From Escherichia coli (lineage in GTDB: Bacteria > Pseudomonadota > Gammaproteobacteria > Enterobacterales > Enterobacteriaceae): DNA of 64,000 nucleotides. How positions within the stretch are numbered: the first letter of the stretch is position 1; every line of letters starts with the position of its first letter. A program made the translations under genes and the position numbers. Below the pieces are notes generated by a model. That model ran no database searches, had not been told where the DNA came from, and saw only the letters and a list, made by a program, of their open reading frames with translations. This document shows positions 1-64,000 of the stretch, one piece after another. The DNA lies in the NCBI RefSeq assembly GCF_003018255.1, contig NZ_CP027440.1; one strand, written 5' to 3'.

Positions 1-663
1 CGTAAAGCAGCGCAATCTGACCCGAACTGTTTCTTTATTGATGACGAGAATTCCCGCACGTTGTTCCTTGGGTATTCCGTCGCTGGCCAGCGTCTTAAAG
101 CGCAATTTGCCGAGCAAGGTCGTATTGTCGATGCTGATAACCCTCTGTTTGTCTATCTGCCGTGTGGTGTTGGCGGTGGTCCTGGTGGCGTCGCATTCGG
201 GCTTAAACTGGCATTTGGCGATCATGTTCACTGCTTTTTTGCCGAACCAACGCACTCCCCTTGTATGCTGTTAGGCGTCCATACAGGATTACACGATCAG
301 ATTTCTGTTCAGGATATTGGTATCGATAACCTTACCGCAGCGGATGGCCTTGCAGTTGGTCGCGCATCAGGCTTTGTCGGGCGGGCAATGGAGCGTTTAC
401 TGGATGGCTTCTATACCCTTAGCGATCAAACCATGTATGACATGCTTGGCTGGCTGACGCAGGAAGAAGGTATTCGTCTTGAACCTTCGGCACTGGCGGG
501 TATGGCCGGACCTCAGCGCGTGTGTGCATCAGTAAGTTACCAACAGATGCACGGTTTCAGCGCAGAACAACTGCATAATGCCACTCATCTGGTGTGGGCG
601 ACGGGAGGTGGAATGGTGCCGGAAGAAGAGATGGAGCAATATCTGGCAAAAGGCCGTTCATAA
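1..663 (+). CDS. dsdA: D-serine dehydratase, C-terminal part (5' end outside window)
   Basis: Frame open from position 1 to stop at 661-663; translation ends ...[13 protein letters not shown], consistent with PLP-dependent D-serine ammonia-lyase; followed by emrY as in E. coli. Confidence 0.88.
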
Positions 664-767
664 CGTTTCAACGCAGCATCGCCATCCTTTCCCTGGGTGA
701 GCGATGCTGCCGATGGCGCAGACTTAAGATCCCCGGTCTTACCTGCTATAATTCTCTCTTTATACCA

Positions 768-2306
768 TCACCCAACGCCTTTCGCTGTAAACGGCGGTTT
801 CGCAAACCAAACCAATACCGTAAGTAAGATAAAAGCAATAGCCGCCATACGGAAAATCTCATTTGCAGAAATTGAAAGTGACTGCTGAGTTATTTCATTA
901 TTAATTTCATTAAGAACTCCTGAAAGCGAACCATAGTATTTATCCATAATTTGTGACGATGAATTAAATACGGGGTTAAATTGATCGATGGTTGCTGTCA
1001 ACTGACTATGGTGTAACGATTCGCGTCGTCCCCACAGCGTCATTGTCAACGACGTACCAACTGATCCTGACAAGGTACGAAAAAAATTACTCATACTCGA
1101 GGCATTGGCAAATTTATTATCTGGCAACCCTGAAAACGAAATCGTTGTTAAGGGTAAAAAGAAACAGGCAACGGCGAATCCCTGGAAAAACTGTGGCAAA
1201 ATGATGCCTGTAAAATCAATCGTTGGCATAAATGTCACAGAACGCCAGTAATAGCAAACCGCATACATCAAAAAACTAAATGTCACCAACAACCGCATAT
1301 CAATTTTGTTGCCATAACGTCCTATCAAAGGTGATATTAATAGCGGCATGATGCCGATGGGCGCATAGGCAAGTCCGGCCCATATCGCATTATACCCCAT
1401 CGTTTCCTGGAGTAACTGCGGCATAAGGACTATCGCCCCAGAGTAAAATAAATACGCGCATGTGATACTCACAATACCAATGGTGAAATTACGGGACTTA
1501 AACAAACTGAGATCAAGAATCGGATTCTCTGAGGTCGACTCCCAAATGACTAAAGAAATCAGAGAAATAACTGACACTACTGTTAGTATTATTATTGTAC
1601 TCGAGTTGAACCAATCCAGATCGCGCCCTTTATCAAGCATTATCTGCAAGCCACCAACACCGAGCACTAACAGGGTCAGTCCTGGTAGATTCATTTTGAC
1701 CGGTGAAGTCTCAGTTTCTCTTCCTTTAAGTAAGGTTAAGCATAATGTCAGAACGATAATCCCCATAGGGACATTGATTAAAAATATCCAACCCCAGCTA
1801 AAGTTATCGCAAATATAGCCGCCCAATATCGGCCCACATATCGGAGCGATAATTACGGTCATTGACCATAATGCCAAAGCAAATGTTCTTTTTTCTGGCG
1901 GATAATTCCTTAATAATAAACTCTGTGACAGTGGAATTAACGGCCCCGCCATTAAGCCCTGAACGACTCTAAAAAATATCAGCACATCAAGATTGGTCGA
2001 TAGGCTACACATTAATGAAGATAGTGAAAAAAAGGTTACTGAAAGTAAAAATAATCTTAATTCGCCTATTCTTTGTGCCAGCCTGCCGGTAACAGGGATC
2101 GCAATGGCATTTGCTACGCCAAACGAAGTGATAACCCAGGTGCCTTCGTCTGTTGATGCTCCCAGAAAGCCAGATATTGTCGGTATTGCGACGTTAGAAA
2201 TAGTGGAATCCAACATTTGCATAAACGTCGCTAAGGACAATGCAATAGTAACGCACCATAACGTCCCACCGGTTAATGGTGCCGGAGTTGATTTAGTGAT
2301 TGCCAT
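768..2306 (-). CDS. emrY: MFS multidrug efflux permease (EmrB-like, 14-TM class)
   Basis: 512-aa ORF, hydrophobic throughout; start overlaps emrK stop at 2306; matches EmrY. Confidence 0.93.
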   Translation of the reverse strand: MAITKSTPAPLTGGTLWCVTIALSLATFMQMLDSTISNVAIPTISGFLGASTDEGTWVITSFGVANAIAIPVTGRLAQRIGELRLFLLSVTFFSLSSLMCSLSTNLDVLIFFRVVQGLMAGPLIPLSQSLLLRNYPPEKRTFALALWSMTVIIAPICGPILGGYICDNFSWGWIFLINVPMGIIVLTLCLTLLKGRETETSPVKMNLPGLTLLVLGVGGLQIMLDKGRDLDWFNSSTIIILTVVSVISLISLVIWESTSENPILDLSLFKSRNFTIGIVSITCAYLFYSGAIVLMPQLLQETMGYNAIWAGLAYAPIGIMPLLISPLIGRYGNKIDMRLLVTFSFLMYAVCYYWRSVTFMPTIDFTGIILPQFFQGFAVACFFLPLTTISFSGLPDNKFANASSMSNFFRTLSGSVGTSLTMTLWGRRESLHHSQLTATIDQFNPVFNSSSQIMDKYYGSLSGVLNEINNEITQQSLSISANEIFRMAAIAFILLTVLVWFAKPPFTAKGVG

Positions 2307-3469
2307 TAAAGTTGTCCATTATGCGAAATAATGTTGCTAATTTCTTTTTCTATCGGAGTAGTATCGATAACTAAAGCCTTACTGGTATAAGCAGGCATGG
2401 AGGTCACGGTTGAAGCCAGCTCAGGCATCTCAGCAATGTCTTCGTCCTTCGTATCAATAGTTGCAGTCATCGATAAACCAATACGTAAGGGATGTTCCAT
2501 GAGTTCTTTTGGATCAAGAGAAACTTCAACCGGTACACGCTGAACGATTTTGATCCAGTTCCCTGTCGCATTTTGTGCAGGTAATAAGGAGAACGCATTG
2601 CCGGTTCCCATATTGATTCCTGTCACCCGACCATGAAACACAACATTTTCACCATAAAGATCGCTGATAATATTGACCGATTGACCAATCCGTACATCCG
2701 TGAGTTGTGTTTCTTTAAAGTTGGCATTAACCCACATTTGACGTGCCGGTACGACAGCCATTAACGATTGTCCGGGACTCACTGTTTCGCCGACCTGAAC
2801 ACTTCGCTGGGCAATATAGCCGGTAACAGGACTCTTAATATCCGTACGTTTAAGCGCTAACCAGGCTTCTTTGGTTGCATCTGCCGCTTCAACGACTTGT
2901 GGCTGACGGTTTAATGGTGTGTTCATTACTAAAGCTTTATTCGCTTTATAAGCCTGGATAGCGGCATTCAATGCCGCTTTGCTACTTATTAACGTATCTT
3001 TGGTATGCTCCAGCGTTTCTTTTGAAATAACCCCCTGCTTCGCTAAAGGCACACGACGGTTATAATCTTCTAAAGATTGTTGATACTGAATACGTGCTGA
3101 AGCGACTTCGGCACTGTATTGTTTATCCTGTAAGTACAGTTTATTCGTTTGCCGAACAATATTTGCCAGATTATTTTTAGCTTTATTGAGTGCGATAGTG
3201 GCATCAGTCTTATCCAGTGAGACTAAAATGTCACCCTGTCGAACGTAGTTCGTATCTTTATGATTAACGACAGTGACGCTGCCTGAAACTTGTGCAGAAA
3301 TTGGATCTGCATTCCCCGTGACATAGGCGTCATCTGTACTAATCATGTCTTCTAATTCCATTGACCAATAGGCATAGGCACCTGAAAACGCAATAAATAA
3401 AACTACCGCCAATAAAGAAAAGTATTTTCTTCTGTTAGAATGTTTTTTATTTGAATTAATCTGTTCCAC
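2306..3469 (-). CDS. emrK: Membrane fusion protein of EmrKY efflux pump (HlyD family)
   Basis: 387-aa ORF with N-terminal TM anchor and coiled-coil-like middle; immediately upstream of emrY on same strand. Confidence 0.93.
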   Translation of the reverse strand: MEQINSNKKHSNRRKYFSLLAVVLFIAFSGAYAYWSMELEDMISTDDAYVTGNADPISAQVSGSVTVVNHKDTNYVRQGDILVSLDKTDATIALNKAKNNLANIVRQTNKLYLQDKQYSAEVASARIQYQQSLEDYNRRVPLAKQGVISKETLEHTKDTLISSKAALNAAIQAYKANKALVMNTPLNRQPQVVEAADATKEAWLALKRTDIKSPVTGYIAQRSVQVGETVSPGQSLMAVVPARQMWVNANFKETQLTDVRIGQSVNIISDLYGENVVFHGRVTGINMGTGNAFSLLPAQNATGNWIKIVQRVPVEVSLDPKELMEHPLRIGLSMTATIDTKDEDIAEMPELASTVTSMPAYTSKALVIDTTPIEKEISNIISHNGQL

Positions 3470-3642
3470 TTTTATCTCTCATTTCGCATAGATGAAATTT
3501 ATGAATTGAATGAAAAGAGTATTCATTCTTCATATCAAACACAGTGCATGTGTTGCACATTATCCCAGGAACGTTGGAGGCCTAATTTAAATGAGGTGCA
3601 AAAAAAACAACAGAGGACTAAACCGTGGCTTTTGCAATACAA

Positions 3643-3660
3643 TTCTTACGCATGTAGGAT
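3643..3660. promoter_or_regulatory. EvgA-box-like imperfect inverted repeat in emrK-evgA divergent promoter region
   Basis: TTCTTACG-CA-TGTAGGAT resembles the reported EvgA 18-bp motif TTCPyTACA-N2-TGTAPuGAA; about 175 bp upstream of emrK start. Confidence 0.5.
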
Positions 3661-3884
3661 TAGTGAGAAGACTTATAGTGCTAATGTGAAACTATAAATC
3701 ATCGGTACAATCCCTGATTTTATTGTTGACATTTCATTTATGCCGACTATTTATATGGTATACTTGTTGAATTATCTTAAAGGAAGCTCAAATTTTCTTA
3801 TTTTGATTGAGAAAATGAGATGATGCCTTATGTCTGTATTACTACAGGGAGAAGGGAAATGCTTCATTGCAAAGGGAATAATCT

Positions 3885-4499
3885 ATGAACGCAATAATTA
3901 TTGATGACCATCCTCTTGCTATCGCAGCAATTCGTAATTTATTGATCAAAAACGATATTGAAATCTTAGCGGAGTTGACTGAAGGGGGAAGTGCCGTTCA
4001 GCGGGTGGAAACACTTAAACCTGATATCGTCATCATTGATGTCGATATCCCCGGAGTTAACGGTATCCAGGTGTTAGAAACGCTGAGGAAGCGCCAATAT
4101 AGCGGAATTATTATTATCGTCTCCGCTAAAAATGACCATTTTTACGGGAAACATTGTGCTGATGCTGGCGCTAATGGTTTCGTGAGTAAAAAAGAAGGCA
4201 TGAACAATATCATTGCAGCTATTGAAGCTGCAAAAAATGGCTACTGCTATTTCCCCTTCTCTCTCAACCGGTTTGTTGGAAGTTTAACGTCCGACCAGCA
4301 AAAACTCGACTCCTTATCGAAACAAGAAATTAGTGTCATGCGGTATATTCTTGATGGCAAGGATAATAATGACATTGCTGAAAAAATGTTCATCAGCAAC
4401 AAAACTGTCAGCACTTATAAAAGTCGCTTGATGGAAAAATTAGAATGCAAATCACTGATGGATCTTTACACATTCGCACAACGTAACAAAATCGGCTAA
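3885..4499 (+). CDS. evgA: Response regulator EvgA (receiver domain plus LuxR-type HTH)
   Basis: 204-aa ORF; receiver motifs (IIIDDHP, DIVIIDVDIPG) and C-terminal HTH (ISNKTVSTYKSRLMEKL); AAGGGA Shine-Dalgarno upstream. Confidence 0.95.
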   Translation: MNAIIIDDHPLAIAAIRNLLIKNDIEILAELTEGGSAVQRVETLKPDIVIIDVDIPGVNGIQVLETLRKRQYSGIIIIVSAKNDHFYGKHCADAGANGFVSKKEGMNNIIAAIEAAKNGYCYFPFSLNRFVGSLTSDQQKLDSLSKQEISVMRYILDGKDNNDIAEKMFISNKTVSTYKSRLMEKLECKSLMDLYTFAQRNKIG

Positions 4500-4503
4500 C
4501 CAC

Positions 4504-7500
4504 ATGAAGTTTTTACCCTATATTTTTCTTCTCTGTTGTGGTCTTTGGTCGACCATAAGTTTCGCAGACGGAGATTACATCGAATATCGTGGCATCAGTA
4601 GTAACAACCGTGTCACACTTGATCCACTACGTCTGAGCAACAAGGAATTACGTTGGCTCGCGAGCAAAAAAAATCTTGTGATTGCAGTACACAAGTCCCA
4701 AACAGCTACGTTGTTGCATACCGATTCGCAGCAACGGATTCGTGGTATTAATGCTGATTATTTAAATCTTTTAAAAAGAGCGTTAAATATCAAATTAACA
4801 CTCCGGGAATACGCAGATCATCAAAAAGCAATGGACGCGCTGGAAGACGGTGAAGTTGATATAGTGTTATCACATTTAGTTGCTTCGCCGCCTCTTAATG
4901 ATGACATTGCTGCAACCAATCCTCTGATAATTACCTTTCCGGCGCTGGTCACTACCCTTCACGATTCAATGCGACCGCTTACCTCATCAAAACCAGTAAA
5001 TATTGCTCGAGTAGCAAATTATCCCCCAGACGAGGTAATTCATCAATCATTTCCAAAAGCAACAATTATCTCTTTTACAAATTTATATCAGGCATTAGCA
5101 TCCGTCTCAGCCGGACAGAATGATTACTTTATTGGTAGTAACATCATTACCAGCAGTATGATTTCCCGTTATTTTACTCACTCCTTAAATGTAGTGAAGT
5201 ATTATAACTCACCGCGTCAATATAACTTTTTATTAACCAGAAAAGATTCTATCGTTCTTAATGAAGTACTCAATCGATTTGTTGATGCTTTAACAAATGA
5301 AGTTCGCTATGAAGTATCACAAAATTGGCTTGATACAGGAAATCTGGCCTTTCTGAACAAACCATTAGAACTCACTGAACATGAAAAACAGTGGATTAAG
5401 CAGCATCCCGATTTAAAGGTGCTAGAAAATCCTTACTCGCCACCCTATTCTATGACAGATGAAACTGGCTCAGTTCGGGGCGTGATGGGTGATATTCTTA
5501 ATATTATTACCTTGCAAACAGGTTTAAATTTTTCTCCGATCACCGTTTCACACAATATTCATGCTGGGACACAGCTTAACCCCGGTGGATGGGATATATT
5601 GCCCGCCGCTATTTATAGTGAAGATCGAGAAAATAATGTTTCATTTGCTGAAGCCTTCATAACAACGCCTTACGTTTTTGTCATGCAAAAAGCGCCTGAC
5701 AGTGAACAAACATTAAAAAAAGGAATGAAAGTTGCCATTCCCTATTATTATGAGCTTCATTCGCAATTAAAAGAGATGTATCCGGAGGTAGAGTGGATAA
5801 AAGTCGATAACGCCAGCGCTGCATTTCACAAGGTTAAAGAAGGTGAACTTGATGCTCTGGTCGCGACACAGTTAAATTCGCGTTACATGATCGACCATTA
5901 CTATCCTAATGAACTTTATCATTTTCTTATTCCCGGCGTTCAGAATGCATCACTTTCGTTCGCTTTTCCTCGCGGAGAACCGGAACTTAAGGATATTATT
6001 AATAAAGCACTGAATGCAATTCCCCCAAGCGAAGTTCTGCGCCTGACCGAAAAATGGATTAAAATGCCCAATGTGACCATTGACACATGGGACCTCTATA
6101 GCGAGCAATTTTATATTGTTACGACATTATCCGTTTTATTAGTTGGCAGTAGCCTTTTATGGGGATTCTACCTGTTACGCTCAGTTCGTCGTCGTAAAGT
6201 TATTCAGGGTGATTTAGAAAACCAAATATCATTCCGGAAAGCGCTCTCGGATTCCTTACCGAATCCAACTTATGTTGTAAACTGGCAAGGTAATGTCATT
6301 AGTCACAATAGTGCATTTGAACATTATTTCACTGCTGATTACTATAAAAATGCAATGTTACCATTAGAAAACAGTGAATCCCCCTTTAAAGATGTTTTTT
6401 CTAATACGCATGAAGTCACAGCAGAAACGAAAGAAAACCGAACAATATACACACAGGTATTTGAAATTGATAATGGCATCGAGAAAAGATGCATTAATCA
6501 CTGGCATACCTTATGTAATCTGCCAGCAAGCGAACATGCTGTTTATATTTGTGGTTGGCAAGATATTACCGAGACGCGTGATTTAATTCATGCACTCGAA
6601 GTAGAGAGAAATAAAGCGATCAATGCAACTGTCGCAAAAAGCCAGTTTCTGGCAACAATGAGTCACGAAATAAGAACACCAATAAGCTCCATTATGGGCT
6701 TCCTGGAACTTCTGTCGGGTTCTGGTCTTAGCAAGGAACAACGGGTGGAGGCGATTTCACTTGCCTACGCCACCGGACAATCACTCCTCGGCTTAATTGG
6801 TGAAATCCTTGATGTCGACAAAATTGAATCGGGTAACTATCAACTTCAACCACAATGGGTCGATATCCCTACTTTAGTCCAGAACACTTGTCACTCTTTC
6901 GGTGCGATTGCTGCAAGCAAATCGATCGCATTAAGTTGCAGCAGTACGCTTCCTGAACGCTACCTGGTTAAGATCGACCCTCAGGCGTTTAAGCAGGTCT
7001 TATCTAATTTACTGAGTAATGCTCTCAAATTTACTACCGAGGGGGCAGTAAAAATTACGACCTCCCTGGGTCACATTGATGACAACCACGCTGTTATCAA
7101 AATGACGATTATGGATTCTGGAAGTGGATTATCGCAGGAAGAACAACAACAACTGTTTAAACGCTATAGCCAAACAAGTGCAGGTCGTCAGCAAACAGGT
7201 TCTGGTTTAGGCTTAATGATCTGCAAAGAATTAATTAAAAACATGCAGGGCGATTTGTCATTAGAAAGTCATCCAGGCATAGGAACGATATTTACGATCA
7301 CAATCCCGGTAGAAATTACCCAACAAGTGGCGGCTGTCGAGGCAAAAGCAGAACAACCTATAACACTACCTGAAAAGTTGAGCATATTAATCGCGGATGA
7401 TCATCCGACCAACAGGCTATTACTCAAACGCCAGCTAAATCTATTAGGATATGATGTTGATGAAGCCACTGATGGTGTGCAAGCGCTACACAAAGTCAGT

Positions 7501-8097
7501 ATGCAACATTATGATCTGCTTATTACTGACGTTAATATGCCGAATATGGATGGTTTTGAGTTGACTCGCAAACTCCGAGAGCAAAATTCTTCCTTACCCA
7601 TCTGGGGGCTTACAGCCAACGCACAGGCTAACGAACGTGAAAAAGGGTTAAATTGCGGCATGAACTTATGTTTGTTCAAACCGTTGACTCTGGATGTACT
7701 GAAAACACATTTAAGTCAGTTACACCAGGTTGCGCATATTGCACCTCAGTATCGCCACCTTGATATCGAGGCCCTGAAGAATAATACGGCGAATGATCTA
7801 CAACTGATGCAGGAGATTCTCATGACTTTCCAGCATGAAACGCATAAAGATCTACCCGCTGCGTTTCATGCACTAGAAGCTGGCGATAACAGAACTTTCC
7901 ATCAGTGTATTCATCGCATCCACGGTGCGGCTAACATCCTGAATTTGCAAAAGTTGATTAATATTAGCCACCAGTTAGAAATAACACCTGTTTCAGATGA
8001 CAGTAAGCCTGAAATTCTTCAGTTGCTGAACTCTGTAAAAGAACACATTGCAGAGCTGGACCAGGAGATTACTGTTTTCTGTCAGCAAAATGACTAA
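4504..8097 (+). CDS. evgS: Hybrid sensor histidine kinase EvgS
   Basis: 1197-aa ORF; signal peptide, large periplasmic region, TM, H-box (MSHEIRTPISS), receiver domain (LIADDHPTN...DVNMPNMDGF) and C-terminal HPt (HRIHGAANIL). Confidence 0.95.
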   Translation: MKFLPYIFLLCCGLWSTISFADGDYIEYRGISSNNRVTLDPLRLSNKELRWLASKKNLVIAVHKSQTATLLHTDSQQRIRGINADYLNLLKRALNIKLTLREYADHQKAMDALEDGEVDIVLSHLVASPPLNDDIAATNPLIITFPALVTTLHDSMRPLTSSKPVNIARVANYPPDEVIHQSFPKATIISFTNLYQALASVSAGQNDYFIGSNIITSSMISRYFTHSLNVVKYYNSPRQYNFLLTRKDSIVLNEVLNRFVDALTNEVRYEVSQNWLDTGNLAFLNKPLELTEHEKQWIKQHPDLKVLENPYSPPYSMTDETGSVRGVMGDILNIITLQTGLNFSPITVSHNIHAGTQLNPGGWDILPAAIYSEDRENNVSFAEAFITTPYVFVMQKAPDSEQTLKKGMKVAIPYYYELHSQLKEMYPEVEWIKVDNASAAFHKVKEGELDALVATQLNSRYMIDHYYPNELYHFLIPGVQNASLSFAFPRGEPELKDIINKALNAIPPSEVLRLTEKWIKMPNVTIDTWDLYSEQFYIVTTLSVLLVGSSLLWGFYLLRSVRRRKVIQGDLENQISFRKALSDSLPNPTYVVNWQGNVISHNSAFEHYFTADYYKNAMLPLENSESPFKDVFSNTHEVTAETKENRTIYTQVFEIDNGIEKRCINHWHTLCNLPASEHAVYICGWQDITETRDLIHALEVERNKAINATVAKSQFLATMSHEIRTPISSIMGFLELLSGSGLSKEQRVEAISLAYATGQSLLGLIGEILDVDKIESGNYQLQPQWVDIPTLVQNTCHSFGAIAASKSIALSCSSTLPERYLVKIDPQAFKQVLSNLLSNALKFTTEGAVKITTSLGHIDDNHAVIKMTIMDSGSGLSQEEQQQLFKRYSQTSAGRQQTGSGLGLMICKELIKNMQGDLSLESHPGIGTIFTITIPVEITQQVAAVEAKAEQPITLPEKLSILIADDHPTNRLLLKRQLNLLGYDVDEATDGVQALHKVSMQHYDLLITDVNMPNMDGFELTRKLREQNSSLPIWGLTANAQANEREKGLNCGMNLCLFKPLTLDVLKTHLSQLHQVAHIAPQYRHLDIEALKNNTANDLQLMQEILMTFQHETHKDLPAAFHALEAGDNRTFHQCIHRIHGAANILNLQKLINISHQLEITPVSDDSKPEILQLLNSVKEHIAELDQEITVFCQQND

Positions 8098-8103
8098 ATA
8101 GCG

Positions 8104-8136
8104 GCTCCCACAATGTTCAAATGTGGGAGCTATTTA
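8104..8136. terminator. Putative bidirectional intrinsic terminator between evgS and yfdE
   Basis: Perfect 9-bp stem GCTCCCACA / TGTGGGAGC with 9-nt loop, T-rich tail on plus strand. Confidence 0.6.
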
Positions 8137-8152
8137 CCAGCACATCTTACAT

Positions 8153-9298
8153 TTATGATGAGAACTCCTGGCGAATTTGTTCCCCATGCTGGTCGAGCGT
8201 TGCCGCTCCCGGCATAACATGCGGGTCCGCGCAGCCGCTGATTTTTATCGGATTCCCCGGCATCATTATTCCCCCGGCTTCAATCAACATATTTCTCGCC
8301 TGAGTTTGTGGCAAATTAATGGCCTCAGCCACACTTAATAACGGCGCGACGGGTACACCAACTTCATGTATTCTGGCTAACCAAACTTCAGCTGCCTGCG
8401 TTTTTAACGTCCGCTCAATATATTGTTTAAGAATAGCCTGGTTTTGTACGCGTAAAATATTGCTGCTAAATCTGGGATCATTAACCAGTTCCGTAAGCTC
8501 CAGTGCCTGGCATAACGCAGAAAAAAGCTTGTCATTACCACAACAAATCGTAATCGGCTTATCCTGAGTATCGAAAACATCAAAAGGTGCCATGTAGGGA
8601 TGGCGATTTCCCAGGCGTTGTGGTGACTTCCCTGTCGCAATATATGCCATCAGACCATGCTCCAGAAAACTCAGCGTGGCATCAAACATCGCTATATCGA
8701 CATGCGCCCCTCTTTGGCTCTTTTCGCGGCCATAAAGTGCACTCACTATTCCGCTGAATAAATAGACACCGCCGCATAGATCCGCAAGAGAGGTACCCAC
8801 GCGCACTGGCGGAGCATCAGGGTATCCTGTTTCCATCATTATCCCGCTCATTGCCTGAATGATGGTATCGTAGGCAGGAGCATCTTTTAGCGGACCGGTA
8901 TGTCCGAAACCTGACGATGAAGCATATATAAGGCGCGGGTTGATTTCTTGTAACCTTTCCCATGAAAACCCGAGTTTTTCCATTGTACCTGGGCGAAAAT
9001 TCTCAGCTAATACATCCGCTTGTTTAAGCATATTTATAAATATACTTTTATCGTGATCATTCTTTAAATCAAGAACCACACTCTCTTTGCCATGATTAAT
9101 AAAACTGTAATAGAGTGACTGTCCATCCACATAGGGACCAAATGTGCGGGTATCATCACCATGACCCGGCGGCTCAACTTTAATTACCCTTGCGCCCATA
9201 TTACAAAGAAGTTGAGTTCCGAAAGGCCCATTAAGGACATGCGTCATATCGATAACTAATAAGCCTTCAAACGGCCCTTTGCATTCATTATTTGTCAT
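8153..9298 (-). CDS. yfdE: Family III CoA-transferase (acetyl-CoA:oxalate CoA-transferase)
   Basis: ORF paralogous to frc in this window (both carry CoA-transferase family III motifs); start chosen at MTNNECKGPFEG (381 aa) rather than the first in-frame ATG at 9337. Confidence 0.88.
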   Translation of the reverse strand: MTNNECKGPFEGLLVIDMTHVLNGPFGTQLLCNMGARVIKVEPPGHGDDTRTFGPYVDGQSLYYSFINHGKESVVLDLKNDHDKSIFINMLKQADVLAENFRPGTMEKLGFSWERLQEINPRLIYASSSGFGHTGPLKDAPAYDTIIQAMSGIMMETGYPDAPPVRVGTSLADLCGGVYLFSGIVSALYGREKSQRGAHVDIAMFDATLSFLEHGLMAYIATGKSPQRLGNRHPYMAPFDVFDTQDKPITICCGNDKLFSALCQALELTELVNDPRFSSNILRVQNQAILKQYIERTLKTQAAEVWLARIHEVGVPVAPLLSVAEAINLPQTQARNMLIEAGGIMMPGNPIKISGCADPHVMPGAATLDQHGEQIRQEFSS

Positions 9299-9371
9299 TT
9301 GCTTATGCCTTGAAAAAAGCCGAAGGTGAAAAGACACTTCGGCATTTATGTAAAATCAATAACATGATTAA

Positions 9372-10316
9372 TTATGAAACCAGTCGACTGACATAAATCC
9401 ACAAAGGAGCCGTGACGACAAAACCCAGTACGCTCACAGCCAATGACGCTGTACCAGTGCGGGTGTAGACATTAAACCGGCTGGCAATAATGATTCCGGA
9501 GAATGCCGGCGGTAAGGCGCCTGCCAGTACCATCATCTGCAAATGTTCGCTGTTCAAATGACATGCCATACCAACGAGAAGCAGCGCCAGTGGCATCAGA
9601 ATCAGCTTCAGGAAGGTGTTATAAGCAATTTCGGCACTGAACTCGAATTTATGTGCAGCCAGAGTCAACCCCGCAGCGAATACCGCTACCCCTGAGTTAG
9701 CCTTCGCAATCAGATTAAAGGTTGGGTCCCATGCTGCCGGAATTTTTACCCCAACCAACACCAGGATCGTTGCCAGAACAGGTGCCCATACTACTGGCTC
9801 CTTTGCCGCAGAAATTAATGCGCTCAGATTACTATTCTTCTTACCATCCGCTCCTGAGGAAGGATTCAGCAAATACAGACCAATAGGAATAGTAATTGCA
9901 TTAACAATAATAGAAATAATTGCTACCACTAAACCTGTTGATACGGAATCACCATAAATAGGATCGAGAACTGCAAATCCCAGGAATCCAATGGTAGGTG
10001 AACCTGCAATTAATGCACATACTGCTGCTTCTGCATGAGTACGTTTAAAAAATTTGTAGCAACCGAACCAGGAGAAAAAGAAACATCCGACAATAACCAC
10101 AAGTGATACAAGGGTCAGACGAGTGTCCGCAAAAATCATTTCCCTGTTTGCCCGGGTAATAGATACAAATAGAGCTGCAGGAAGAGCGTAGTTTAATACC
10201 AGTTTATTAAATGCCCGGGCTTGATCTTCTGAAAAAGTTTCTCGTCTGCCGCTAAAATAACCCAACAGCATGATTACGATAATAGGCAATAAATCGCCAA
10301 TAAAAAATGTTAGCAT
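9372..10316 (-). CDS. yfdV: AEC-family membrane transporter
   Basis: 314-aa polytopic membrane ORF between yfdE and oxc. Confidence 0.88.
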
Positions 10317-10385
10317 AATAGTATTTCCGATAAGGGTCCCCTCACCATCGCATAATGAGTTGGCAAGAGGAGACGATGTCAGTAT

Positions 10386-12080
10386 TTAATTACCAGCGAC
10401 TTGTTTTGGGTTAAGTTTGGTAATATGGCCACTTTCAGTTCCTGCTGCAGGGTCGATGACCACATTAATAATGGTCGGTTTGCGCGACTGAATACCGGTG
10501 GTTAAAGCATGACGAAGTTCATCTGTCGTAGTGACGTTATAGCCAACGCCACGAAACGCATCCATTAATTTGTCATACCTTGCATGGTGCAGCAGATCCG
10601 TTGGTGATGGTGCACCAGCGCCGCTGAGATCAACACCGTCTCCTCTGTAGATGCCGCCATTATTAAAAATAACGATCGTCACCGGCAGGTTATATCGACA
10701 AATCGTTTCAATTTCCATCCCACTGAAACCAAAAGCACTATCACCTTCAATGGCAACAACCGGAGAACCAGAGGTCACGCTAGCACCGATGGCATAGCCC
10801 ATACCGATGCCCATGACACCCCAGGTGCCACAATCCAGACGACGACGTGGTTTATACATATCAATAATATTTCGTGCATTATCCAGGGTATTTGCCCCTT
10901 CATTAACTAAATAAATATCCTGGTTCTCGCGCAATACGTCGCGCACAGCACTTAATGCATTAAAGTAATTTAATGGTTGAGTATCTGTGCTTAACTTTTC
11001 ATGCATTTTTTGTGCATTTTGCTGCTTGTGGATATTTAAAATATCGCGCCATACCAGTGGAGTCGTAAATGTGTTTTGTTTCAGTTCTGCCAGCATACCT
11101 TGCATACTGGATGCAATATCGCCAACGACTGGCACAGCAATGGGGCGGTTGCTGTCAATTTCCTGCGGTTCAATATCCAGTTGAATAAACTGTGTATCTG
11201 CCGCCCATCCTTTTTTACCGTGTGCCAGTAACCAATTCAGTCGTGCACCAACAAGCATGACAACGTCAGCATTTGCCAGGGCAAACGAACGCGCAGCCGC
11301 CGCAGAAAGTGGATGCGTATCTTCGAGGATCCCTTTCGCCATAGACATTGGCAGGAATGGAATCTGGGCACTTTCAATAAATTCACGAAGCTGTTCATCC
11401 GCTTGTGAATACGCCGCGCCTTTGCCAAGGATAACTAATGGTCGTTCAGCTTTTGCTAATAGCGAAATTGCGCTAGCGACTGACTTCGGGCATGGCAATA
11501 ATGCTGGCGACGGATTTTCAACTTTTACAATCGTGGTTAACGCTTCGTCTTTTTCCATCGTCGCGGCCAGGACATTTGCTGGCAAATCAAGATAAACTCC
11601 GCCAGGGCGACCCGATACTGAGACCCGGATAGCGCGTGCCAATGCAATGCCAAGATCCTGCGGCTGATTAACGCGGAATGCTGCTTTGGCATACGGTTTT
11701 GCCGCATTCATTTGGTCCAGCTCTTCATAATCACCTTGCTGTAGGTCGACGATCGCGCGGTCGCTGGAGCCGCTAATCATGATCATCGGAAAACCATTTA
11801 CCGTTGCGTTGGCCAATGCGGTCAAACCATTGAGGAATCCTGGCGCAGAAACTGTCAGGCAGATCCCCGGTTTTTGGGTAAGAAAACCGCTTGCCGCAGC
11901 GGCATAGCCTGCCGACTGCTCATGACGAAAACCAATATAACGAATGCCTTCCGCCTGGGCATGGCGCGCCATATCCGTCACAGGAATACCTACAACACCA
12001 TAAATAGTGTCAATACCATTCTGTTTTAATGCTTCAACGATGATATGCATACCATCTGTCATTTGAAGTTGATCTGACAT
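10386..12080 (-). CDS. oxc: Oxalyl-CoA decarboxylase (thiamine-diphosphate dependent)
   Basis: 564-aa ORF with ThDP-binding motif (GDSAFGFSGMEIETICRYNLP...NN). Confidence 0.94.
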   Translation of the reverse strand: MSDQLQMTDGMHIIVEALKQNGIDTIYGVVGIPVTDMARHAQAEGIRYIGFRHEQSAGYAAAASGFLTQKPGICLTVSAPGFLNGLTALANATVNGFPMIMISGSSDRAIVDLQQGDYEELDQMNAAKPYAKAAFRVNQPQDLGIALARAIRVSVSGRPGGVYLDLPANVLAATMEKDEALTTIVKVENPSPALLPCPKSVASAISLLAKAERPLVILGKGAAYSQADEQLREFIESAQIPFLPMSMAKGILEDTHPLSAAAARSFALANADVVMLVGARLNWLLAHGKKGWAADTQFIQLDIEPQEIDSNRPIAVPVVGDIASSMQGMLAELKQNTFTTPLVWRDILNIHKQQNAQKMHEKLSTDTQPLNYFNALSAVRDVLRENQDIYLVNEGANTLDNARNIIDMYKPRRRLDCGTWGVMGIGMGYAIGASVTSGSPVVAIEGDSAFGFSGMEIETICRYNLPVTIVIFNNGGIYRGDGVDLSGAGAPSPTDLLHHARYDKLMDAFRGVGYNVTTTDELRHALTTGIQSRKPTIINVVIDPAAGTESGHITKLNPKQVAGN

Positions 12081-12133
12081 GATTAATAACCTCGAAATTT
12101 TTATAAATTGGGAGCCAGAAGCCCCCGTTAATA

Positions 12134-13384
12134 TCAGATGGCGTGGTTTTGCTTCATTGCAGCAATTTCATCGTCGCTATAACCCAGCTCCTGCAATACA
12201 GCAGCGGTATGCTCACCTAATAGCGGCGCAGCTTTAATATCCGGCGTAAAGGCAGAGAATTTCATTGGACAACCAACGGTCAGATATTTTCCACGCAACG
12301 GTTGTTCCACTTCGACAACACTACCACTTTGGCGCAAAGAGGGATCAAGTGAAATTTCTTTCATACTTAAAACCGGTGCACAAGGAATATCAAACTGAGT
12401 CAAATAGGCCACCGCTTCATGTTTATCAATAGTGACAGTGTATTTTTCGATTTCAGCAAAAATATCGAAAATATGTGGCTGTCGGGCATGGGCTGTACTG
12501 TATGCCGGATCGGTAATCCATTCTGGTTTGCCGATGGCTTTACAGGTGTTTTCCCAGTTTTGCTCCTGAATAGTGAAATAAATATAGGCGTTAGGATCGG
12601 TTTCCCAGCCTTTACATTTCAGGATCCAGCCAGGCTGACCGCCACCACCCGCATTACCACCGCGGGGAACTGCATCACCAAATGTGCCATTCGGATACTG
12701 CGGGTATTCTTCCAGATACCCCAACTTATCGAGACGCTGCTGGTCGCGTAATTTCACGCGGCAAAGGTTCAACACGGCATCCTGCATTGACATGGTGACT
12801 CGTTGCCCACGCCCCGTTTTTTCGCGATGCAGCAAAGCAGCAAGTAAACCGATCAGCAAATGCATTCCGGTGTTGCTGTCACCCAACGCTGCAGCGCTTA
12901 CCAGCGGCGGACCGTCCCAAAAACCTGTAGTAGATGCCGCGCCACCCGCTGCCTGAGCAACGTTTTCATAGGCTTTTACATTCACATAAGGCGAACACTC
13001 ATCAAACCCTTTGATCGAACCAAAAATCAGACGTGGATTGATTTCTTGAATATGCTCCCAGGTGAAGCCCATATGATCAATGGCCCCTGGATGAAAGTTC
13101 TCGACTAAGATATCAGCTTCGCGGATCAGCTTTTCCATTACCTCTTTGCCTTCCGCTGTTTTGGTATTTAATTCAATAGAACGTTTGTTACTGTTAAGCA
13201 TGGTGAAGTAAAGCGCATCGATATCAGGAATATCTCGCAGCTGGTGGCGCGTTACGTCACCAACGCCGGGACGTTCAATTTTAATGACGTCAGCGCCAAA
13301 CCAGGCCAGCATCTGAGTACAAGATGGGCCAGATTGCACACCAGTGAAATCGAGAACTTTAATTCCTTGAAGTGGAGTTGACAT
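12134..13384 (-). CDS. frc: Formyl-CoA:oxalate CoA-transferase
   Basis: 416-aa ORF, family III CoA-transferase; N-terminal [33 protein letters not shown]. Confidence 0.94.
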
Positions 13385-13635
13385 AGCAATACCTATTAGT
13401 TAATTAAATATATGTTAATTTAGCGTTTATTTAAGGCATAATGCTCTCTATAAATAATCCGCAAAATATCGTCGTAGCTGCACTCGATATTTTTAAATTC
13501 CTGTATCAAGTGCTGATAATCATTTCATCGCCACTTCCAATTCCTTTCTGCATGGTAAGTAGTGAGGACGAAAAGAAGAATATGATAAATATTGGTTCGC
13601 GGTAATCAGAGAGGGCCGCGACATTTGTGATGTTA

Positions 13636-13653
13636 TTCTTACAACTGTAAGAA
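13636..13653. promoter_or_regulatory. Perfect EvgA-consensus palindrome upstream of frc
   Basis: TTCTTACA-AC-TGTAAGAA read directly from sequence; exact match to TTCPyTACA-N2-TGTAPuGAA; about 250 bp upstream of frc start. Confidence 0.65.
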
Positions 13654-13896
13654 GCGCCGGTGATGTACAAGTAAGGGTATGATTACGCTTTTTAAAGCGT
13701 ACCATAAAACATAACATAATAAATGATTTATGATGACACGGGATTATTGCGGTTTACTTTGAAGAATATAAAATGCGAGTTTATAGCACCGCGAGCGCCA
13801 AATAATTTTATGGCCACAACCTGTCGTATTGTGGCCATAAAAAATTGTCGGCTGGAGGGAGTAAAATCCTTTACCTCAATATATTGCCTGTCAGCT

Positions 13897-14529
13897 TTAG
13901 TTCACAAACAGTGCTTCGCTATCGACGATGATTCCATCTTCCGCACCTTTAAGCGCCAGGTTTGCCTCGTAGTATTGCTTTTTATCAAGCAGTTTCTGCG
14001 CATCAGCAAGTGCATTACGAGTCTGTTTGAGCGGCATCAGATATTGGTTTTCCATTACACCAACACCGGCCAGGCGAAGCTCTTCCATTGCGCCCTTTTT
14101 ATCCCCTTTCGCCATTTTTTCGTTGGCAATTTTTATCGCGGCTTCTTTTTCGGGTGTCGCTACATAACTCTCAGAAATTCCGACAGATGCATTAATGACA
14201 ATATATTGGTCATCATTGAGATTGGTCTTTTTACCTGGCTTAGCGAACTTTGCCCATTCGGTACTGTCATCTGACAACAAAGCTGAAGCTTCATTGGTCA
14301 GTTCTTTTGCCTTTTCCGGATCGCCATGAAACAGAGCCAGGCGCGCTACCTGCACGTCACGCATCGCATATAAACCTTGTTCAGAGATACGCTCTGCTGC
14401 TGCCGTTTTCTGGGTTTGCTGAACTTGCTGAGTTTGCTGTTGTGCCGCTACCGGTGCATTATCAGCAGCCCATACAGTTGAAGATGCCAGAATTGCTGTG
14501 ACCATCGTAGCCATAATTAAACGTTTCAT
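13897..14529 (-). CDS. yfdX: Periplasmic YfdX-family protein
   Basis: 210-aa ORF with signal peptide ([21 protein letters not shown]), Q-rich linker; first gene of the yfdX-frc-oxc-yfdVE cluster. Confidence 0.9.
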
Positions 14530-14626
14530 ACTTACCTCATTCTTTAACAGTTTTAGAAAACGCCGCCATCATATTGGGTGAGCATGAAATGAGAAATCAG
14601 AGAGCAACGGTCATTTTGAAAGGGTT

Positions 14627-14682
14627 ATCTTACAGTTGTAGTTATTATCGCAAGAAGTATTTTAGTCTTACAATTGTAGGAA
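14627..14682. promoter_or_regulatory. Two tandem EvgA-box-like inverted repeats upstream of yfdX
   Basis: ATCTTACA-GT-TGTAGTTA (14627-14644) and GTCTTACA-AT-TGTAGGAA (14665-14682), 100-150 bp upstream of yfdX start. Confidence 0.55.
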
Positions 14683-14824
14683 TATGCTTCCTGTCACAGA
14701 GAACTATTCTTATATACCACAAAGAGATGTCATTTATTATATCGATGTAAATACTGATTAATTAAATGTAAATACAGCCATAACATCGTAGGTTCTCAGT
14801 GAACCATTTTCAGGATAACTTTCT

Positions 14825-15100
14825 ATGAAAGTAAACTTAATGATTTTTAGCTTATTTTTATTGGTCTCTATTATGGCATGCAATGTTTTTGCATTTTCCA
14901 TTTCTGGTGGTAGAAGTGAGACGAGCTATAAAGAGACAGAAAAAACGTCAGTGATGACGACAACTCATTCTACAAAACTTCAGCCATCACAGGCGATTTT
15001 GTTTAAGTTGAGAGAAGATGCGCCACCATTAAATCTCACAGAAGACATTACGCCCCCTTTTTCGACAAAGGCGAATTATCTTATTCATCCTGTGCGATAG
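14825..15100 (+). CDS. ypdI: Small secreted/lipoprotein-like protein
   Basis: 91-aa ORF with hydrophobic N-terminus (MKVNLMIFSLFLLVSIMAC); position matches ypdI. Confidence 0.75.
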   Translation: MKVNLMIFSLFLLVSIMACNVFAFSISGGRSETSYKETEKTSVMTTTHSTKLQPSQAILFKLREDAPPLNLTEDITPPFSTKANYLIHPVR

Positions 15101-15176
15101 CGTCTGTCACCTGGCAGGTGAACAATCATGCCTGATGCTGATGTGAACACCTGCCCAAATGAACCATCCTGACCCA

Positions 15177-15419
15177 CTAGCGCCTGCCATACCCCACCAT
15201 AAAGCGAATCATCAAGCCACAAGCCGGGGCAAGAAACATAAATATCCCCGTCACTAGTTCATTACCGCCAGTTAACCACATGGTGAAGTAGTAAATGAGT
15301 GCAGCGAGGATCACCATGCCGAAGAAAGAAGAGACCGCCGAGACCACGTTCAGTACCTGACCGATGTATCCGCTTACGCAGACAATACACAGGGCGAGAA
15401 ACATCCATAAATAAATCAT
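15177..15419 (-). CDS. yfdY: Small inner-membrane protein (two predicted TM helices)
   Basis: 80-aa hydrophobic ORF convergent with ypdI. Confidence 0.75.
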   Translation of the reverse strand: MIYLWMFLALCIVCVSGYIGQVLNVVSAVSSFFGMVILAALIYYFTMWLTGGNELVTGIFMFLAPACGLMIRFMVGYGRR

Positions 15420-15771
15420 AGCTCAACCTCCTGCCGCGCTAAAAAACCTGTAACTTCAGTCACTTTAATAGTAAGACAATCCTTAACCTCTGGCAATTTT
15501 TGCTAAGCATCAATGAAAACAGCACGTTAAATGCAACGCTATTGCGTGCGGAAAATTTTTTACTTTGCACGATTAATAATCAGTAGCTGAAAGCAGTCAG
15601 CCAGTGATAAAGTAGAGCCACCGCATTCATGCTCCTCGTGGTTATGTCCTGACTAGTCTTTACACTCTTTACAGGAACCATTGTCGTACATGATGGCCCA
15701 ACCAATTGAGTGTACCGCTGTCGACATGGAATCTTCTGCGATACAACAATTCGTATCTACAGAAGGTAACT

Positions 15772-16692
15772 ATGTTTCCACAATGCAAATTTTCCCGCGA
15801 GTTTCTACATCCTCGCTACTGGCTCACATGGTTTGGGCTTGGTGTACTCTGGCTTTGGGTACAGCTTCCTTATCCTGTTCTCTGCTTTCTCGGCACGCGT
15901 ATTGGCGCAATGGCGCGACCATTCCTGAAACGGCGTGAATCTATCGCCCGTAAAAACCTGGAACTTTGTTTCCCACAGCATTCTGCGGAAGAACGCGAGA
16001 AGATGATTGCCGAAAACTTTCGTTCACTCGGCATGGCGCTGGTAGAAACCGGCATGGCGTGGTTCTGGCCCGACAGTCGCGTACGTAAATGGTTTGATGT
16101 TGAAGGGTTGGATAACCTTAAACGCGCACAAATGCAAAATCGCGGCGTAATGGTTGTCGGCGTCCATTTTATGTCGCTGGAACTGGGCGGCCGCGTGATG
16201 GGACTGTGCCAACCAATGATGGCTACCTATCGTCCACATAATAATCAGCTGATGGAATGGGTGCAGACCCGTGGGCGCATGCGCTCTAACAAAGCGATGA
16301 TCGGCAGAAATAATCTGCGCGGCATTGTCGGTGCACTGAAGAAAGGTGAAGCGGTATGGTTTGCTCCCGATCAGGATTATGGTCGTAAAGGCAGCTCCTT
16401 CGCGCCGTTCTTTGCGGTGGAAAATGTCGCCACAACCAATGGTACGTATGTCCTTTCACGTCTCTCTGGCGCAGCCATGTTAACCGTAACGATGGTAAGA
16501 AAAGCAGATTACAGCGGATATCGTTTGTACATCACCCCAGAGATGGAAGGCTACCCGGCAGATGAAAATCAAGCCGCTGCCTATATGAACAAGATTATCG
16601 AAAAAGAGATCATGCGCGCACCGGAGCAGTACCTCTGGATCCACCGTCGCTTTAAAACGCGCCCGGTGGGAGAATCGTCGCTATACATTTAA
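15772..16692 (+). CDS. lpxP: Lipid A biosynthesis palmitoleoyl-ACP acyltransferase
   Basis: LpxL/HtrB-family ORF; start chosen at MFPQCKFSREFLHPRYW (306 aa) rather than upstream ATG at 15706. Confidence 0.9.
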   Translation: MFPQCKFSREFLHPRYWLTWFGLGVLWLWVQLPYPVLCFLGTRIGAMARPFLKRRESIARKNLELCFPQHSAEEREKMIAENFRSLGMALVETGMAWFWPDSRVRKWFDVEGLDNLKRAQMQNRGVMVVGVHFMSLELGGRVMGLCQPMMATYRPHNNQLMEWVQTRGRMRSNKAMIGRNNLRGIVGALKKGEAVWFAPDQDYGRKGSSFAPFFAVENVATTNGTYVLSRLSGAAMLTVTMVRKADYSGYRLYITPEMEGYPADENQAAAYMNKIIEKEIMRAPEQYLWIHRRFKTRPVGESSLYI

Positions 16693-16724
16693 CAAACTGC
16701 TCTTACTCTTTCCCTCCTCAAATC

Positions 16725-16760
16725 AGCCATAATAACCTCATGGTTTTTATGGCTTTTTTC
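16725..16760 (+). terminator. Putative intrinsic terminator after lpxP
   Basis: Stem AGCCATAA / TTATGGCT followed by TTTTTT. Confidence 0.6.
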
Positions 16761-17048
16761 TTAAGGTTTTTTCCTTCGCTGAATCTCTAATTATTACCGT
16801 CAGAAATTAAACTGTCGCCGATATGAGACACCTGTAAGTTACTAAAAGTAAATAAGAAAATGCCTCTTGTCTCGTTTCAGTTTTAGGCGTACATTAGCGC
16901 CGTCTGGAGCAGTTTAGCTCAGAATTCTGGGGTGATGCCCACGGTAAAATACAGGACTTTTAAGGTCGTTTTGCCCGGTGTCAACTCACTGTATCAGGTG
17001 TAATGAAGTCATTCAGGCGTAACAGTAATTACGCGGAGAGATGTAAAG

Positions 17049-17120
17049 TGAAATATTTCTTTATGGGCATTTCTTTTATGGTCATCGTTTGGGCCGGTAC
17101 TTTTGCCCTGATGATCTAAA
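17049..17120 (+). CDS. ypdK: Small hydrophobic membrane protein, 23 aa
   Basis: GTG-initiated ORF (V/M)KYFFMGISFMVIVWAGTFALMI, matching my recollection of the ypdK product; not in the supplied ORF track because of its length. Confidence 0.6.
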
Positions 17121-17183
17121 AGCAAACTGTGCAATGAAAAACAGGAGCCATCTGGCTCCTGTTTGCATTTCTGGCGATGGTGT

Positions 17184-18422
17184 TTATTCCGCGTTTTCGT
17201 GAATATGTTTGCTGCTGGCGGGTAGTAAACCGTCGGCACGGAACATCGCTTTAATTCCACGAATCGCCTGACGAATACGGTCGCGGTTTTCAATCAGTGC
17301 AAAGCGAACATGCGTGTCGCCGTAGTCGCCAAAGCCAATCCCCGGCGAGACACAGACCTTCGCTTCGTTCAGCAGCTTCTTGGCAAATTCCAGCGAGCCC
17401 ATGGCAGCATACGGTTCCGGGATTTTCGCCCAGACATACATCGAAGCCTTCGGCATTTCGACCATCCAGCCCGCTTCATGCAGCCCTTTTACCAGTACAT
17501 CACGGCGGCGTTTGTACTGTTCAGCAATGTCGCGCACGCACTGTTGATCGCCCTCCAGCGCCGCAATCGCTGCCACCTGCAACGGCGTAAAGGTGCCGTA
17601 ATCGTGATAGCTTTTAATACGTGCCAGCGCGCTGACCAGCGTTTTGTTGCCAACCATAAAGCCGATACGCCAGCCCGCCATGTTGTAGCTTTTCGACAGC
17701 GTAAAGAACTCGACCGCCACATCGCGTGCACCTGGCACCTGCATGATTGACGGCGCTTTCCAGCCATCGTAGACGATATCGGCATAGGCCAGGTCATGGA
17801 CCACCAGCACATCGTAGCGTTTCGCCAGCGCCACAACCTTTTCGAAGAACTCCAGCTCCACGCATTGCGCGGTTGGATTCGACGGGAAGCCGAGGATCAT
17901 CATCTTCGGTTTCGGATAACTTTCGCGAATGGCGCGTTCCAGTTCGTTGAAGAAATCGACACCTTCCACCAGCGGCACTGAGCGTACCTGCGCCCCGGCA
18001 ATCACCGCGCCGTAAATATGAATCGGGTAGCTTGGATTAGGCACCAGTACAGTGTCACCATGATCCAGCGTCGCCAGCATCAGATGCGCCAGTCCCTCTT
18101 TCGAACCAATAGTGACGATGGCTTCTGATTCCGGGTCGATCTCAATGCCGTAGCGATCCTGATACCAGCGGGAAATGGCGCGACGTAACCGCGGAATGCC
18201 GCGTGACGTGGAGTAACCATGCGTGTCCGGGCGCTGGGCCACCGTACATAATTTTTCGACGATATGCGGCGGAGTCGCACCGTCCGGGTTACCCATACTG
18301 AAATCAATAATATCTTCGCCGCGCCGACGCGCAGCCATTTTCAGTTCAGCGGTAATGTTAAAAACATAGGGCGGGAGACGATCAATGCGCGTAAAGCGAC
18401 GTTCAGGGCGAGTGTCAGCCAT
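17184..18422 (-). CDS. alaC: Glutamate-pyruvate aminotransferase (class I PLP aminotransferase)
   Basis: 412-aa ORF with PLP-lysine context ([15 protein letters not shown]). Confidence 0.93.
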
Positions 18423-18798
18423 AATTTCCTCAGATTAACGTTAGCGCCCGGACCGTCCGAGCGACGCTGCCACGATGGTGGCTGTTTTGAAAATAGCCTG
18501 ATTAATTTCTGTCTGTCCAGCGTTTTAGAACATTTTTATTAATGACGTTAAATGAGGAACTCTGCTTTAAAAACAGGAAATTTATCTGCGCTAACAAGAA
18601 AATTACCACCCATTTTATTAACATAATAATTTCAATAAATTTACTAACCAGAAGTGCATTATCAAGAGATGCATTGCTAATACACCATTTATCTATCAAT
18701 CCCCTTTTAAAATTGTGGTTTTTCCTCAAAAACGGCCTGCTGGTCATCAGCCTTCAGGTTACCTATCATAGAGGTTTAATCCTTATTCAGAGTCACCC

Positions 18799-20496
18799 GT
18801 GCACGAAATATTCAACATGCTGCTGGCGGTCTTCGATCGGGCAGCGTTAATGCTTATCTGCCTGTTCTTTCTCATCCGTATCCGTCTGTTTCGCGAACTG
18901 TTGCACAAGTCGGCGCACTCCCCAAAAGAGTTGCTCGCCGTTACCGCCATTTTCTCGCTGTTCGCCCTGTTCAGCACCTGGTCCGGCGTTCCTGTAGAAG
19001 GTTCGCTGGTGAACGTACGTATTATCGCGGTGATGTCAGGCGGGATTCTGTTTGGCCCGTGGGTGGGCATCATTACCGGCGTGATTGCGGGTATTCACCG
19101 TTATTTAATTGATATCGGTGGCGTGACGGCGATCCCCTGCTTTATCACCAGCATTCTGGCGGGTTGTATATCGGGCTGGATCAACCTGAAAATCCCCAAA
19201 GCACAGCGCTGGCGCGTCGGTATTCTCGGCGGCATGTTGTGTGAAACGTTGACCATGATTCTGGTGATTGTCTGGGCACCAACTACCGCATTGGGGATCG
19301 ATATCGTCTCTAAAATCGGGATTCCAATGATCCTCGGCAGCGTCTGTATCGGCTTTATTGTGTTGCTGGTACAAAGTGTTGAGGGCGAAAAAGAGGCCAG
19401 CGCCGCGCGGCAGGCCAAGCTGGCGCTGGATATCGCCAACAAAACGCTGCCGCTGTTTCGCCATGTCAATAGCGAGTCATTACGCAAGGTCTGCGAAATT
19501 ATCCGCGATGACATTCACGCTGACGCGGTGGCAATCACCAATACCGATCATGTGCTGGCCTACGTTGGCGTGGGTGAACATAACTATCAGAATGGCGATG
19601 ACTTCATTAGCCCGACTACCCGCCAGGCGATGAATTATGGAAAAATCATCATTAAAAACAATGATGAAGCCCACCGCACACCAGAGATTCATTCCATGCT
19701 GGTGATCCCATTGTGGGAGAAAGGCGTTGTGACCGGAACGCTGAAAATTTACTACTGCCACGCGCATCAGATAACCTCGTCATTACAGGAAATGGCGGTC
19801 GGTCTGTCACAAATCATCTCCACGCAACTGGAAGTTTCGCGCGCTGAGCAGCTGCGTGAAATGGCAAATAAGGCAGAGCTTCGCGCCCTGCAAAGCAAAA
19901 TTAATCCCCATTTCCTGTTTAACGCTTTGAACGCTATTTCATCGTCAATCCGTCTGAATCCGGATACCGCTCGCCAGCTGATCTTTAATCTGTCGCGTTA
20001 TCTGCGCTATAACATTGAATTAAAAGACGATGAGCAAATCGATATCAAAAAAGAGCTGTATCAAATTAAAGACTATATTGCCATTGAGCAGGCCCGCTTT
20101 GGCGACAAGCTGACGGTTATCTATGATATTGATGAAGAGGTGAATTGCTGCATTCCCAGCCTGCTGATCCAGCCGTTGGTGGAAAACGCCATTGTCCACG
20201 GTATCCAGCCTTGCAAAGGTAAAGGCGTTGTCACCATCAGCGTTGCAGAGTGCGGTAATCGGGTACGCATTGCGGTGCGGGATACCGGGCACGGCATCGA
20301 TCCAAAGGTGATTGAGCGGGTCGAAGCGAACGAAATGCCGGGCAATAAAATTGGCCTGCTGAATGTCCATCATCGCGTGAAGTTATTGTATGGCGAGGGG
20401 CTGCATATCCGCCGCCTGGAACCAGGAACGGAAATTGCGTTTTACATTCCTAACCAACGCACCCCTGTCGCCTCACAGGCTACGTTATTGCTTTGA
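18799..20496 (+). CDS. ypdA: LytS-type sensor histidine kinase
   Basis: 565-aa ORF; N-terminal multi-TM domain, GAF-like middle, His-kinase motif [10 protein letters not shown] and ATPase domain; a GTG at 18796 could be the true start. Confidence 0.9.
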
Positions 20497-20510
20497 GCCG
20501 GAGTGATATT

Positions 20511-21245
20511 GTGAAAGTCATCATTGTTGAAGACGAATTCCTGGCACAACAGGAACTGAGCTGGCTAATTAAAGAGCACAGCCAGATGGAGATTGTCGGC
20601 ACCTTTGACGACGGTCTGGACGTGTTGAAGTTTTTGCAGCATAACCGCGTCGACGCCATTTTTCTGGATATCAATATTCCGTCGCTGGATGGTGTGTTAC
20701 TGGCACAAAACATCAGCCAGTTCGCCCATAAACCGTTTATTGTGTTTATCACCGCGTGGAAAGAACATGCGGTAGAAGCGTTTGAACTGGAGGCGTTTGA
20801 CTACATTCTCAAACCGTATCAGGAGTCACGCATTACCGGGATGCTGCAAAAACTGGAAGCAGCCTGGCAGCAACAGCAGACCAGCAGTACGCCTGCCGCG
20901 ACGGTAACGCGTGAGAATGACACCATTAATCTGGTGAAAGATGAGCGAATCATCGTCACGCCAATTAACGATATCTATTACGCCGAAGCGCACGAGAAAA
21001 TGACCTTTGTCTATACGCGGCGTGAATCCTACGTAATGCCGATGAACATTACCGAATTTTGCAGCAAACTGCCGCCATCGCATTTTTTCCGCTGCCATCG
21101 CTCATTTTGTGTCAATCTGAACAAAATCCGCGAGATCGAACCGTGGTTTAATAACACCTATATTCTGCGGCTGAAAGATCTGGATTTTGAAGTGCCGGTC
21201 AGCCGCAGCAAAGTTAAAGAATTCCGCCAGTTAATGCATCTTTAA
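20511..21245 (+). CDS. ypdB: LytTR-family response regulator
   Basis: Receiver domain (KVIIVEDEF...DAIFLDINIP) plus LytTR DNA-binding domain; GTG start with GGAG 8 nt upstream; ORF-track start at 20493 uses an unlikely TTG that overlaps the ypdA stop. Confidence 0.88.
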   Translation: MKVIIVEDEFLAQQELSWLIKEHSQMEIVGTFDDGLDVLKFLQHNRVDAIFLDINIPSLDGVLLAQNISQFAHKPFIVFITAWKEHAVEAFELEAFDYILKPYQESRITGMLQKLEAAWQQQQTSSTPAATVTRENDTINLVKDERIIVTPINDIYYAEAHEKMTFVYTRRESYVMPMNITEFCSKLPPSHFFRCHRSFCVNLNKIREIEPWFNNTYILRLKDLDFEVPVSRSKVKEFRQLMHL

Positions 21246-21257
21246 TCGGGAACTTTC

Positions 21258-22115
21258 ATGAAAGCACCAGGCTTGCCCGCCGATCAACAATTTTTCGCCG
21301 ATCTGTTCAGCGGCCTGGTGCTTAACCCGCAACTACTGGGGCGCGTCTGGTTTGCCAGCCAGCCTGCCTCGTTACCGGTGGGCAGTTTATGTATTGATTT
21401 TCCCCGTCTGGATATCGTGCTGCGCGGCGAATACGGCAATCTGCTGGAAGCAAAGCAGCAACGTATGGTTGAAGGAGAAATGCTGTTTATTCCGGCGCGC
21501 GCGGCTAATTTACCGATCAACAACAAACCGGTGATGCTGTTAAGCCTGGTGTTCGCACCGACCTGGCTTGGGTTATCGTTTTACGATAGCCGCACCACGT
21601 CGTTGTTGCATCCGGTTCGCCAGATCCAACTTCCCAGCCTGCAACGCGGCGAAGGTGAAGCAATGCTTACTGCCCTCACCCATCTTAGCCGTTCGCCGCT
21701 GGAGCAGAATATCATTCAGCCGCTGGTGTTAAGTTTGCTGCATCTTTGCCGTAACGTGGTGAATATGCCGCCGGGCAATTCGCAGCCGCGCGGCGATTTT
21801 CTCTATCACAGCATTTGTAACTGGGTTCAGGATAATTATGCCCAGCCGCTCACCCGTGAGAGCGTGGCGCAGTTTTTTAATATCACGCCAAATCATCTGT
21901 CAAAACTGTTTGCTCAGCATGGAACAATGCGTTTTATCGAGTATGTTCGCTGGGTACGAATGGCAAAAGCGAGGATGATTTTGCAAAAATATCATCTGTC
22001 GATTCATGAAGTGGCGCAGCGTTGCGGGTTTCCGGATAGCGACTATTTTTGTCGCGTTTTCCGGCGTCAGTTTGGTCTGACGCCGGGAGAGTACAGCGCC
22101 CGTTTTCAGGGCTAA
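21258..22115 (+). CDS. ypdC: AraC-family transcriptional regulator
   Basis: 285-aa ORF with C-terminal AraC-type HTH (HEVAQRCGFPDSDYFCRVFRRQFGLTPGEY). Confidence 0.9.
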   Translation: MKAPGLPADQQFFADLFSGLVLNPQLLGRVWFASQPASLPVGSLCIDFPRLDIVLRGEYGNLLEAKQQRMVEGEMLFIPARAANLPINNKPVMLLSLVFAPTWLGLSFYDSRTTSLLHPVRQIQLPSLQRGEGEAMLTALTHLSRSPLEQNIIQPLVLSLLHLCRNVVNMPPGNSQPRGDFLYHSICNWVQDNYAQPLTRESVAQFFNITPNHLSKLFAQHGTMRFIEYVRWVRMAKARMILQKYHLSIHEVAQRCGFPDSDYFCRVFRRQFGLTPGEYSARFQG

Positions 22116-22117
22116 CG

Positions 22118-24613
22118 TCAGAAGGTTAATTCTGTTTCCAGCAGCGTCAGGATGCTTTGTGCATCTTGCGCGGCAAACAACGACTGGCGGAAGTTTTTAT
22201 TCACCAGTTTACGCGCCAGCTGCGAGAAGACTTTCACATGATTCATCCCTTCGTTAGCGCCCAGTGTCAGCATGATCACCAGTTCGACTTCGCCCATTTC
22301 TGACTGCCAGTCAACCGGTTTCACCAGTCGGGCAATGCTGATACTGGAATGACGGATCCACTGAGATTTGGTGTGCGGGATCGCTACGCCAAAACCAACG
22401 CCGGTGGTAACAATCTCTTCCCGCTGCCAGACATCCTCTTCCAGCTCGAACGGATGTTCAGTGCGCCCGTTAACGCCGAGGTTACCGCACAGGAACTGGA
22501 TCGCCTGCTCTTTATTGCTAAAAGCCTGATCAACAAAGATATTCTCCAGCGCCAGCAGAGGGCGAACGTCTTCTTCCGGCGTAAACGCGGTGAGTAACGC
22601 TTCAATCTCCTGCGCGCTGCGGCATTCACATGCCTGACGCGCCAGTTCCCGACACGCCTCGCTATCCAGTTGACGAAGCTGGCTTTTCACCGCCGGAATG
22701 CGCGGGCTACTCATACTCAGCTCGTCCAGGCCCAGCCCAAGCAGTAGCGGCAGATAACGGCTTTCACCGCCCAGTTCACCGCAAATACCTACCCATTTAC
22801 CCCGCTGATGCGCAGTGGTAACAATCTGCTGCAACATGCGCAGGAACGATGGCGTAATCGGGTTATACAGCGGCGATACGCGCGGGTTATTACGATCGAC
22901 CGCATACAGATACTGGGTCATATCGTTGGAGCCGATACTGAAGAAATCGACCTCATCGCAGAAGTGATCGATGATGTAGCACACCGACGGCACTTCCACC
23001 ATGATACCCAGCGTAATCGTCTCTGCATGACGCAGGCCATCGCGCTTAAGCTCAACGATCGCTTTTTGGATCTCGCCCTTCACCCATAAGATCTGATCGA
23101 GGCTGTGAACCATTGGGATCATCAACTGGGCGTTGCCGAAACTGGCGGCGCGCAAAATGGCCCGCAGTTGAGTGCGGAACAGGCCAGCAAATTCCGGGTA
23201 AATTCGTACCGCACGATAGCCGAGGAACGGGTTCTCTTCCTGGGGAATGTTGAGGTAAGGAATGCTTTTATCGCCGCCGATGTCCATTGTGCGGAAGATA
23301 ATCGGCTTGTCGCCCGCGGCCAGTAGCACCTGCTGGTAGGCTTCAAATTGCTCCTGCTCGTCCGGCGCACTGTCGCGATCCATATAGAGCATTTCGGTAC
23401 GAAACAGCCCGACGCCTTCCGCGCCGTTGGCAAACGCGCCAGGCGCTTCCAGCGCGGTGCCAATATTCGCCGCGATATCAATGCGCTTGTTATCACGGGA
23501 ATAGGCCAGCTGCGCGGCGGCCTGCGCCTGCTGCTGCTGACGTTTATCCGCCAGCATCTGCGCAACCTGATAATAACCGCTCACCGCGTCATTCGGGTTA
23601 ATCGCCAACACGCCGCACTGGGCGTCAAGCACCGCCGGTTGCCCGGCATAGCGCGCAATGGCATCCAGCGGCAGGCCGCTCAGTACCGGGATCGCCGAGG
23701 CGCGGGCCAGAATCAGGGTATGCGAGGTGCGCCCGGTTTTCTCCAGAATCATGCCCGCAAGATTTTTTAAATTGAGGCTCAAAAACTGGCTAGGGGTTAA
23801 ATCCTCTGCCACCAGAATGGTCGGTTTTTCCAGCACCAGATTGTTGCGCGGTTTTAGTTCCGGCCAGGTGATATGCAGTAACTGTTCGCTGATATCGCGA
23901 ATGTCGCTAACCCGCTCGCGCAGATAATCACTGGCAGAAGCAGAAAGTTTGGCGCAAACCTGCTCCATATTGCTGATGATCGCCGCCCCCAGCCCCTGAT
24001 GCTGTTCTGCCATCAGGTGACGGATATTGCCTGCAAATTCATCATCCTGAATCAGCGACAAATGGGCGCTGAGGATAGTTTTGCTTTCGCCGTCACGCTC
24101 ACGCAATTGCTGGTTCAGTTGCTCGGCAAGCGTTGCCAGGCTGTGCTCCAGCCGGGTGGAATCTTGCGCACTGGCGGGGATCGCCCGGTAACTGTCGAGG
24201 CTGTCGCTCTGTAACAGGGTCAGCGTACCCACGCCGACGCCGCTTGCCAGCACATTGCCGTACAGTAAATCAGGATTCAGACGGCTTAATGAACGCGGCA
24301 GCGGATGCGCCGTCAGTTCTGCCTGCGTTGGCTGGACGCTGTCGCTGTCGATAAAGCGCACCTGGATGTACTCTTCCAGCACGCGCCGCGCCTGCTCTTC
24401 ATCGCTGCCGCTAATGTTCAGGCTGCAACCGTCATTAAATAGGGTGCCGGTGCCAATCAGCGCCAGCGAGCTTTTGGCATCTGCCTTTGCGTTCTGGCGA
24501 TGGTTAATAAAAGTGATTTCGCTTTGCCACTGGCTGCACTGTTCTTTAAGTTCCCACGCCGGACGAGCATGCAGACCGTTTGGCAAAGGACAGAGAAATT
24601 GAATCGTTAACAT
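22118..24613 (-). CDS. fryA: PTS multiphosphoryl transfer protein (HPr-like, Enzyme I-like and IIA domains fused)
   Basis: 831-aa ORF; HPr-like N-terminus (GLHARPA), central EI-like PEP-utilising domain paralogous to ptsI in this window, C-terminal IIA-like domain. Confidence 0.92.
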   Translation of the reverse strand: MLTIQFLCPLPNGLHARPAWELKEQCSQWQSEITFINHRQNAKADAKSSLALIGTGTLFNDGCSLNISGSDEEQARRVLEEYIQVRFIDSDSVQPTQAELTAHPLPRSLSRLNPDLLYGNVLASGVGVGTLTLLQSDSLDSYRAIPASAQDSTRLEHSLATLAEQLNQQLRERDGESKTILSAHLSLIQDDEFAGNIRHLMAEQHQGLGAAIISNMEQVCAKLSASASDYLRERVSDIRDISEQLLHITWPELKPRNNLVLEKPTILVAEDLTPSQFLSLNLKNLAGMILEKTGRTSHTLILARASAIPVLSGLPLDAIARYAGQPAVLDAQCGVLAINPNDAVSGYYQVAQMLADKRQQQQAQAAAQLAYSRDNKRIDIAANIGTALEAPGAFANGAEGVGLFRTEMLYMDRDSAPDEQEQFEAYQQVLLAAGDKPIIFRTMDIGGDKSIPYLNIPQEENPFLGYRAVRIYPEFAGLFRTQLRAILRAASFGNAQLMIPMVHSLDQILWVKGEIQKAIVELKRDGLRHAETITLGIMVEVPSVCYIIDHFCDEVDFFSIGSNDMTQYLYAVDRNNPRVSPLYNPITPSFLRMLQQIVTTAHQRGKWVGICGELGGESRYLPLLLGLGLDELSMSSPRIPAVKSQLRQLDSEACRELARQACECRSAQEIEALLTAFTPEEDVRPLLALENIFVDQAFSNKEQAIQFLCGNLGVNGRTEHPFELEEDVWQREEIVTTGVGFGVAIPHTKSQWIRHSSISIARLVKPVDWQSEMGEVELVIMLTLGANEGMNHVKVFSQLARKLVNKNFRQSLFAAQDAQSILTLLETELTF

Positions 24614-24637
24614 AACCGCTCCGGGTTAATCAGGAGA

Positions 24638-25675
24638 TCATCTGAAATCCGTCAGTTGAACAACCGTCTCACGCGTAAGACGTTGAATAAGGGCAGATAA
24701 AAGCTGCTGCATCTGCAAAATGTCACGGCAATCGGCAATCGATGCGGCGCAATGTCCGTGGCGGGTGGCAGGCCCCATCACCACTGTGGGTACGCCAGTG
24801 CCGGTTAAGTGCACCGCCCCACCGTCCGTGCCACCGTTGCTGAACATATCCGCCTGCAACGGCACGCCAATTTCTGCCGCCACGGTTTCAATCCACGCGG
24901 TAAGTTTTGGCGGCGCAATCAGCGATTTATCGCTTAACACCAGCATCGGCCCGTTACCAATCTGACGATGGTTAGCCGCGCCATAATCAAAGTTTTTCGC
25001 CCAGCAGGCGGTATCAAGCACAATGGCGACGTCCGGCGACACCGCGCGGGTGGCAGTTTGCCCGCCGCGTAATCCCACCTCTTCGCTGGAACTTGCCACC
25101 AGCCACACCTCCGCAGGCAGTTCGGCGTCGTGCAGCTCACGTAGTAACGTCACCAGCAGATAGCAACCGAGGCGATCATCAAAGGCTTTCCCCATCACCC
25201 GCTGGTGAGGGAGAACCTGAAAAGTTGTATCAAAGGTGACGCGATCGCCTGGACGAATTCCCGCCTGCATCACTTCGTCATACGAGCGCGCACCAATGTC
25301 CACGCGTATGGTGCTGACGTCATTCCCCTGCCGGTCGCCGTCAAGCAGGCCTGGAATTTTGCACTCTTCACGGGTAGTGATACGCACCGACTGAAGCTGG
25401 CGGGCAGCCATGCGTACATTGCCAACCGGCAACACATCGATCGCCCCTTCGCGGGAGATGCTGCGCACCATAAATCCCACTTCGTCCATATGCGCACAGA
25501 TCATCACCTTCGGACCTGTCGACTCATTGAGTCGGATCAGCACCGATCCCAGCCCATCAAATCGCACTTCTTTTTGCAGGCGATCCGCTTCTTCCAGCAG
25601 GATCTGCCGTACTTCCTGTTCCGAGGAGGCGATCGCATCTGCCTCGCTCAACGCTTTTAATAACGATAAATCCAT
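24638..25675 (-). CDS. ypdE: M42-family aminopeptidase
   Basis: 345-aa ORF embedded between fryA and ypdF. Confidence 0.88.
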
Positions 25676-26760
25676 TATGCCTCTCCCGTGAGCAACACTG
25701 TTTTCGGCATGGCGTAGAGCACTTCTACGCCTTGCGGGGTGACCAGCACAACATCTTCGATGCGCACGCCCCCTTGCCCTGGCAAATAAATCCCCGGCTC
25801 CACGGTCAGTAACATGCCTGGCTGTAGCGTCGTGGTGTCCCGCGGTGAAAAACGCGGATCCTCATGGACTTCAATACCGATAGCATGACCGGTGTTATGA
25901 CCGAAATAGTCGCCATAACCGGCTTCTGTAATCACCCGGCGCGCGGCGTCGTCAACCTGCTGGCAGCGTACGCCGGGGCGAATCGCGGAGATTGCTGCGA
26001 GCTGTGCCTGCAGGACAATCTGATAGACGTTAAACAGCGGGTGGGATTCGGCACTTACCCCTTCGCCATTCACCAGCAAGGTGCGCGTCATATCAGAGCA
26101 GTAGCCCTGATACAGCGCACCGAAATCGAGAGTGACAAACTCGCCCGCTGCAACAATCTTGTCGCTGGCTTTGCCGTGCGGCAGCGCCCCACGCCAGCCG
26201 CTGGCGACAATGGTATCGAAAGAGGCTTTTTCTGCGCCCTGCTGGCGCATAAACCACTCCAGTTCAGCGGCTATCTCGCGCTCGCTCATCCCCGCCTGAA
26301 TAAAGCGGCGAATATGCTCTGCACCGCGATCGGCAATCCCACAGGCGAGACGGATTTTCTCCACCTCCTCTGGCGTTTTGAGTTGCCGCAGCACATCCGG
26401 CGTGGCGCTAACCAGTTTCGCATTGAGTTCAGACTGCCAGCGGTGCGCGGTTTCCCAACTCACCTGCTGGCCTTCAAAACCGAGCGTTTGCAACTGCTCA
26501 TCGGCAAAGATTTGCCTGACGATGGTGGCAAGCGTGTGCATCGCGTCGAGCAAATGCAGCTGGTAACCTTGCGTGCGGGCTTCTACATCCGCGTAATAGC
26601 GCGAGTCCACCAGAATGTGCGCACTTTCACGGCAAATCACCACATAGCCTGATCCGGTGGAGATCCCCAGATGCGGCTGTTTGTTCTGCCGTGAGGAGAG
26701 AAGCACCGCATCCAGTTGTTGCGCCTTAAGCCAGTCGCGCAGCGAAGCGAGTAATGTCAT
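25675..26760 (-). CDS. ypdF: M24-family Xaa-Pro aminopeptidase
   Basis: 361-aa ORF with M24 metal-ligand context ([13 protein letters not shown]); stop overlaps ypdE start. Confidence 0.88.
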
Positions 26761-26774
26761 CAGGATTGTCCTTC

Positions 26775-28022
26775 TTACAGGCTATCGATTAACAATTTGC
26801 CTTTACGGAACATCATCAGACGCAGGAACACCACCATCAGCGCAGTTATGACTGCCCCCAGCGCGATCCCCGCCATGTAGACGCCGAGGTTAGTGACCAG
26901 CGGCCATGCCCAGATAGCGGACTCCGGGAACCATTGCACTGCGCCCAGCCAGACAGCGGCGGTTGAGCCGACAATCGCGCCGACCATATAGGACGGAATG
27001 GCGGTGATGGGGCTTTCCAGCGCAAACGGAATCGCACCCTCACTGATCCCCATAAACGCCAGGAACATGGCGGTTTTACCCTGCGGATAAAGCTGAGCAC
27101 TGAACAGACGTTTGCCGGTTAAACGGCGGTCGATAATGGTCGCCAGACCCAGACCAATCGGCGGAATAACAATAGCGATGGAACGCGCGGTAACCGGTAA
27201 TACGTGGTCAGTGGTAAAGCTGAAGGCAACGAAACCAGCTGCTTTGTTGATCGGGCCACCAAGGTCGATTGCTGTCGCCGCGGCGATCCCCATCGCGTAC
27301 ATTAGCGCACCCTTCTCACCTGCGGCAGTCAGCACGGTACGGATACCGCCGTTGATCCAGCCACCAAAGGGGGTGATGACGTAGTACATCGCCAGCATGA
27401 CAAAAATGGCGGAAAGAATCGGTAGCAAAAATGTGGTTTTGAACGCTAACAGGAAATCCGGTAACTGGATTTTCTGGTTCATCCACTTCACAAGGTAACC
27501 AGCAACGATAGAAATAATCAGGGCACCAATGAAGGTGGACGGCACCGGCGAAGAGGTCGCCCATTGCATCGTGCTGGGATCGAAGTTCAGCAGTTGCGTC
27601 GGCTGGGTAGACATCAACCCACCGATAAAACCAGCCGGGAACGCCAGTTTGCCACCGATAGAGTTCGCCACAAATGCAGCAAACATCGGAATGGCAAAAC
27701 CAAACAACACGCCGCCGAAGGACTGCGACAACCAGGCAAATTTCAGTAAGGAGAGGTCGAAACCGGAGAATTTCCCGCTATTAAGAGCATCCATGATGCC
27801 GATATCAGCAGGAATTTTAAGCCAGCTATAAGCAATCAGCTGGCTGAAAGCGAGGATCACACCGCCCATAATTAAGGTCGGCACCATGCGTGAAATCCCT
27901 GACATCACATGCTGCGGGAGTTCACCCCAGAAGCTGGTTTTAGAGGCCTGCGGATTCTTAACTGCCGCTGCCGCACCGGATGCGCCAGGCACAACGGTTG
28001 CACTGCGTTTTTTAATGGCCAT
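26775..28022 (-). CDS. fryC: PTS fructose-like EIIC permease
   Basis: 415-aa polytopic membrane ORF. Confidence 0.9.
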
Positions 28023-28043
28023 AACAATTATCCCTGTCGAATA

Positions 28044-28370
28044 TTACTGTTGTTCAGAGGCAATCATCTCTTCGATTTCTTTGATGATGCCCGCAGCGTT
28101 TTTAATTGCGTCCTGCAAAGTGATTTCATAAACGTCGCGTGATTCGAAACGTTCGTTATCTTCCGGGGTAACCGCCACGGAGTGGATGATGATGGTCGCT
28201 TCGGCGATATCCTGCGCGGTCAGGCGATTCTGGATGCCGTCCGCGCCCTGAGTTTCAATTTTCACTTCATAGCCTGCTTCCACCGCCGCTTCTTCCAGCG
28301 CCTGGGCTGCCATAAAGGTGTGAGTCAGACCCATCGGGCAGGCACATAAAGCAATCAGTTTCTTACTCAT
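28044..28370 (-). CDS. fryB: PTS fructose-like EIIB component
   Basis: Start chosen at MSKKLIALCACPMGL (108 aa), with active-site Cys context, rather than upstream ATG at 28421. Confidence 0.88.
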   Translation of the reverse strand: MSKKLIALCACPMGLTHTFMAAQALEEAAVEAGYEVKIETQGADGIQNRLTAQDIAEATIIIHSVAVTPEDNERFESRDVYEITLQDAIKNAAGIIKEIEEMIASEQQ

Positions 28371-28536
28371 CGTTAATTCCTCGTTCAGTGATAGTTGACG
28401 AGTGAAATTATGAACGTGCAAAACAAATCGCCGTTACCAGACAAATAATGCATTTACTGGAGAATTAATCCCGCTGTACGGAAGTGTGACGCAGGTCGGC
28501 CTTGTGAGGGGACACAAAGGAAAATTGAATTAACTG

Positions 28537-28574
28537 TATGATTTAAAAGATTATCGGGAGAGTTACCTCCCGAT
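28537..28574 (-). terminator. Putative intrinsic terminator after glk
   Basis: 9-bp stem TATCGGGAG / CTCCCGATA; U-tract on the minus-strand transcript. Confidence 0.65.
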
Positions 28575-28588
28575 ATAACAGGAAGGAT

Positions 28589-29554
28589 TTAGAGAATGTG
28601 ACCTAAGGTCTGGCGTAAATGTGCACCGGAACCAAGAAGGCCCGGATTGTCATGGACGATGAGATACACCGGAATATCATGGACATATTCTTTAAAGCGC
28701 CCTTTATCTTCAAATGCGGCACGGAAACCAGAGGCTTTGAAGAACTCAAGGAAGCGCGGCACGATACCACCCGCAATAAACACGCCGCCAAATGTCCCGA
28801 GATTGAGCGCCAGATTGCCGCCAAAACGGCCCATAATGACGCAAAACAGCGACAACGCGCGGCGGCAATCGGTGCAGCTGTCAGCCAGCGCGCGTTCGGT
28901 AATATCTTTTGGCTTGAGATTTTCTGGCAGGCGGTTGTCGGCTTTAACAATTGCGCGATACAAATTCACCAGCCCAGGGCCAGAAAGCACGCGCTCTGCC
29001 GAAACATGACCAATTTCTGCACGCAGTATTTCGAGGATAATGCCCTCTTCTTCACTATTCGGCGCAAAATCAACGTGACCGCCTTCGCCTGGCAAGCTTA
29101 CCCAACGCTTATCGACATGGACCAGATGCGCAACCCCTAGCCCCGTTCCGGCACCGTAAACCGCAATAGGCTTACCTTCTACCGGTTCTGCGCCACCAAA
29201 CTGAATCAGATGCTCTTTTTTCAGCATCGGGATCGCCATCGATACAGCGGTAAAATCGTTGATAATTTCCAGATGGCTAAAACCGAGATTCTTTTTCATT
29301 TCGGCAATTGAGAACGCCCAGGTATGGTTGGTCATTGCCACCCAGTCACCGGTAATTGGGCAAGCGATGGCAATACAGCCGTCTTGCACCTCGATCTTAT
29401 GTTCTTCAAGATAAACGCGAATGACCGCTTCGAGGCTGGGGTAATCAAGCCCTGAATAGGTCTTAGCCTGCGAGATTTCACCACTGGCAATATCACACAG
29501 AGCAAGACGTGCGTTGGTGCCGCCCACATCACCGACTAATGCATACTTTGTCAT
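28589..29554 (-). CDS. glk: Glucokinase
   Basis: 321-aa ORF; N-terminal ATP-binding motif ([14 protein letters not shown]). Confidence 0.95.
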
Positions 29555-29757
29555 TCTTCAACTGCTCCGCTAAAGTCAAAATAATTCTTTCTCACACTGT
29601 AAATACCTGGGGGCATAACAACAACGCCGGAAAGGCAGGCTCCCTGTAAATATCGATCTGGGTCACACAATTACTTTATCGTTTCAGCACCAATTGCAGC
29701 GATGCCTTTTTGCAAGCTGGGCAAACTAAGTATCTGACCCCGCATAAGGAATAGAAC

Positions 29758-31014
29758 ATGCTCCATCCGCGAGCCAGAACCATGTTGTTATTATCGCTCC
29801 CCGCCGTGGCAATTGGGATTGCGTCCAGTCTTATTCTGATTGTGGTGATGAAAATCGCCTCGGTATTACAGAATTTGCTCTGGCAACGACTGCCGGGAAC
29901 TCTGGGGATAGCCCAGGATTCACCTCTCTGGATCATCGGTGTATTAACGCTAACGGGTATTGCAGTGGGGTTGGTTATCCGTTTCAGCCAGGGTCATGCC
30001 GGACCAGACCCCGCCTGTGAACCGCTGATCGGCGCACCAGTTCCGCCCTCTGCGCTACCAGGACTTATCGTAGCATTAATTCTTGGTCTTGCTGGTGGCG
30101 TCAGCCTGGGGCCAGAACATCCGATCATGACCGTCAATATCGCCCTTGCGGTTGCCATTGGCGCTCGTCTGTTACCGCGCGTCAACCGAATGGAGTGGAC
30201 TATTTTAGCCTCTGCCGGAACCATCGGCGCGCTGTTTGGCACACCTGTTGCGGCGGCGTTGATATTTTCGCAAACCTTAAATGGCAGTAGTGAAGTTCCG
30301 CTATGGGATCGTCTTTTTGCGCCGTTAATGGCGGCAGCAGCTGGTGCACTAACTACCGGATTATTTTTCCATCCTCATTTTTCACTGCCCATTGCGCATT
30401 ACGGACAGATGCAAATGACCGATATTCTCAGTGGTGCAATTGTCGCGGCGATTGCCATCGCAGCAGGGATGGTCGCCGTATGGTGCTTACCACGATTGCA
30501 CGCGATGATGCATCAAATGAAAAATCCGGTGCTCGTGCTGGGTATTGGCGGATTTATTCTCGGTATTCTGGGGGTTATGGGTGGACCAGTTTCGCTGTTT
30601 AAAGGGCTGGATGAGATGCAGCAGATGGTGGCAAATCAGGCTTTCAGCACCAGCGATTACTTTTTGCTGGCGGTGATTAAACTTGCCGCCCTGGTCGTTG
30701 CTGCCGCCAGTGGCTTTCGCGGTGGGCGAATCTTCCCGGCAGTGTTTGTCGGCGTGGCATTAGGGTTGATGCTGCATGAGCACGTCCCCGCCGTTCCAGC
30801 GGCAATAACCGTTTCCTGCGCTATTCTCGGCATCGTGCTGGTGGTAACACGCGATGGCTGGTTAAGTCTTTTTATGGCGGCAGTCGTTGTACCCAATACC
30901 ACATTGCTACCGCTGCTCTGTATCGTCATGCTTCCGGCATGGCTGTTATTAGCAGGTAAGCCGATGATGATGGTCAATCGTCCGAAGCAACAGCCCCCCC
31001 ACGATAACGTTTAG
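29758..31014 (+). CDS. yfeO: ClC-like (voltage-gated chloride channel family) membrane protein
   Basis: 418-aa polytopic ORF with GxxxG-rich helices. Confidence 0.88.
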
Positions 31015-31128
31015 CAAAAAATGCTCTCCTTTATGATTTAAGAGTTATGGCGATGATACGGGGCTTTACCTCCCCGTAATATTGCGTTAACAGGCCGCTG
31101 ACGGCTTCGATCGTGAAGGAGAATAACA

Positions 31129-31455
31129 ATGTTCAGGTCACTGTTTCTGGCGGCCGCCCTGATGGCATTTACCCCGCTTGCGGCAAACGCAGGTGAAATC
31201 ACCCTACTGCCATCAATCAAATTACAAATTGGCGATCGCGATCATTACGGTAATTACTGGGACGGTGGTCACTGGCGCGACCGTGACTACTGGCATCGCA
31301 ATTATGAATGGCGTAAAAACCGCTGGTGGCGTCATGATAATGGCTACCACCGTGGCTGGGATAAGCGTAAAGCGTATGAGCGTGGCTATCGTGAAGGCTG
31401 GCGCGATCGTGACGATCATCGCGGAAAAGGCCGCGGACATGGACACCGCCATTAA
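31129..31455 (+). CDS. ypeC: Secreted low-complexity Trp/Arg/His/Asp-rich protein
   Basis: 108-aa ORF; signal peptide ([21 protein letters not shown]) then repetitive WRDRDYW / WRDRDDH / GHGHRH segments; GGAG 7 nt upstream. Confidence 0.85.
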
Positions 31456-31479
31456 ACACATTCGCCAATGGAGCACAAT

Positions 31480-31590
<111 letters not shown>

Positions 31591-31595
31591 TTCAA

Positions 31596-32843
<1,248 letters not shown>

Positions 32844-32846
32844 CTA

Positions 32847-32868
32847 AAACATAGCCTTTGCTATGTTT
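32847..32868. promoter_or_regulatory. MntR-type operator palindrome in mntH promoter
   Basis: AAACATAGC-CTTT-GCTATGTTT, perfect 9-bp arms, 13 bp upstream of mntH start codon. Confidence 0.7.
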
Positions 32869-32883
32869 CATGCTATGTCAAAC

Positions 32884-32902
32884 GAGAATGATTATCAAAT
32901 TC
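32884..32902. promoter_or_regulatory. Fur-box-like sequence in mntH promoter
   Basis: GAGAATGATTATCAAATTC matches about 14 of 19 positions of GATAATGATAATCATTATC. Confidence 0.5.
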
Positions 32903-33169
32903 ATTTAAGTGGATTGTGATGATTTCTTTGATAGACCAGAATTATGACGACGAAAAGATTGATGACTTGAATGTTGTGATTATGTTTAATGTTAGCACAT
33001 TTACATAACTTTCAGCTTCCATACACAACATAGCAGAAATGTATGACAGCTCACTATTTTTGAAGCTTGTCACAGGACGTCATTATAGTGTGTGTCAGAT
33101 CTCGTTTTCCTTAACCATGTTACATAGAATGTGCACGGAAATTTAACCTGCCTCATATTTGGAGCAAAT

Positions 33170-34372
33170 ATGGACCGCGTCCTTCATTTTGTACTGGCAC
33201 TTGCCGTTGTTGCGATTCTCGCACTGCTGGTAAGCAGCGACCGCAAAAAAATTCGTATCCGTTATGTTATTCAACTGCTTGTTATCGAAGTGTTACTGGC
33301 GTGGTTCTTCCTGAACTCCGACGTTGGTTTGGGCTTCGTGAAAGGCTTCTCCGAAATGTTTGAGAAACTGCTCGGATTTGCCAACGAAGGGACTAACTTC
33401 GTCTTTGGTAGCATGAATGATCAAGGCCTGGCATTCTTCTTCCTGAAAGTGCTGTGCCCAATCGTCTTTATCTCTGCGCTGATCGGTATTCTCCAGCACA
33501 TTCGCGTGTTGCCGGTGATTATCCGCGCAATTGGTTTCCTGCTCTCCAAAGTCAACGGTATGGGCAAACTGGAATCCTTTAACGCCGTCAGCTCCCTGAT
33601 TCTGGGTCAGTCTGAAAACTTTATTGCCTATAAAGATATCCTTGGCAAAATCTCCCGTAACCGTATGTACACCATGGCAGCAACGGCGATGTCCACCGTG
33701 TCGATGTCCATCGTTGGTGCATACATGACCATGCTGGAACCGAAATACGTCGTTGCAGCGCTGGTACTGAACATGTTCAGCACCTTTATCGTGCTGTCGC
33801 TGATCAACCCTTACCGTGTTGATGCCAGTGAAGAAAACATTCAGATGTCCAACCTGCACGAAGGTCAGAGCTTCTTCGAAATGCTGGGTGAATACATTCT
33901 GGCAGGTTTCAAAGTTGCCATTATCGTTGCCGCAATGCTGATCGGCTTTATCGCCCTGATCGCCGCGCTGAACGCACTGTTTGCTACCGTGACTGGCTGG
34001 TTTGGCTACAGCATCTCCTTCCAGGGCATCCTGGGCTACATCTTCTATCCGATTGCATGGGTGATGGGTGTTCCTTCCAGTGAAGCACTGCAAGTGGGCA
34101 GTATCATGGCGACCAAACTGGTTTCCAACGAGTTCGTTGCGATGATGGATCTGCAGAAAATTGCTTCCACGCTCTCTCCGCGTGCTGATGGCATCATCTC
34201 TGTGTTCCTGGTTTCCTTCGCTAACTTCTCATCAATCGGGATTATCGCAGGTGCAGTTAAAGGCCTGAATGAAGAGCAAGGTAACGTGGTTTCTCGCTTC
34301 GGTCTGAAACTGGTTTACGGCTCTACCCTGGTGAGTGTGCTGTCTGCGTCAATCGCAGCACTGGTGCTGTAA
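33170..34372 (+). CDS. nupC: Concentrative nucleoside:H+ symporter
   Basis: Start chosen at [20 protein letters not shown] (400 aa), with GGAG 8 nt upstream, rather than ATG at 33131. Confidence 0.93.
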
Positions 34373-34382
34373 GACCATACAT

Positions 34383-34413
34383 AAAAAAGCCGGGGATAAT
34401 TCCCCGGTTTTTT
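34383..34413. terminator. Bidirectional intrinsic terminator between nupC and pdeA
   Basis: AAAAAA-GCCGGGGATAATTCCCCGGC-TTTTTT; A-tract and T-tract flank the hairpin. Confidence 0.8.
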
Positions 34414-34420
34414 ACGCCTG

Positions 34421-36610
34421 TTAATCAGCTAATGGCTGCGGGCGACCAATCAAATACCCTTGCAGATATTGCACCCCGAGCTTATGCAATAGCGCCTGCT
34501 GCTGTTGCGTCTCGACAAACTCCGCGACCACACTCAATGACTTCGCTTTCGCCAGATCGGTAATTGATCTCACAATCATCGCATCCAGCGTGTTCGTGAC
34601 GATATCTTTCACAAAGACGCCATCAATTTTGATGATATCAGCCTGCAAACGCTTTAACCGTTCGTAGTTGGCATATCCGGTGCCAAAGTCATCAATCGCA
34701 ATCCGGAAACCAAACTTATGCAGCTGCTCGATGTTGTACATGCTGCTTTCTGCGTTAGAAAACGCCTGCTCCTCGGTGATCTCAAGAATGACTGCCTGCG
34801 GGGAGATGTGATAACGCTTAAACAGACGAATAATCCGCCCGGCAATATTCTTTTGCAGCAGCGTGAGCGGCATTAAATTGACTGAAAAGCGCGGGCCTTT
34901 TTTGTCGCAAGGATGTGTTGCCAGCCACTTCAACAGGGATTCCAGCACTTGCAAATCAAAACGCGCGCTAAGGTTAAACTGAGCAATAAGGGGCAGAAAC
35001 TTATCCGGGGTCATAATGCCGCCGTCATATTTCAGTCGCGCGAGGATCTCATCATAACCTTCACCCTCTTTGTTGCGAATTGGCTGGGCGTAGAGCAGCA
35101 AATCACCCTGATCTAACGCCGTACGAATGGTATTCAGCAATAGCACCTGTTTAGTGGTCTGCCCGGAAACCATCTCCTCTCTGCTATCCAGCGCCAGCAC
35201 ATGGTGATGTGCGCAGGATTGCTCCGCCAGCCAGCTTAACTGCCCCAACAAGGGTTGCAGGGTTTCCTGATTTCCATCAAAACGCCCCCAGGCAGCACCA
35301 TAGCCCATATCCAGCCCGGTATTGTTCCAGTGAATTTGCCGACTATTCAGGATGTTAACCATATGCTGGAGTCGCCCTTCCGTTTCCGGTCCACTCAGCA
35401 CTAACAGCAGTTCACTACCCGGCAATTGATACAACTTTTCGTTTTCCTGCATCAACGGCAGCAGCGTACGGTAAATTGATCGGATACAGTGAACGCGCAT
35501 CATTAAGCCGTAATGACGACTCATAAACTCAAGATTATCAATGCGCAGGCAGCAAAAACTCTTGCCCGCCTCTTGCTCCGGCGCTTGTTCTAACGCACGA
35601 AAGTTGGGTAGGAGCGTTAACGGATCGGTCAGCGCCTGCAAATGCCAGCGGCGATTAAGCCATTCACTGCGATGATAAATGCGCACCATATAGAGCAGGC
35701 AAACGCTAAAGGAAATCAGCACCGCGAGAATAAATGCCAGCGAATATTCGGTTAGTACCCCTTGCAAAAAGTTCTGGTTGTAATTCAGCAGGCAAAGCGT
35801 TGAAACAGCCCAGGTGAGATTTAAAAACGGATAGCGAAGCTTACCGACACCGAGGGTAAAGATGATAAAGAAAACAGGTACCAGATAACCAGCAATAAAG
35901 TCATTTTCATACGGTGTGCACATCAGAAGTAGCAGCACGCTAAGAGCTGCCAGCCAGCTTAAGGTAAATGCGCGTTTCTCTTTGCTCAACGACGGAGCGA
36001 TATCCCTACGCCACAATATCTGTGCAAAGTGGGGACTTACAATCATGCGGGCGAGATAGTAAAAAAGCATGTTGTAAATCAGCACTGCGGTGAAAAGGCT
36101 TAGCAAATCAACGACCGTGAAAATGGCATCCGCATCGCCGAAAAAGGTAGATATCTTTAGCGGAAAATCAAAGAAATTTCCCACAAGATACATGCTGCAT
36201 TTGATGCCAATCGGCGCCACCAAACCAAGCCAGAAAAGACGTTGCCAGACATATCGGCTGGTCAATCCATAACGCCAACGCGTCCCCAGCTGCCAGCGTA
36301 ATATTGCGCAGGCACACAACACCACAAACGTCTGGCTGCCGAGCATGACCGCGGTCTGTAAAAAAGAGAGATGAAAGTTCCACAGATTGGTGCAAAACAT
36401 CCCGCATAAAACGGGGACGACACCGCGCCAGCCAAAGATAAACAAGATTGACAGCATTACGCACAGTGGCATCCACGCCAGAAAGATATAACTGGAGTGG
36501 ATAATGGCAAGTGGCGAAATAAAACGGGATAGCTGAATAAGTACCACGGTGAGCGTAAACGCTAGTGTGAATATCTTGATATTTTTTATCAGGTTATGCT
36601 CCACAAACAT
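34421..36610 (-). CDS. pdeA: c-di-GMP phosphodiesterase (membrane sensor domain, degenerate GGDEF, EAL)
   Basis: Large N-terminal multi-TM region, C-terminal EAL-domain motifs (DDFGTGYANYERL); start chosen at MFVEHNLIKN (729 aa) rather than upstream ATG at 36670. Confidence 0.88.
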   Translation of the reverse strand: MFVEHNLIKNIKIFTLAFTLTVVLIQLSRFISPLAIIHSSYIFLAWMPLCVMLSILFIFGWRGVVPVLCGMFCTNLWNFHLSFLQTAVMLGSQTFVVLCACAILRWQLGTRWRYGLTSRYVWQRLFWLGLVAPIGIKCSMYLVGNFFDFPLKISTFFGDADAIFTVVDLLSLFTAVLIYNMLFYYLARMIVSPHFAQILWRRDIAPSLSKEKRAFTLSWLAALSVLLLLMCTPYENDFIAGYLVPVFFIIFTLGVGKLRYPFLNLTWAVSTLCLLNYNQNFLQGVLTEYSLAFILAVLISFSVCLLYMVRIYHRSEWLNRRWHLQALTDPLTLLPNFRALEQAPEQEAGKSFCCLRIDNLEFMSRHYGLMMRVHCIRSIYRTLLPLMQENEKLYQLPGSELLLVLSGPETEGRLQHMVNILNSRQIHWNNTGLDMGYGAAWGRFDGNQETLQPLLGQLSWLAEQSCAHHHVLALDSREEMVSGQTTKQVLLLNTIRTALDQGDLLLYAQPIRNKEGEGYDEILARLKYDGGIMTPDKFLPLIAQFNLSARFDLQVLESLLKWLATHPCDKKGPRFSVNLMPLTLLQKNIAGRIIRLFKRYHISPQAVILEITEEQAFSNAESSMYNIEQLHKFGFRIAIDDFGTGYANYERLKRLQADIIKIDGVFVKDIVTNTLDAMIVRSITDLAKAKSLSVVAEFVETQQQQALLHKLGVQYLQGYLIGRPQPLAD

Positions 36611-36780
36611 GAGTACACTACTCTCACTGATCGGGGTTTTCAGGCACACAAATAATAAGTTTATTCGCATCGCGAAGCAAACAGGGGCCAGCCTGTTGCC
36701 GATTTTTCATCCAATGATGCTTTCACCAGGCGGCGCTAACCCGGACGTAGACTGTATTACAAAAGCGGCAAAAAGCAGAG

Positions 36781-36810
36781 ACAAAAAACCCCCGCTTTAC
36801 AGCGAGGGTT
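36781..36810 (-). terminator. Intrinsic terminator of the alaW-alaX tRNA operon
   Basis: On the minus strand CCCTCGCT-GTAA-AGCGGGGG followed by TTTTTT. Confidence 0.75.
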
Positions 36811-36817
36811 TGAAATT

Positions 36818-36893
<76 letters not shown>

Positions 36894-36932
36894 ACGATGC
36901 GTTTACGTACCAAATTTGCTGGGTGCAAAATT

Positions 36933-37008
<76 letters not shown>

Positions 37009-37030
37009 ATCACGTAAAGCTTGTCGAGTT

Positions 37031-37059
37031 GACGGGCGGCATCATATGAATTCCGCCCG
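37031..37059 (-). promoter_or_regulatory. Candidate sigma70 promoter of alaW-alaX
   Basis: Minus strand reads TTGACA-17 bp-TATGAT followed by GC-rich discriminator GCCGCCC, about 25 nt upstream of the mature tRNA 5' end. Confidence 0.6.
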
Positions 37060-37243
37060 AATGTGTCAACGGCAAATTGCCACGTGTAGTTTCAATCGCT
37101 GAAAAATCAGGCAAATGAACAATTTTGGAAAACCGCTCGCATTCAGTAGTTATTCATGTCACGGTTTCCTGTAAAGTGGTGTTATAAAATGAACTACTAA
37201 TAGACCCACATACATTCAGGGAATTGTTATGTTCAAGGAGAGG

Positions 37244-37588
37244 ATGACGCCAGATGAACTTGCCAGACTGACCGGCTATAGCCGCCAGACCATTAATAAA
37301 TGGGTACGCAAGGAAGGCTGGACAACGTCACCAAAACCAGGCGTCCAGGGTGGCAAAGCTCGACTGGTTCACGTCAATGAACAGGTTCGTGAATATATTC
37401 GCAATGCTGAACGTCCAGAAGGTCAGGGAGAAGCGCCAGCCCTTTCTGGTGATGCGCCGCTTGAAGTGTTGCTGGTGACACTGGCGAAAGAGATGACGCC
37501 AGTTGAACAAAAACAGTTTACATCCTTGCTTCTGCGGGAAGGGATTATCGGATTGTTACAACGCTTAGGGATTCGCGATAGCAAATAA
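37244..37588 (+). CDS. yfeC: Small putative HTH DNA-binding protein (YfeC/YfeD family)
   Basis: Start chosen at MTPDELARLTGYSRQTINKWVRKEGW; an in-frame ATG at 37229 is an alternative; paralogous to the adjacent yfeD. Confidence 0.8.
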   Translation: MTPDELARLTGYSRQTINKWVRKEGWTTSPKPGVQGGKARLVHVNEQVREYIRNAERPEGQGEAPALSGDAPLEVLLVTLAKEMTPVEQKQFTSLLLREGIIGLLQRLGIRDSK

Positions 37589-37589
37589 T

Positions 37590-37982
37590 ATGAAAAGATT
37601 ACGCAATAAAATGACCACCGAAGAACTGGCTGAATGCCTCGGTGTGGCTAAACAAACTGTTAACCGTTGGATCAGAGAAAAAGGCTGGAAAACGGAAAAA
37701 TTTCCCGGCGTGAAAGGCGGTCGTGCCAGACTTATTCTGGTCGATACGCAAGTTTGCGAGTTTATTCAGAACACGCCAGCCTTCCATAACACACCGATGC
37801 TTCTGGAAGCCGAAGAACCCCTTGCCGAATACGCACCGGGTATTCGCACTCCTGCTTATCGGCAAATCATCAGCGCAATAGACAACATGACTCACAGTGA
37901 GCAGGAAAAAGTTGCGCAATTTTTGTCACGCGAAGGAATTCGTAATTTCCTTGCTCGTCTCGACATAGATGAATCAGAATAA
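37590..37982 (+). CDS. yfeD: Small putative HTH DNA-binding protein (YfeC/YfeD family)
   Basis: 130-aa ORF starting 2 bp after yfeC stop; N-terminus MTTEELAECLGVAKQTVNRWIREKGW parallels yfeC. Confidence 0.85.
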   Translation: MKRLRNKMTTEELAECLGVAKQTVNRWIREKGWKTEKFPGVKGGRARLILVDTQVCEFIQNTPAFHNTPMLLEAEEPLAEYAPGIRTPAYRQIISAIDNMTHSEQEKVAQFLSREGIRNFLARLDIDESE

Positions 37983-37983
37983 A

Positions 37984-38024
37984 TAAAAAACGGCAGGGGT
38001 ATCTCTCCTGCCGTTTATCTTTTA
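37984..38024. terminator. Bidirectional intrinsic terminator between yfeD and gltX
   Basis: AAAAAA-CGGCAGG-GGTATCTCT-CCTGCCG-TTTATCTTTT. Confidence 0.75.
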
Positions 38025-38032
38025 TGCGCTAA

Positions 38033-39448
38033 TTATTGCTGATTTTCGCGTTCAGCAATAAAAGCCAGCGCTTTGTTGATACGCTCGATACTGCGGGTCT
38101 TACCGATTGCGTGAACGGTAACATCCAGCGCCGGAGACTGCCCCGCACCGGTTACGGCGACACGCAGCGGCATACCAACTTTACCCATACCCACTTCCAG
38201 CTCATCCGCCGTCGCCTGAATAGCGTGATGAACGTTTTCAGCGGTCCAGTCAGTAATCGCAGTCAGTTTGTCACGAACCACTTCCAGCGGCTGACGCGCT
38301 ACCGGACGCAGATGTTTTTTCGCGGCGTCGGCATCGAACTCAGCAAAATCTTCGTAGAAATAACGGCAGCTCTGTGCCATCTCTTTCAGCGTCTTGCAGC
38401 GTTCGCCCAGCAGTTTCACCAGATCAGCCAGCTGCGGGCCGTTACGGGTATCGATATTTTCCTGCTCAATGTGCCATTGTAAGTGAGTAGCAACATACTC
38501 CGGCGGCAGCGCGTTAATGTAGTGATGGTTCAGCCACAGCAGCTTGTCGGTGTTGAACGCACTGGCAGATTTGCTGACGGCATTCAGAGTGAAGTATTTG
38601 ATCATCTCTTCACGAGTGAAGATTTCCTGATCGCCGTGGGACCAGCCCAGACGCACCAGATAGTTCAGCAGTGCTTCTGGCAAATAACCGTCATCACGAT
38701 ACTGCATTACGCTGACCGCCCCGTGACGTTTGGACAGTTTTTTACCGTCATCGCCGTTGATCATAGAAACGTGCGCGTAAACCGGTACCGGCGCTTTCAG
38801 GGCTTTAAGAATGTTGATCTGGCGCGGCGTGTTGTTGATATGGTCTTCGCCACGGATAACATGGGTGATTTCCATATCCCAGTCATCAACAACCACACAG
38901 AAGTTATAGGTTGGGGAACCATCGGTACGGCGAATGATCAGATCATCCAGCTCCTGGTTGCTGAACTCAATCGGGCCACGGATCTGATCGTCAAAAACAA
39001 CAGAACCTTCCTGCGGGTTAGCAAAACGTACAACGCACGGTTCATCATCAGCATGATGCTCATGGCTGTGGCGGCAGCGACCGTCATAACGCGGCTTCTC
39101 ACCTTTCGCCATTTGCTCTTCGCGCAGCGCTTCCAGGCGCTCTTTAGAACAATAGCATTTATAAGCTGTGCCCTCTTCCAGCATCTGATCGATCACCGCG
39201 TTGTAGCGATCAAAACGTTTGGTCTGGTAGTACGGACCTTCATCCCACTCCAGGCTCAGCCAGTTCATGCCATCCATAATGGCTTCGATAGCTTCCGGCG
39301 TGGAACGCTCAAGATCGGTGTCTTCAATACGCAGCACGAACTCACCGCCGTGGTTACGTGCAAAAAGCCAGGAGTAAAGAGCAGTACGCGCGCCGCCAAC
39401 GTGCAGATAGCCTGTTGGGCTTGGCGCGAAGCGAGTTTTGATTTTCAT
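38033..39448 (-). CDS. gltX: Glutamyl-tRNA synthetase
   Basis: 471-aa ORF with class I HIGH motif ([12 protein letters not shown]) and KMSKS-type motif (KLSKR). Confidence 0.96.
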
Positions 39449-39661
39449 GAAATGGCCTTACGTTTAGAAAGATGCCGACAACCGGCAAATCCTGGAAAAA
39501 TTGAGTGGGCGATATTCTATCACTCCCGCCTGATTCCTCAATGTAGTTCGGGTTGCAACCTTACGCATTATTGTTTTCGTTGACAAATTGCGCAACACGG
39601 TCTGTTTTGCGATCATCTTGCTTAAATTTACGACGAACGAACAATTTCTTTAGAAAATGCG

Positions 39662-39689
39662 TTGACTCATTTTGAACTCTCCCTATAAT
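39662..39689 (+). promoter_or_regulatory. Near-consensus sigma70 promoter of the valU-valX-valY-lysV tRNA operon
   Basis: TTGACT (39662-39667), 16-bp spacer, TATAAT (39684-39689); A/T-rich UP-like region upstream; tRNA begins at 39707. Confidence 0.75.
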
Positions 39690-39706
39690 GCGACTCCACA
39701 CAGCGG

Positions 39707-39782
39707 GGGTGATTAGCTCAGCTGGGAGAGCACCTCCCTTACAAGGAGGGGGTCGGCGGTTCGATCCCGTCATCACCCACCA
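39707..39782 (+). tRNA. valU: tRNA-Val (anticodon UAC)
   Basis: 76-nt match to GGGTGATTAGCTCAGCTGGGAGAGCACCTCCCTTACAAGGAGGGGGTCGGCGGTTCGATCCCGTCATCACCCACCA. Confidence 0.95.
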
Positions 39783-39826
39783 ACTACTTTATGTAGTCTC
39801 CGCCGTGTAGCAAGAAATTGAGAAGT

Positions 39827-39902
39827 GGGTGATTAGCTCAGCTGGGAGAGCACCTCCCTTACAAGGAGGGGGTCGGCGGTTCGATCCCGTCATCACCCAC
39901 CA
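39827..39902 (+). tRNA. valX: tRNA-Val (anticodon UAC)
   Basis: Identical second copy. Confidence 0.95.
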
Positions 39903-39948
39903 CTTTCTCGCCAGCTAGATTTCTTGTAACAATGTGAAGTACCGAAGT

Positions 39949-40024
39949 GGGTGATTAGCTCAGCTGGGAGAGCACCTCCCTTACAAGGAGGGGGTCGGCG
40001 GTTCGATCCCGTCATCACCCACCA
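39949..40024 (+). tRNA. valY: tRNA-Val (anticodon UAC)
   Basis: Identical third copy. Confidence 0.95.
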
Positions 40025-40028
40025 CTTC

Positions 40029-40104
40029 GGGTCGTTAGCTCAGTTGGTAGAGCAGTTGACTTTTAATCAATTGGTCGCAGGTTCGAATCCTGCACGACCC
40101 ACCA
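40029..40104 (+). tRNA. lysV: tRNA-Lys (anticodon UUU)
   Basis: 76-nt match to GGGTCGTTAGCTCAGTTGGTAGAGCAGTTGACTTTTAATCAATTGGTCGCAGGTTCGAATCCTGCACGACCCACCA, 4 nt after valY. Confidence 0.95.
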
Positions 40105-40108
40105 ATGT

Positions 40109-40135
40109 AAAAAAGCGCCCTAAAGGCGCTTTTTT
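40109..40135 (+). terminator. Intrinsic terminator of the val-lys tRNA operon
   Basis: AAAAGCGCC-CTAA-AGGCGC-TTTTTT immediately after lysV. Confidence 0.8.
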
Positions 40136-40214
40136 GCTATCTGCAATTTGCGAAATTGCCTGATGCGCTTCGCTTATCAGACCAACTATGTCCGGCAGTT
40201 CCCGTGCCTCTCAT

Positions 40215-41099
40215 CTACTGCGCCAACGCCGCCAGCAGTTTAACCAGCGCGGGCGTCACCTGCTGCGTTTCATAAACAATATATAAGTCTGCCGGGATGC
40301 GTTCTTTGAGCGGACGGAATATGACACCGGGCCAGTTCATCTGCGCGTAGCTGTCCGCTATCAATGTGATACCAATACCCATACTGACCATGGCGAGTAC
40401 CGTTTGCGGTTCATTAACTTCGCGAATAACAACCGGTGAAAATCCCACCTGCTGGCAAACTCGCTGCAAAAAATCCCAGTCAGTGTACACGGGCGGCATT
40501 GTAACGAAATACTCGTCACGTAGCGCTTCCAGCGGGACGGTGGAAAATGATGAGAGATGATGCTCTTCAGGCATCGCCACCAGAAACGCCGATTCATGCA
40601 ACCGTAAGCTGGTAAAACCAGTCGGTGGTTCTGTCGCCATTCGCCAGATCCCGGCATCAAGTTCGCGGCGTTCCAGCAAGGCCATTTGCATCGCAGGCAT
40701 CTTTTCGCGAAACAGAACTTCAACGTTAGGATTTTCTCTAAGGAATCGCCGCATAACCGGGCGCATCCGTCCCCACATTGCCGTTCCCACAACCCCGAGT
40801 TCAATCCGCCCTGCTTCTCCCCGACCTATTTGTTCAACCCGAGCCAATACATTATTTGCATTCACCAACAATCGACGCGATTCTTCCATCAAGATTTTGC
40901 CCGCGTGTGTCAGTACGACGCTGCGCGAATGGCGAATAAAAAGCTGCGTGCCGAGTTGATTTTCCAGCTCTTTAATATGAATGCTGAGCGGAGGCTGAGA
41001 CATATTTAAACGCGCTGCTGCGCGACCAAAATGCAACTCTTCCGCTACGGCAAGAAAATAACGGAGCAACTTAAGATCTGTTCTGTATACGCGTTCCAT
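40215..41099 (-). CDS. xapR: LysR-family transcriptional activator of xapAB
   Basis: N-terminal LysR HTH (LKLLRYFLAVAEELHFGRAAARLNMSQPPLS); start at MERVYRTDL (294 aa), with an in-frame ATG at 41114 as an alternative. Confidence 0.88.
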   Translation of the reverse strand: MERVYRTDLKLLRYFLAVAEELHFGRAAARLNMSQPPLSIHIKELENQLGTQLFIRHSRSVVLTHAGKILMEESRRLLVNANNVLARVEQIGRGEAGRIELGVVGTAMWGRMRPVMRRFLRENPNVEVLFREKMPAMQMALLERRELDAGIWRMATEPPTGFTSLRLHESAFLVAMPEEHHLSSFSTVPLEALRDEYFVTMPPVYTDWDFLQRVCQQVGFSPVVIREVNEPQTVLAMVSMGIGITLIADSYAQMNWPGVIFRPLKERIPADLYIVYETQQVTPALVKLLAALAQ

Positions 41100-41350
41100 A
41101 ATTAAGTGCTCCATATAATAAATACATCGTATTAAATTATCATGGCATAAAGTATTTCACCACCAGATATCCGACATACATAAACACAATGGATAATATA
41201 CCCGGCAATACATTTGGAACAGGAATAGGTAATCGCACGATTGTAAACAAAGCACCAATGCCAAAACCAACGCCAGAAGAAAATAAAATATCTTTCACTA
41301 ATTAACCTTTATCATAAAAGCAGCCCCAAGGAACAGAGCTGCGAATCCTT

Positions 41351-42607
41351 TTAATGTGTAACTGAACGATGCGTTATCTTTTCAGGGTCATGGTTATATT
41401 TAAACCCAAAGAAAAATATCACTGCGAGGAAAAGAGCATACCCTGCAAACATCAGCCAAATGGTATGCCAATCTTTTACGCCATCCACCGAGAAGTAATC
41501 CACTGCCATACCGCTCAGAATCGAGCCAACCCATGCGCCGACGCCATTTACCATCGTCATAAAAAGGCCCTGGGCGCTGGCACGAATGCTGGAATCAACT
41601 TCCTGTTCGACAAAGACCGAACCAGAAATATTGAAGAAATCGAATGCACAACCGTAAACAATCATCGACAGCAACAGCAAAATAAACCCGGTTGGTGATG
41701 GATCGCCATAGGCAAAGAAGCCAAAGCGCAGCGTCCACGCCACCATACTCATCAGCATGACGGTTTTAATACCGAAACGCTTCAAAAAGAACGGTATCGT
41801 CAGAATGAAACCGACTTCAGCCATCTGTGAAACTGACAGTAAAATGGACGGGTATTTCACCACGAAGCTATCAGCAAACTCAGGATTACGGGCGAAATCA
41901 TGCAGGAACGGGTTGCCAAAAACGTTGGTAATTTGCAGCACCGCACCCAGCATCATGGCGAAGAGGAAAAAGATAGCCATGCGTGGATTTTTAAACAGCA
42001 CGAAGGCATCCAGACCCAGCTTGCTGGCAAGCGATGTAGTCGCTTTTTTCTCCGCAACCGGAATCTTCGGCAAAGTCAGCGCATAAGCCGACAGCAGCAA
42101 TGACGCACCGGACGCGATATACAGCTGCAGACTACTCAATTCCAGATGCAGCAGGCTTACTGCCCACATGGCGACAATGAACCCCACCGTACCAAAAACG
42201 CGAATGGGCGGGAAAGCGGTCACCGGGTCAAGCCCTGCCTGGGCAAGACAGGAATAAGAGACGCTGTTCGATAACGCAATAGTCGGCATAAACGCCATCG
42301 CATTGACTAACATCACCCAAAACATCATATCCGGATCAGTTACGGATGCCGCATAAAAAAGTACGCCCGCACACACCAGGTGACACAGCATGTATGCACG
42401 TTCTGCACGCAGCCATTTGTCTGCGATGATCCCCATTATACCAGGCATAATAATCGCGGCGATCCCTTTGGAACTGTAAACCATGCCAACATTAGCGCCG
42501 GTGAAATGAAGGGTATTAATCATGTAAGAACCGAGGGTAACCAGCCAGCTCCCCCAGATAAAATATTGCAAAAAGGACATTACCTTTAAGCGCAAAGCGA
42601 TGCTCAT
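41351..42607 (-). CDS. xapB: Xanthosine/nucleoside:H+ symporter (MFS)
   Basis: 418-aa polytopic ORF upstream of xapA on the same strand. Confidence 0.92.
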   Translation of the reverse strand: MSIALRLKVMSFLQYFIWGSWLVTLGSYMINTLHFTGANVGMVYSSKGIAAIIMPGIMGIIADKWLRAERAYMLCHLVCAGVLFYAASVTDPDMMFWVMLVNAMAFMPTIALSNSVSYSCLAQAGLDPVTAFPPIRVFGTVGFIVAMWAVSLLHLELSSLQLYIASGASLLLSAYALTLPKIPVAEKKATTSLASKLGLDAFVLFKNPRMAIFFLFAMMLGAVLQITNVFGNPFLHDFARNPEFADSFVVKYPSILLSVSQMAEVGFILTIPFFLKRFGIKTVMLMSMVAWTLRFGFFAYGDPSPTGFILLLLSMIVYGCAFDFFNISGSVFVEQEVDSSIRASAQGLFMTMVNGVGAWVGSILSGMAVDYFSVDGVKDWHTIWLMFAGYALFLAVIFFFGFKYNHDPEKITHRSVTH

Positions 42608-42667
42608 AATCGTTTCCTTGTCGCATCATATGGCCTCACTCAGTAAGGCCGTTTATTGTTGTTTTAC

Positions 42668-43501
42668 TCAGGCAATTTTGCGCAGAAAGCCGCAAATAAG
42701 ATTAATAAAGTTTTGCTTTGAGAGTTCCGCTGCTGCCAGCGTTTGGGCATGAGAAAGCTTCACGTCACTCAGACCTTCCGCCATGTTGGTAATCGCAGAG
42801 ACCGCAACGACTTTAAGTTCGCAATGGCGAGCTGAAATAACCTCAGGCACCACAGACATACCAACAACATCCCCACCAATAATTTGCATCATACGAATTT
42901 CCGCCGCAGTCTCGAAATTCGGCCCCGGATACGAGACGAACACGCCCTCCGTCAGAGGGAACCCCTCTTCTTTCGCCACTTTTTGTAACAGTGCGCGGTA
43001 TTCCGCATCGTAGGCATTCGCCAGCGAGAAGAAGCGCTCACCAAAACGTTCATCATTAAGACCCACCATCGGCGTTCCCGGCATGGTGTTGATGTGATCT
43101 TTCAATGCGACCAGACTGCCGGCCCCCACTTCAGGACGCAGTGAGCCAGCCGCATTGGTGCAGAACAGCAACTCGCAGCCCAGCAACTTAAAGGTACGGA
43201 TTGCATCCGTCATGATGGTCATCCCACGACCTTCGTAGAAATGTCCGCGACCTTTCATGCACGCCACTGGCACCCCCTGGAGATACCCCAGCACCAGCTC
43301 ACCCGCATGACCGTGTACGGTACTTACCGGGAACCCAGGCAGCTTTTCGTAGGAAATTGCGACCGCGTTCTCAATCTGATCGGCCAGCGCGCCCAGCCCG
43401 GAACCTAACATAAAGGCCACTCGTGGCGTGAAATCAGGTTTATAAGTCTTGATAATATCTACGCAATACAGTGGGTTATGAGAAAACTGAGCCTGAGACA
43501 T
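42668..43501 (-). CDS. xapA: Purine nucleoside phosphorylase II (xanthosine phosphorylase)
   Basis: 277-aa ORF of the PNP/MTAP family. Confidence 0.93.
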   Translation of the reverse strand: MSQAQFSHNPLYCVDIIKTYKPDFTPRVAFMLGSGLGALADQIENAVAISYEKLPGFPVSTVHGHAGELVLGYLQGVPVACMKGRGHFYEGRGMTIMTDAIRTFKLLGCELLFCTNAAGSLRPEVGAGSLVALKDHINTMPGTPMVGLNDERFGERFFSLANAYDAEYRALLQKVAKEEGFPLTEGVFVSYPGPNFETAAEIRMMQIIGGDVVGMSVVPEVISARHCELKVVAVSAITNMAEGLSDVKLSHAQTLAAAELSKQNFINLICGFLRKIA

Positions 43502-43749
43502 ATATATCCTTTTTTTGTAGGGTGGAATCTAACGCCTTTTTATAACGAGATTGCCCTACCTCATACCAATACACTTTTTTCATGTATCCGATAGTTATTC
43601 GATATCGATATATTTATATTTTTTCACTATTAATAGGCTGAAAAAACTGTATTGGTACTCTCCTTTCCCTTGCATTAACAATATGCCGCTTTTAATCAAC
43701 CTTTTTATTAAGCAATCAACTAATAACGATCGGCATAGGGAATTATGCT

Positions 43750-44514
43750 ATGAAAAAACATCTTTTTACTCTGACACTCTCTTCTGTATTGGCGATACCA
43801 GCAGTATCCCATGCAGAATTTAAAGGCGGTTTTGCTGATATAGGTATTCATTATCTTGACTGGACTAGCAGAACCACTGAGAAATCGTCGACCAAATCAC
43901 ACAAAGATGATTTTGGATATCTGGAACTGGAAGGCGGCGCTAACTTTAGTTGGGGAGAAATGTACGGGTTCTTCGACTGGGAAAACTTTTATAATGATCG
44001 TCATGATAAACCGGGTAGCGAGCAGCGTTATACCTTTAAAAATACCAACCGTATTTACCTGGGTGACACCGGATTTAATCTCTACTTGCATGCGTATGGC
44101 ACCTACGGTTCTGCGAATCGCGTGAATTTCCATGACGATATGTTCCTTTACGGTATCGGCTACAATTTCACCGGCAGCGGTTGGTGGTTCAAACCGTTCT
44201 TTGCAAAACGCTATACAGACCAAACCTATTATACCGGCGATAACGGTTATGTCGCCGGTTGGGTTGCAGGTTACAGCTTTATGCTGGGCAGTGAGAAATT
44301 CACCCTCACCAACTGGAACGAGTACGAGTTTGATCGTGATGCCACCTACGCGGCAGGTAATGGCGGCAAAGAAGGTCTGAACGGTGCCGTCGCACTTTGG
44401 TGGAATGCAACTTCACACATCACCACAGGAATTCAGTATCGTTATGCGGATGACAAACTGGGCGAAGATTTTTACCAGGATGCAATAATCTACTCCATCA
44501 AATTTAATTTCTGA
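43750..44514 (+). CDS. yfeN: Putative outer-membrane beta-barrel protein
   Basis: 254-aa ORF; signal peptide (MKKHLFTLTLSSVLAIPAVSHA), aromatic-rich alternating pattern, C-terminal Phe (IKFNF). Confidence 0.82.
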   Translation: MKKHLFTLTLSSVLAIPAVSHAEFKGGFADIGIHYLDWTSRTTEKSSTKSHKDDFGYLELEGGANFSWGEMYGFFDWENFYNDRHDKPGSEQRYTFKNTNRIYLGDTGFNLYLHAYGTYGSANRVNFHDDMFLYGIGYNFTGSGWWFKPFFAKRYTDQTYYTGDNGYVAGWVAGYSFMLGSEKFTLTNWNEYEFDRDATYAAGNGGKEGLNGAVALWWNATSHITTGIQYRYADDKLGEDFYQDAIIYSIKFNF

Positions 44515-44551
44515 TTGATTACTGCCGGGGCTCCCGGCAGTATGAATAGCT

Positions 44552-45478
44552 CTATATCTGATACAGCGGATCCCCTTCCCGCCCAGCCATTAGCGCACGG
44601 CCCTGGCCTCGTACCACTTCCCATAACGCTTGTGCGGCGGTGGAAAGTGAACGGTTCTTCCTGCGCACCAGCATCAACTGGCGTTCCACCACCGGCGTAA
44701 TGCGCTTTACCACCAGCGGGCTACCTTCAGGTAACGGCAGCGCCAGTGCGGGAAGAATACTAATGCCGATGCCTGCGGCTACCATCGGGAACAGCGTCGC
44801 CGGATGACCAATCTCCTGCACAATATTCGCCTGAATACCGTTGCGCGCCAGAGCTGCGTCAATCAGCGGTCGGCTGCCTGACGCGTAATCCTGCAACACC
44901 AATTTCGCTCCCTGTAATGCCTGCCAGGGTACATAATCTTCCGCGGCTAAAGCGCTATCGCGATGGCAAAGCAAGAAGAAAGGCTCGGAAAGAATCGCTT
45001 CACATTGCAGATCGCTCACTGGGCCTGGATCGATGACGATGCCAAAATCGACATCTCCCTGGCGAATACTTTCCATCACCCACTGCTGCGGACGATCGTG
45101 CAGGACAAACTGAATATCGGGATAGCGGCGATGGCTTTCAGCAATGCATTGCGGAATAAGATGCGCGGAAATGGTCTGGCTGGCAGCGACCCGAACTTTT
45201 CCGCTCAGTTGTTGCCCCATACGCCCGGTATCGCGCAACGTGCTGTTAAGTTCATCCAGCAGTCGCTCAAGACGCAAAGCCAACTGCTGCCCTGCATCTG
45301 TAAGCACCACTTCACGCGTGGTTCTGTCCAGCAGGCGAACACCAGTATGATTTTCCAGCTCCTTCACACTGTGACTTACTGCCGACTGACTCAGGCCGAT
45401 ACGCTCTCCTGCACGACTAAAACTTTTCTCCTGCGCTACTGTGACGAAAACCTTTAATTGTTTTAAAGAATAATTCAT
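44552..45478 (-). CDS. yfeR: LysR-family transcriptional regulator
   Basis: 308-aa ORF with N-terminal LysR HTH ([34 protein letters not shown]). Confidence 0.88.
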
Positions 45479-45567
45479 CTGTTTTTTTCATGAATGGATG
45501 CAATAAATCAATTTTATTTCTCAAACTGGAAGAAGCACAATAGAACCATCGATCATCTGGAGTCTTT

Positions 45568-46566
45568 ATGAAACTTTTTCGTATCCTCGATCCTTTCACC
45601 TTAACCCTGATCACGGTGGTGTTGCTGGCCTCTTTCTTTCCGGCCAGAGGCGATTTCGTCCCCTTCTTTGAAAATCTGACCACTGCAGCGATTGCTCTGC
45701 TGTTCTTTATGCACGGCGCGAAGTTGTCGCGTGAGGCGATTATTGCTGGCGGTGGGCACTGGCGACTGCATTTGTGGGTAATGTGCAGCACCTTCGTATT
45801 GTTTCCGATTCTGGGCGTGCTGTTTGCCTGGTGGAAACCGGTAAATGTCGACCCGATGCTCTACTCCGGTTTTCTCTACTTGTGCATTCTCCCCGCTACC
45901 GTGCAGTCTGCAATCGCCTTTACTTCAATGGCGGGCGGTAACGTCGCGGCAGCGGTTTGTTCTGCGTCAGCATCCAGCCTGTTGGGGATTTTCCTTTCAC
46001 CATTGCTGGTTGGTCTGGTGATGAATGTTCACGGTGCGGGAGGCAGCCTTGAGCAGGTCGGTAAAATTATGCTGCAATTGCTACTGCCGTTTGTGTTGGG
46101 GCATCTTTCCCGGCCGTGGATTGGTGACTGGGTGTCGCGCAATAAAAAATGGATTGCGAAAACTGACCAGACGTCCATTCTGTTGGTGGTTTATACGGCA
46201 TTCAGCGAAGCCGTCGTTAACGGTATCTGGCACAAAGTTGGCTGGGGATCATTGCTGTTTATCGTGGTGGTCAGTTGCGTTCTTCTGGCTATCGTGATTG
46301 TAGTTAACGTCTTTATGGCACGCCGACTGGGCTTCAATAAGGCAGATGAAATTACTATCGTCTTTTGTGGTTCGAAAAAGAGTCTGGCAAATGGCATCCC
46401 GATGGCAAACATTCTGTTCCCCACATCGGTGATCGGTATGATGGTGCTGCCCCTGATGATTTTCCATCAGATCCAATTGATGGTCTGTGCGGTGCTGGCG
46501 CGTCGATACAAACGCCAGACCGAACAGTTACAGGCGCAGCAGGAAAGCAGCGCCGATAAAGCTTAA
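45568..46566 (+). CDS. yfeH: Putative BASS-family (bile acid:sodium symporter-like) transporter
   Basis: 332-aa polytopic ORF divergent from yfeR. Confidence 0.85.
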   Translation: MKLFRILDPFTLTLITVVLLASFFPARGDFVPFFENLTTAAIALLFFMHGAKLSREAIIAGGGHWRLHLWVMCSTFVLFPILGVLFAWWKPVNVDPMLYSGFLYLCILPATVQSAIAFTSMAGGNVAAAVCSASASSLLGIFLSPLLVGLVMNVHGAGGSLEQVGKIMLQLLLPFVLGHLSRPWIGDWVSRNKKWIAKTDQTSILLVVYTAFSEAVVNGIWHKVGWGSLLFIVVVSCVLLAIVIVVNVFMARRLGFNKADEITIVFCGSKKSLANGIPMANILFPTSVIGMMVLPLMIFHQIQLMVCAVLARRYKRQTEQLQAQQESSADKA

Positions 46567-46781
46567 AGCGGACGCTTCAGGGGCTGGACCAGTTGCGTCA
46601 GCCCCTCGGTTTTAATCAGCAGCGTGATTTGCATTAGCTCACCGAGCTTCCCTGCCGGGAACTCATCTTTGCGGGCAAACCACAGCAGATACTCCTCCGG
46701 CAGGTCGATTAAGCGACGCCCTTTGTACTTGCCAAACGGCATTATCGTATTGGCTATTTCAATCAGCTGCTCTTTTTCCAT
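46563..46781 (-). CDS. ypeB: Small conserved protein downstream of ligA
   Basis: Start chosen at MEKEQLIEIANTIMPFGKYKG (72 aa), just downstream of the ligA stop; the longer track ORF from 46874 would overlap ligA. Confidence 0.75.
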   Translation of the reverse strand: MEKEQLIEIANTIMPFGKYKGRRLIDLPEEYLLWFARKDEFPAGKLGELMQITLLIKTEGLTQLVQPLKRPL

Positions 46782-46782
46782 C

Positions 46783-48807
<2,025 letters not shown>

Positions 48808-48812
48808 TCAAT

Positions 48813-48838
48813 GCTAAAAACCCCCGACAAGCGGGGGT
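48813..48838 (-). terminator. Intrinsic terminator after zipA
   Basis: Minus strand: CCCCCGC-TTGT-CGGGGG followed by TTTTT. Confidence 0.7.
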
Positions 48839-48868
48839 TCGAAGAGGAGTTAATTTGCCTTAAGTGTA

Positions 48869-49867
48869 TCAGGCGTTGGCGTCTTTGACTTCGCGGATGA
48901 TGTCCTGGTACTCGCGCAATTTCTGCGGAGTCATCATACGGCGCTGATCGTCAAGAACAACACCGCCCACTTCATCGGCAATATGCTGCGCAGATTGCAG
49001 CATCAGCTTGAAGTTCTGCAGCTCGTCACCGTAAGACGGTACCTGCATAAAGATAGTGACACCCGGAGTAGTGAAATCCTTCATTTCAGGATCAAAGGTT
49101 CCCGGTTTCACCATATTCGCCAGGCTAAATAACGCCGGGCCGCTGCCATCCGGGCTAAGATGACGATGGTAAATATTCATATCGCCAAAAATGAAGCCCG
49201 CTTGTTGAATGCTGTTAAGAAGCAGTTCACCGTTTAGCTCGCTACCGTGATGCGCCGCGACGTTCATGATAATCACCGCTTCTTTGCGCTTCGGTTTATC
49301 CATAACTGGAGCCGGTTCCGCTACAGGCTCAGGCTGTGGTGCCGCTACGGGTTCTGCAGGCTGGAAAGCCTGTTGTGCCGGTTGCGGTGCTGAATGCACT
49401 GGCTGCGGCGCTGGCGCGACCTGTGGCGAAACTGGCTGCTGCAACGGCTGTTCAGGCTGCGGCTGATAGGCAGGCTGCTGCACGGGTTGCTGCACCGGCT
49501 GCGCTGGACGCGGAGCATGTTGCGGCGGTACCTGCGCTTCAGGCGGCTGCTGGACCGGTTGACGCGGCTGCGCAGACGCATAAGGCGGTTGGTACTGGTG
49601 TTGCGGCGACGGACGAGCAGCCTCATGCTCCTGGGCGTTAGCCGGGGCATGATTCACGCGGTGAACTCGAACCTCACCAACGCCCTCATCATCTTCGACA
49701 TCCTCGTCATAAGAATCGTCGTCACGTTTTGACTTCATTCGTTTTAATGGCCGATCGCGGAACATAGAAGATCGTTCTTTACGGCTGGTCCAGAAACCAT
49801 GTACCAGTAAAGCGATTATGGCGATCGCGCCAACAATGATTAATATCAGACGCAAATCCTGCATCAT
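48869..49867 (-). CDS. zipA: Cell-division protein ZipA (FtsZ membrane anchor)
   Basis: N-terminal TM ([22 protein letters not shown]), charged region, long P/Q-rich linker, C-terminal FtsZ-binding domain; start taken at MMQDL rather than upstream ATG at 49918. Confidence 0.9.
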
Positions 49868-50096
49868 TATATTCTCTGTTGTTCTAACACCTTGCCACCA
49901 CGGCAAACATTTACTCACTAAGAGTATTTGCCGATTACCTCAAGTGCAAGTGCACTATTAACTTTCACAGCACAAAGATAGATGAAATCGTGCTTTTTGC
50001 TGTTTTTTCGAACATATCCTAACTGTCCATTGCGCAATTACCCGGTAAAATACGCAGAATTTTCCTGGGATTGGTCAAAAGGAGCTCATCCTGATT

Positions 50097-50858
50097 ATGG
50101 TTTCATCATTCACATCTGCCCCACGCAGCGGTTTTTACTATTTTGCGCAAGGCTGGAAGCTCGTCTCGCAACCTGGGATTCGGCGTTTCGTTATTTTACC
50201 GCTGCTGGTCAATATTTTGTTGATGGGGGGCGCATTCTGGTGGCTCTTTACGCAACTCGATGTCTGGATCCCGACTCTCATGAGTTATGTTCCGGACTGG
50301 TTACAATGGCTGAGCTATCTGTTGTGGCCTCTGGCTGTCATCTCTGTGCTGTTAGTGTTTGGCTATTTCTTCTCAACGATTGCTAACTGGATTGCCGCTC
50401 CGTTCAATGGTTTATTGGCTGAACAACTGGAAGCACGATTGACTGGCGCTACACCGCCAGATACCGGGATTTTCGGTATCATGAAAGATGTGCCGCGAAT
50501 CATGAAACGCGAATGGCAAAAATTTGCCTGGTATCTGCCGCGCGCAATTGTATTGCTAATTCTTTACTTCATCCCTGGTATTGGGCAAACCGTCGCGCCG
50601 GTACTGTGGTTCCTGTTTAGCGCCTGGATGTTAGCCATCCAGTATTGCGATTACCCCTTCGATAACCACAAAGTGCCGTTTAAAGAGATGCGCACCGCCC
50701 TGCGCACACGCAAAATCACCAATATGCAGTTTGGTGCTTTAACCAGCCTGTTTACGATGATCCCTCTGCTTAATCTGTTCATCATGCCCGTTGCCGTTTG
50801 TGGTGCGACGGCGATGTGGGTCGATTGCTATCGCGATAAACACGCGATGTGGCGGTAA
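50097..50858 (+). CDS. cysZ: Sulfate transporter CysZ
   Basis: 253-aa membrane ORF divergent from zipA, upstream of cysK. Confidence 0.92.
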
Positions 50859-51042
50859 CAATCTACCGGTTATTTTGTAAACCGCTTGTGTGAAACAGGG
50901 GTGGCTTATGCCGCCCCTTATTCCATCTTGCATGTCATTATTTCCCTTCTGCATATAGATATGCTAAATCCTTACTTCCGCATATTCTCTGAGCGGGTAT
51001 GCTACCTGTTGTATCCCAATTTCATACAGTTAAGGACAGGCC

Positions 51043-52014
51043 ATGAGTAAGATTTTTGAAGATAACTCGCTGACTATCGGTCACACGCCGCTGGTTCGCC
51101 TGAATCGCATCGGTAACGGACGCATTCTGGCGAAGGTGGAATCTCGTAACCCCAGCTTCAGCGTTAAGTGCCGTATCGGTGCCAACATGATTTGGGATGC
51201 CGAAAAGCGCGGCGTGCTGAAACCAGGCGTTGAACTGGTTGAACCAACCAGCGGTAATACCGGGATTGCACTGGCCTATGTCGCTGCCGCTCGCGGTTAC
51301 AAACTCACCCTGACTATGCCAGAAACCATGAGTATTGAACGCCGCAAGCTGCTGAAAGCGTTAGGTGCAAACCTGGTGCTGACCGAAGGTGCTAAAGGCA
51401 TGAAAGGCGCAATCCAAAAAGCAGAAGAAATTGTCGCCAGCAATCCAGAGAAATACCTGCTGCTGCAACAATTCAGCAATCCGGCAAACCCTGAAATTCA
51501 CGAAAAAACCACCGGTCCGGAGATCTGGGAAGATACCGACGGTCAGGTTGATGTATTTATTGCTGGCGTTGGGACTGGCGGTACGCTGACTGGCGTCAGC
51601 CGCTACATTAAAGGCACCAAAGGCAAGACTGATCTTATATCTGTCGCCGTTGAGCCAACCGATTCTCCAGTTATCGCCCAGGCGCTGGCAGGTGAAGAGA
51701 TTAAACCTGGTCCGCATAAAATTCAGGGTATTGGCGCTGGTTTTATCCCGGCTAACCTTGATCTCAAGCTGGTCGACAAAGTCATTGGCATCACCAATGA
51801 AGAAGCCATTTCTACCGCACGTCGTCTGATGGAAGAAGAAGGTATTCTTGCTGGTATCTCTTCTGGAGCAGCTGTTGCTGCGGCGTTGAAACTACAAGAA
51901 GATGAAAGCTTTACCAATAAGAATATTGTGGTTATTCTGCCGTCATCGGGTGAGCGTTATTTAAGCACTGCATTGTTTGCCGATCTTTTCACTGAGAAAG
52001 AACTGCAACAGTAA
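51043..52014 (+). CDS. cysK: O-acetylserine sulfhydrylase A (cysteine synthase A)
   Basis: 323-aa ORF; PLP-lysine motif ([11 protein letters not shown]); paralogous to cysM in this window. Confidence 0.96.
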
Positions 52015-52036
52015 TGCCAGCTTGTAAAAAATGCGT

Positions 52037-52064
52037 AAAAAAGCACCTTTTCAGGTGCTTTTTT
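52037..52064 (+). terminator. Intrinsic terminator after cysK
   Basis: AAAAGCACC-TTTTCAG-GGTGC-TTTTTT. Confidence 0.8.
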
Positions 52065-52397
52065 GTGGCCTGCTTCAAACTTTCGCCCCTCCTGGCATTG
52101 ATTCAGCCTGCCGGAACTGGTATTTAACCAGACTAATTATTTTGATGCGCGAAATTAATCGTTACAGGAAAAGCCAAAGCTGAATCGATTTTATGATTTG
52201 GTTCAATTCTTCCTTTAGCGGCATAATGTTTAATGACGTACGAAACGTCAGCGGTCAACACCCGCCAGCAATGGACTGTATTACGCTCTTCGTGCGTCGC
52301 GTCTGTTAAAAACTGGCGCTAACAATACAGGCTAAAGTCGAACCGCCAGGCTAGACTTTAGTTCCACAACACTAAACCTATAAGTTGGGGAAATACA

Positions 52398-52655
52398 ATG
52401 TTCCAGCAAGAAGTTACCATTACCGCTCCGAACGGTCTGCACACCCGCCCTGCTGCCCAGTTTGTAAAAGAAGCTAAGGGCTTCACTTCTGAAATTACTG
52501 TGACTTCCAACGGCAAAAGCGCCAGCGCGAAAAGCCTGTTTAAACTGCAGACTCTGGGCCTGACTCAAGGTACCGTTGTGACTATCTCCGCAGAAGGCGA
52601 AGACGAGCAGAAAGCGGTTGAACATCTGGTTAAACTGATGGCGGAACTCGAGTAA
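52398..52655 (+). CDS. ptsH: Phosphocarrier protein HPr
   Basis: 85-aa ORF; active-site His15 context ([11 protein letters not shown]) and Ser46 region. Confidence 0.97.
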
Positions 52656-52699
52656 TTTCCCGGGTTCTTTTAAAAATCAGTCACAAGTAAGGTAGGGTT

Positions 52700-54427
52700 A
52701 TGATTTCAGGCATTTTAGCATCCCCGGGTATCGCTTTCGGTAAAGCTCTGCTTCTGAAAGAAGACGAAATTGTCATTGACCGGAAAAAAATTTCTGCCGA
52801 CCAGGTTGATCAGGAAGTTGAACGTTTTCTGAGCGGTCGTGCCAAGGCATCAGCCCAGCTGGAAACGATCAAAACGAAAGCTGGTGAAACGTTCGGTGAA
52901 GAAAAAGAAGCCATCTTTGAAGGGCATATTATGCTGCTCGAAGATGAGGAGCTGGAGCAGGAAATCATAGCCCTGATTAAAGATAAGCACATGACAGCTG
53001 ACGCAGCTGCTCATGAAGTTATCGAAGGTCAGGCTTCTGCCCTGGAAGAGCTGGATGATGAATACCTGAAAGAACGTGCGGCTGACGTACGTGATATCGG
53101 TAAGCGCCTTCTGCGCAACATCCTGGGCCTGAAGATTATCGACCTGAGCGCCATTCAGGATGAAGTCATTCTGGTTGCCGCTGATCTGACGCCGTCCGAA
53201 ACCGCACAGCTGAACCTGAAGAAGGTGCTGGGTTTCATCACCGACGCGGGTGGCCGTACTTCCCACACCTCTATCATGGCGCGTTCTCTGGAACTGCCTG
53301 CTATCGTGGGTACCGGTAGCGTCACCTCTCAGGTGAAAAATGACGACTATCTGATTCTGGATGCCGTAAATAATCAGGTTTACGTCAATCCAACCAACGA
53401 AGTTATTGATAAAATGCGCGCTGTTCAGGAGCAAGTGGCTTCTGAAAAAGCAGAGCTTGCTAAACTGAAAGATCTGCCAGCTATTACGCTGGACGGTCAC
53501 CAGGTAGAAGTGTGCGCTAACATTGGTACGGTTCGTGACGTTGAAGGTGCAGAGCGTAACGGCGCTGAAGGCGTTGGTCTGTATCGTACTGAGTTCCTGT
53601 TCATGGACCGCGACGCGCTGCCCACTGAAGAAGAACAGTTTGCTGCTTACAAAGCAGTGGCTGAAGCGTGTGGCTCGCAGGCGGTTATCGTTCGTACCAT
53701 GGACATCGGCGGCGACAAAGAGCTGCCATACATGAACTTCCCGAAAGAAGAGAACCCGTTCCTCGGCTGGCGCGCTATCCGTATCGCGATGGACCGTAAA
53801 GAGATCCTGCGCGATCAGCTCCGCGCTATCCTGCGTGCCTCGGCTTTCGGTAAATTGCGCATTATGTTCCCGATGATCATCTCTGTTGAAGAAGTACGTG
53901 CACTGCGCAAAGAGATCGAAATCTACAAACAGGAACTGCGCGACGAAGGTAAAGCGTTTGACGAGTCAATTGAAATCGGCGTAATGGTGGAAACACCGGC
54001 TGCCGCAACAATTGCACGTCATTTAGCCAAAGAAGTTGATTTCTTTAGTATCGGCACCAATGATTTAACGCAGTACACTCTGGCAGTTGACCGTGGTAAT
54101 GATATGATTTCACACCTTTACCAGCCAATGTCACCGTCCGTGCTGAACTTGATCAAGCAAGTTATTGATGCTTCTCATGCTGAAGGCAAATGGACTGGCA
54201 TGTGTGGTGAGCTTGCAGGCGATGAACGTGCTACACTTCTGTTGCTGGGGATGGGTCTGGACGAATTCTCTATGAGCGCCATTTCTATCCCGCGCATTAA
54301 GAAGATTATCCGTAACACGAACTTCGAAGATGCGAAGGTGTTAGCAGAGCAGGCTCTTGCTCAACCGACAACGGACGAGTTAATGACGCTGGTTAACAAG
54401 TTCATTGAAGAAAAAACAATCTGCTAA
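52700..54427 (+). CDS. ptsI: PTS Enzyme I (PEP-protein phosphotransferase)
   Basis: 575-aa ORF; phospho-His region ([15 protein letters not shown]) and PEP-binding domain. Confidence 0.97.
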
Positions 54428-54467
54428 TCCACGAGATGCGGCCCAATTTACTGCTTAGGAGAAGATC

Positions 54468-54977
54468 ATGGGTTTGTTCGATAAACTGAAATCTCTGGTT
54501 TCCGACGACAAGAAGGATACCGGAACTATTGAGATCATTGCTCCGCTCTCTGGCGAGATCGTCAATATCGAAGACGTGCCGGATGTCGTTTTTGCGGAAA
54601 AAATCGTTGGTGATGGCATTGCTATCAAACCAACTGGAAACAAAATGGTCGCGCCTGTAGACGGCACCATTGGTAAAATCTTTGAAACCAACCACGCGTT
54701 CTCTATCGAATCTGATAGCGGCGTTGAACTGTTCGTCCACTTCGGTATCGACACCGTTGAACTGAAAGGCGAAGGCTTCAAGCGTATTGCTGAAGAAGGT
54801 CAGCGCGTGAAAGTTGGCGATACTGTCATTGAATTTGATCTGCCGCTGCTGGAAGAGAAAGCCAAGTCTACCCTGACTCCGGTTGTTATCTCCAACATGG
54901 ACGAAATCAAAGAACTGATCAAACTGTCCGGTAGCGTGACTGTGGGTGAAACCCCGGTTATCCGCATCAAGAAGTAA
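54468..54977 (+). CDS. crr: Glucose-specific PTS EIIA (EIIA-Glc)
   Basis: 169-aa ORF, last gene of ptsHI-crr. Confidence 0.97.
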
Positions 54978-54991
54978 TTCTTGCCGCAGTG

Positions 54992-55020
54992 AAAAATGGC
55001 GCCCATCGGCGCCATTTTTT
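54992..55020. terminator. Bidirectional intrinsic terminator shared by crr and pdxK
   Basis: AAAAATGGCGCC-CATC-GGCGCCATTTTTT; the T-tract overlaps the pdxK stop codon (55019-55021 on minus). Confidence 0.8.
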
Positions 55021-55870
55021 ATGCTTCCGCCAGCGGCGGCAAAATCAATTCATCGCTCTCATGCTGCTGGGTGTAGCGCATCACTTCCAGTACGCGCAAC
55101 CCCGCACGGTGCACCGCATCGTTTAACGCCTTCCCTTTCAGCAAACCACTGATAAGCTGAGCACAAAACAGGTCGCCAGTCCCTTTCAGGTCGGTTTTTA
55201 CCCGTGAATGGGAAATGACATTCACGCTGTCGGCACTGACCACCACCACCTGCATCTCCTGATTTTCTTCATTACCGGAGGCGCTGGTAATCACCACCCA
55301 TTTTAATGTGTCTGAAAGCAGACTTTTTGCGGCAGCAATGGCACTGTCGAGATCGCGGCAATTTTTACCGGTCAGGATTTCCAGCTCAAAAATATTGGGG
55401 GTAATTCCCTGCGCCAGCGGCAGTAAATATTGTCGATACGCCTCGGGAAGGTCAGGTTTGACATAAATTCCGCTATCAATATCGCCAATCACTGGATCGA
55501 CCATGATCAATAGGTCAGGATGGTCTTTGCGTAGCGCAGTCAGCCACTCGGCAAGGATTTTGATTTGCGATGACGTTCCCATATAGCCCGTGGTTACAGC
55601 ACGAAGTTGGCGCAACGCATCACGCTCCTGAAGCGCACGCAAATAGCCGCTAAACCATTCGTCCGGAATCGCACCACCGTAGAAAGTGTCATAATGCGGT
55701 GTATTGCTCAGCAATACCGTCGGCACGGCAAAGACATTCAGGCCGTTCTGTTTTATAGCAGGCACCGCAATGCTGTTGCCTACGCTGCCGTACACTACCT
55801 GCGACTGCACGGCGACGATATCCGCCTGCAATGCCCTGCTCTTATCGTTAAACAACAACAAACTACTCAT
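55019..55870 (-). CDS. pdxK: Pyridoxal/pyridoxine/pyridoxamine kinase
   Basis: 283-aa ORF of the ribokinase-like PdxK family. Confidence 0.93.
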
Positions 55871-55883
55871 TTAATTTTTTCTC

Positions 55884-55949
<66 letters not shown>

Positions 55950-55974
55950 CACAAAACAAGGATAAGGTAATTCA

Positions 55975-56343
55975 ATGAAGAAAATCATTTGTCTGGTCAT
56001 TACGCTGCTAATGACACTCCCCGTTTACGCGAAGTTAACTGCCCATGAAGAAGCCCGTATCAACGCCATGCTGGAGGGATTAGCACAGAAAAAGGATTTG
56101 ATATTTGTGCGTAACGGCGATGAACATACCTGCGATGAAGCGGTTTCCCACCTGCGTCTGAAGCTCGGCAATACCCGTAACCGCATTGACACTGCCGAGC
56201 AGTTTATTGATAAGGTAGCCTCGTCGTCATCGATTACCGGGAAGCCGTATATCGTGAAGATGCCCGGTAAAAGCGATGAGAACGCACAACCTTTTTTACA
56301 TGCGCTGATTGCGCAGACGGATAAAACGGTGCCTGCGCAATAA
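55975..56343 (+). CDS. yfeK: Small secreted protein of unknown function
   Basis: 122-aa ORF with signal peptide ([19 protein letters not shown]); divergent from pdxK. Confidence 0.82.
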
Positions 56344-56345
56344 TC

Positions 56346-57257
56346 TTAAATCCCCGCCCCCTGGCTAAAATGCTCTTCCCCAAACACCCCGGTAGAAAGG
56401 TAGCGATCGCCGCGATCGCAGATGATCGCCACAACCACCGCGCCGGGGTTAGCTTTTGCCACGCGCAGTGCTCCGGCAACCGCGCCGCCGGAGCTGACGC
56501 CACAGAATATTCCTTCCCGCACTGCCAGCTCGCGCATGGTGTTTTCCGCATCGCGCTGATGAATATCCAGCACTTCATCCACCAGCGAAGCGTTGAAAAT
56601 CCCTGGCAGATATTCCGCAGGCCAGCGGCGAATGCCGGGAATGCTACTGCCCTCTTCCGGCTGCAGGCCAACAATGGTCACCGGTTTGGATTGTTCGCGC
56701 ATAAAGCGTGACACACCGGTAATGGTGCCGGTCGTCCCCATACTGGAGACAAAATGCGTAATGCGCCCGCCAGTTTGCTGCCAGATTTCCGGCCCGGTGG
56801 TGGTGTAATGGGCGAAGGGATTATCAGGATTATTGAACTGATCGAGCAGCTTTCCTTCACCACGATTGGCCATCTCCAGCGCCAGATCGCGCGCGCCTTC
56901 CATGCCCTGCTCTTTGGTGACAAGAATCAGTTCCGCACCGTATGTCAGCATCGCTGCACGGCGCTCCTGGCTCATGTTGTCGGGCATCAGCAATTTCATG
57001 CGATAGCCTTTAAGCGCGGCAATCATTGCCAGCGCAATGCCGGTGTTACCACTGGTGGCTTCGATCAGCACGTCACCCGGTTTAATTTCCCCGCGCTTTT
57101 CCGCCTCAACGATCATCGAAAGTGCCGCACGATCTTTTACCGAACCTGCCGGGTTATTGCCTTCCAGTTTCAACCAGACTTCACTGCCGTTATTCGGCCC
57201 CATTCGCTGCAACTTCACCAGAGGCGTATTGCCAATTGTTTGTTCTAATGTACTCAC
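56346..57257 (-). CDS. cysM: O-acetylserine/thiosulfate sulfhydrylase B (cysteine synthase B)
   Basis: 303-aa ORF; PLP-lysine motif (NPAGSVKDRAA); ends ...HFSQGAGI. Confidence 0.95.
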   Translation of the reverse strand: MSTLEQTIGNTPLVKLQRMGPNNGSEVWLKLEGNNPAGSVKDRAALSMIVEAEKRGEIKPGDVLIEATSGNTGIALAMIAALKGYRMKLLMPDNMSQERRAAMLTYGAELILVTKEQGMEGARDLALEMANRGEGKLLDQFNNPDNPFAHYTTTGPEIWQQTGGRITHFVSSMGTTGTITGVSRFMREQSKPVTIVGLQPEEGSSIPGIRRWPAEYLPGIFNASLVDEVLDIHQRDAENTMRELAVREGIFCGVSSGGAVAGALRVAKANPGAVVVAIICDRGDRYLSTGVFGEEHFSQGAGI

Positions 57258-57280
57258 GATCTATGTCCATACGTGGTGTT

Positions 57281-57317
57281 GCCTGATGCGACGCTTGCGC
57301 GTCTTATCAGGCCTACA
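57281..57317. repeat. REP element between cysM and cysA
   Basis: GCCTGATGCGACGCTTGCGCGTCTTATCAGGCCTACA, the same family as the units at 31480-31590. Confidence 0.85.
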
Positions 57318-57390
57318 GGTTACAAACCTTGCCATTAAAAAGCCCGGATCGCGGGAAGCGCCTCCGGGCGTTTAACATTCACTCAACCTA

Positions 57391-58488
57391 TCAGGCGCTT
57401 TGTGCGAGAGCAAGTTCCTCATCGCGGGTTTCAATACGCTCGTCGCCGTTATACAGCCGCGCATGTTGCAGACCAACGAATAAACGCTCGCCACGCTGCG
57501 GGGCATCGTCGCCATGCATCACAACCGTCAGCGGTTCGTTGTACCACCCCAGCGGCTGCACGACTAATTGGGTGTAGTGGCCTTTCGGGCTGGCTTCCAG
57601 TACCTGTACCGGCAGCGGCGAATCGAGGCTGGTACGGCGGCTGATATCCACTTCCCACGGGCGCAGGAAGAGATCCACCGGCCCCTGATAAGCAGGTGTG
57701 TAGCCCAGCGGCCAGCGATGTGCGCCAACATGGAACTGCCCGCCGCGAATGGTTCCCTGCAGGCGGTTCACTTCGCCCATAAATTCGAGCACAAAGCGGG
57801 TCGCTGGTTCGCGCCATACCTGATCCGGCGCATCAGCCTGCTCGATATTGCCCTGGCTCATCACCACTACACGATCGGCTACTTCGGTCGCTTCTTCCTG
57901 GTCATGGGTCACGAATACGCTGGTAAATTTCAGTTCTTCATGCAGTTGACGCAACCAGCGACGCAGCTCTTTACGCACCTGCGCATCCAGCGCGCCAAAC
58001 GGTTCATCAAGCAGCAGAATTTGCGGTTCCACAGCCAGCGCACGCGCCAGCGCCACGCGCTGTTTCTGCCCGCCGGAAAGCTGTGCCGGATAACGATCCG
58101 CCAGATGCGCAAGCTGGACCATCTCCAGCAATTTTGTCACTTTCGCTTTGATGGCTGCGGCATTCGGGCGCTCGCGACGCGGCAGCACCGTCAGGCCGAA
58201 AGCGATATTGTCGAATACCGTCATATGGCGGAACAGCGCGTAATGCTGAAACACGAAACCGACTTTACGATCGCGCGCATGCAGGCGGCTGACGTCGGTG
58301 CCGTGGAAGCGAATATGCCCGCTGGTTTGATGCTCCAGCCCGGCGATAATCCGCAGCAGCGTGGTTTTCCCGGAACCGGACGGCCCCAGCAACGCGACCA
58401 TCTGACCAGAAGGAATATCCAGCGAGATATCGTTCAGCACCTGGGTGCGACCAAAAGACTTCTTAATATTGGCAATCTCAATGCTCAT
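57391..58488 (-). CDS. cysA: Sulfate/thiosulfate ABC transporter ATP-binding subunit
   Basis: 365-aa ORF; Walker A (GPSGSGKTT), ABC signature ([15 protein letters not shown]), Walker B (LLLDEPF). Confidence 0.96.
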
Positions 58489-59353
58489 GATGTTCCTCCT
58501 GCTGCGCGCGTTTTTCCTGATTCTCCAGGCGCCACTGCAACATACTCTTTAAAAACAGGGTGATAATCGCCATCAGCGTCAACAACGCAGCGGCGGTAAA
58601 GGAGCCGACGGTGTTGTAGTCCTGCTCCAGCAATTCAATCTGTAGCGGCAGCGAAAGTGTTTCGCCGCGAATCGAGCCGGAAACCACCGACACCGCGCCA
58701 AACTCGCCAATTGCGCGGGCGTTGGTCAGCACCACGCCGTAAAGCAGCGCCCAGCGGATGTTCGGCAGCGTGACGCGACGGAACATCTGCCAGCCGGACG
58801 CGCCAAGTAAAATCGCCGCTTCGTCTTCCTGGCTGCCCTGACTTAACATTACCGGTACCAGTTCGCGCACCACAAACGGACACGTCACGAAGATGGTGAC
58901 CAGCACCATACCCGGCCAGGAGAACATAATTTGCAGATTATGTTCATCCAGCCAGCCGCCCAGCGGGCCGTTAGAGCCGTAGAACAGCAGATACACCAGA
59001 CCAGCAACCACCGGCGACACGGCAAACGGAATGTCCAGCAGCGTCAGCAATAGCTGGCGTCCGGGGAAGTTAAAGCGCGTCACCAGCCAGGCCAGCAGAA
59101 TGCCGAACACCAGGTTTACCGGTACGGCAATCAGCGCGATCATCACCGTCAGCCAGATGGCGTGCAGCATGTCCGGATCGGCCAGATTTTGTAACACCGG
59201 CATCAGTCCTTTGCTGAACGCCTGTACGAAGATATAAATCATCGGCACCAGCAGGATGAACGCCGATACCAGCATCCCGATGCCAATCAGAAACCATTTG
59301 CCCCAGTTAATCGGGCGCGCGTCATAACGCTTCAATTGTGTCACTTCCGCCAT
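58478..59353 (-). CDS. cysW: Sulfate/thiosulfate ABC transporter permease
   Basis: 291-aa membrane ORF; 3' end overlaps cysA start by 11 nt. Confidence 0.95.
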
Positions 59354-60186
59354 TAATGACCTACCACACGCCGACCAAAGCGACTTTGCAGAGTGTTAAT
59401 TGAGAACAGCAACAGCAGCGATGCCGCGAGGATCACCGAGGCAATCGCGCTCGCCGCCGGGTAATCAAACTCCTGTAAGCGAACAAAGATCATCAGCGAC
59501 GTCACTTCTGTTTTCCAGGCGATATTCCCGGCGATAAAAATCACCGCGCCAAACTCACCGAGGCTGCGGGTAAACGACAGCGCCACACCCGCCACCAGCG
59601 CCGGAGATAGTTCCGGCAGCACCACTTTGCGAAAACTCTGCCAGCGTGTTGCGCCGAGCGTTTCTGCCGCCTCTTCATATTCCGGGCCTAACTCTTCCAG
59701 CACCGGCTGCACGGTGCGCACCACAAACGGAATGCTGGTAAAGGCCATCGCCACCGCAATCCCCAGCCAGGTATAGGTGACTTTGATATCAAACTTCGCC
59801 AGCCATTCACCGTAAAAACCGTTCACGGAAAAGAGCGAGGCCAGCGTTAAACCGGCGACTGCCGTTGGCAGCGCAAAGGGTAAATCCATCAGCGCATCAA
59901 GCAGCGTGCGACCCGGAAAGCGATAGCGGGTTAAGATCCACGCCATCAGCAGACCGAAAACGCCGTTAAAAATCGATGCCACAAACGCCGACAGCAGCGT
60001 CACTTTATAGGCTGCGACCACCTGCGGGTTGGTGATCACCTCCCAGTACTGCGCCCAGCTCATCTGGGCCAGTTGCATCACCAGCGCGGAGAGCGGCAGC
60101 AGCAAAATCAGGCACACAAACAGCAGACTGGTGCCGAGGCTTAAGGTAAAGCCCGGCAGCACGCGTCTTGAAGAAACTGCAAACAT
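59353..60186 (-). CDS. cysU: Sulfate/thiosulfate ABC transporter permease
   Basis: 277-aa membrane ORF; stop overlaps cysW start. Confidence 0.95.
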   Translation of the reverse strand: MFAVSSRRVLPGFTLSLGTSLLFVCLILLLPLSALVMQLAQMSWAQYWEVITNPQVVAAYKVTLLSAFVASIFNGVFGLLMAWILTRYRFPGRTLLDALMDLPFALPTAVAGLTLASLFSVNGFYGEWLAKFDIKVTYTWLGIAVAMAFTSIPFVVRTVQPVLEELGPEYEEAAETLGATRWQSFRKVVLPELSPALVAGVALSFTRSLGEFGAVIFIAGNIAWKTEVTSLMIFVRLQEFDYPAASAIASVILAASLLLLFSINTLQSRFGRRVVGH

Positions 60187-61202
60187 TACTTACGCCCCGC
60201 CGCTAACAGCTTGTCTAACTCGCCGCCGCTGGTGAAGTGGGTTTTCATCACTTCCGGCCAGGAGCCAAATTTATCTTCCACGCGGAACAGCTCGGTCTGC
60301 GGGAATTTATCTTTCAGTTTGCCCATGACTTCCGGGTTATTTACGCGGTAGTAATAGTCGGTGATGATGGTTTGCGCCTGCGGGCTGTAGAGCCAGTTCA
60401 GGTAGGCTTTTGCCGCTTTTTCCGTGCCGTTGGCCTGTACGTTTTTATCCACCCACGCCACCGGGAATTCCGCCAGAATGTTGGTTTTCGGAATCACCAC
60501 TTCAAAGCCCTGCGCTTCATACTGTTTACGGATGTTGTTCACTTCCGACTCGAAGCTGATCAGCACATCGCCCAGGCCGCGCTCGGCAAAAGTGGTGGTC
60601 GCGCCACGACCGCCAGTATCGAACACTTCAACGTTTTTCAGGAACTGGGTCATAAACTGTTCGGTTTTGGCTTTATCACCACCGTCGGCTTTGTCCGCTG
60701 CGCCCCATGCCGCAAGGTAGGTATAACGCGCGTTACCCGACGTTTTCGGGTTCGGGAAAATCAGCTTCACGTCAGAGCGTACCAGGTCGTTCCAGTCGTG
60801 GATATTCTTTGGGTTGCCCTTACGCACCAGGAAGCCCATGGTGGAGTAGAACGGCGAGCTATTATTCGGCAGGCGCGACTGCCAGTCCGCTGGGATCAGC
60901 TTGCCTTTATCGTGCAGGATTTGTACGTCGGTCACCTGGTTATAAGTGACAACGTCGGCTTTTAAACCCTGCAAAATTGCCAGCGCCTGTTTTGATGATC
61001 CGGCATGAGATTGTTTAATCGTCAGTTTGTCGCCACCGTTATCTTTTGCCCATTGTTGCTCAAACGGCGGGTTCAGGGCGGCAAACAGCTCGCGGGAGAC
61101 GTCATAAGAACTGTTCAGCAGTTCCGTTGCCTGTACATGGCCCGCCAGTAGCAGAGAAGCAACCAGCACGAGTGAGTTCTTTTTCAGTAAGTTAACGGCC
61201 AT
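60186..61202 (-). CDS. cysP: Periplasmic thiosulfate-binding protein
   Basis: 338-aa ORF with signal peptide; stop overlaps cysU start. Confidence 0.95.
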
Positions 61203-61310
61203 TGCGCACCCTTATAAATTTAATGACTTTCTAATAGCCATCATATTTATAACGGACGTGAAAGGAGTAACGGTTTTATATACCGTTTGGTGATTTGGAA
61301 GTTGAAAAGG

Positions 61311-61347
61311 GAATAAGACGAAATCCTCCCCACAAATGCAGGGAGGA
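61311..61347 (-). terminator. Putative intrinsic terminator after ucpA
   Basis: Minus strand: TCCTCCC-TGCATTTGTG-GGGAGGA followed by a T-rich tract. Confidence 0.6.
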
Positions 61348-61359
61348 AACAGAGGTGAA

Positions 61360-62151
61360 TCAGATGCCGACGCTAACCGTCTCCGGCAGTGTGCTGCCGC
61401 CATCAATCACATTCTGTGTACCGGTTAAATAGCTGGATTCATCCGATGCGAGGAAGGCCGCCAGTTCGCCGACTTCCAGCGGATCGGCGAGGCGACGCAT
61501 CGGGATTGCTTTCGCCATTTCAGTCAGCACCGATTCTGGATCTTCCGGGTTCGACTGGCGGGCAATGCTTTCCGCCATTGGCGTGCGAACGTATCCAGGG
61601 CAGATGGCGTTAACGCGAATACCAGACTGCGCGTACTCCACCGCCAGCGATTTAGTCAGGCCAACAATCGCCGCTTTCGTTAAGGCGTACGCCGTTTCGC
61701 CCGGGTCTGCCACCATATCGCCAGTGACTGAAGACATCATCACAATCCGGCCATCTTTGCGGGCAATCATCTCCGGCAGCACCGCCTTCGTGACGTTCCA
61801 TACGCCTTTTATATTGATATCAATATGGAAATCGCGATCTTCATCGCTCATATCAAGGAAACTGCCCAGACGACAAACGCCTGCGTTATTCACCAGAATA
61901 TCAATGCGCCCTTCTTTTTCCTTAGCGCGCTTAATAGCTGCGGCGACCGACGCCGGGTCACGCACATCGGCGACAACCGCCGTACAGCGATGACCACGGC
62001 CACACAGTTCGTCCGCCAGCTTTTCGATCTCAGGGGAGATATCCAGCAAGATTAGGTTTGCGCCATGACGCGCAAAAGTTCTGGCAATTCCTTCGCCAAT
62101 TCCCTGCAATGCGCCCGTAATCAGTGCTGTCTTGCCCGTGAGTTTACCCAT
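61360..62151 (-). CDS. ucpA: Short-chain dehydrogenase/reductase (SDR) oxidoreductase
   Basis: Start chosen at MGKLTGKTALITGALQGIGEG (263 aa), containing the NAD(P)-binding Gly motif, rather than upstream ATG at 62217. Confidence 0.9.
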   Translation of the reverse strand: MGKLTGKTALITGALQGIGEGIARTFARHGANLILLDISPEIEKLADELCGRGHRCTAVVADVRDPASVAAAIKRAKEKEGRIDILVNNAGVCRLGSFLDMSDEDRDFHIDINIKGVWNVTKAVLPEMIARKDGRIVMMSSVTGDMVADPGETAYALTKAAIVGLTKSLAVEYAQSGIRVNAICPGYVRTPMAESIARQSNPEDPESVLTEMAKAIPMRRLADPLEVGELAAFLASDESSYLTGTQNVIDGGSTLPETVSVGI

Positions 62152-62279
62152 TTTAATGCTCTCCTTGTTAATACAGAGCGTTACACTCCATTCCCTCTGA
62201 AAATACAGGATAAACAAAATATTGCTGCGGATCAGCTCACTAATTCAGGAAAATCTCAATCCAGTCGCTGCTTTATGCA

Positions 62280-63137
62280 TCATTTCAGGCGTTGCGTTAG
62301 CTCACTGCTGCGCTCAATCATTTTCAATGACTCCACATCATTGAGTTGCACAAGGCCAACAAACAGTAAATCGGTAACAGAATTTTGCGCCGTGCGGGTG
62401 GACATCGACGAGCTGCGCCATTCGGTTTCGCCAGAAACGGTATCGAGGGTGTAATGCGCCAGCCGCCGCAGCGGGGAATCGGTTAATGAGGTAATGGCAA
62501 TCACCGTTGCCCCCTGCTTTCGCGCTGCCTCGGCGCACAAGACAATCTCTTTTTTACTGCCACTGTAAGAGATAGCGATTTGTACATCGCCTTTTTTTAG
62601 CGCCTGAGAAACGGTGGCTTGTACGTGGGTGTCGGCCTCACAGGCCACGCGATAACCAATTTTCATCAGTTTGAACGACAGATCGCGCCCCACCAGCGCC
62701 GACCCGCCCAGGCCCGTTATCTGGATAAACGGTGCTTTACTGATGACCTCAATGATTTTTTGCAGCCGCGCGTAGTCAAACAACGCGCAGGTTTGCTCCA
62801 GCGCCTGCTCTTTTTCGCGATTCAGTTTACGGGCAATCACTTCCAGCGAATCATCACTGGTAATCGAACTGTGCAGGTGCAGCGCCGTGGCATTCGTTTT
62901 CTCCCGGCTGGCACTGTATTCGCCAATTAACGCCATACGCAATTCAGTAAATCCTTGCGCGCCGAGCTTCTGGGCAAACTTCACAATACTCGACTGGCTG
63001 ATGCCGAGCTGTTTCGCCATCTTGCGCGAAGAGACGGATTTCAGCTCACTCACGTTGGCCCGCAGAAAGTCAGCAATTTTTTGCTCGTTCCCGGTAAATT
63101 CACTTTCCGCATTGCGTATTTTCGTCAGGTACAACAT
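62280..63137 (-). CDS. murR: RpiR-family repressor of MurNAc catabolism (HTH plus SIS domain)
   Basis: Start chosen at [14 protein letters not shown] (285 aa); divergent from murQ. Confidence 0.9.
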
Positions 63138-63282
63138 CTTCCACTCTCCTGGGCTGGCAGCAAAAATTCCGCTTAAGTTCTTATGACGCTCTTCACACTC
63201 TGCGAGTGTAGACTCAATGATTCCTTTAAGTCTGTCAATTCGGGATATATGATTCCATACATCTGCAATTATTTGATCGTAA

Positions 63283-64000
<718 letters not shown>

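Follow-up and report, generated by a model that had tools for sequence, protein, structure and literature searches.

Three regulatory genes, ypdA, ypdB and ypdC, follow one another on the same strand of the Escherichia coli chromosome and encode a LytS-type kinase, a regulator with receiver and LytTR domains and an AraC-type regulator, respectively (Pfam). An earlier note on this DNA regarded them as a three-regulator operon, which raises the question of whether they form one regulatory module or belong to separate units. We addressed it in the window, i.e., the whole analysed stretch of 64,000 nucleotides, and in orthologous loci of other species. The ypdABC locus is an annotated part of the E. 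coli core, being carried by 5412 of 5426 complete genomes, and the RefSeq ypdA, ypdB and ypdC genes of E. coli JNE23-011 are 100% identical to the ORFs of the window; the finding as first described is mostly already explained.

Gene Organization and Transcription Signals

The regulatory genes and their left flank comprise the following features:
17184–18422, minus strand: alaC, alanine transaminase, ancestral divergent neighbor of ypdA (RefSeq, synteny)
18603–18769, plus strand: alaC-ypdA intergenic region, putative ypdA promoter region with two weak sigma-70-like candidates at 18603–18630 and 18741–18769 (consensus scan)
18799–20496, plus strand: ypdA (pyrS), LytS-type sensor histidine kinase, 565 aa, GTG start (Pfam, RefSeq)
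20500–20503, plus strand: Shine-Dalgarno sequence GGAG of ypdB, in the ypdA-ypdB gap (sequence reading)
20511–21245, plus strand: ypdB (pyrR), response regulator, 244 aa, receiver and LytTR DNA-binding domain (Pfam, RefSeq)
21258–22115, plus strand: ypdC, AraC-family regulator, 285 aa (Pfam, AF2, Foldseek, synteny)
22116–22117, no strand: 2 bp separating the stop codons of ypdC and fryA, which meet tail to tail (sequence, RefSeq)

The gene identities and domain types given in the earlier note agree with Pfam and RefSeq names. The same holds for the 12-nt gap between the ypdB stop (21245) and the ypdC start (21258), and for the 2 bp that separate the ypdC stop (22115) from that of the convergent fryA (22118). 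Its start of the locus, 18796, sits 3 nt ahead of the actual GTG at 18799, and the overlap that it described between ypdA and ypdB is not real: ypdA ends at 20496 and ypdB starts at its annotated GTG at 20511, which leaves a gap of 14 nt containing a GGAG located 7 nt before the start. The genes could overlap solely if ypdB began with the TTG at 20493, a candidate that we rejected, as it is not preceded by a Shine-Dalgarno sequence and would put six extra residues before the receiver domain, which begins at residue 3 of the GTG-start protein (Pfam). The corresponding orthologue gaps amount to 12 nt in Cronobacter, 3 nt in Enterobacter and 12 nt in Phytobacter.

Our scan found no sigma-70-like promoter or terminator-like site between ypdA, ypdB and ypdC, nor at the ypdC/fryA junction; region-wide, the totals of such sites equal the shuffle expectation. 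Tight same-strand packing with nothing terminator-like between the genes makes co-transcription of ypdC with ypdAB plausible. In 15 Escherichia, Citrobacter, Kluyvera and Pseudocitrobacter loci the ypdB-ypdC gap measures 9–24 bp and holds no recognisable promoter, so that in the Escherichia group ypdC transcription probably depends on read-through starting at the ypdA promoter. The three genes have been listed as one unit, 'ypdA ypdB ypdC b2380-2' (PMC2731931), and a delta-ypdABC strain exists in which they were deleted as a unit (PMC10653868). The idea of a three-regulator operon is plausible as far as co-transcription is concerned, with packing and the lack of a terminator behind it, but synteny, described below, does not bear it out as one functional architecture.

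YpdAB Is a Published Pyruvate-Sensing System

YpdA matches the Pfam families 5TM-5TMR_LYT (2e-42), GAF (6e-07), His_kinase (PF06580; 4e-25) and HATPase_c (7e-11), its H371 inside an NPHFLFN motif being the predicted phospho-accepting histidine, and it is 100% identical to cluster P0122, named YpdA. In turn, YpdB matches Response_reg (2e-24) and LytTR (2.4e-34), with D53 in an IFLDINIP context as the predicted phospho-accepting aspartate. YpdA/YpdB, or PyrSR, has been described as a low-affinity sensor of extracellular pyruvate (PMC4847170, PMC5552118, PMC7660256), and further papers deal with its function (PMC10653868, PMC9765748). According to this literature, YpdA, on sensing extracellular pyruvate, phosphorylates YpdB at D53 (a D53E variant was used in PMC4847170), and the YpdB binding site in the yhjX promoter is the direct repeat GGCATTTCAT-N11-GGCATTTCAT. 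The pair in the window is the PyrSR system itself, not merely similar to a known system, and both its signal (pyruvate) and its target (yhjX) are already published.

The earlier note had derived a carbon-status role from the proximity of fry and glk, proposed to test pyruvate as a YpdA signal and called the targets not obvious. Such a role is right for YpdAB, albeit established by experiment and not implied by position, and pyruvate had been shown to be the signal in published work. As for the targets, yhjX was on record for YpdB, and the statement applies to YpdC only, for which the conserved fryB promoter is a candidate. The yhjX gene lies elsewhere on the chromosome, outside the window. We found no sign of local YpdB targets, i.e., no YpdB operator near fry, glk or ypdC: the single motif occurs in the window at chance level (8 observed, 8.0 expected), and the bipartite GGCATTTCAT-N11-GGCATTTCAT operator is absent from all 41 loci searched.

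A close counterpart of YpdAB is the E. coli paralogue BtsS/BtsR (YehU/YehT), a high-affinity pyruvate LytS/LytTR system that cross-talks with YpdAB (PMC10653868, PMC5552118, PMC9765748). Both systems share the domain architecture and the pyruvate signal, and in both the output is a single transporter gene controlled via LytTR direct repeats. Yet, BtsS/BtsR is encoded at a different locus, targets btsT, has a higher affinity and is not adjacent to an AraC-type gene.

YpdC Is a Predicted Two-Domain AraC-Family Protein

The C-terminal part of YpdC (residues 204–281) contains a pair of HTH motifs recognized by Pfam as HTH_18 (1.2e-20) and HTH_AraC (5.5e-13), while residues 1–200 match no Pfam family. 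In the AF2 model (pLDDT 84), strands extend over residues 30–126 and helices over residues 132–168. Foldseek matched this model over its full length with Rns, CsvR and ToxT (E~1e-8) and with the RhaR regulatory domain (E 3e-3). The N-terminal domain is predicted to form a cupin-like β-barrel, followed by a helical linker and the two HTH motifs. Matches of the DNA-binding domain also include 6swi and 3lsg, which are YesN/AraT-type response regulators. In such proteins a receiver is fused to an AraC DNA-binding domain, giving two-component signalling with an AraC output. Unlike them, YpdC lacks a receiver and has a predicted cupin-like sensor domain of its own; hence, it would not be wired to a kinase by phosphotransfer. 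Across genera the mean column identity of YpdC is 73%, over both domains, which is a clear sign of purifying selection at the sequence level. Among Shigella-type sequences, many ypdC variants are truncated.

ypdC Belongs to a Cassette With the fry Operon

Downstream of ypdC, the opposite strand carries the fry operon, bounded on its far side by glk:
22118–24613, minus strand: fryA, multiphosphoryl transfer protein, fusion of HPr, Enzyme I and Fru-type EIIA (Pfam, RefSeq)
24638–25675, minus strand: ypdE, M42 aminopeptidase (Pfam Peptidase_M42, RefSeq)
25675–26760, minus strand: ypdF, M24 aminopeptidase (Pfam Creatinase_N and Peptidase_M24, RefSeq)
26775–28022, minus strand: fryC, PTS EIIC component (Pfam PTS_EIIC, RefSeq)
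28044–28370, minus strand: fryB, PTS EIIB component, first gene of the fry operon (Pfam PTS_IIB, RefSeq)
28545–28574, minus strand: hairpin with T-run after the glk stop, probable glk terminator and right edge of the cassette (sequence reading)

The operon encodes a self-contained fructose-family PTS, in which EIIB and EIIC are accompanied by a protein that fuses HPr, EI and EIIA (type 2) (Pfam); the RefSeq label for fryA is ptsP. The frvABXR and sgc operons of E. coli are cryptic fructose-like PTS operons that include an M42 peptidase-like gene. They resemble fry in combining Fru-family PTS parts, an M42-family protein and a dedicated regulator, which for fry would be YpdC, whereas fry additionally encodes a fused HPr-EI-EIIA protein of its own and a further peptidase, of the M24 family.

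We compared 36 species-level loci, each with a ypdC orthologue. The fryA gene is located downstream of ypdC in 35 of them, the other fry genes being present wherever the locus sequence extends, in the convergent order fryA-ypdE-ypdF-fryC-fryB. In 24 of the 36 loci, representing at least 10 named or placeholder genus-level groups, the distance between the ypdC and fryA stops is -4 to +13 bp. By contrast, ypdAB is found in only 15 of the 36, and 21 have ypdC without ypdAB. The ypdC-fry linkage survives relocation on the chromosome and inverted gene order, the cassette occurring in other contexts in Enterobacter, Lelliottia, Pluralibacter, Superficieibacter, Buttiauxella and Serratia, and ypdC is the sole regulator gene that travels with the operon. 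More distant relatives point the same way: the family of the YpdC N-terminal domain is tiny, with 112 cluster representatives among 1.84 billion proteins, and its distant members lie beside Fru-family PTS genes in all four informative contexts. In Citrobacter amalonaticus (L007), ypdABC is intact and no fry genes are present within 10 kb.

The complementary arrangement, alaC-ypdA-ypdB-glk with neither ypdC nor fry, was detected in Cronobacter, Enterobacter and Phytobacter, whose ypdAB orthologues are 88–92% identical. In these cassette-free loci the ypdB stop is separated from that of glk by at most 36 bp, and in Phytobacter the called genes overlap. The alaC gene adjoins ypdA in every ypdAB locus in which the upstream flank is present (all except L005, which is truncated). 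Salmonella arizonae and diarizonae kept ypdC and fry and have ypdAB deleted, with a scar left behind: the ypdA upstream region (window positions 18423–18727) is still recognisable before ypdC in both, and the last ~76 bp of ypdB are retained in arizonae. The GC content of the cassette is 0.56–0.59 vs. 0.47–0.53 for ypdAB and glk. Judged from synteny, ypdC and fry constitute a cassette that was inserted beside ypdAB, and the three regulators do not form a single evolutionary unit; a reading of ypdABC as a conserved functional unit is contradicted by ypdAB without ypdC in three genera, by the 21 loci with ypdC alone and by the Salmonella scar.

The fryB Promoter Region Contains a Conserved Candidate Operator

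Upstream of fryB, conservation extends over ~95 bp, irrespective of the flanking gene. This block contains the following predicted elements:
28407–28412, minus strand: predicted -10 element of the fryB promoter, hexamer CATAAT (17-locus alignment)
28437–28451, minus strand: promoter-proximal direct repeat R2 (GCATTATTTGTCTGG), predicted YpdC half-site, ~-51 to -37 (conservation)
28457–28471, minus strand: distal direct repeat R1 (GGATTAATTCTCCAG), predicted YpdC half-site, ~-71 to -57 (conservation)
28482–28503, minus strand: CRP-like 22-mer (AAGGCCGACCTGCGTCACACTT), predicted center near -92.5 (conservation)

The repeat consensus was derived from conservation alone, and all promoter positions, including the start site, are predictions from the CATAAT hexamer. 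This hexamer is near-invariant in the 17-locus alignment, with CATACT in the Serratia locus. A rigid layout consisting of the CRP-like site, two direct repeats and the CATAAT element is shared by 29 loci. R2 is conserved in these 29 loci and has one exact match in the whole window; its end lies 24 nt ahead of the -10 in 24 loci (predicted position -37) and 23 nt ahead of it in four. R1 lies 20 bp upstream of R2, each repeat being 15 bp long, and the bipartite R1-N5-R2 pattern was matched in 28 loci, once in each and invariably upstream of fryB. In the CRP-like site, GA-N6-TCACA is conserved, the left half being weak in E. coli, and its center is located 80 nt from the -10 in 25 loci and 79 nt in three. 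The rearranged cassette L042, where the AraC gene is upstream of fryB and co-directional with it, retains the same layout, with a near-consensus TGTGG-N6-TCACA at the equivalent CRP-like position. The repeats diverge most where YpdC itself diverges most, i.e., in Serratia (48% identity) and L042.

The AraC-PBAD and RhaS-PrhaBAD pairs are examples of class II activation by AraC-family proteins acting with CRP. In promoters of this type, tandem direct repeats abut the -35 region and a CRP site is found ~40 bp further upstream. The predicted fryB layout, in which the repeats reach to about -37 and the CRP-like site is centered near -92.5, resembles them, as does the modelled YpdC protein with its cupin-like sensor and double HTH. 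However, the fryB repeats recur every 20 bp, compared with 21 bp in araI, and ypdC is convergent with the last gene of the operon instead of divergent from its promoter. A second parallel is ChbR, an AraC-family regulator of the E. coli PTS operon chbBCARFG, which acts with CRP and NagC. YpdC would likewise be an AraC-type regulator dedicated to a PTS sugar operon and working with CRP; yet, ChbR is encoded within its own operon, whereas ypdC lies outside fry in a tail-to-tail arrangement, and for fry a second repressor is not evident.

Probably Two Units Placed End to End

The reading that we favor, and consider somewhat more probable than not, is that ypdAB and an inserted ypdC-fry cassette are independent, that YpdC activates fry and that the ypdABC operon is a by-product of the insertion. 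The first unit is the pyruvate-sensing LytS/LytTR system ypdA-ypdB (PyrSR). The second is a cassette of ~7.3 kb that unites ypdC with the convergent operon fryB-fryC-ypdF-ypdE-fryA; comparative genomics shows that it entered the chromosome between ypdB and glk, in an ancestor shared by Escherichia, Citrobacter, Kluyvera, Pseudocitrobacter and Salmonella. YpdC, as a two-domain AraC-type activator, would bind a putative ligand related to the Fry substrate, occupy the two 15-bp direct repeats at ~-71 to -37 of the fryB promoter and activate fryB jointly with CRP bound near -92.5, its own gene being read in the Escherichia group from the ypdA promoter. Regulation of the neighboring fry operon is the most likely function of YpdC on genomic grounds.

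That YpdA, YpdB and YpdC form a single integrated module, with YpdC modulating, e.g., yhjX, ypdAB or other pyruvate-responsive genes, seems very improbable. The shared strand, gaps of 14 and 12 nt, the lack of a terminator-like site, conservation of the arrangement in the 15 Escherichia, Citrobacter, Kluyvera and Pseudocitrobacter loci and the laboratory practice of deleting ypdABC as a unit (PMC10653868) speak in its favor, but each part occurs without the other, ypdAB in Cronobacter, Enterobacter and Phytobacter and ypdC in 21 of 36 loci, including Salmonella, which lost ypdAB and kept ypdC. Moreover, yhjX induction is described as requiring YpdA (or BtsS) and YpdB, with YpdC unmentioned (PMC4847170, PMC9765748). 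We regard it as unlikely, though not as far-fetched, that YpdC is an orphan with distal targets unrelated to its neighbors, or the product of a cryptic, near-silent gene, and that its linkage to fry is positional hitch-hiking. ChIP-exo in K-12 detected zero YpdC binding sites under the tested conditions (PMC8464067), which counts against the link to fry, as does C. amalonaticus with its ypdC and no nearby fry operon; YpdC is listed as uncharacterised (PMC4797297, PMC6055005), and truncated variants abound in Shigella-type sequences. However, an AraC-type activator that is poorly expressed and uninduced would be expected to give no ChIP signal, and purifying selection on both domains, a linkage that outlasts relocation and inversion, and the PTS association of more distant N-domain relatives are at odds with an idle or unconnected gene.

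Another possibility concerns the operator itself: a different protein, e.g., a global sugar regulator, might bind the fryB repeats, with YpdC acting elsewhere or indirectly. Such an arrangement appears improbable, even though the consensus stems from conservation alone and ypdC is found past the 3′ end of the operon, unlike classical araC with its divergent orientation. Against it, ypdC is the only regulator gene that moves with the operon, the predicted layout, in which the repeats would abut the -35 region with a CRP-like site ~40 bp further upstream, is that of AraC/RhaS-type promoters, and repeat divergence is greatest where YpdC divergence is. The last idea, a speculative one to which we likewise give little credence, is that the insertion created cross-wiring in the Escherichia/Citrobacter lineage. 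As ypdC appears to have no promoter of its own, the ypdA promoter would set the level of the fry activator, and, with no terminator in the 2-bp junction, induced fry transcription would run antisense through ypdC, ypdB and ypdA. If so, pyruvate sensing and use of the Fry substrate would weaken one another by way of antisense RNA or transcriptional interference.

Implications for E. coli Regulation

Few AraC-family regulators remain uncharacterised in E. coli, YpdC among them, and the PTS encoded by fry is cryptic. Here, we attribute ypdC to the fry cassette and place a conserved candidate operator (28437–28471), a CRP-like site and a predicted -10 element upstream of fryB. The reading of two independent units also bears on existing strains: since the delta-ypdABC deletion removes the likely fry regulator as well, its phenotypes are not readable as purely those of a two-component system. 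In turn, the candidate operator at PfryB may offer a handle on the inducer and hence on the substrate of Fry.

Gene organization of the ypdABC-fry locus

The region 18500-22300 is 100% identical to the corresponding locus of E. coli JNE23-011 and, of 5426 complete E. coli genomes, 5412 contain it across 80% or more of its length. The RefSeq annotation of the identical locus was moved onto the window and gives the following gene order:

17184-18422, - strand, alaC
18799-20496, + strand, ypdA (GTG start, 565 aa)
20511-21245, + strand, ypdB (GTG start, 244 aa)
21258-22115, + strand, ypdC (285 aa)
22118-24613, - strand, fryA (labeled ptsP in RefSeq)
24638-25675, - strand, ypdE
25675-26760, - strand, ypdF
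26775-28022, - strand, fryC
28044-28370, - strand, fryB
28589-29554, - strand, glk

The 12-nt gap between ypdB and ypdC and the 2 bp separating the convergent ypdC and fryA stops agree with the earlier note. Its start of the first gene, at 18796, lies 3 nt ahead of the true GTG codon at 18799, and the overlap it described between ypdA and ypdB does not exist: ypdA stops at 20496, a GGAG sequence occupies 20500-20503 and ypdB begins with GTG at 20511. Such an overlap arises solely when ypdB is extended to an in-frame upstream TTG at 20493, a candidate that we rejected, as it lacks a Shine-Dalgarno sequence, is not the annotated start and falls outside the receiver domain. The orthologous kinase-regulator pairs of three other genera are also set apart, by 3-12 nt.

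Pfam domains assigned to YpdA are 5TM-5TMR_LYT, GAF, His_kinase and HATPase_c, while YpdB consists of Response_reg and LytTR. In YpdC, an uncharacterized protein of AraC/XylS type, Pfam matches only the AraC double HTH at the C terminus, and residues 1-200 are covered by no Pfam family. A few E. coli assemblies carry rare fused products, including YpdA-YpdB (806 aa), receiver/LytTR fragments joined to YpdC and FryA-YpdE (~1029 aa) (protein clusters P0003, P0113, P0125, P0242/P0243 and P0316); these probably reflect frameshifts, stop-codon losses or assembly errors.

YpdA/YpdB is the PyrS/PyrR system

E. coli has two LytS/LytTR systems, each with a part in pyruvate sensing, and YpdA/YpdB, now called PyrS/PyrR, is one of them (PMC10653868, PMC5552118). 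Pyruvate, which the earlier note proposed to test as a YpdA signal, is in its extracellular form the published stimulus of the kinase (PMC4847170). The target is likewise known: through the direct repeat GGCATTTCAT-N11-GGCATTTCAT, YpdB (D53) binds the promoter of the distal gene yhjX and induces it (PMC4847170), with yhjX rising several hundred-fold on 3 mM pyruvate (PMC7660256). YpdB can also take a signal from BtsS (PMC9765748). The pair encoded here is the known PyrSR system itself, not merely a relative of one, and the finding as submitted was already known and rested in part on a wrong detail, the overlap. Single YpdB motifs occur in the window no more often than chance predicts (8 matches with one mismatch versus 8.0 expected) and the bipartite YpdB site occurs in none of the 41 loci collected; thus, the neighboring genes are not evident YpdB targets.

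Association of ypdC with the fry genes

Diverse YpdC orthologs were aligned and one genome per GTDB species was scanned, which yielded 36 ypdC ortholog loci (48-99% identity) and one unrelated HTH match; ten window proteins were then compared with these loci by tblastn. The fryA gene lies downstream of and convergent with ypdC in 35 of the 36 loci, accompanied by ypdE, ypdF, fryC and fryB as far as the locus sequence extends. The ypdA-ypdB pair precedes ypdC in only 15 loci, from Escherichia, Citrobacter, Pseudocitrobacter and Kluyvera. The converse arrangement, alaC-ypdA-ypdB-glk without ypdC or fry, is present in Cronobacter, Enterobacter vonholyi and Phytobacter (YpdA orthologs of 88-92% identity), where ypdB and glk are spaced by no more than 36 bp and overlap in Phytobacter. 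In Enterobacter, Lelliottia, Huaxiibacter, Pluralibacter, Superficieibacter, Buttiauxella and Serratia, the ypdC-fry pair resides elsewhere on the chromosome, next to neighbors that include alpha/beta-hydrolase-like, flavin-reductase or rnk-like genes.

In Salmonella arizonae and diarizonae, alaC adjoins ypdC-fry-glk; ypdA and ypdB are gone, and ypdC and fry are intact. The scars (L010 9416-10000 and L036 9415-10000 in the two comparison loci) both keep the region upstream of ypdA (window 18423-18727), and that of S. arizonae also retains a degraded remnant of the ypdB 3' end (~76 bp, ~70% identity), which marks these loci, from their sequence, as cases of ypdAB deletion with retention of ypdC and fry. 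Taken together, the 15 of 36 loci with ypdAB, the genomes with ypdAB and no ypdC, and the Salmonella loci with ypdC and no ypdAB do not bear out the view of the earlier note that the three regulators form one unit; ypdC belongs to the fry cassette, of which it is the sole regulator gene.

In 24 loci, drawn from 10 or more genus-level groups (named or placeholder), ypdC and fryA meet at a distance of -4 to +13 bp, so that the tail-to-tail arrangement is ancestral to the pair. The exception to the fry linkage is Citrobacter amalonaticus, in which no fry gene lies within 10 kb. FryA homologs, among the at least 120 matches listed, were all from Escherichia, Shigella or Citrobacter or of similar identity, and give no view of fry without ypdC.

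Several features of individual loci were also recorded. The C. amalonaticus ypdC (L007, 10859-20855) is followed by a pseudouridine synthase gene and a LysR-type gene in place of fry. In several Citrobacter and Kluyvera species, ypdC and fryA are split by extra DNA of 0.3-1.1 kb or 7-8 kb (L008/L009, 10856-11990; L016, 6567-14740; L037, 10856-17700), the L037 insert carrying formate-dehydrogenase-like molybdopterin and Fe-S genes. Two loci titled 'Chryseobacterium sp. 18061' and 'Citrobacter sp. 18056' (L035 and L024) contain an Enterobacter/Pluralibacter-like ypdC-fry cassette without ypdAB (YpdC identity 67-68%), probably through mislabeling of the organisms or contamination of the assemblies. 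Numerous ypdC products are truncated or frameshifted (e.g., P0074, P0081 and P0105; 170-250 aa, 96-99% identical); some carry Shigella flexneri or dysenteriae names and one of the clusters comprises 200 proteins, which suggests that ypdC is decaying in Shigella lineages.

Structure and distant relatives of YpdC

The AlphaFold model of YpdC (pLDDT 84) comprises an N-terminal beta-barrel, a helical linker and a double HTH. Foldseek matched it to the full-length AraC-family proteins Rns, CsvR and ToxT, which have cupin-type sensors, at E~1e-8, as well as to the RhaR regulatory domain. The fold and these matches point to a conventional ligand-type AraC regulator that is not receiver-coupled. YpdC is unlike YesN/AraT proteins, in which a response regulator uses an AraC domain as its output.

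When 1.84 billion proteins were searched with a profile of the YpdC N-domain, only 112 cluster representatives, many of them fragmentary, were retrieved. Among the distant relatives, the nearest of full length, P0368, is encoded in a 6-Mb genome just upstream of and co-directional with fryB-fryC-M24-M42-fryA. Three more distant relatives adjoin other fructose-family PTS genes, and one further contig was too short to inform. As the linkage outlasts both relocation and inversion of gene order, it provides good evidence for functional coupling of ypdC and fry.

A conserved promoter block upstream of fryB

Alignment of the fryB upstream regions from 17 loci in different chromosomal contexts revealed a conserved block of ~95 bp. 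Read 5' to 3', it comprises a CRP-like element, GA-N6-TCACAYTT, whose right half is perfect, followed by two direct repeats of consensus GCATYAWTTRTCCRG placed 20 bp apart, ~24 variable nucleotides, a near-invariant CATAAT (CATACT in Serratia) and then a Shine-Dalgarno sequence and the fryB ATG. In the window the elements are:

28482-28503, - strand, CRP-like site
28457-28471, - strand, distal direct repeat R1
28437-28451, - strand, proximal direct repeat R2
28407-28412, - strand, predicted -10 hexamer (CATAAT)

The bipartite repeat pattern matches 28 loci exactly once apiece, each time ahead of fryB, and was never found in fry-less loci; single half-sites elsewhere in the window occur at chance level. 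Across 29 loci of many genera, the spacing of these elements (28400-28510, - strand) is rigid: CATAAT follows the end of R2 by 24 nt in 24 of the 29 loci and by 23 nt in 4, and the center of the CRP-like site and the -10 hexamer are 80 nt apart in 25 loci, with a distance of 79 nt in 3 others. Assuming a predicted transcription start 7 nt past the -10 hexamer, R2 would span about -51 to -37, R1 about -71 to -57, and the CRP-like site would be centered near -92.5. The fryB promoter carries a conserved layout of putative AraC/CRP type, which would be that of araBAD and rhaBAD. The same layout is kept in the intergenic region of P0368, with a near-consensus TGTGG-N6-TCACA.

Transcription signals around ypdC

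A consensus scan of 18300-22500 detected no promoter- or terminator-like sites between ypdA, ypdB and ypdC or at the ypdC/fryA junction, site counts in the region being equal to shuffle expectation. RNA folding of 22080-22200 is moderately stable (z = -2.6) with a U-run ~80 nt inside fryA, a signal too weak to call a terminator. A half-site-like match with 3 mismatches at the ypdB/ypdC junction (21236-21250) was rejected as an autoregulatory YpdC site, since equally loose matches are no more frequent than chance predicts (13 observed versus 11.7 expected) and ypdC upstream regions vary across genera. A hairpin, ATCGGGAG-GTAACT-CTCCCGAT, with a T-run (28545-28574, - strand), lies directly after the glk stop and just upstream of the fry promoter block, and is probably the glk terminator. 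Rfam found only tRNAs in the whole window and nothing at the ypdABC/fry locus; the two tRNA gene clusters (36821-37008, - strand, two copies; 39707-40101, + strand, four copies) are unrelated to ypdABC.

In the Escherichia group, ypdC would be expressed by read-through from the ypdA promoter, given its position 9-24 bp behind ypdB, the lack of a promoter-like site ahead of it and an upstream region that is not conserved between genera and contexts. A co-directional flavin-reductase-like gene ends 1-3 bp ahead of ypdC in Huaxiibacter, Enterobacter soli and Lelliottia (L025 9334-10003; L027 9364-9988; L032 9331-10003), so that there too ypdC closely follows, and is coupled to, a gene unrelated to it.

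Origin of the locus and proposed role of YpdC

The locus is very probably composite. The simplest history is an ancestral alaC-ypdAB-glk arrangement into which a ~7.3-kb cassette, ypdC with the convergent fryA-ypdE-ypdF-fryC-fryB genes, would have entered between ypdB and glk before Salmonella, Escherichia and Citrobacter diverged. GC content is 0.56-0.59 in the fry genes (22300-27400) versus 0.47-0.53 in ypdAB, ypdC and glk (18700-21400, 28000-29800), and the higher value is consistent with a separate origin of the fry cassette.

We propose that YpdC would bind R1 and R2 and activate fry transcription together with CRP, in response to a ligand that may be related to the Fry substrate. Such a relationship would resemble those of AraC-PBAD, RhaS-PrhaBAD and ChbR-chb, but differs in that the regulator gene lies tail-to-tail with its operon and the repeats have a 20-bp period. 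YpdC is counted among the unstudied AraC-family factors (PMC4797297, PMC6055005), and the literature covered, which did not extend to Fried et al. (2013) or Vilhena et al. (2018), contained no work on the function of YpdC or on how fry is regulated. Against activation of fry by YpdC stand the ChIP-exo results, which gave no YpdC binding sites under the conditions used (PMC8464067), and C. amalonaticus, which breaks the linkage. Taken as a whole, the statement that YpdC activates fry at R1/R2 with CRP, that ypdC depends on ypdA read-through and that the locus is composite seems to us somewhat better than even. A reciprocal coupling in the Escherichia lineage, in which the ypdA promoter sets ypdC dosage and unterminated fry transcription runs antisense through ypdC, ypdB and ypdA, appears improbable.

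Strains deleted for ypdABC call for caution, as they also lack the probable fry regulator. The remaining value of the locus lies in a testable assignment of the orphan regulator YpdC to a cryptic PTS, fry.

Follow-up and report, generated by a model that had tools for sequence, protein, structure and literature searches.

The fry PTS operon of Escherichia coli and its relatives in other phyla: candidate transporters of sugar conjugates that travel with peptidases

Introduction

Several described PTS systems share parts of the fry operon of Escherichia coli. The mannosylglycerate PTS MngA, which is paired with the GH38 hydrolase MngB, belongs to the Fru family, as does fry; mannosylglycerate systems consist of a fused IIABC and a glycosidase, whereas in fry the IIB and IIC are two distinct proteins, the operon itself encodes an EI-HPr-IIA protein, and peptidases stand where the glycosidase would be. 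The PTS operons frvABXR and sgcXBCQAER each hold an M42 paralog (FrvX and SgcX, respectively) and, like fry, have an undefined substrate, but their permeases are of other families (FrvB is a IIBC and SgcC is of the galactitol type) and, unlike fry, they have neither an M24 peptidase nor an Enzyme I of their own. The malXY operon, which pairs a PTS IIBC gene with the gene for the beta C-S lyase MalY, shares the combination of PTS permease and MalY/PatB-family lyase with the FryC-family clusters described below, but its permease is of the Glc family and it has no peptidases, while E. coli fry has no lyase. Enteric catabolism of sugar-amino-acid conjugates proceeds through frl, gfr, and fra (fructoselysine, glucoselysine, and fructose-asparagine, respectively), whose pathways need deglycases, kinases, or amidases; no gene for such an enzyme turned up among the conserved neighbors of FryC clusters.

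An orthologous layout occurs in Clostridioides difficile 630, where CD2484-CD2491 comprises pmi, an M20 dipeptidase, a PRD regulator, IIA, IIB, a FryC-type IIC (54% identical), a YpdF-type M24 peptidase, and a PatB-like lyase. Compared with fry, this cluster depends on the general EI and HPr, has M20 in place of M42, and contains two further enzymes, the lyase and the isomerase. The PTS genes CD2486-88 and the adjacent Xaa-Pro peptidase gene CD2485 are co-regulated (PMC3510511), and the literature describes the cluster as expressed, including during infection, and as regulated by glucose/CcpA. The literature searched reported no substrate for the fry operon and contained no transport, induction, or enzyme assay of fry with any conjugate. 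New here are the comparison of FryC-family clusters, the conserved and apparently araBAD-like fryB promoter, and the observation that ypdC is linked to fry.

Results and Discussion

The fry locus and its gene products

The locus examined here corresponds to the E. coli fryBC-ypdFE-fryA operon, which has been described and annotated before. It lies on the minus strand at positions 22118-28370 of the window (the whole 64,000-nucleotide stretch of E. coli DNA that was analyzed), as five intact ORFs that agree with the RefSeq annotation. The original prediction had named the set fryA, ypdE, ypdF, fryC, and fryB, and the intact ORFs, the RefSeq match, and the domain matches all uphold this choice. 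The predicted adjacency was also correct, but the listed order was the reverse of that of transcription: as all five genes are on the minus strand, transcription runs fryB>fryC>ypdF>ypdE>fryA, with fryB first and fryA last. The end formerly given, 28421, corresponds to a TTG at which the longest ORF starts; the annotated fryB ATG is at 28370, with a GAGGAA ribosome-binding site upstream. In E. coli K-12 the same locus (b2387-b2383 plus ypdC, b2382) has the same gene order, lengths, and neighbors (glk and ypdABC); nucleotide identity is 96-97.5% gene by gene, and the 1-12 amino-acid changes per protein are allelic only.

The first gene of the operon, fryB (28044..28370, minus strand), encodes a PTS IIB of the Fru family (PF02302 match; TIGR00829 score 89.4 against a cut-off of 76.85 for Fru-type IIB) with the active-site cysteine motif CPMG in the N-terminal LCACPMG. 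Next, fryC (26775..28022, minus) encodes the IIC, which as the membrane permease determines what is transported; it passes PF02378, scores 157.3, just below the cut-off of 157.55 for fructose-specific IIC (TIGR01427), and comes near the cut-off of none of the equivalog models. The product of ypdF (25675..26760, minus) is an M24 Xaa-Pro-type aminopeptidase with Creatinase_N and pita-bread domains (PF01321 and PF00557), scoring 809 against a cut-off of 393 for equivalog NF007310 and having a solved structure (PDB 5CNX); all of its M24 metal-ligand motifs were seen (LDFGA, CSDMTR, TGHAIG, VEPG, and RIED, supplying Asp, Asp, His, Glu, and Glu), and in vitro it reportedly cleaves before proline. 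The M42 aminopeptidase gene ypdE (24638..25675, minus; PF05343, 286 bits) overlaps the ypdF stop with its start codon by 1 nt (ATAATG); that this junction overlaps had been predicted. YpdE scores 678 against a cut-off of 412 for equivalog NF007421, has a solved structure (PDB 1YLO), and shows all motifs of the two-metal site of M42 (His, Asp, Glu-Glu, Asp, and His), including RHGHC.

The last gene, fryA (22118..24613, minus), encodes an HPr-EI-IIA(Fru) multiphosphoryl transfer protein, with Pfam and NCBIfam domains spanning residues 6-84 (HPr), 119-650 (EI), and 687-826 (IIA). The motifs GLHARPA, GRTSH, and AIPH were seen, and the cysteine motif ICGELGG appeared in the alignment with PtsI. The IIA domain scores 110 bits with PF00359 and 140.9 against a cut-off of 103.5 with TIGR00848, AIPH holding the active-site histidine, and the EI domain reaches 506 against a cut-off of 341.7 for the full-length Enzyme I family (TIGR01417), with its phospho-histidine in GRTSH and its catalytic cysteine in ICGELGG. 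The general Enzyme I gene ptsI, an ORF outside the operon on the plus strand (52700..54427), is a paralog of this domain: BLASTP gave 39% identity over 575 aa with FryA residues 117-683 (E = 1e-132), at a distance of 28-30 kb, in keeping with the paralog that had been placed about 30 kb away.

Of the 5426 complete E. coli genomes searched, 5415 contain the fry region, but just 4 have the present allele at ≥99% identity. Comparison with K-12 gave dN/dS ratios of 0.02-0.13 across the fry genes (0.021 for fryC), the mark of purifying selection. Some rare fry alleles contain gene fusions or a fryC that has lost 36 aa in frame; the deletion allele is missing from nearly all of the 5426 genomes.

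A conserved promoter and a candidate regulator

The gaps fryB/fryC, fryC/ypdF, ypdF/ypdE, and ypdE/fryA measure 21, 14, -1, and 24 bp, and a scan inside the fry genes returned two terminator-like hairpins, fewer than in shuffled sequence, and a single promoter-like match, also within the shuffled level; all three were weak. One strand, short gaps, and internal signals at background are the features of a single operon; the gene order is kept in 32 Enterobacterales loci, and the fry genes have been listed as one operon (PMC2731931). Upstream, the transcription unit is bounded by a terminator-like hairpin directly 3' of glk (28552..28575, minus), whose 10-bp stem leads into a T-rich tail.

The proposed fryB promoter has the -10 hexamer CATAAT (28407..28412, minus), almost invariant in 16 genera, which went unreported by a generic sigma-70 scan because there is no -35 match. 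Upstream of it lies a direct repeat, ATTAATTCTCCAGTAA / ATTATTTGTCTGGTAA, in a 20-nt register (28434..28469, minus), which is a candidate site for an AraC-type activator (YpdC). Counted from a guessed transcription start, the two repeats occupy -69 to -54 and -49 to -34; they are the only two perfect matches of the repeat in the window, and they align and are conserved in 16 Enterobacterales genera whichever gene is upstream. Farther up, a conserved block, CGAC..GCGTCACACTTC (28481..28500, minus; centered near -92.5), might be a weak CRP-like site, with 3 mismatches to TGTGAN6TCACA. Judged by its sequence, the fryB promoter has a conserved layout of the AraC class II (araBAD-like) kind, with two putative half-sites by -35 and an AraC-family gene alongside.

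That gene is ypdC (21258..22115, plus; PF12833 and PF00165), which is convergent with fryA, their stop codons 2 bp apart. It adjoins fry in 29 of the 32 Enterobacterales loci having FryA, compared with only 11 for ypdA/ypdB. In these loci ypdC travels with fry and not with ypdAB, and YpdC is probably the dedicated fry regulator.

The E. coli operon might alternatively be a silent evolutionary remnant, or a purely regulatory phosphorelay, with no present transport function. It has been called cryptic and has no inducing condition on record, the promoter has no good -35 element, the rare deletion and fusion alleles exist, and YpdC gave no ChIP-exo peaks under the laboratory conditions tested (PMC8464067). 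Set against this are five intact genes under purifying selection, an operon present in nearly every complete genome, the near-absence of the fryC deletion allele, and promoter elements kept across 16 genera. In addition, a UTI89 ypdE deletion mutant was outcompeted in the mouse bladder (competitive index 0.30) (PMC8767336), and an in-frame fryA deletion is reported to alter fitness in LB. We consider loss of transport function very unlikely.

Peptidases accompany FryC-type permeases across phyla

The FryC family was defined as IIC proteins at least 50% identical, and 78 loci in which the DNA continues past the IIC gene were informative. In 60 of these 78, a YpdF-type M24 gene directly follows the FryC-type IIC gene; the M24 loci come from Enterobacterales, Clostridia, Negativicutes, Erysipelotrichia, and one Mycoplasmatales-like contig. 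In the 60 M24 loci the partner peptidase is an M42 enzyme (YpdE type) after the M24 or an M20 enzyme alongside. M24 and M42 occur together in 34 Enterobacterales loci, of which 32 reach FryA, and in 15 Firmicutes loci, of which 14 also have a lyase and the remaining one stops at the contig end; nine loci have M24 and lyase (eight of them with M20 as well), and two Rahnella loci have M20 and M24. The peptidases of the Firmicutes clusters score near the equivalog cut-offs (352 against 393 for the YpdF model and 393.5 against 412 for the YpdE model). In 17 FryC-family loci a GH38 alpha-mannosidase stands instead of the peptidases.

Outside Enterobacterales, the peptidase genes of the M24 loci are nearly always followed by one for a MalY/PatB-family PLP beta-lyase, which reaches the PatB-family cut-off and has E. 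coli MalY as its best PDB match, MalY and PatB being its closest solved relatives. The M20 partner is a member of the Sapep/PepV dipeptidases, a family with a Cys-Gly-conjugate dipeptidase among its members, and a mannose-6-phosphate isomerase gene is attached in five loci, in three distinct arrangements. The PRD/Mga-type regulator of the Firmicutes clusters resembles FrvR. One Enterobacterales MAG has ypdC-fryB-fryC-ypdF-ypdE-fryA and then a PatB-like gene, and the Mycoplasmatales-like relative combines RidA, an alanine-dehydrogenase-family gene, RpiR, IIABC, M24, M20, and a PatB-like gene. In the clusters an SIS domain was found only within an RpiR regulator. Taken together, fry looks like the enterobacterial version of an old cross-phylum module in which a FryC-type permease is joined by an M24 peptidase of the YpdF type, a second peptidase (M42 or M20) and, outside Enterobacterales, usually a lyase.

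The M24 gene after IIC in 60 of 78 loci and the tight gene spacing support the view that YpdE and YpdF are functional partners of the fry transporter and not passengers. Peptidases in a PTS operon had been called atypical, which needs qualification: all three M42 genes of K-12 known to us lie in PTS operons. Under a simpler explanation, fry would be a PTS for a plain sugar (fructose or mannose), with YpdE and YpdF as housekeeping aminopeptidases that merely share the transcript and have unlinked substrates. Both enzymes are said, in a 2005 J Bacteriol report, to cleave ordinary peptides in vitro; the NCBI annotation is fructose PTS, and the E. coli operon has no catabolic enzyme specific to a conjugate. 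This explanation nevertheless seems unlikely in view of the M24 gene's position in several phyla, the alternation of M42 and M20 partners, the 1-nt ypdF/ypdE overlap, the location of the K-12 M42 genes, and a FryC score that falls just below the fructose IIC cut-off and fits no equivalog.

What fry may transport

That transporter and peptidases are kept together across phyla suggests that the substrate is a sugar joined to an amino acid or peptide and not free fructose. The original prediction had made this proposal with fructosamines, glycopeptides, and Amadori compounds in mind; its general part gains from the 60 M24 loci and from the co-regulation in C. difficile, but the fructosamine part finds no support. 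Such compounds (fructosamine, Amadori or Heyns compounds, or glycated peptides) do join a sugar to an amino acid, and frl, gfr, and fra illustrate that bacteria use them. However, the fructosamine pathways known to us depend on either a kinase or an SIS/FrlB-type deglycase, and neither a deglycase nor a fructosamine kinase was present among the conserved neighbors of the 42 non-enterobacterial loci clustered or in the enterobacterial operon. Their absence from the conserved neighboring genes of all 60 clusters counts against the Amadori suggestion, and the enzymes that are associated are instead a MalY/PatB-type beta-lyase, mannose-6-phosphate isomerase, or GH38, with an outgroup resembling mannosylglycerate systems. 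Moreover, an N-terminus with an Amadori modification is a secondary amine, on which aminopeptidases act poorly. A substrate of this class is highly improbable.

The sugar handled by fry is more likely mannose than fructose, given the isomerase in five loci, GH38 in 17, and the mannosylglycerate-like outgroup. The nearest FryC outgroup proteins (40-44% identical) adjoin GH38 in four of four cases and also glycerate kinase in two of the four; GH38 likewise accompanies the 17 FryC-family members noted above, as MngB does MngA. The FryC proteins were compared in a neighbor-joining tree without support values. This preference for mannose draws on 5 of the 25 non-enterobacterial loci of the peptidase class and on the neighbors of related transporters.

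A sulfur- or amide-linked conjugate might also be the substrate, such as a sugar-bearing cysteine S-conjugate, an S-glycosyl peptide, or an aminoacyl-aminosugar, e.g., bacillithiol (Cys-GlcN-malate); the peptidases would strip amino acids and the PatB-type enzyme would cut the C-S bond or degrade cysteine. The membership of the lyase in the PatB C-S lyase family and that of the M20 partner in a family with a Cys-Gly-conjugate dipeptidase agree with this, and bacillithiol is, like mannosylglycerate, an alpha-glycoside of a hydroxy-acid. The isomerase linkage and the GH38-class relatives, on the other hand, favor mannose over glucosamine, natural S-mannosyl compounds are not widely known, and the lyase was lost in Enterobacterales while the remainder was retained. 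A conjugate of this kind is distinctly unlikely.

We favor the reading in which fry is one activator-dependent unit, probably under YpdC control, whose self-contained Fru-family PTS and two peptidases import a sugar-amino-acid or sugar-peptide conjugate, and put its probability at roughly 0.55. The genes fryB-fryC-ypdF-ypdE-fryA would be transcribed together from the activator-dependent promoter, with FryA contributing the Enzyme I, HPr, and IIA parts of the system, FryB acting as IIB, FryC as permease, and the M24 enzyme YpdF, of Xaa-Pro type, and the broad-specificity M42 enzyme YpdE as co-transcribed cytoplasmic metallo-aminopeptidases. A small sugar-amino acid or sugar-short peptide conjugate would enter through FryC, FryB would phosphorylate the sugar (more probably mannose than fructose), YpdE and YpdF would trim the peptide part inside the cell, and, in organisms having the lyase, this enzyme would detach the last amino acid. 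Since the E. coli operon has no lyase, glycosidase, or isomerase gene, the last step of the proposed pathway lacks an assigned enzyme in this species. Further points against this reading are that Fru-family PTS permeases are known to act on monosaccharides and small glycosides, not peptides, that the PatB family is known to cut C-S, not C-O, bonds, and that YpdC gave no ChIP-exo peaks.

A more specific and quite speculative version, which we regard as unlikely, is that FryC-family systems are an undescribed route for the use of O-mannosyl (or other glycosyl) serine/threonine glycopeptides via beta-elimination. The PTS would import the glycopeptide and phosphorylate its mannose, M24 (Xaa-Pro) with M42 or M20 would trim it to a phospho-mannosyl amino acid, and the MalY/PatB-type PLP lyase would free mannose-6-phosphate by beta-elimination, not hydrolysis, giving pyruvate or 2-oxobutyrate plus ammonia; mannose-6-phosphate isomerase would then lead into glycolysis.

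Conclusions

In E. coli, fry, frv, and sgc count among the operons that still lack an assigned function, and no explanation for peptidases in sugar-transport operons has, to our knowledge, been given. Our comparison points to mannosyl-amino acids and mannosyl-peptides as candidate substrates, to YpdC as a likely regulator with the direct repeat ahead of fryB as its putative site, and to better-equipped model clusters, e.g., C. difficile CD2484-CD2491. If the lyase step were true, it would be a new bacterial way to detach sugars from glycoproteins, of relevance to growth in the gut and in the urinary tract, where the uropathogenic ypdE mutant is less fit. The O-mannosyl reading, if true, would also offer a natural function for MalY within the E. 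coli malXY system, as well as for the M42 genes of frv and sgc.

Identity and integrity of the fry operon

The window is E. coli chromosome, and its stretch at 22118-28421 matched four RefSeq genomes at 100% identity and essentially all others at 95 to 99%; of 5426 complete E. coli genomes, 5415 contained at least 80% of this stretch. RefSeq and K-12 annotation places fryB, fryC, ypdF, ypdE and fryA (labeled ptsP in the closest RefSeq genome) on the minus strand, flanked upstream by glk and, converging from the opposite side, by ypdC, ypdB and ypdA. Annotation, open reading frames (ORFs) and domain matches confirmed a fry PTS operon with two embedded aminopeptidase genes. ORFs agreed with annotation for fryA (22118-24613, minus strand), ypdE (24638-25675, minus), ypdF (25675-26760, minus) and fryC (26775-28022, minus). 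The annotated ATG of fryB (minus) is at 28370, preceded by a GAGGAA ribosome-binding site; the original prediction ended at 28421, where the longest fryB ORF has its TTG start, and not at this ATG. Likewise, the order fryA to fryB is right by coordinate, but transcription is reversed, with fryB first and fryA last. Domain assignments were correct throughout (FryA, HPr-EI-IIA; YpdE, M42; YpdF, Creatinase_N plus M24; FryC, PTS_EIIC; FryB, PTS_IIB), YpdE and YpdF passed their NCBIfam equivalog models by wide margins, and the proposed paralogy of the FryA EI part with ptsI (52700-54427) held at 39% identity. The fry locus is a known, annotated object.

Adjacent operon genes are separated by 21, 14 and 24 bp, except for ypdF and ypdE, which share one base (ATAATG). 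Inside the fry genes, a hairpin scan detected no more than two terminator-like hairpins, both weak, and the whole region had fewer of them than shuffled sequence; a clear terminator-like hairpin lies 3′ of glk (28575-28552), and fry therefore has its own control region. All phosphorylation-site and metal-ligand motifs were present in the encoded proteins, of which YpdE (1YLO) and YpdF (5CNX) have solved structures. Values of dN/dS relative to K-12 (fryA, 0.038; ypdE, 0.031; ypdF, 0.135; fryC, 0.021; fryB, 0.023) indicate ordinary purifying selection; the genes are maintained rather than decaying. Decay of fryC was suggested by a rare E. coli allele (protein variant P0072, 82 contigs) with a 36-amino-acid in-frame deletion (codons 120-155; window 27558-27665) that takes out several residues invariant across the FryC family; this idea was rejected, since 5417 of 5426 complete genomes retain the segment in question. 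FryC is also found, rarely, fused to YpdF or to YpdE (P0081, P0082 and P0085). Among the 5426 complete E. coli genomes, just 4 carry the present allele of 22118-28421 at ≥99% identity. Divergence from K-12 was higher in the fry/ypd genes (dS of 0.10 to 0.17) than in neighboring glk and yfeO (dS of 0.06), suggesting that this segment has recombined or is divergent.

Predicted promoter and regulator

The 220 bp upstream of fryB were aligned across 16 Enterobacterales genera and were conserved with either glk or rna as the upstream gene. Conserved elements on the minus strand comprised a direct repeat, ATTAATTCTCCAGTAA / ATTATTTGTCTGGTAA (28469-28434), these being the only two perfect matches in the window; a nearly invariant putative -10 hexamer, CATAAT (28412-28407); the fryB ribosome-binding site; and a block at 28500-28481 containing a weak CRP-like half-site. 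A CRP site with three mismatches was considered too weak, and this element was treated as a conserved block only. If transcription is assumed to start 7 nt past this hexamer, the repeats occupy -69 to -34, as in araBAD-type promoters, and the region at 28407-28500 looks, from its sequence, like an activator-dependent promoter of this type. No description of such a promoter for fryB was found in the literature searched. A generic sigma-70 scan gave no more matches than shuffled sequence and missed the conserved fryB promoter.

The neighboring ypdC is a candidate for the corresponding activator. It converges with fryA (window 21258-22118), the two stop codons being 2 bp apart without an intervening terminator hairpin. 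Of 32 Enterobacterales loci with FryA, 29 have ypdC next to fry but only 11 have ypdA and ypdB there. In E. coli, ypdC is grouped with the pyruvate-sensing ypdAB (pyrSR) pair as ypdABC. Because of the difference in linkage, gene neighborhood assigns ypdC to fry and not to ypdAB, and YpdC is a likely, predicted activator of fry. Published ChIP-exo of YpdC was without peaks (PMC8464067).

Conservation of the permease-peptidase association

A homologue search of 1.84 billion representative proteins showed close FryC relatives to be few, with only 54 representatives at E ≤ 1e-30. Outside the enterobacterial cluster, the closest full-length protein was a fused IIABC (54% identical) on a Mycoplasmatales-like contig, ordered RidA, an alanine-dehydrogenase-family gene, RpiR, IIABC, then M24, M20 and a PatB-like gene. 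The next four relatives (40 to 44% identity) adjoin a GH38 alpha-mannosidase, two of them a glycerate kinase as well, the gene set expected for mannosylglycerate use.

A locus scan using one genome per species and proteins ≥50% identical to FryC gave 80 loci, annotated by phmmer and tblastn; two reach a contig edge right after the IIC gene, and the other 78 fall into classes. The 34 Enterobacterales loci carry YpdF-type M24 and YpdE-type M42 genes, with FryA reached in 32. Fifteen Firmicutes loci (class 1: Enterocloster, Hungatella, Caproiciproducens, Ruminococcaceae, Lachnospiraceae, Breznakia and Thermoanaerobacterales) also have M24 and M42, together with a PRD/Mga-type regulator, IIA and IIB, and 14 of them a PatB-like lyase (one being cut by a contig end). 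Nine more (class 2: C. difficile, Pelosinus, Lucifera, Caloramator, Geosporobacter and others) have M24 and the lyase, with an M20 dipeptidase upstream in eight. Two Rahnella loci carry M20, IIB, IIC and M24, a single Streptobacillus locus has only the lyase, and 17 loci have a GH38 alpha-mannosidase in place of the peptidases. Overall, an M24 gene follows the permease gene in 60 of the 78 loci. The Firmicutes peptidases scored slightly below the equivalog cut-offs (352 versus 393 for YpdF; 393.5 versus 412 for YpdE), and the cluster lyase attained the PatB-family cut-off, its best solved match being E. coli MalY. One Enterobacterales MAG with ypdC, fryB, fryC, ypdF, ypdE, fryA and then a PatB-like gene links the enterobacterial and lyase-bearing versions. 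In a neighbor-joining tree without support values, GH38-class and peptidase-class permeases interleaved in one family, apart from a mannosylglycerate-like outgroup.

Simple ORF calling had ypdF apparently missing from several loci (L015, L020, L027, L029, L047 and others) because long antisense ORFs misled the caller; tblastn recovered full-length intact genes. The dcuC and rna genes upstream of fryB in Enterobacter-type genomes are unrelated housekeeping genes outside the module. At the thresholds applied, AlaC, an aminotransferase near ypdABC, showed no relationship to the cluster lyase. A contig labeled Chryseobacterium sp. 18061 (L037) carries an Enterobacter-type fry operon (FryC 74% identical, dcuC and rna upstream), and probably reflects contamination or a mislabeled assembly. 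In Streptobacillus notomytis (L079, 7368-12171) the PatB-like lyase gene comes immediately after the FryC-type PTS, without any peptidase gene, and is succeeded by a Mur-ligase-family gene (458 amino acids), possibly a sign of a connection with the recycling of cell-wall peptides. The cluster lyase (L054:13349-14536 and equivalents) is most similar to E. coli MalY, whose gene adjoins that of the PTS permease MalX; PTS systems may be paired with MalY/PatB-type lyases more generally.

When all neighboring genes of the non-enterobacterial loci were clustered, no further widely conserved neighbor emerged, with the exception of a type I mannose-6-phosphate isomerase, whose gene accompanies five loci in three different layouts. 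Two Oscillospirales-type genomes and Geosporobacter have it 3′ of the lyase gene; in C. difficile and a related Clostridium it is oriented divergently to the M20 gene. The C. difficile counterpart of fry, CD2484-CD2491, comprises pmi, an M20 dipeptidase, a PRD regulator, IIA, IIB, IIC, M24 and a PatB-like lyase. Gene order in our C. difficile locus (L084, about 4675-13667) agrees with published names (PMC3510511), giving pmi as CD2491, the fructose-like IIC, IIB and IIA as CD2486-88, and the putative Xaa-Pro aminopeptidase as CD2485. Glucose induces both this PTS and CD2485 through CcpA (PMC3510511), which is independent evidence of transporter and peptidase co-expression in a distant species. 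The PTS proteins have been detected, and CD2487 is reported to be up during mouse infection.

Substrate and mechanism

The literature searched named no substrate for Fry and held no earlier description of a link between PTS, M24 and lyase. The fry genes are given as one operon, weakly induced with the Cpx response (PMC2731931); an in-frame fryA deletion survives better in LB (PMC5364489), and a UTI89 ypdE deletion loses competition in the mouse bladder (competitive index, 0.30; PMC8767336). Three K-12 M42 genes, to our knowledge the only ones, sit within PTS operons: fry, frvA-frvB-frvX-frvR and sgcX-sgcB-sgcC-sgcQ-sgcA-sgcE-sgcR. The sgc operon (M42 gene sgcX; K-12 copy, L004) is reportedly induced on nitrogen-containing, slow-growth carbon sources (PMC13343008), a pattern that would fit amino-acid-bearing substrates for PTS operons containing M42 genes.

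The module consists of a complete phosphorelay and permease with two intact metallopeptidases, packed like an operon and with deep permease-M24 conservation, and we place the probability that PTS and peptidases are functionally coupled at roughly three in four. The original prediction of a conjugated substrate gained support from the comparative evidence, and we lean modestly toward a transported compound that combines a sugar with an amino acid or peptide, on which the peptidases would act in the cytoplasm after uptake. Nothing in this evidence pointed to separate transcripts for PTS and peptidase genes, or to uptake of plain fructose alongside unrelated peptidases. The fructosamine or Amadori version of the original prediction was unsupported, because neither deglycase nor fructosamine kinase was among the conserved neighbors of any cluster examined. 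Mannose is tentatively indicated as the sugar by the relatives of the GH38 class, by the resemblance of the outgroup to mannosylglycerate systems and by the linked isomerase gene. Bacillithiol-like aminoacyl-aminosugars and sugar-cysteine thiazolidines ranked lower because of the mannose-6-phosphate isomerase and GH38 associations. Where present, the lyase might take off the last amino acid by elimination; the RidA and alanine-dehydrogenase-family genes of the Mycoplasmatales-like cluster would fit an elimination yielding aminoacrylate, pyruvate and ammonia. Weaknesses of this scheme are that the PatB family is known for C-S and not C-O bonds and that the E. coli fry operon is without lyase or isomerase; a full O-mannosyl-peptide pathway with a lyase step is considered improbable. 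Comparison of fry with its relatives yields concrete, testable predictions on the function of this operon.

Follow-up and report, generated by a model that had tools for sequence, protein, structure and literature searches.

The gene at positions 31129 to 31455 of the window (the whole 64,000-nucleotide stretch of Escherichia coli DNA that was analyzed) raises two linked questions: what an exported-type protein of such biased composition might bind, and whether its place beside the manganese transporter gene mntH bears on that function. The gene is ypeC, which is already known as an annotated E. coli gene for a small exported-type protein. RefSeq names its product “DUF2502 domain-containing protein YpeC” and places it between yfeO and the convergent mntH, UniProt enters the protein as uncharacterized (P64542, cited in PMC12389024), and a 2018 paper states its function as unknown. 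It is an ordinary “y-gene,” and its analysis is useful rather than surprising to specialists.

ypeC is a real protein gene under strong purifying selection. The open reading frame on the plus strand (31129 to 31455) has an ATG start and comprises 108 codons plus the stop, and a Shine-Dalgarno sequence, AAGGAG (31116 to 31121, plus strand), lies 7 nucleotides 5′ of the ATG and is kept in the alignment. The 108-amino-acid product matches the Pfam family DUF2502 (PF10697) over profile positions 1 to 90 of 90, with an E value of 3.1e-24 and a score of 85.4 bits, the curated gathering cutoff being 27 bits. All 43 aligned relatives of YpeC match the same family, and a Pfam search of these 43 members at an E value of ≤1 returned DUF2502 alone; no NCBIfam model matched YpeC. 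Comparison of ypeC with its counterparts in E. albertii, Citrobacter, and Salmonella gave dN/dS values of 0.04 to 0.06 (about 0.05) with dS near 1, and dN/dS was equally low in residues 22 to 70 and in the “low-complexity” residues 71 to 108. With an 801-bp query around ypeC and a coverage of at least 80%, the region was found in 5317 of the 5426 complete E. coli genomes (98%). The median of three matching places per genome is due to REP palindromes contained within the query.

Three further long open reading frames overlap ypeC, at 31178 to 31537 (plus strand, 119 amino acids), 31217 to 31468 (minus strand, 83 amino acids), and 31222 to 31476 (minus strand, 84 amino acids), and they stay open because of the biased codon content of ypeC. 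Many database proteins are frame-shifted forms of YpeC that switch into the frame starting at 31178 and end in ...IRPTNRLFNA. Examples are P0002 and P0107, the latter coming from a 4.6-Mb genome.

The N terminus of YpeC looks like a Sec signal peptide, as the original prediction had claimed. Residues 1 to 21 (31129 to 31191, plus strand) comprise a basic n-region (MFR), a hydrophobic core with a mean Kyte-Doolittle value of 2.6, and an A-x-A site with predicted cleavage at ANA|GE, the position of which is kept family-wide in DUF2502. No twin-arginine motif is present in this region. YpeC contains no cysteine anywhere and no lipobox, and because it lacks cysteine, it is not a lipoprotein. These features suggest that YpeC is exported. 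The predicted mature protein of 87 amino acids has an extreme composition, with 18% Arg, 15% Gly, 11.5% Asp, 10% His, 9% Trp, and 8% Tyr, a pI of about 10, and a GRAVY score of −2.1, in agreement with the bias toward W, R, H, D, and Y noted originally.

The further claim that the protein is made largely of repeats did not hold. The only exact repeat of at least five residues in YpeC is WRDRD, which occurs twice (P about 0.02 in composition-preserving shuffles). A Smith-Waterman comparison of the N-terminal with the C-terminal half scored 33, under the shuffle mean of 39, which makes the two halves no more alike than shuffled sequences, and a BLASTP search for internal repeats retrieved nothing except the same pentamer. 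An internal repeat or duplication was rejected on these grounds, and the apparent pattern is compositional bias combined with a strongly conserved unique sequence, not an array.

The sole part of YpeC that behaves as an expanding repeat is an HRGWD(K) / KGWYK unit, which separates the core from the AYERGY segment and is present in one to three copies among genera. Copy number variants are seen in the orthologs P0029, P0048, P0074, and P0091 (columns 70 to 90 of alignment A1).

Conservation and structure prediction suggest that the mature protein has two parts, a folded core rich in aromatic and charged residues, followed by a flexible, cationic tail that is rich in His at its tip. The conserved core (residues 22 to 70; 31192 to 31338, plus strand) comprises about 48 residues with the motif GDRDxxGxYWDGxxWRDxxW. 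Across 38 diverse DUF2502 members, P28, G35, G41, Y43, W44, D45, and G46 are invariant, and L26, L32, D36, D38, W49, and W55 are nearly so; conservation in the wider family is confined to the first 35 or so mature residues, and some distant members carry the core motif twice in tandem. AlphaFold2 models residues 23 to 70 as a small strand-and-helix unit, with a pLDDT of about 88 to 92 for residues 30 to 70, from a shallow alignment of 38 to 43 sequences and with no corroborating structural neighbor. Residues 72 to 108 are modeled with low confidence (pLDDT below 50). A profile search of the PDB found no match (best E value, 8), a Foldseek search of the model against the PDB found no fold match (best E value, 8.7), and searches of Pfam, NCBIfam, and the PDB showed no similarity to Spy/CpxP/ZraP, RcnB, or other periplasmic stress and metal families. 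YpeC also shows no enzyme-like or catalytic signature. The original statement that neither a fold nor a function could be assigned therefore stands: the predicted core has no sequence or fold match in the PDB.

The second part (31339 to 31452, plus strand) consists of a basic aromatic segment and the His-rich tip GHGHRH. The tail segment is nearly invariant among Enterobacteriaceae orthologs, in which the Gly/His tip is variable and takes the form (GH)n HH, HRH, or HHHH. The last 12 residues of 75 orthologs contain a mean of 4.5 histidines. Among DUF2502 members, the tails vary (Pro/His-rich or Asp/His-rich), and the intact ones almost always end in a His-rich stretch.

Orthologs of YpeC in about 20 Enterobacteriaceae genera are 70 to 95% identical. 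An exhaustive HMMER scan of 1.84 billion representative proteins retrieved only 85 clusters, all of short proteins, and the named members come from Enterobacteriaceae, Yersiniaceae (Chimaeribacter and Rouxiella), and one betaproteobacterium, Jeongeupia. A Serratia homolog has also been described (PMC8470065). DUF2502 is a tiny family, essentially restricted to Enterobacterales plus rare others. This phyletic range parallels that of the Rcs system. Two public records are at odds with their labels: a 398-bp contig assigned to Rhizobium wenxiniae encodes a protein 100% identical to E. coli YpeC (L013), and an assembly of Chryseobacterium sp. 18061 contains a complete Enterobacteriaceae yfeO-ypeC-mntH-nupC locus (L064). 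Both are probably contamination or mislabeling.

The gene order in the window is glk, yfeO, ypeC, mntH, and nupC. ypeC is transcribed as a separate unit and converges on mntH, and the 3′ ends of the two genes are 140 bp apart. They are separated by two REP palindromes at 31480 to 31511 and 31538 to 31567, which correspond to the inverted repeats I4 and I5; the only Rfam matches 3′ of ypeC are two sub-threshold matches to the REP-derived naRNA4 (E values of 5e-7 and 2e-6). The convergent arrangement with mntH that the original prediction pointed to is confirmed, whereas the functional link that it implied is not supported by either operators or synteny. A perfect MntR box (22/22) lies at 32847 to 32868 in the mntH promoter, 1.7 kb from ypeC, and a Fur box (15/19) lies at the same far, 5′ end of mntH. 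Nothing comparable was found upstream of ypeC, where the best MntR match is 15/22 (four of these positions being N) and the best Fur match is 12/19. With no comparable operator of its own and with convergent genes, ypeC cannot be placed in the MntR or Fur regulon or in an mntH operon.

Of 79 loci from different species, 70 have ypeC next to mntH, and so do members that are 40% identical and members of the Yersiniaceae type. The adjacency forms part of a larger collinear block, in which glk is followed by yfeO and/or genes for a thiamine-diphosphate decarboxylase (ipdC in Salmonella) and an aldo-keto reductase and then by ypeC, mntH, and nupC. The 5′ neighbor of ypeC differs among loci. In the Citrobacter freundii group, genes for a DeoR-HTH/PfkB sugar kinase and a periplasmic sugar-binding protein stand between ypeC and mntH. 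One DUF2502 locus has an inserted methyltransferase gene, and another has no Nramp gene nearby. The paralog yaaX sits between thrC and yaaA, away from mntH, and the gene of the Jeongeupia homolog is flanked by genes for a Na/H exchanger and ABC permeases, with no mntH adjacency. Given the orientation of the genes, the places where the operators lie, and synteny that is interrupted or missing, functional coupling to mntH was rejected, and a functional tie of ypeC to manganese transport is not supported.

Two side observations concern this neighborhood. The Citrobacter insertion is found at L019:4603-6816 (Citrobacter sp. MGH106) and in loci L023 to L025, L027, and L081. Upstream of mntH, RefSeq lists a 14-codon open reading frame for a hypothetical protein (32827 to 32871, minus strand; L001:5928-5972) that overlaps the mntH start and occupies the same stretch as the perfect MntR operator; this frame may encode a leader peptide or result from misannotation.

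The region 5′ of ypeC contains several conserved modules, as revealed by an alignment of 76 ypeC upstream regions. A marbox for MarA, SoxS, and Rob lies on the minus strand at 31008 to 31027, with its core, gcattttttgctaaa, at 31010 to 31024. It overlaps the yfeO stop codon (31012 to 31014), agrees with the degenerate marbox consensus at 18 of 20 positions, and is nearly invariant in the 76 regions, whichever gene stands upstream. The core is identical to a published bound site, which places ypeC in the MarA/SoxS/Rob regulon, the binding itself being taken from the papers cited below. A second element, the conserved GATTTARGAGTT...C.AT box at 31035 to 31054 (plus strand), is kept across genera. 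It includes a TTTARGAGTT sequence (TTTAAGAGTT) at 31037 to 31046, which holds a single RcsB-type half-site (TARGA). No full RcsAB box (TaAGaatatTCctA, or TNRGAN4TCYNA for RcsB) was found upstream of ypeC, the best RcsAB match being 7/14. The 31035 to 31054 box is a candidate site for an Rcs-dependent activator.

Downstream of this box is a hairpin, CGGGGC-TTTACC-tCCCCG (31059 to 31076, plus strand), in which each of the six pairs has undergone compensatory changes in some genera, whereas the TTTAC loop is conserved. Its covariation score was reached by none of 500 shuffles. One possibility is that it terminates the upstream gene, another that it lies in a longer leader of ypeC. The hexamer TAATAT (31077 to 31082, plus strand), with an invariant TAnnAT pattern (A29, A32, and T33 are invariant and T28 is nearly so in 32 genera), is likely the −10 element of ypeC, and transcription would start near 31089. 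From that start, the marbox would be centered near −71 in reverse orientation, and the TTTARGAGTT box would lie near −45. Class I Mar/Sox promoters typically have a reverse marbox at about this position. The putative 5′ untranslated region contains a short GC hairpin, GGCCG...CGGCT (31092 to 31107, plus strand), with 74% of cells paired and three pairs with double changes; its stem is lengthened by an insertion in one ortholog. RNAalifold found no consensus structure in the upstream alignment, and the covarying hairpins were defined by hand after this null result. A sigma-70 promoter scan upstream of ypeC returned nothing at the tool threshold, and a terminator scan returned one terminator-like site, inside yfeO. 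The promoter model may be wrong, since the covarying hairpin at 31059 to 31076 occupies the expected promoter spacer. The upstream region of yaaX carries a similar sequence, ACGGGGattCTTTTACC (L092:2934-2950).

The published regulation of ypeC concerns envelope and antibiotic stress, not metal status. MarA chromatin immunoprecipitation sequencing in E. coli identified ypeC with the site gcattttttgctaaa, which was bound in vitro at 0.3 uM, and the SoxS targets found by ChIP-exo include ypeC (PMC5684230). In Salmonella, the same ypeC site is a SoxS target, and SoxS binding at ypeC is reported for both Salmonella and E. coli (PMC10268841). Inhibition of LolCDE raised ypeC expression 42- to 60-fold together with the Rcs regulon (PMC5105897), and in an O157:H7 strain with a disrupted rcsB, ypeC was down 23.7-fold (PMC5343319). 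The promoter of the Serratia DUF2502 gene SMDB11_2817 is up by several log10 in an Rcs-activated mutant in a manner that requires rcsB, and it has been used as an Rcs reporter (PMC8470065). The RcsB regulon list includes the paralog yaaX, whose inducers are colicin M and Lol inhibition; in the papers examined, a MarA/SoxS site is reported for ypeC, not for yaaX. ypeC also figures in lists of genes that respond to multiple stresses and to conjugation, and its rapid response to acid is weak. The searchable literature on ypeC and yaaX, which excludes supplementary tables, contains no metal-dependent regulation, and no ypeC mutant phenotype was found in it; searches by locus tag and by UniProt identifier retrieved only noise. 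Because no canonical box was found, Rcs control of ypeC may be indirect.

These observations have to be weighed against other explanations of the gene. That ypeC is a low-complexity open reading frame without function, open by chance or misannotated, with the RNA or the REP region as the functional element, has a negligible probability. The long open reading frames left by its low complexity in three other frames and the frame-shifted versions seen in databases speak for this explanation, but they do not account for a dN/dS of about 0.05 with dS near 1 in the ypeC frame, for an amino acid sequence kept across many genera and in a paralog, or for a gene with a strong Shine-Dalgarno sequence, a Pfam match, and a presence in 98% of E. 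coli genomes. The conservation pattern effectively excludes it. A periplasmic protein-directed stress factor, resembling other small periplasmic proteins induced by Rcs and serving either as a holdase or chaperone for damaged envelope proteins or as an inhibitor or decoy for an enzyme of a host or competitor, is improbable. YpeC is small, is abundantly induced, and has no catalytic motif, and treatments that activate Rcs induce ypeC together with spy, ivy, osmB, ymgD/G, and degP. However, YpeC resembles neither Spy/CpxP, Ivy, MliC, nor any solved structure in sequence or fold, and its GRAVY score leaves little hydrophobic surface for binding clients.

A role as a periplasmic protein that binds or buffers Zn, Ni, Cu, or Mn through the His-rich tip and Asp residues, with the mntH adjacency reflecting metal supply or protection, is unlikely, though it deserves more weight than the two preceding explanations. 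The composition of the His-rich C terminus ((GH)n, HHH, or HRH), if not its sequence, is kept across YpeC, YaaX, and distant members, and D36, D38, and D45 vary little or not at all. The convergent adjacency, which extends from most loci to the Yersiniaceae-type members, would also fit, yet the two genes have separate promoters, and only that of mntH carries MntR and Fur boxes. Moreover, the adjacency belongs to the larger collinear block, the sugar utilization cluster breaks it in some Citrobacter, and neither yaaX nor the Jeongeupia homolog shows it. Neither the searchable literature on ypeC and yaaX, in which no paper reports metal-dependent regulation, nor the comparisons with Pfam, NCBIfam, and the PDB, in which no known periplasmic metal-binding family is similar to YpeC, points to metal.

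The best reading, which we regard as an even call, is that YpeC is a periplasmic envelope stress protein, driven by Rcs, MarA, and SoxS, that binds some ligand in the envelope. YpeC would be Sec exported and would reside in the periplasm as a soluble mature protein of about 11 kDa. ypeC belongs to the response to envelope damage and antibiotics because it has a marbox bound by MarA and SoxS and is expressed in a strongly Rcs-dependent manner; it would respond to outer membrane, lipoprotein, and peptidoglycan damage and to antibiotics rather than serve manganese homeostasis. We infer that YpeC would work stoichiometrically, through binding its envelope ligand. The ligand favored here would be an anionic envelope polymer or a membrane surface, since Arg, Trp, Tyr, and Asp side chains are well matched to sugars and phosphates and the inducing stresses perturb those structures. 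Candidates are peptidoglycan, periplasmic glucans, lipopolysaccharide or phospholipid head groups, and capsule in transit. Composition and regulon membership suggest polyanion binding with modest confidence. The His-rich tip might add pH- or metal-dependent binding; judged from its residues, metal binding by the tip is plausible, and the tip would suit a metal ligand no less than a polyanion. The original suggestion of metal or anionic-polymer binding is a reasonable guess from the His, Asp, aromatic, and Arg chemistry, and the near-universal His-rich tip keeps its metal-binding part plausible, although regulation and genomic context lend metal binding no support.

A broader proposal is tentative and on the doubtful side, namely, that DUF2502 is an unrecognized periplasmic binding module, consisting of a mini-fold of about 45 residues, formed around the GDRDxxGxYWDGxxWRDxxWW motif and lacking any structural relative, and a His-tipped cationic tail, that is deployed by Rcs as YpeC and YaaX and either binds and stabilizes an anionic polymer or buffers divalent cations. 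If it is true, DUF2502 comes into play upon damage to the outer membrane or the cell wall. Few members of the Rcs envelope stress response are induced as strongly as ypeC, which MarA/SoxS also target directly in E. coli and Salmonella alike, and a ligand for YpeC would fill a gap in the understanding of enteric envelope protection against antibiotics, antimicrobial peptides, and lipoprotein-trafficking inhibitors. The analysis newly contributes a two-part architecture for the protein, a census that shows how narrow the family is, a set of conserved modules in the promoter region, and a negative result on the mntH link.

Set beside known systems, YpeC shares features with several groups of proteins. 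ZraP, ZinT, and the ZnuA loop are periplasmic and have a flexible His-rich segment able to chelate divalent transition metals, as that of YpeC could. Pfam and NCBIfam show no homology of YpeC to these proteins, and ypeC has no Zur, Fur, or MntR site; it is under the control of Rcs and MarA/SoxS rather than of metal sensors. In composition, YpeC (18% Arg, 9% Trp, 8% Tyr, and basic) is like Arg/Trp-rich cationic peptides and aromatic-rich glycan-binding repeats, and by analogy such a composition would be typical of binding to anionic membranes or sugars via cation-pi and stacking contacts. YpeC differs from them in having Asp interleaved with Arg and a conserved folded core and in being an endogenous, putatively periplasmic protein, and it has neither a demonstrable repeat architecture nor detected homology.

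OsmB, YmgD/YmgG, Ivy, Spy, Bdm, and YpfG form another group, the small Rcs regulon envelope proteins of Enterobacterales. Like YpeC, these proteins are small, exported or envelope associated, and lineage restricted, and their genes are coinduced with ypeC by lipoprotein-trafficking, peptidoglycan, and outer membrane damage. YpeC has no sequence or predicted fold relationship with these small Rcs regulon proteins, and it stands apart from them in its exceptional Arg/Trp/His/Asp composition and in not being a lipoprotein. The closest E. coli relative of YpeC is YaaX (b0005). The two differ in locus (thrC-yaaX-yaaA for yaaX) and in the tail, which in YaaX is Pro/His-rich and in YpeC contains a second, strongly conserved segment that is absent from YaaX. 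YaaX and other DUF2502 proteins share with YpeC the signal peptide, the EITLxPxxxLQIGDRDxxGxYWDGGxWRDxxWW core, and a low-complexity His-rich tail, and YaaX, like YpeC, is reported to be induced by Rcs.

Follow-up and report, generated by a model that had tools for sequence, protein, structure and literature searches.

An unoccupied IS186 target in the predicted shared terminator of nupC and pdeA in an Escherichia coli genome

The convergent genes nupC and pdeA are separated, in the Escherichia coli sequence analyzed here, by a short hairpin that we interpret as a terminator shared by the two genes and whose stem is a target for the insertion sequence IS186. With high confidence, we conclude that this allele represents the ancestral state and was never occupied by the element, whereas elsewhere in E. 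coli several independent insertions have taken place at the same position. The analysis started from an earlier note on this DNA, which singled out the hairpin as an empty IS186-type target; that the site has been hit repeatedly, in either orientation, across E. coli goes beyond that note. The data on this strain consist of a 64-kb stretch of its genome, which is denoted the window throughout, and all coordinates refer to it unless another sequence is named.

Results

Anatomy of the nupC-pdeA spacer

The nupC gene, which encodes a nucleoside permease, spans positions 33170..34372 of the plus strand, with the TAA stop codon at 34370-34372, and pdeA (also known as yfeA), which encodes a diguanylate cyclase/phosphodiesterase-family protein, spans 34421..36610 of the minus strand, with the stop codon at 34421-34423. 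The nupC assignment relies on the end of the open reading frame together with the annotation of near-identical genomes, and the start at 33170 was deduced from the 1,203-bp nupC annotated in these genomes, which shares the stop; the extent of pdeA corresponds to the 2,190-bp gene annotated in near-identical genomes. Both gene names were adopted from annotated genomes that are 99.7-100% identical to the window across the region. Upstream of pdeA, at 36821-37008 on the minus strand, there are two tandem tRNA genes, which are tRNA-Ala in the near-identical genomes (alaX and alaW in MG1655).

The two convergent genes are separated by a spacer of 48 bp (34373-34420), and the hairpin within it is intact, in agreement with the earlier note. 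The hairpin and its flanks occupy 34383..34413 on both strands, as delineated from the sequence, terminator-like calls and folding, and read AAAAAAGCCGGGGATAATTCCCCGGTTTTTT, that is, AAAAAA, GCCGGGG, ATAATT, CCCCGG and TTTTTT. The A6 tract lies approximately 10-11 nt past the nupC stop codon, and the T6 tract lies approximately 7-8 nt from the pdeA stop codon. The stem-loop itself, CCGGGG-ATAATT-CCCCGG (34390..34407, defined by folding), comprises six G-C pairs and an A-T pair that closes a TAAT loop. The spacer folds into a 13-pair hairpin of -20.8 kcal/mol on the plus strand (z = -5.7) and reaches -23.7 kcal/mol on the minus strand (z = -5.0); on either strand, none of the 200 shuffled sequences folded as well. 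A consensus scan called a terminator-like site at the hairpin on both strands, with 7-13 pairs and a U6 run after the stem on each strand.

The primary role of the hairpin is most likely that of a bidirectional intrinsic (Rho-independent) terminator common to nupC and pdeA. This assignment, which we infer from sequence and folding, draws on the stable G+C-rich hairpin, after which a U-run comes on either transcribed strand, and on its location just downstream of the two convergent stop codons: with the A6 and T6 tracts flanking the G+C-rich stem-loop, each of the convergent transcripts would end as a hairpin followed by a U-run. The hairpin had been described in the earlier note as the nupC terminator, an attribution that holds for nupC but leaves out pdeA, given that the structure is predicted to serve both genes. 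Transcript data from K-12 are uninformative with respect to the intact hairpin, which is split in that strain. In a comparison with Rfam, no family passed its threshold at the hairpin; what matched there was terminator-like noise, with Leu_leader scoring 25 bits where 50 are required. A small RNA or another hidden element in the spacer was considered and rejected; the hairpin and the tracts account for all 48 bp.

The consensus target of IS186 is 5'-GGGG(N6/N7)CCCC-3' (Lee et al. 2016, PMC5009759). The stem of the nupC-pdeA hairpin holds an exact match to the N6 form of this target (34392..34405, GGGGATAATTCCCC), as recognized in the earlier note, and this is the sole GGGG-N6-CCCC site in the window. 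The same consensus reportedly also goes back to saiSree et al. 2001, as cited by Lee et al. The 10 bp that border IS186 on both sides in occupied genomes, GGATAATTCC, are found at 34394..34403 in a single copy, that is, the site is empty. By itself, the G4-N6-C4 motif is within chance expectation: one instance was found in the 64-kb window compared to 0.5 expected, and at least one was present in 41 of the 100 shuffled sequences; the N7 form, GGGG-N7-CCCC, is absent from the window. The significance of the motif comes from the fact that orthologous sites are indeed occupied by IS186. A GGGG-N8-CCCC sequence, GGGGCTTTACCTCCCC, is located at 31060-31075; it is probably not an IS186 target because an 8-nt spacing is outside the published N6/N7 range.

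The occupied allele in K-12 and its distribution in E. coli

In the genome of E. coli K-12 MG1655 (NC_000913.3), 'insertion sequence:IS186C', which includes insL3 (b2394), is annotated at 2514273..2515617, between nupC (b2393) and pdeA (b2395), and the same nupC-IS186-pdeA arrangement is present in BW2952; the earlier note had given this arrangement in MG1655 correctly. The left junction in K-12 joins AAAAAAGCCGGGGATAATTCC to CATAAGCGCTAACTTAAGGGTTG, and the right junction joins CAACCCTTAAGTTAGCGCTTATG to GGATAATTCCCCGGTTTTTTTACGCC. Comparison of the alleles indicates that two things alone set the filled one apart from the one in the window: the 1,339-bp IS186 and the repetition of GGATAATTCC. 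The values of 1,339 bp for the element and 10 bp for the direct repeat apply when the element ends are set at the 23-bp terminal inverted repeats; in the MG1655 annotation, IS186 is drawn as 1,345 bp. The length of the duplication is ambiguous, 4-12 bp according to where the element ends are drawn, because the G/C arms of the target match the bases that adjoin the terminal repeats of the element; Lee et al. 2016 consider only the 6-7 bp core to be the duplicated part (PMC5009759). The nupC-pdeA hairpin thus combines the consensus sequence of an IS186 target, the presence of the element at the orthologous position in other strains and a target duplication in the filled alleles.

In the occupied alleles, IS186 splits the hairpin such that the half-stem at each junction pairs over just three G-C pairs, and on the nupC side, the half-stem is not followed by a U-run. 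With the hairpin split into such half-stems, the intrinsic terminator of both nupC and pdeA is predicted to be lost in K-12 and other occupied strains, and transcription should enter the element.

Examination of 5,424 complete E. coli genomes that contain the locus, a comparison that the earlier note had proposed along with that to K-12, showed that the site is contiguous (empty) in about 4,460 genomes, carries IS186 in the K-12 orientation in 472 and in the opposite orientation in 465, and is in another state in about 27, a number obtained by subtraction for a class that was sampled rather than enumerated. About 17% (about one in six) of the complete E. coli genomes, K-12 among them, are filled here, which overstates the occupancy in natural isolates, the count of 472 being inflated by many laboratory derivatives of K-12. 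IS186 is present in 2,217 of 5,426 genomes, and roughly four in ten of these IS186 carriers have this particular site filled.

The sampled loci of the remaining class include E. coli Stbl4, in which the IS186 at the nupC-pdeA site has itself received an IS2, so that the insertions are nested, and E. coli ST2747, in which the whole of nupC is deleted and pdeA, annotated as a longer gene, has an altered 3' end; this deletion could have started at the hot spot. In E. coli 720632, IS186 is in the opposite orientation with a point mutation in the right-hand repeat (GGATAATTCT), and an ISKpn26-family element truncates pdeA about 400 bp beyond the IS186 site. The nupC-pdeA junction also occurs, at 96.8% identity, in a 198-kb non-chromosome record of FDAARGOS_1288 (NZ_CP070008.1), where the pdeA side is annotated merely as 'EAL domain-containing protein'; this record may represent a piece of the chromosome or else a large plasmid with core genes. 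A literature search for IS186 together with nupC retrieved no paper.

History of the site in the lineage of the window

The empty site could have never received IS186 or could have lost it precisely, two possibilities between which the earlier note did not choose; the evidence assembled here favors the first and disfavors the second. Within the 64-kb window, the 23-bp terminal inverted repeat of IS186, CATAAGCGCTAACTTAAGGGTTG, was not found with up to 3 mismatches allowed, and a blastn search with IS186 produced no match, so the window contains neither an inverted repeat nor the transposase-gene homology by which a copy or a remnant of the element would be recognized. A scar of target-site duplication, which the earlier note suggested looking for, is absent as well: the window has GGATAATTCC in a single copy.

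Over most of positions 10000-40000, the window matches the genome of strain JNE23-011 with 100% identity. The four nearest relatives, JNE23-011, JNE112863, 200164 and E04, are all contiguous at the site (with the junction read directly only in 200164), and so are more distant neighbors. The chromosomes of JNE23-011, JNE112863 and E04 are free of IS186, and 200164 has four chromosomal copies, yet its nupC-pdeA site is empty. The presence of IS186 in these relatives was assessed using a chimeric query that combined a distant, highly discriminating segment with IS186; a chimera of the pdeA flank and IS186 was unsuited to the nearest relatives because occupied genomes outranked them, and it served to show the haplotype diversity of the occupied alleles. 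Beyond about 40 kb (40000-58000), the identity between the window and JNE23-011 falls to 97.2-99.5% in patches, for example at 44501-46000 and 56501-58000, which suggests recombination tracts.

All sampled E. coli alleles share the hairpin sequence GCCGGGGATAATTCCCCGG without variation, and it recurs in Escherichia sp. E1V33 and in E. whittamii. These two Escherichia provided the only informative matches to the 19-mer in the scan of genome contigs; the other matches were discarded, most of them being chance occurrences in unrelated phyla, and one, in Chimaeribacter, being in an unrelated context. Because the intact hairpin is invariant in the sampled E. coli and is found in other Escherichia, we take the empty site to be the ancestral state. 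At the E. whittamii locus (9249-9445), a 20-bp form of the hairpin, GCCGGGGATAATTCCCCGGC, is present twice, 177 bp apart, and the two copies flank a 157-bp insert with two REP-like palindromes (BIME-like). Judging from the single-copy locus of E1V33, the entire terminator hairpin seems to have been duplicated by an insertion, leaving one putative copy for each of the convergent genes.

If IS186 were excised precisely at its 10-bp direct repeats, the sequence left behind, without a trace of the event, would be just the one observed, and the four chromosomal copies in the close relative 200164 indicate that the element circulates in the clade. Nevertheless, a history in which the lineage of the window once carried IS186 at this position and regained the hairpin by precise excision is highly improbable. 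The site is empty in all four nearest relatives, three of which are devoid of chromosomal IS186, as well as in the more distant neighbors, and other Escherichia species retain an intact hairpin. Furthermore, a footprint allele, with GGATAATTCC doubled in the absence of the element, was not found among about 4,440 empty genomes, and mutation-accumulation lines yielded a single IS excision (of an IS3) against 758 insertions over about 2.2 million generations (PMC5009759). The empty relatives, the intact hairpin in other Escherichia and the lack of a footprint make it much more likely that the site never received IS186 in the lineage of the window than that the element was precisely lost, and we consider the former very probable.

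Recurrent insertion at the same position

Seven occupied loci were read at their junctions, and in all seven, the insertion point and the 10-bp repeat are identical. These loci represent at least three flank haplotypes, with T7, T8 or C-T6 immediately adjoining the element, and 8-19 SNPs per 800 bp distinguish their flanks. K-12 and EH10-18-47 have T7 flanks in common and carry the element in opposite orientations; in CDE2901-yvys, T8 adjoins the element, and per 800 bp, the two flanks differ from those of K-12 at 15 and 8 positions (SNPs); strains ST-131 and EC5931 have C-T6 and flanks that differ from K-12 by 19 and 9 SNPs; in STEC307, the element is in the opposite orientation, and 4 SNPs set the adjoining nupC allele apart. 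Many isolates have the K-12 flank haplotype without the element. Taken together, these data are best explained by a recurrent IS186 hot spot, with several independent insertions in both orientations and at least four hits.

Conceivably, the motif could be incidental to the terminator stem, and the occupied alleles could all stem from a single ancient insertion disseminated by descent and homologous recombination, in which case there would be no true recurrent target; the chance frequency of the motif in the window and the K-12 flank haplotype common to many occupied genomes are compatible with such a scenario, which we nonetheless consider extremely improbable. The two orientations are nearly equal in number (472 and 465), and the three T-tract variants are located within 10 bp of the element, on flanks that have diverged on both sides, including those of the strain named ST-131; the import of the element by recombination would therefore require crossovers a few bases away from its ends. 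In particular, only 4 bp separate the right-hand repeat from the start of the distinguishing T-tract, which makes the spread of a single insertion by recombination implausible. Moreover, in experiments, single G4-N6-C4 sites were repeatedly hit by IS186 in either orientation (PMC5009759), as expected of the recurrent hot spot proposed here.

Discussion

The insertion of IS186 into the nupC-pdeA spacer can be pictured as follows. The transposase, a member of the IS4 family, would recognize the GGGG and CCCC arms of the stem; staggered cuts within the stem, made as the element lands, would split the hairpin; and repair of the gaps would duplicate the intervening bases, leaving GGATAATTCC on either side of the element. 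The steps of recognition, cutting and repair are modeled on the published behavior of IS186, and the repeat itself comes from the comparison of filled and empty alleles.

The annotation of IS186C in MG1655 and the target consensus of the element are already on record, and the additions made here are modest, namely, the population counts and the evidence of repeated, orientation-neutral hits at this locus. At its nupC-pdeA junction, the strain keeps the ancestral arrangement, in which the predicted common terminator is intact, a result of little importance except for the record. Whether IS186 is present at this locus, and in which orientation, could be used as a simple marker for strain typing, and the locus provides a natural example of repeated, orientation-neutral targeting by IS186. 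If the strain acquires the element, or already carries it, the hairpin is a predictable spot for a new insertion.

Lee et al. raised the question why target sites so rare and so specific are kept (PMC5009759). A tentative answer, which we regard as possible although on balance doubtful, is that IS186 hot spots persist because the G4-N6-C4 sequence doubles as the stem of functional 3'-end hairpins that are subject to constraint. If this is the case, the host would be unable to mutate the site away, whereas IS186 would gain a gene-sparing landing pad between genes, and the question of retention would be answered. The proposal draws on the nupC-pdeA site, whose predicted bidirectional terminator does not vary among the sampled E. 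coli and other Escherichia, and on the three IS186 copies of K-12, all of which are located in 3'-end hairpins.

Comparison with known terminators and IS186 sites

The nupC-pdeA hairpin resembles the bidirectional Rho-independent terminators located between convergent genes in that a G+C-rich stem-loop has an A-run on one side and a T-run on the other and is recognized as terminator-like on either strand; on the plus strand, the allele in the window lacks an extra G-C pair that is found in the O157:H7 allele (GGC-T6). The experimental IS186 hot spots described by Lee et al., in fimA, menC and the lon promoter (PMC5009759), are different loci; the nupC-pdeA locus could not be scored in the K-12 lines because it is already occupied there.

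The closest counterpart is the IS186C site of MG1655, which is at the orthologous position and has the same hairpin sequence, with flanks that are near-identical: per 800 bp, approximately 15 SNPs separate the two sequences next to nupC and approximately 6 next to pdeA; the window differs in lacking the 1,339-bp element and the second GGATAATTCC and in having a T6 tract in place of the T7 of K-12. The sites of the other two MG1655 copies, IS186A (at hokC) and IS186B (at hokE), share with it the 6-bp G+C stems, the 6-nt loops and the location at gene 3' ends. The respective hairpins, GCGGGG-ATCACT-CCCCGC and GCGGGG-AGTAAT-CCCCGC, have 10-bp repeats with the same geometry as those at the nupC-pdeA site; they are at other loci, have other loop sequences and are not followed by clear T-runs. 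Each directly follows the 3' end of a toxin gene, hokC or hokE, and all three K-12 targets conform to GGGGA-N4-TCCCC. All three IS186 copies of MG1655 reside in hairpins of the form (G/C)CGGGG-N6-CCCCG(C/G).

Follow-up and report, generated by a model that had tools for sequence, protein, structure and literature searches.

The valU-valX-valY-lysV tRNA operon of Escherichia coli: a promoter core conserved across Enterobacterales and a trailer that varies among strains

Gene content and identity of the locus

The locus lies within a 64-kb stretch of Escherichia coli DNA, referred to here as the window. ARAGORN predicted four tRNA genes on the + strand, three with the anticodon tac and one with ttt, and Rfam RF00005 recovered the same four, scoring 65.9 bits for each valine gene and 79.2 bits for the lysine gene (gathering score, 29 bits). 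In agreement with the K-12 annotation, these genes are valU (39707-39782), valX (39827-39902) and valY (39949-40024), each specifying tRNA-Val(UAC), and lysV (40029-40104), specifying tRNA-Lys(UUU). The three tRNA-Val genes are identical at 76/76 nt. Spacers of 44, 46 and 4 nt separate the genes in order, the last of which, between valY and lysV, reads CTTC (40025-40028, +). The initial annotation had described exactly this content, with three identical valine genes, one lysine gene and only 4 nt between the last two, and its tRNA calls hold under both programs. Two open reading frames, at 39561-39776 (-) and 39951-40163 (+), are mechanical ORFs inside the tRNA genes and were dismissed. Between 36000 and 42000, a search for non-tRNA RNA families at E <= 1 returned nothing beyond sub-threshold matches overlapping the tRNA genes (tmRNA_permuted, Plastid-ycf2 and Leu_leader), which fall far below their gathering scores and were set aside as noise.

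On the opposite strand, with its ATG 258 nt from the 5' end of valU, is gltX (38033-39448, -), encoding the 471-aa glutamate--tRNA ligase; the assignment follows from RefSeq annotations and a match to TIGR00464 at 704 bits (cutoff, 290 bits), which agrees with the earlier naming of the divergent neighbour as glutamyl-tRNA synthetase. In one other strain, O157:H7 WS4202, an IS200/IS605 tnpA/tnpB pair sits between yfeD and gltX. The convergent downstream neighbour is xapR (40215-41114, -), the LysR-type activator of xapAB, which matches NF007439 at 533 bits. This alignment begins at residue 6, and K-12 xapR is annotated at 294 aa; the real start is probably five codons inside the ORF, as in K-12. 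Beyond it follow xapB (TIGR00889) and xapA (TIGR01699), both assigned with NCBIfam.

A 1-kb query spanning 39400-40400 matched all but one of 5426 complete E. coli genomes (5425) and agreed at every base (100% identity) with several complete chromosomes of the species, whose annotation at this place reads gltX, three tRNA-Val genes, one tRNA-Lys gene and xapR. In K-12 MG1655 the order is gltX (b2400), valU, valX, valY and lysV (b2401-b2404) and xapR (b2405), with alaX-alaW and yfeC-yfeD upstream and xapB-xapA downstream, and the operon occupies NC_000913.3 2520931-2521328. The window presents the same arrangement: tRNA-Lys(UUU) comes after a run of three tRNA-Val(UAC) genes on the same strand, all in sequences identical to those of K-12; the chromosomal site is that between divergent gltX and xapR; and alaX-alaW and yfeC-yfeD again lie farther upstream. 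Over the interval that begins at 39597 and ends with the first terminator, only two bases differ from K-12, both in the valX-valY spacer; promoter, leader and all four tRNA genes are the same, and three further single-base differences lie near gltX. The likeness to the K-12 valU operon thus extends to gene content, order, CTTC junction, promoter, leader, first terminator and the orientation of gltX and xapR. Given the perfect 1-kb match to annotated E. coli genomes and the correspondence to K-12 b2400-b2405, we hold it to be almost certain that the locus is the chromosomal E. coli valU-valX-valY-lysV tRNA operon, with a strong sigma-70 promoter and a terminator. The feature is already characterised, with its promoter and RNase P pathway published, and no sequence feature contradicts its identity as the valU operon.

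The xapR flank and the trailer after lysV

Between lysV and xapR there are 110 nt, which hold the terminator and a REP-like palindrome. For the window, the earlier statement that xapR follows the operon directly, with no inserted island, stands on both counts: xapR is the adjacent gene, and the sequence is collinear with K-12 through xapR-xapB-xapA, over ~4 kb and to at least 44123. The lysV 3' end, which an att repeat would duplicate, occurs only once in the 64-kb window, and no insert bounded by such a repeat, as expected of a tRNA-associated island, was found there. What had gone unremarked is that strains differ in the trailer behind lysV. The imperfect palindrome, GCCTGATGCGCTTCGCTTATCAGACC (40156-40187, no strand), is located between the terminator and the xapR stop; it is a putative REP element by its likeness to the REP consensus. 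Its core, GCC[TG]GATGCG, occurs at four sites in the window, the other three being at 372 (-), 31480 and 57281.

After its first terminator, K-12 carries an extra 156-bp unit (K-12 locus L001 4830-4985) that is missing from the corresponding stretch of the window, 40105-40150. This unit comprises, in order, an RtT-family element (RF00391, 47.3 bits), a duplicate of the final 18 nt of lysV and another terminator identical to the first. K-12 has one RtT match, whereas in the window none was found between 36000 and 42000 at E <= 1, nor at the gathering score. A K-12-type query was covered over at least 80% of its length in ~2278 of 5426 E. coli genomes, and an RtT-type unit is present in roughly 40%; the arrangement of the window, with no RtT unit and xapR adjacent, accounts for ~43% of genomes by a rough count from 40 evenly spaced matches. 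The K-12-type alleles resemble the tyrT-rtT locus, at which RtT repeats come after the tRNA gene: their RtT-family unit lies behind lysV and closes with a duplicate of the tRNA 3' end, the pattern described for tyrT. The window differs from tyrT-rtT, which has RtT repeats, in being without any RtT match. That carrying or lacking the 156-bp RtT-like unit makes a functional difference is, in our estimation, a doubtful proposition with perhaps an outside chance of being right; if true, the single terminator between lysV and xapR in the short allele could alter read-through, the removal of the terminator by RNase P and the formation of the xapR 3' end.

Variation on this side of the operon is not confined to the trailer, and it bears on whether lysV is an integration or recombination boundary, with the xap genes an accessory segment and not core neighbours. 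Of 5426 complete E. coli genomes, 4088 possess xapR, leaving ~25% without it. In O157:H7 WS4202 (L002 6705-8083), the genes next after lysV are a FlxA-like one and a yfeR pseudogene, and xapR-xapB-xapA-yfeN are absent; outside E. coli, xapR follows lysV in some genera only, among the matches listed. Divergence from K-12 is also higher after lysV, at 93.4% identity versus 97.3%. However, the lysV 3' end is not directly repeated within the 64-kb window, the compared stretch is collinear with K-12, and the distribution of xapR fits deletion in some lineages equally well. We therefore regard a boundary at lysV as unlikely, and it would in any case touch the flank of the operon and not its identity or function.

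Divergence from K-12 is uneven on both sides of the operon. Positions 37800-37999, which cover the 3' end of yfeD and the adjoining intergenic sequence, are identical to K-12 at 161 of 200 positions, and much of xapB-xapA (41243-44042) is at 85-93% identity, with the gltX-valU region at ~99%. This patchiness suggests mosaic recombination.

Terminator, transcript and RNA processing

An intrinsic terminator is found at 40107-40137 (+), consisting of a GCGCC-CTAAA-GGCGC stem-loop set between A6 and T6. The stem arms, GCGCC at 40115-40119 and GGCGC at 40125-40129, are extended by A6/U6, and the T run occupies 40130-40135. The predicted fold has a dG of -19.1 kcal/mol (z = -6.4), a stability that 0 of 200 shuffles attained. 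A simple terminator scan had reported no + strand terminator after lysV, a false negative refuted by the folding, and probably missed the hairpin since the T run is taken up into its A/T-extended stem. The element has the G+C-rich hairpin and following U run of a Rho-independent terminator and, ending at 40135, vindicates the strong terminator that had been placed at the end of the operon. From the A6/T6 symmetry, it is potentially bidirectional, acting also towards xapR.

All mapping and processing experiments drawn on here were made in K-12, a strain other than that of the window. The full-length K-12 operon transcript measures ~438 nt (PMC4176162; Agrawal, Mohanty and Kushner, NAR 2014), and the distance from the published start, 39698 in our coordinates, to the end of the T run at 40135 is likewise 438 nt; the position of the terminator thus fits the observed species. 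The first step of processing in K-12 is the removal of the terminator by RNase P, with a U|G cut 2-3 nt after the lysV CCA (PMC4176162), which corresponds to U40106|G40107 in the window. Processing by RNase P proceeds in the 3'->5' direction; the CUUC spacer does not qualify as a canonical RNase E site, and the lysV 5' end is cut by RNase P, with RNase E in a minor backup role only (PMC4176162). Long 3' tails are trimmed by RNase II and PNPase, and the 3' ends are finished by RNase PH for the Val tRNAs and by RNase T for the Lys tRNA (PMC4176162). By extension to the window, the sigma-70 promoter would initiate at ~39698 and yield a ~438-nt primary transcript that stops at the terminator ending at 40135; this transcript would then undergo removal of the terminator by RNase P, followed by 3' trimming and finishing as in K-12.

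The lysT cluster offers a close comparison. It shares the same tRNA-Val(UAC) and tRNA-Lys(UUU) sequences, an identical terminator and 3'-to-5' processing by RNase P (PMC4176162), and its Val-to-Lys junctions are also very short, CC and CUC as against CTTC between valY and lysV. It differs in that a Lys gene comes first, in having seven genes with spacers of 133-150 nt after the Lys genes, and in its chromosomal site and neighbours. This cluster was split into four transcripts in earlier literature, as noted in PMC4176162, and weak promoters could conceivably be hidden between identical tandem genes set 44-46 nt apart, so that the four tRNAs of the window might not form one transcription unit, some being driven from the spacers or by read-in from upstream. 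Yet a consensus scan of the spacers found no promoter-like site on the + strand, and Northern blots of the K-12 operon display the ~438-nt full-length species together with intermediates shortened by one tRNA each (PMC4176162). The upstream promoter is, moreover, the only one conserved across genera, among the matches listed. Separate transcription of some of the genes is accordingly very improbable, and the four tRNAs are best treated as a single unit read from the promoter before valU.

Promoter and upstream region

The operon is preceded by a sigma-70 promoter (39662-39689, +) with the -35 hexamer TTGACT at 39662-39667, a 16-bp spacer and the -10 hexamer TATAAT at 39684-39689, matching 11 of 12 consensus positions in a consensus scan. 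Both strands of the whole 64-kb window together contain only two such 11/12 sites, this one included. The other, TTGACA-17-TATGAT (37041-37069, -), lies directly upstream of alaW-alaX, two tRNA-Ala(GGC) genes at 36818-37008. An enrichment of promoter-like matches in the window was considered and rejected, as block shuffles gave ~1.06 such sites against the 2 observed, which is not significant by count. The case for the promoter consequently rests on its position, its conservation and the published mapping. As to position, both 11/12 sites are placed directly upstream of tRNA operons, a placement unlike chance.

The K-12 operon is transcribed from a start 9 nt before the first base of valU, or 7 nt according to EcoCyc (PMC4176162). 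In window coordinates this is A39698 or, alternatively, A39700, 9-11 nt after TATAAT. A single promoter with a start 7-9 nt before valU is accordingly predicted for the window: the start was mapped in K-12, and the promoter sequence is shared. The mapping agrees with the promoter that the initial annotation had proposed to drive the operon. Between the -10 hexamer and the start is a G+C-rich discriminator, GCGACTCC (39690-39697, +), near-invariant in the aligned intergenic sequences, and from A39698 a 9-nt 5' leader runs to 39706 and is cut off by RNase P.

Adjoining the -35 hexamer is an A/T-rich, UP-element-like region, AACAATTTCTTTAGAAAATGCG (39641-39661, +), to which we assign a putative UP function. 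Further upstream, a conserved block (39620-39640, no strand) holds a FIS-consensus-like 15-mer, GCTTAAATTTACGAC (39620-39634), centred at -71 relative to the start at 39698. FIS is predicted to bind around -71, from this motif and from the title of one study. That study, Champagne & Lapointe 1998, reportedly deals with FIS at the divergent gltX and valU promoters, and it is said to be, with Brun et al. 1990, the primary paper on promoter control. Reading in the other direction, a candidate gltX promoter, TTGAGG-16-TAGAAT with a TG extension (39514-39541, -), emerged from the consensus scan and from conservation; this site is probably a gltX promoter.

Conservation across Enterobacterales

To place the operon in a wider context, we scanned 100,044 species genomes for a Val 3' end joined to a Lys 5' end across a gap of 0-30 nt and obtained at least 120 stretches. 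All of these Val/Lys junctions, among the matches listed, belong to Enterobacterales. The CTTC junction was seen at least 57 times among the matches listed, mostly in Val-Val-Val-Lys arrays (at least 36 loci); arrays with one, two, four or five Val copies were also present among them, as were CTC and CC junctions in lysT-type arrays. Across Enterobacterales, the number of tandem Val(UAC) copies before Lys thus ranges from 1 to 5 among the matches listed, and some E. coli genomes have two Val(UAC) genes instead of three. Such variation is as expected from recombination between identical repeats. Two genomes among the matches listed (L108 and L010) contain a tandem pair of promoter-bearing Val...Lys units, each with its own TTGACT-16-TATAAT and the second with a slightly different spacer; since each unit has its own promoter, these appear to be duplications of the whole operon, promoter included.

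Among the matches listed, 57 loci span the gltX start as well as the first Val gene, and in 54 of them TTGACW-16-TATAAT occurs 15-19 nt before the first Val gene. The divergent gltX is usually ~246-261 nt from the first Val gene, with a few loci further away, again among the matches listed. Alignment of the 51 distinct intergenic sequences among these matches revealed an invariant TATAAT and a TTGACT that is invariant except for its last base (at least 90%), separated by a variable spacer. Nearly all of the discriminator and leader is invariant in the same 51 sequences; upstream, positions 39624-39640 are 90-100% conserved, and the AAAA at 39654-39657 is invariant. On the gltX side, the candidate -10 region (39512-39523) is near-invariant across genera in this set. 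Invariant hexamers with a variable spacer are the footprint expected of a functional promoter. The notion that the promoter match is a chance consensus, with the real promoter elsewhere in the 258-nt intergenic region, draws on the roughly one 11/12 match per 64 kb, both strands, in shuffled sequence, but it is next to negligible and effectively refuted already by the published start 9-11 nt after TATAAT (PMC4176162), by the essentially invariant hexamers in the 51 distinct sequences from many genera among the matches listed, and by the siting of both 11/12 matches before tRNA operons.

Likeness to rrnB P1 and implications

The valU promoter has the near-consensus hexamers, 16-bp spacer and G+C-rich discriminator of a stable-RNA promoter; upstream, the conserved A/T-rich block and the FIS-like 15-mer centred at -71 may correspond to the UP element and FIS sites of this class. 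With rrnB P1 it shares the 16-bp spacer, the sequence CTCCCTATAATGCG..CCAC, and a consensus TATAAT preceded by CTCCC, as well as a GCG-led G+C-rich discriminator, a start ~9 nt after the -10 hexamer and an A/T-rich upstream region. The -35 hexamers differ, TTGACT in the valU promoter versus TTGTCA in rrnB P1; overall, 42 of 80 positions are identical, and the upstream sequences are otherwise unrelated. Promoters of the rrn P1 type form short-lived open complexes and respond to growth rate, to ppGpp/DksA and to the concentration of the initiating NTP. By analogy, short-lived open complexes and a response to the initiating NTP are predicted for the valU promoter, which is probably subject to similar control by growth rate and ppGpp/DksA, and the position of the FIS-like motif suggests that it is probably activated by FIS around -71. 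The 258-nt control region would then be common to the valU promoter and the divergent gltX promoters.

E. coli has five genes for tRNA-Val1 and six for tRNA-Lys, of which the operon contributes three and one, respectively, and it is a textbook locus: its promoter, its FIS-linked divergent layout with gltX and its processing by RNase P are all in print already. The present analysis validates the reading of the sequence and documents the conservation of the promoter core and the CTTC junction across many genera of Enterobacterales. It also documents differences in the trailer that follows lysV among E. coli strains.

Follow-up and report, generated by a model that had tools for sequence, protein, structure and literature searches.

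The gene yfeN of Escherichia coli is transcribed away from the xanthosine operon and encodes one of the outer-membrane proteins of E. coli K-12 that have no assigned function. Its position raises the question of whether YfeN is the channel by which nucleosides cross the outer membrane on their way to the Xap pathway, as the first-pass annotation of the window (the whole analyzed stretch of 64,000 nucleotides) had suggested by position only. The gene is an ordinary one, and what it broadly encodes had been annotated before: its product is assigned to the Tsx/OmpK family, whose name already implies a nucleoside channel, as a putative outer-membrane porin. The product is 97% identical to K-12 b2408 (annotated as "putative outer membrane porin YfeN"), and in RefSeq it goes by "outer membrane protein OmpK" as well as by "nucleoside-specific channel-forming Tsx family protein". 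The question of its function is modestly interesting, and the searchable literature holds no experiment on YfeN function (transport, localization, or XapR dependence) and links xanthosine to neither Tsx nor YfeN at the outer membrane. What we add here is a recurrent linkage of this branch to nucleoside genes and a specific prediction that yfeN is co-regulated with xapAB through a mirrored operator-like element.

The coding sequence of yfeN, the sole open reading frame at 43750..44514 on the plus strand, starts with ATG, ends with a stop codon at 44512-44514, and specifies 254 amino acids including the signal peptide. A ribosome-binding site, TAGGGA, can be read from the sequence at 43736..43741 (plus strand), 8 nt upstream of the ATG, and its core AGGGA/GGA is kept among the aligned spacers. 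The N-terminus, MKKHLFTLTLSSVLAIPAVSHA|EF, has by eye the order of charged, hydrophobic, and small residues of a Sec/SPase I signal peptide, predicted from the sequence to span residues 1-22 (43750..43815, plus strand) with cleavage after SHA; in the structure model the same residues are helical, have low pLDDT, and lie outside the barrel. Aromatic residues make up 52 of the 232 residues of the mature protein (22%) and glycine 12.5%, cysteine is absent, and the chain closes with ...IKFNF, the terminal phenylalanine being the aromatic end typical for outer-membrane barrels. The signal peptide, the aromatic-rich sequence, and the terminal Phe noted in the first reading of the window are thus all found.

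The xap genes all lie on the minus strand: xapA, encoding xanthosine phosphorylase, at 42668..43501 (TIGR01699, 532 bits); xapB, encoding the xanthosine:H+ symporter of the NHS family, at 41351..42607 (PF03825, Nuc_H_symport; TIGR00889); and xapR, encoding the LysR-type activator of xapAB, at 40215..41114 (NF007439, 533 bits), whose start in the K-12 annotation is 15 nt further in. The divergent transcription of yfeN from the phosphorylase and permease genes, also pointed out earlier, holds, with a distance of 248 bp. On the other side, yfeN is convergent with yfeR, a LysR-family gene that together with the divergent yfeH (an SBF-like transporter) occupies 44552-46566 and forms a regulator-transporter pair of its own. 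The loci of Escherichia, Pseudocitrobacter, Salmonella, and Entomohabitans have retained the pair together with yfeN, as have two of the three from Citrobacter; the C. sedlakii locus has only yfeH, and the Phytobacter locus neither gene. The 37-bp gap between yfeN and yfeR contains a GC-rich hairpin, CTGCCGGG-GCT-CCCGGCAG, at 44522..44540, with an 8-bp stem and a 3-nt loop. It may serve as a terminator, although neither strand shows a T-run and the terminator scan made no call there.

The first-pass annotation had taken YfeN for a candidate outer-membrane barrel and named structure prediction as a check. The Pfam profile PF03502 (Channel_Tsx) matches YfeN with 2-244 of its 244 positions (E 4e-44; 151.6 bits, the gathering threshold being 27.2), the NCBIfam equivalog NF008574, a model without a functional name, scores 454.7 bits, and the predicted fold is a confidently modeled 12-stranded barrel whose nearest solved structure is Tsx. 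The barrel is borne out by both the family match and the fold; its location in the outer membrane is the expected one. Overall, YfeN is almost certainly an outer-membrane barrel with the Tsx fold.

The fold of YfeN is Tsx-like, but its sequence is not. BLASTP of YfeN against E. coli Tsx gave nothing significant (best E 0.024), and searches against all PDB sequences, either by phmmer with YfeN alone or with a profile built from 71 family sequences, missed Tsx and returned NanC as the only match, a weak one. Tsx was recovered only through fold comparison and profile-profile alignment, where hhalign of the YfeN and Tsx family alignments gave 88% probability and E 2.8e-6 for 203 columns, anchored on the motif YLExE...W.(D/E).YG(F/Y).D. 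Compared with Tsx, the nucleoside channel of E. coli (PDB 1TLW, PF03502), YfeN is 40 residues shorter and has a structure-based identity of 13-14%; YfeN is thus a Tsx-fold barrel of a divergent branch. Tsx belongs to class TC 1.B.10, and its specificity mutations map to F27, G28, S217, G239, and G240 of the mature protein. F27 and G28 (F49 and G50 of the precursor) stand opposite E44 and K45 of YfeN, in a low-confidence stretch of the hhalign alignment, and the C-terminal third, the region of Tsx S217, G239, and G240, was left unaligned. The Tsx specificity residues are therefore not evidently kept in YfeN, the chemistry of its binding site is probably unlike that of Tsx, and a substrate for YfeN would not be transferable from Tsx. 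Since Pragia and Rahnella have both true Tsx and YfeN-like genes, YfeN appears to be an additional channel and not a replacement of Tsx. The two genes also differ in setting: tsx lies near 431 kb in K-12 and is under CytR/CRP control (PMC3454398), whereas yfeN stands beside xapA with an operator-like element common to xapA, and its control is predicted from sequence only.

Of the two groups, Tsx and the proteins that carry the name OmpK, YfeN stands nearer to the latter, as judged by RefSeq names and by a neighbor-joining tree in which Tsx is a long-branch outgroup. The proteins that RefSeq calls OmpK in Halomonadaceae, Endozoicomonas, and Shewanella share 42-50% identity with YfeN, and it is on such RefSeq-named proteins that the subfamily placement is based. 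Several OmpK-type genes have nupC-deo beside them, whereas the partner genes of E. coli yfeN are xapAB. Substrate-specific porins that lie beside a catabolic operon and are induced by the same regulator are represented by LamB of the mal regulon, NanC, and KdgM; YfeN differs from these in belonging to the Tsx family, and its co-regulation with xapAB is a prediction drawn from the DNA alone. In V. cholerae, the gene named ompK is repressed by CytR together with udp, cdd, and nupC (PMC4581735), an observation that we count, at the level of the family, in favor of a nucleoside channel.

To what extent the genomic context supports such a role was assessed at 80 yfeN loci, which came from a scan of one genome per species and were then searched with the proteins of the window, their neighbors being clustered. 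The divergent arrangement of xapR-xapB-xapA and yfeN is found in Escherichia, Pseudocitrobacter, three Citrobacter, Phytobacter, and Entomohabitans, and in Salmonella too, so that yfeN adjoins the xap genes and their regulatory region across Enterobacteriaceae. In two Limnobaculum species and Pragia (Budviciaceae), xapRBA is followed by a divergent deoB and then by yfeN, the gene between xapA and yfeN matching the phosphopentomutase equivalog of deoB at about 555 bits. In Rahnella, a gene for an NHS nucleoside permease follows yfeN at 48 bp on the same strand. The E. coli genomes of the IAI39 type (16 of 5426 complete genomes) have a two-gene insert between xapA and yfeN; one gene encodes a further NHS permease and the other a protein of 309 aa that has a nucleoside 2-deoxyribosyltransferase domain. 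By contrast, nucleoside genes are absent from the surroundings of about 60 orthologs, which in Yersinia, Xenorhabdus, Photorhabdus, Proteus, Providencia, and Morganella lie between ampG and cyoA, and the ortholog of Budvicia lies between modE and modF with no xap genes nearby.

Among nine distant relatives that were sampled (42-56% identity), four (42-49% identical) are inside nucleoside gene clusters and five have no nucleoside-gene neighbors. The Shewanella cluster reads nupC-ompK-deoC-deoA-deoB-deoD; Vreelandella and one further genome have ompK-nupC-deoCABD-cdd with ompK first; and in Endozoicomonas two Tsx-family genes in tandem adjoin deoD-deoB-deoC. In the neighbor-joining tree, the deo-linked forms are deepest, the xap-linked Enterobacteriaceae form one clade, and Rahnella with Budviciaceae are its sister. 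These comparisons provide independent evidence by which this YfeN branch is tied, as far as gene context can tell, to nucleoside uptake and catabolism, and since the partners and gene orders differ, hitch-hiking would not explain the linkage.

Several features of these loci may be mentioned in addition. The phosphopentomutase-type gene, the second of its kind, is at 6282-7508 of locus L008, 6265-7494 of L010, and 5997-7232 of L036, and in L008 it has a clear hairpin-plus-T terminator on its 3' side; co-transcription of yfeN with deoB in Budviciaceae was considered and is ruled out by the hairpin with its T-run and by a gap of 490-770 bp. Because XapA of Limnobaculum and Pragia is 84-88% identical to E. 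coli XapA, the xap genes there seem to have been horizontally transferred. The IAI39-type insert occupies 5281-8000 of locus L005 (E. coli SCPM-O-B-8794), is the same in IAI39 and CE10, and has a regulatory layout of its own, CCAATAC...GATATCAAT...GTATTGG. The adjacent Channel_Tsx genes of Endozoicomonas (L084, 6014-7756) encode proteins of 282 and 251 aa with very different sequences, the first of which falls outside the YfeN clade in the tree. In Vreelandella (L086), the ortholog stands at the head of nupC-deoCABD-cdd and diverges from cyoA; the cytochrome bo oxidase operon thus adjoins the ortholog in two very different groups, Vreelandella and Yersinia/Morganellaceae (e.g., L013 and L067), and this adjacency may go back to an earlier gene order.

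The regulatory prediction comes from the AT-rich divergent intergenic region of 248 bp between xapA and yfeN (43502..43749). A repeat search found in it an inverted repeat of 19 nt, 95% complementary, with arms at 43564-43582 and 43639-43657. The left arm (43564..43582), TGAAAAAAGTGTATTGGTA on the xapA (minus) strand, overlaps the -35 position of the putative xapA promoter, whose -10-like hexamer, TATAAA, is a pattern match at 43541..43546 on the minus strand; the corresponding TTTATA block is kept in the spacer alignment. The right arm (43639..43657), TGAAAAAACTGTATTGGTA on the plus strand, contains TGTATTGG at 43648-43655 and is followed by the putative -10-like hexamer of the yfeN promoter, AACAAT (43677..43682, plus strand), again a pattern match. 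Read toward its gene, each arm has the form TGAAAAAA(G/C)TGTATTGGTA, followed by 19 nt and then by the -10-like hexamer, one set pointing to xapA and the other to yfeN. The pattern TGTATTGGTA-N19-(-10-like) occurs twice in the 64 kb, both times in this spacer, with zero instances expected by chance. Between the arms there are two perfect palindromes: TCGATATCGA at 43599..43608, a candidate upstream LysR-type site whose GATATCGAT block is kept across genera, and CTATTAATAG at 43625..43634, which is partly kept in the spacer alignment.

The promoter PxapAB has two XapR sites, one of them partly over the -35 element (PMC7205307), and the left arm takes the position of this published -35-overlapping site. 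For this reason we infer that the element in the spacer is a XapR site and that the right arm is the equivalent activator site for yfeN, so that yfeN is probably induced together with xapAB. A simple sigma-70 scan made no call anywhere in the spacer and so gave no canonical promoter for yfeN; the lack of one fits an activator-dependent promoter, yet is no evidence for one. A sigma-54 reading of TTGG...TTGCA was rejected, the GG-to-GC spacing being 17 instead of 10.

In the alignment of nine spacers, the conserved islands are CCAATAC, which is invariant, and GTATTG. In a wider comparison, every one of the 13 xap-linked loci, and Budvicia as well, has the unit TATTGG-N21-(-10-like) upstream of yfeN at a distance of 100-183 bp, and the -10 position in other genera is taken by hexamers such as AATAAT, AATACT, and TATTAT. 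The TATTGG unit of Limnobaculum, Pragia, and Rahnella is 110-132 bp upstream of yfeN and far from any xapA promoter, and therefore it belongs to yfeN. The complete unit is absent from the remaining loci (Xenorhabdus, Yersinia, Morganellaceae): three Photorhabdus loci have TATTGG near -110 with no -10-like hexamer after it, and in Xenorhabdus, Yersinia, and other Morganellaceae the roughly 240 nt next to the start of the yfeN ortholog are free of TATTGG.

Taken together, the following mechanism is proposed. YfeN would be exported by the Sec pathway and fold into a monomeric 12-stranded outer-membrane beta-barrel of the YfeN/OmpK branch of the Tsx superfamily, most likely working as a narrow, substrate-specific diffusion channel for nucleosides. 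In Escherichia, Salmonella, and Citrobacter, it would most likely be the outer-membrane entry for purine nucleosides, which after passing YfeN would be imported by XapB and cleaved by XapA. As the yfeN promoter mirrors the XapR-dependent promoter of xapA, induction along with xapAB is predicted. We favor this account, in which YfeN is both a nucleoside channel and the co-induced entry step of the Xap pathway, and regard it as fairly likely. For its parts taken separately, a nucleoside channel is the likely nature of YfeN, and it is quite possible that the channel is the XapR-controlled entry step of the pathway. The outer-membrane location, the permeation of nucleosides (xanthosine), and the binding of XapR with induction of yfeN are what we infer from the evidence above. 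Compared with its original basis in gene position, the idea of a nucleoside channel has gained the Channel_Tsx match, the Tsx-nearest fold, the recurrent linkage to nucleoside genes, and the mirrored promoter element; it is weakened by Tsx specificity residues that are not evidently kept and by about 60 species with no nucleoside neighbors. We also count against it that the promoter box follows one clade and that Budvicia has the box with no xap genes nearby, so the association of the box with xap could be partly phylogenetic. Finally, Tsx and the general porins may already be enough for nucleoside entry, which is a point against a role of YfeN.

A less likely alternative is that YfeN is a Tsx-fold barrel with a non-nucleoside substrate or with no transport role, such as a surface receptor or a structural protein, and that it came to lie beside xapA by co-transfer of a block. 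The remote homology to Tsx, with specificity positions not evidently conserved, agrees with this, as does the location of most orthologs of Yersiniaceae and Morganellaceae between ampG and cyoA. So does the pattern of divergence in the window: compared with K-12 (L001), pS is highest over xapB, xapA, and yfeN (0.20, 0.28, and 0.375) and only 0.09-0.12 in the flanking xapR, yfeR, and yfeH, and the stretch over xapB-xapA-yfeN is only 90-95% identical in most E. coli genomes. An allelic block of old or foreign origin, carrying xapA and yfeN together, would have this appearance, and the presence of both genes in one high-pS block suggests joint inheritance. A role as a receptor would agree with the namesake OmpK, the Vibrio receptor of phage KVP40, which is known mainly as a phage receptor; however, the Keio mutant in yfeN has no phenotype against the BASEL phages (PMC8594841). 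Horizontal transfer is known to have moved the xap cluster repeatedly (PMC2395238), again in line with co-transfer. On the other hand, co-transfer of one block does not account for a nucleoside linkage seen with three partner sets (xap, an NHS permease, and nupC-deo-cdd) and in five or more gene orders, and the promoter element common to yfeN and xapA also speaks against this alternative.

It is more improbable still that YfeN, though a nucleoside channel, has in effect a redundant or silent gene in E. coli, poorly expressed, masked by Tsx and OmpF/OmpC, and free of XapR control, with the mirrored element serving only xapA, as its distal site. The lack of a canonical promoter in the sigma-70 scan of the AT-rich spacer is consistent with poor expression, and the right arm could be the second, upstream XapR site that PxapAB is reported to need (PMC7205307). 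Moreover, the searchable literature reports no phenotype of a yfeN mutant, and the coexistence of Tsx and YfeN-like genes in Pragia and Rahnella is in agreement with redundancy. Against a distal xapA site stands the TATTGG unit upstream of yfeN in Limnobaculum, Pragia, and Rahnella, away from xapA. A silent gene is also at variance with the divergence of yfeN from K-12, where pS is 0.375 and the non-synonymous divergence 0.014, giving pN/pS of 0.038; yfeN is under strong purifying selection. The same ratio, together with the full-length matches to curated models, the confident structure prediction, the orthologs throughout Enterobacterales, and the occurrence of the 1601-nt region in 5416 of 5426 complete E. 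coli genomes (with at least 80% query coverage in 4054), refutes the reading of yfeN as a chance frame or decaying pseudogene, to which we assign practically no probability.

The nucleoside channel co-induced with xapAB, the account preferred here, would extend the xap circuit, modeled as a bistable switch with no outer-membrane component (PMC7205307), by a step in the outer membrane, and would fill a minor gap in the knowledge of a model organism. It proposes for YfeN a substrate class (nucleosides), an inducer (xanthosine, acting via XapR), and an operator (43639-43657). In its most specific form, which we put forward tentatively, YfeN would be the missing channel selective for xanthosine and purine nucleosides, a Tsx branch with another site chemistry that is switched by XapR via the mirrored operator, and xapR-xapBA-yfeN would be a complete mobile module. 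If this is true, the module for uptake and catabolism is horizontally mobile and spans the envelope. General understanding of outer-membrane channels would stay unchanged. The YfeN/OmpK branch is widespread and owes its names and annotations to an analogy with Tsx, to which it has almost no similarity in sequence; the validity of this analogy bears on many genome annotations.

Other published records of yfeN, among the papers covered, report no function. In an evolved cellobiose strain, the yfeN mutation S121P was neutral, and YfeN was described as a putative Tsx-family protein (PMC7797564); a transposon screen for phage receptors has yfeN among the membrane-protein genes listed (PMC7414163); and in a study of Crp in Yersinia pestis, yfeN appears in an expression table only (PMC6867900).

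The spacer contains some further sequences that resemble sites of other regulators. Just upstream of the -10-like hexamer of yfeN, cTTGCATT at 43669-43676 matches at seven of eight positions the CytR octamer, GTTGCATT. This CytR-like octamer is present in the spacers of Escherichia and Pseudocitrobacter and absent from that of Salmonella, and no CRP-like sites are evident in the spacer. Binding of HusR (YnfL) in vitro gave a peak in the xapA/yfeN spacer, and only xapA was reported to be HusR-dependent (PMC12844172); control of yfeN by HusR was rejected, its sole support being adjacency to this in vitro peak while the reported dependence concerns xapA and not yfeN. The HusR boxes given for the peak in PMC12844172 map to 43543-43558 and 43953-43968. 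The former lies between the -10 hexamer of xapA and the left arm and in this strain differs from K-12 at 5 of 16 positions, and the latter is inside the yfeN coding sequence.
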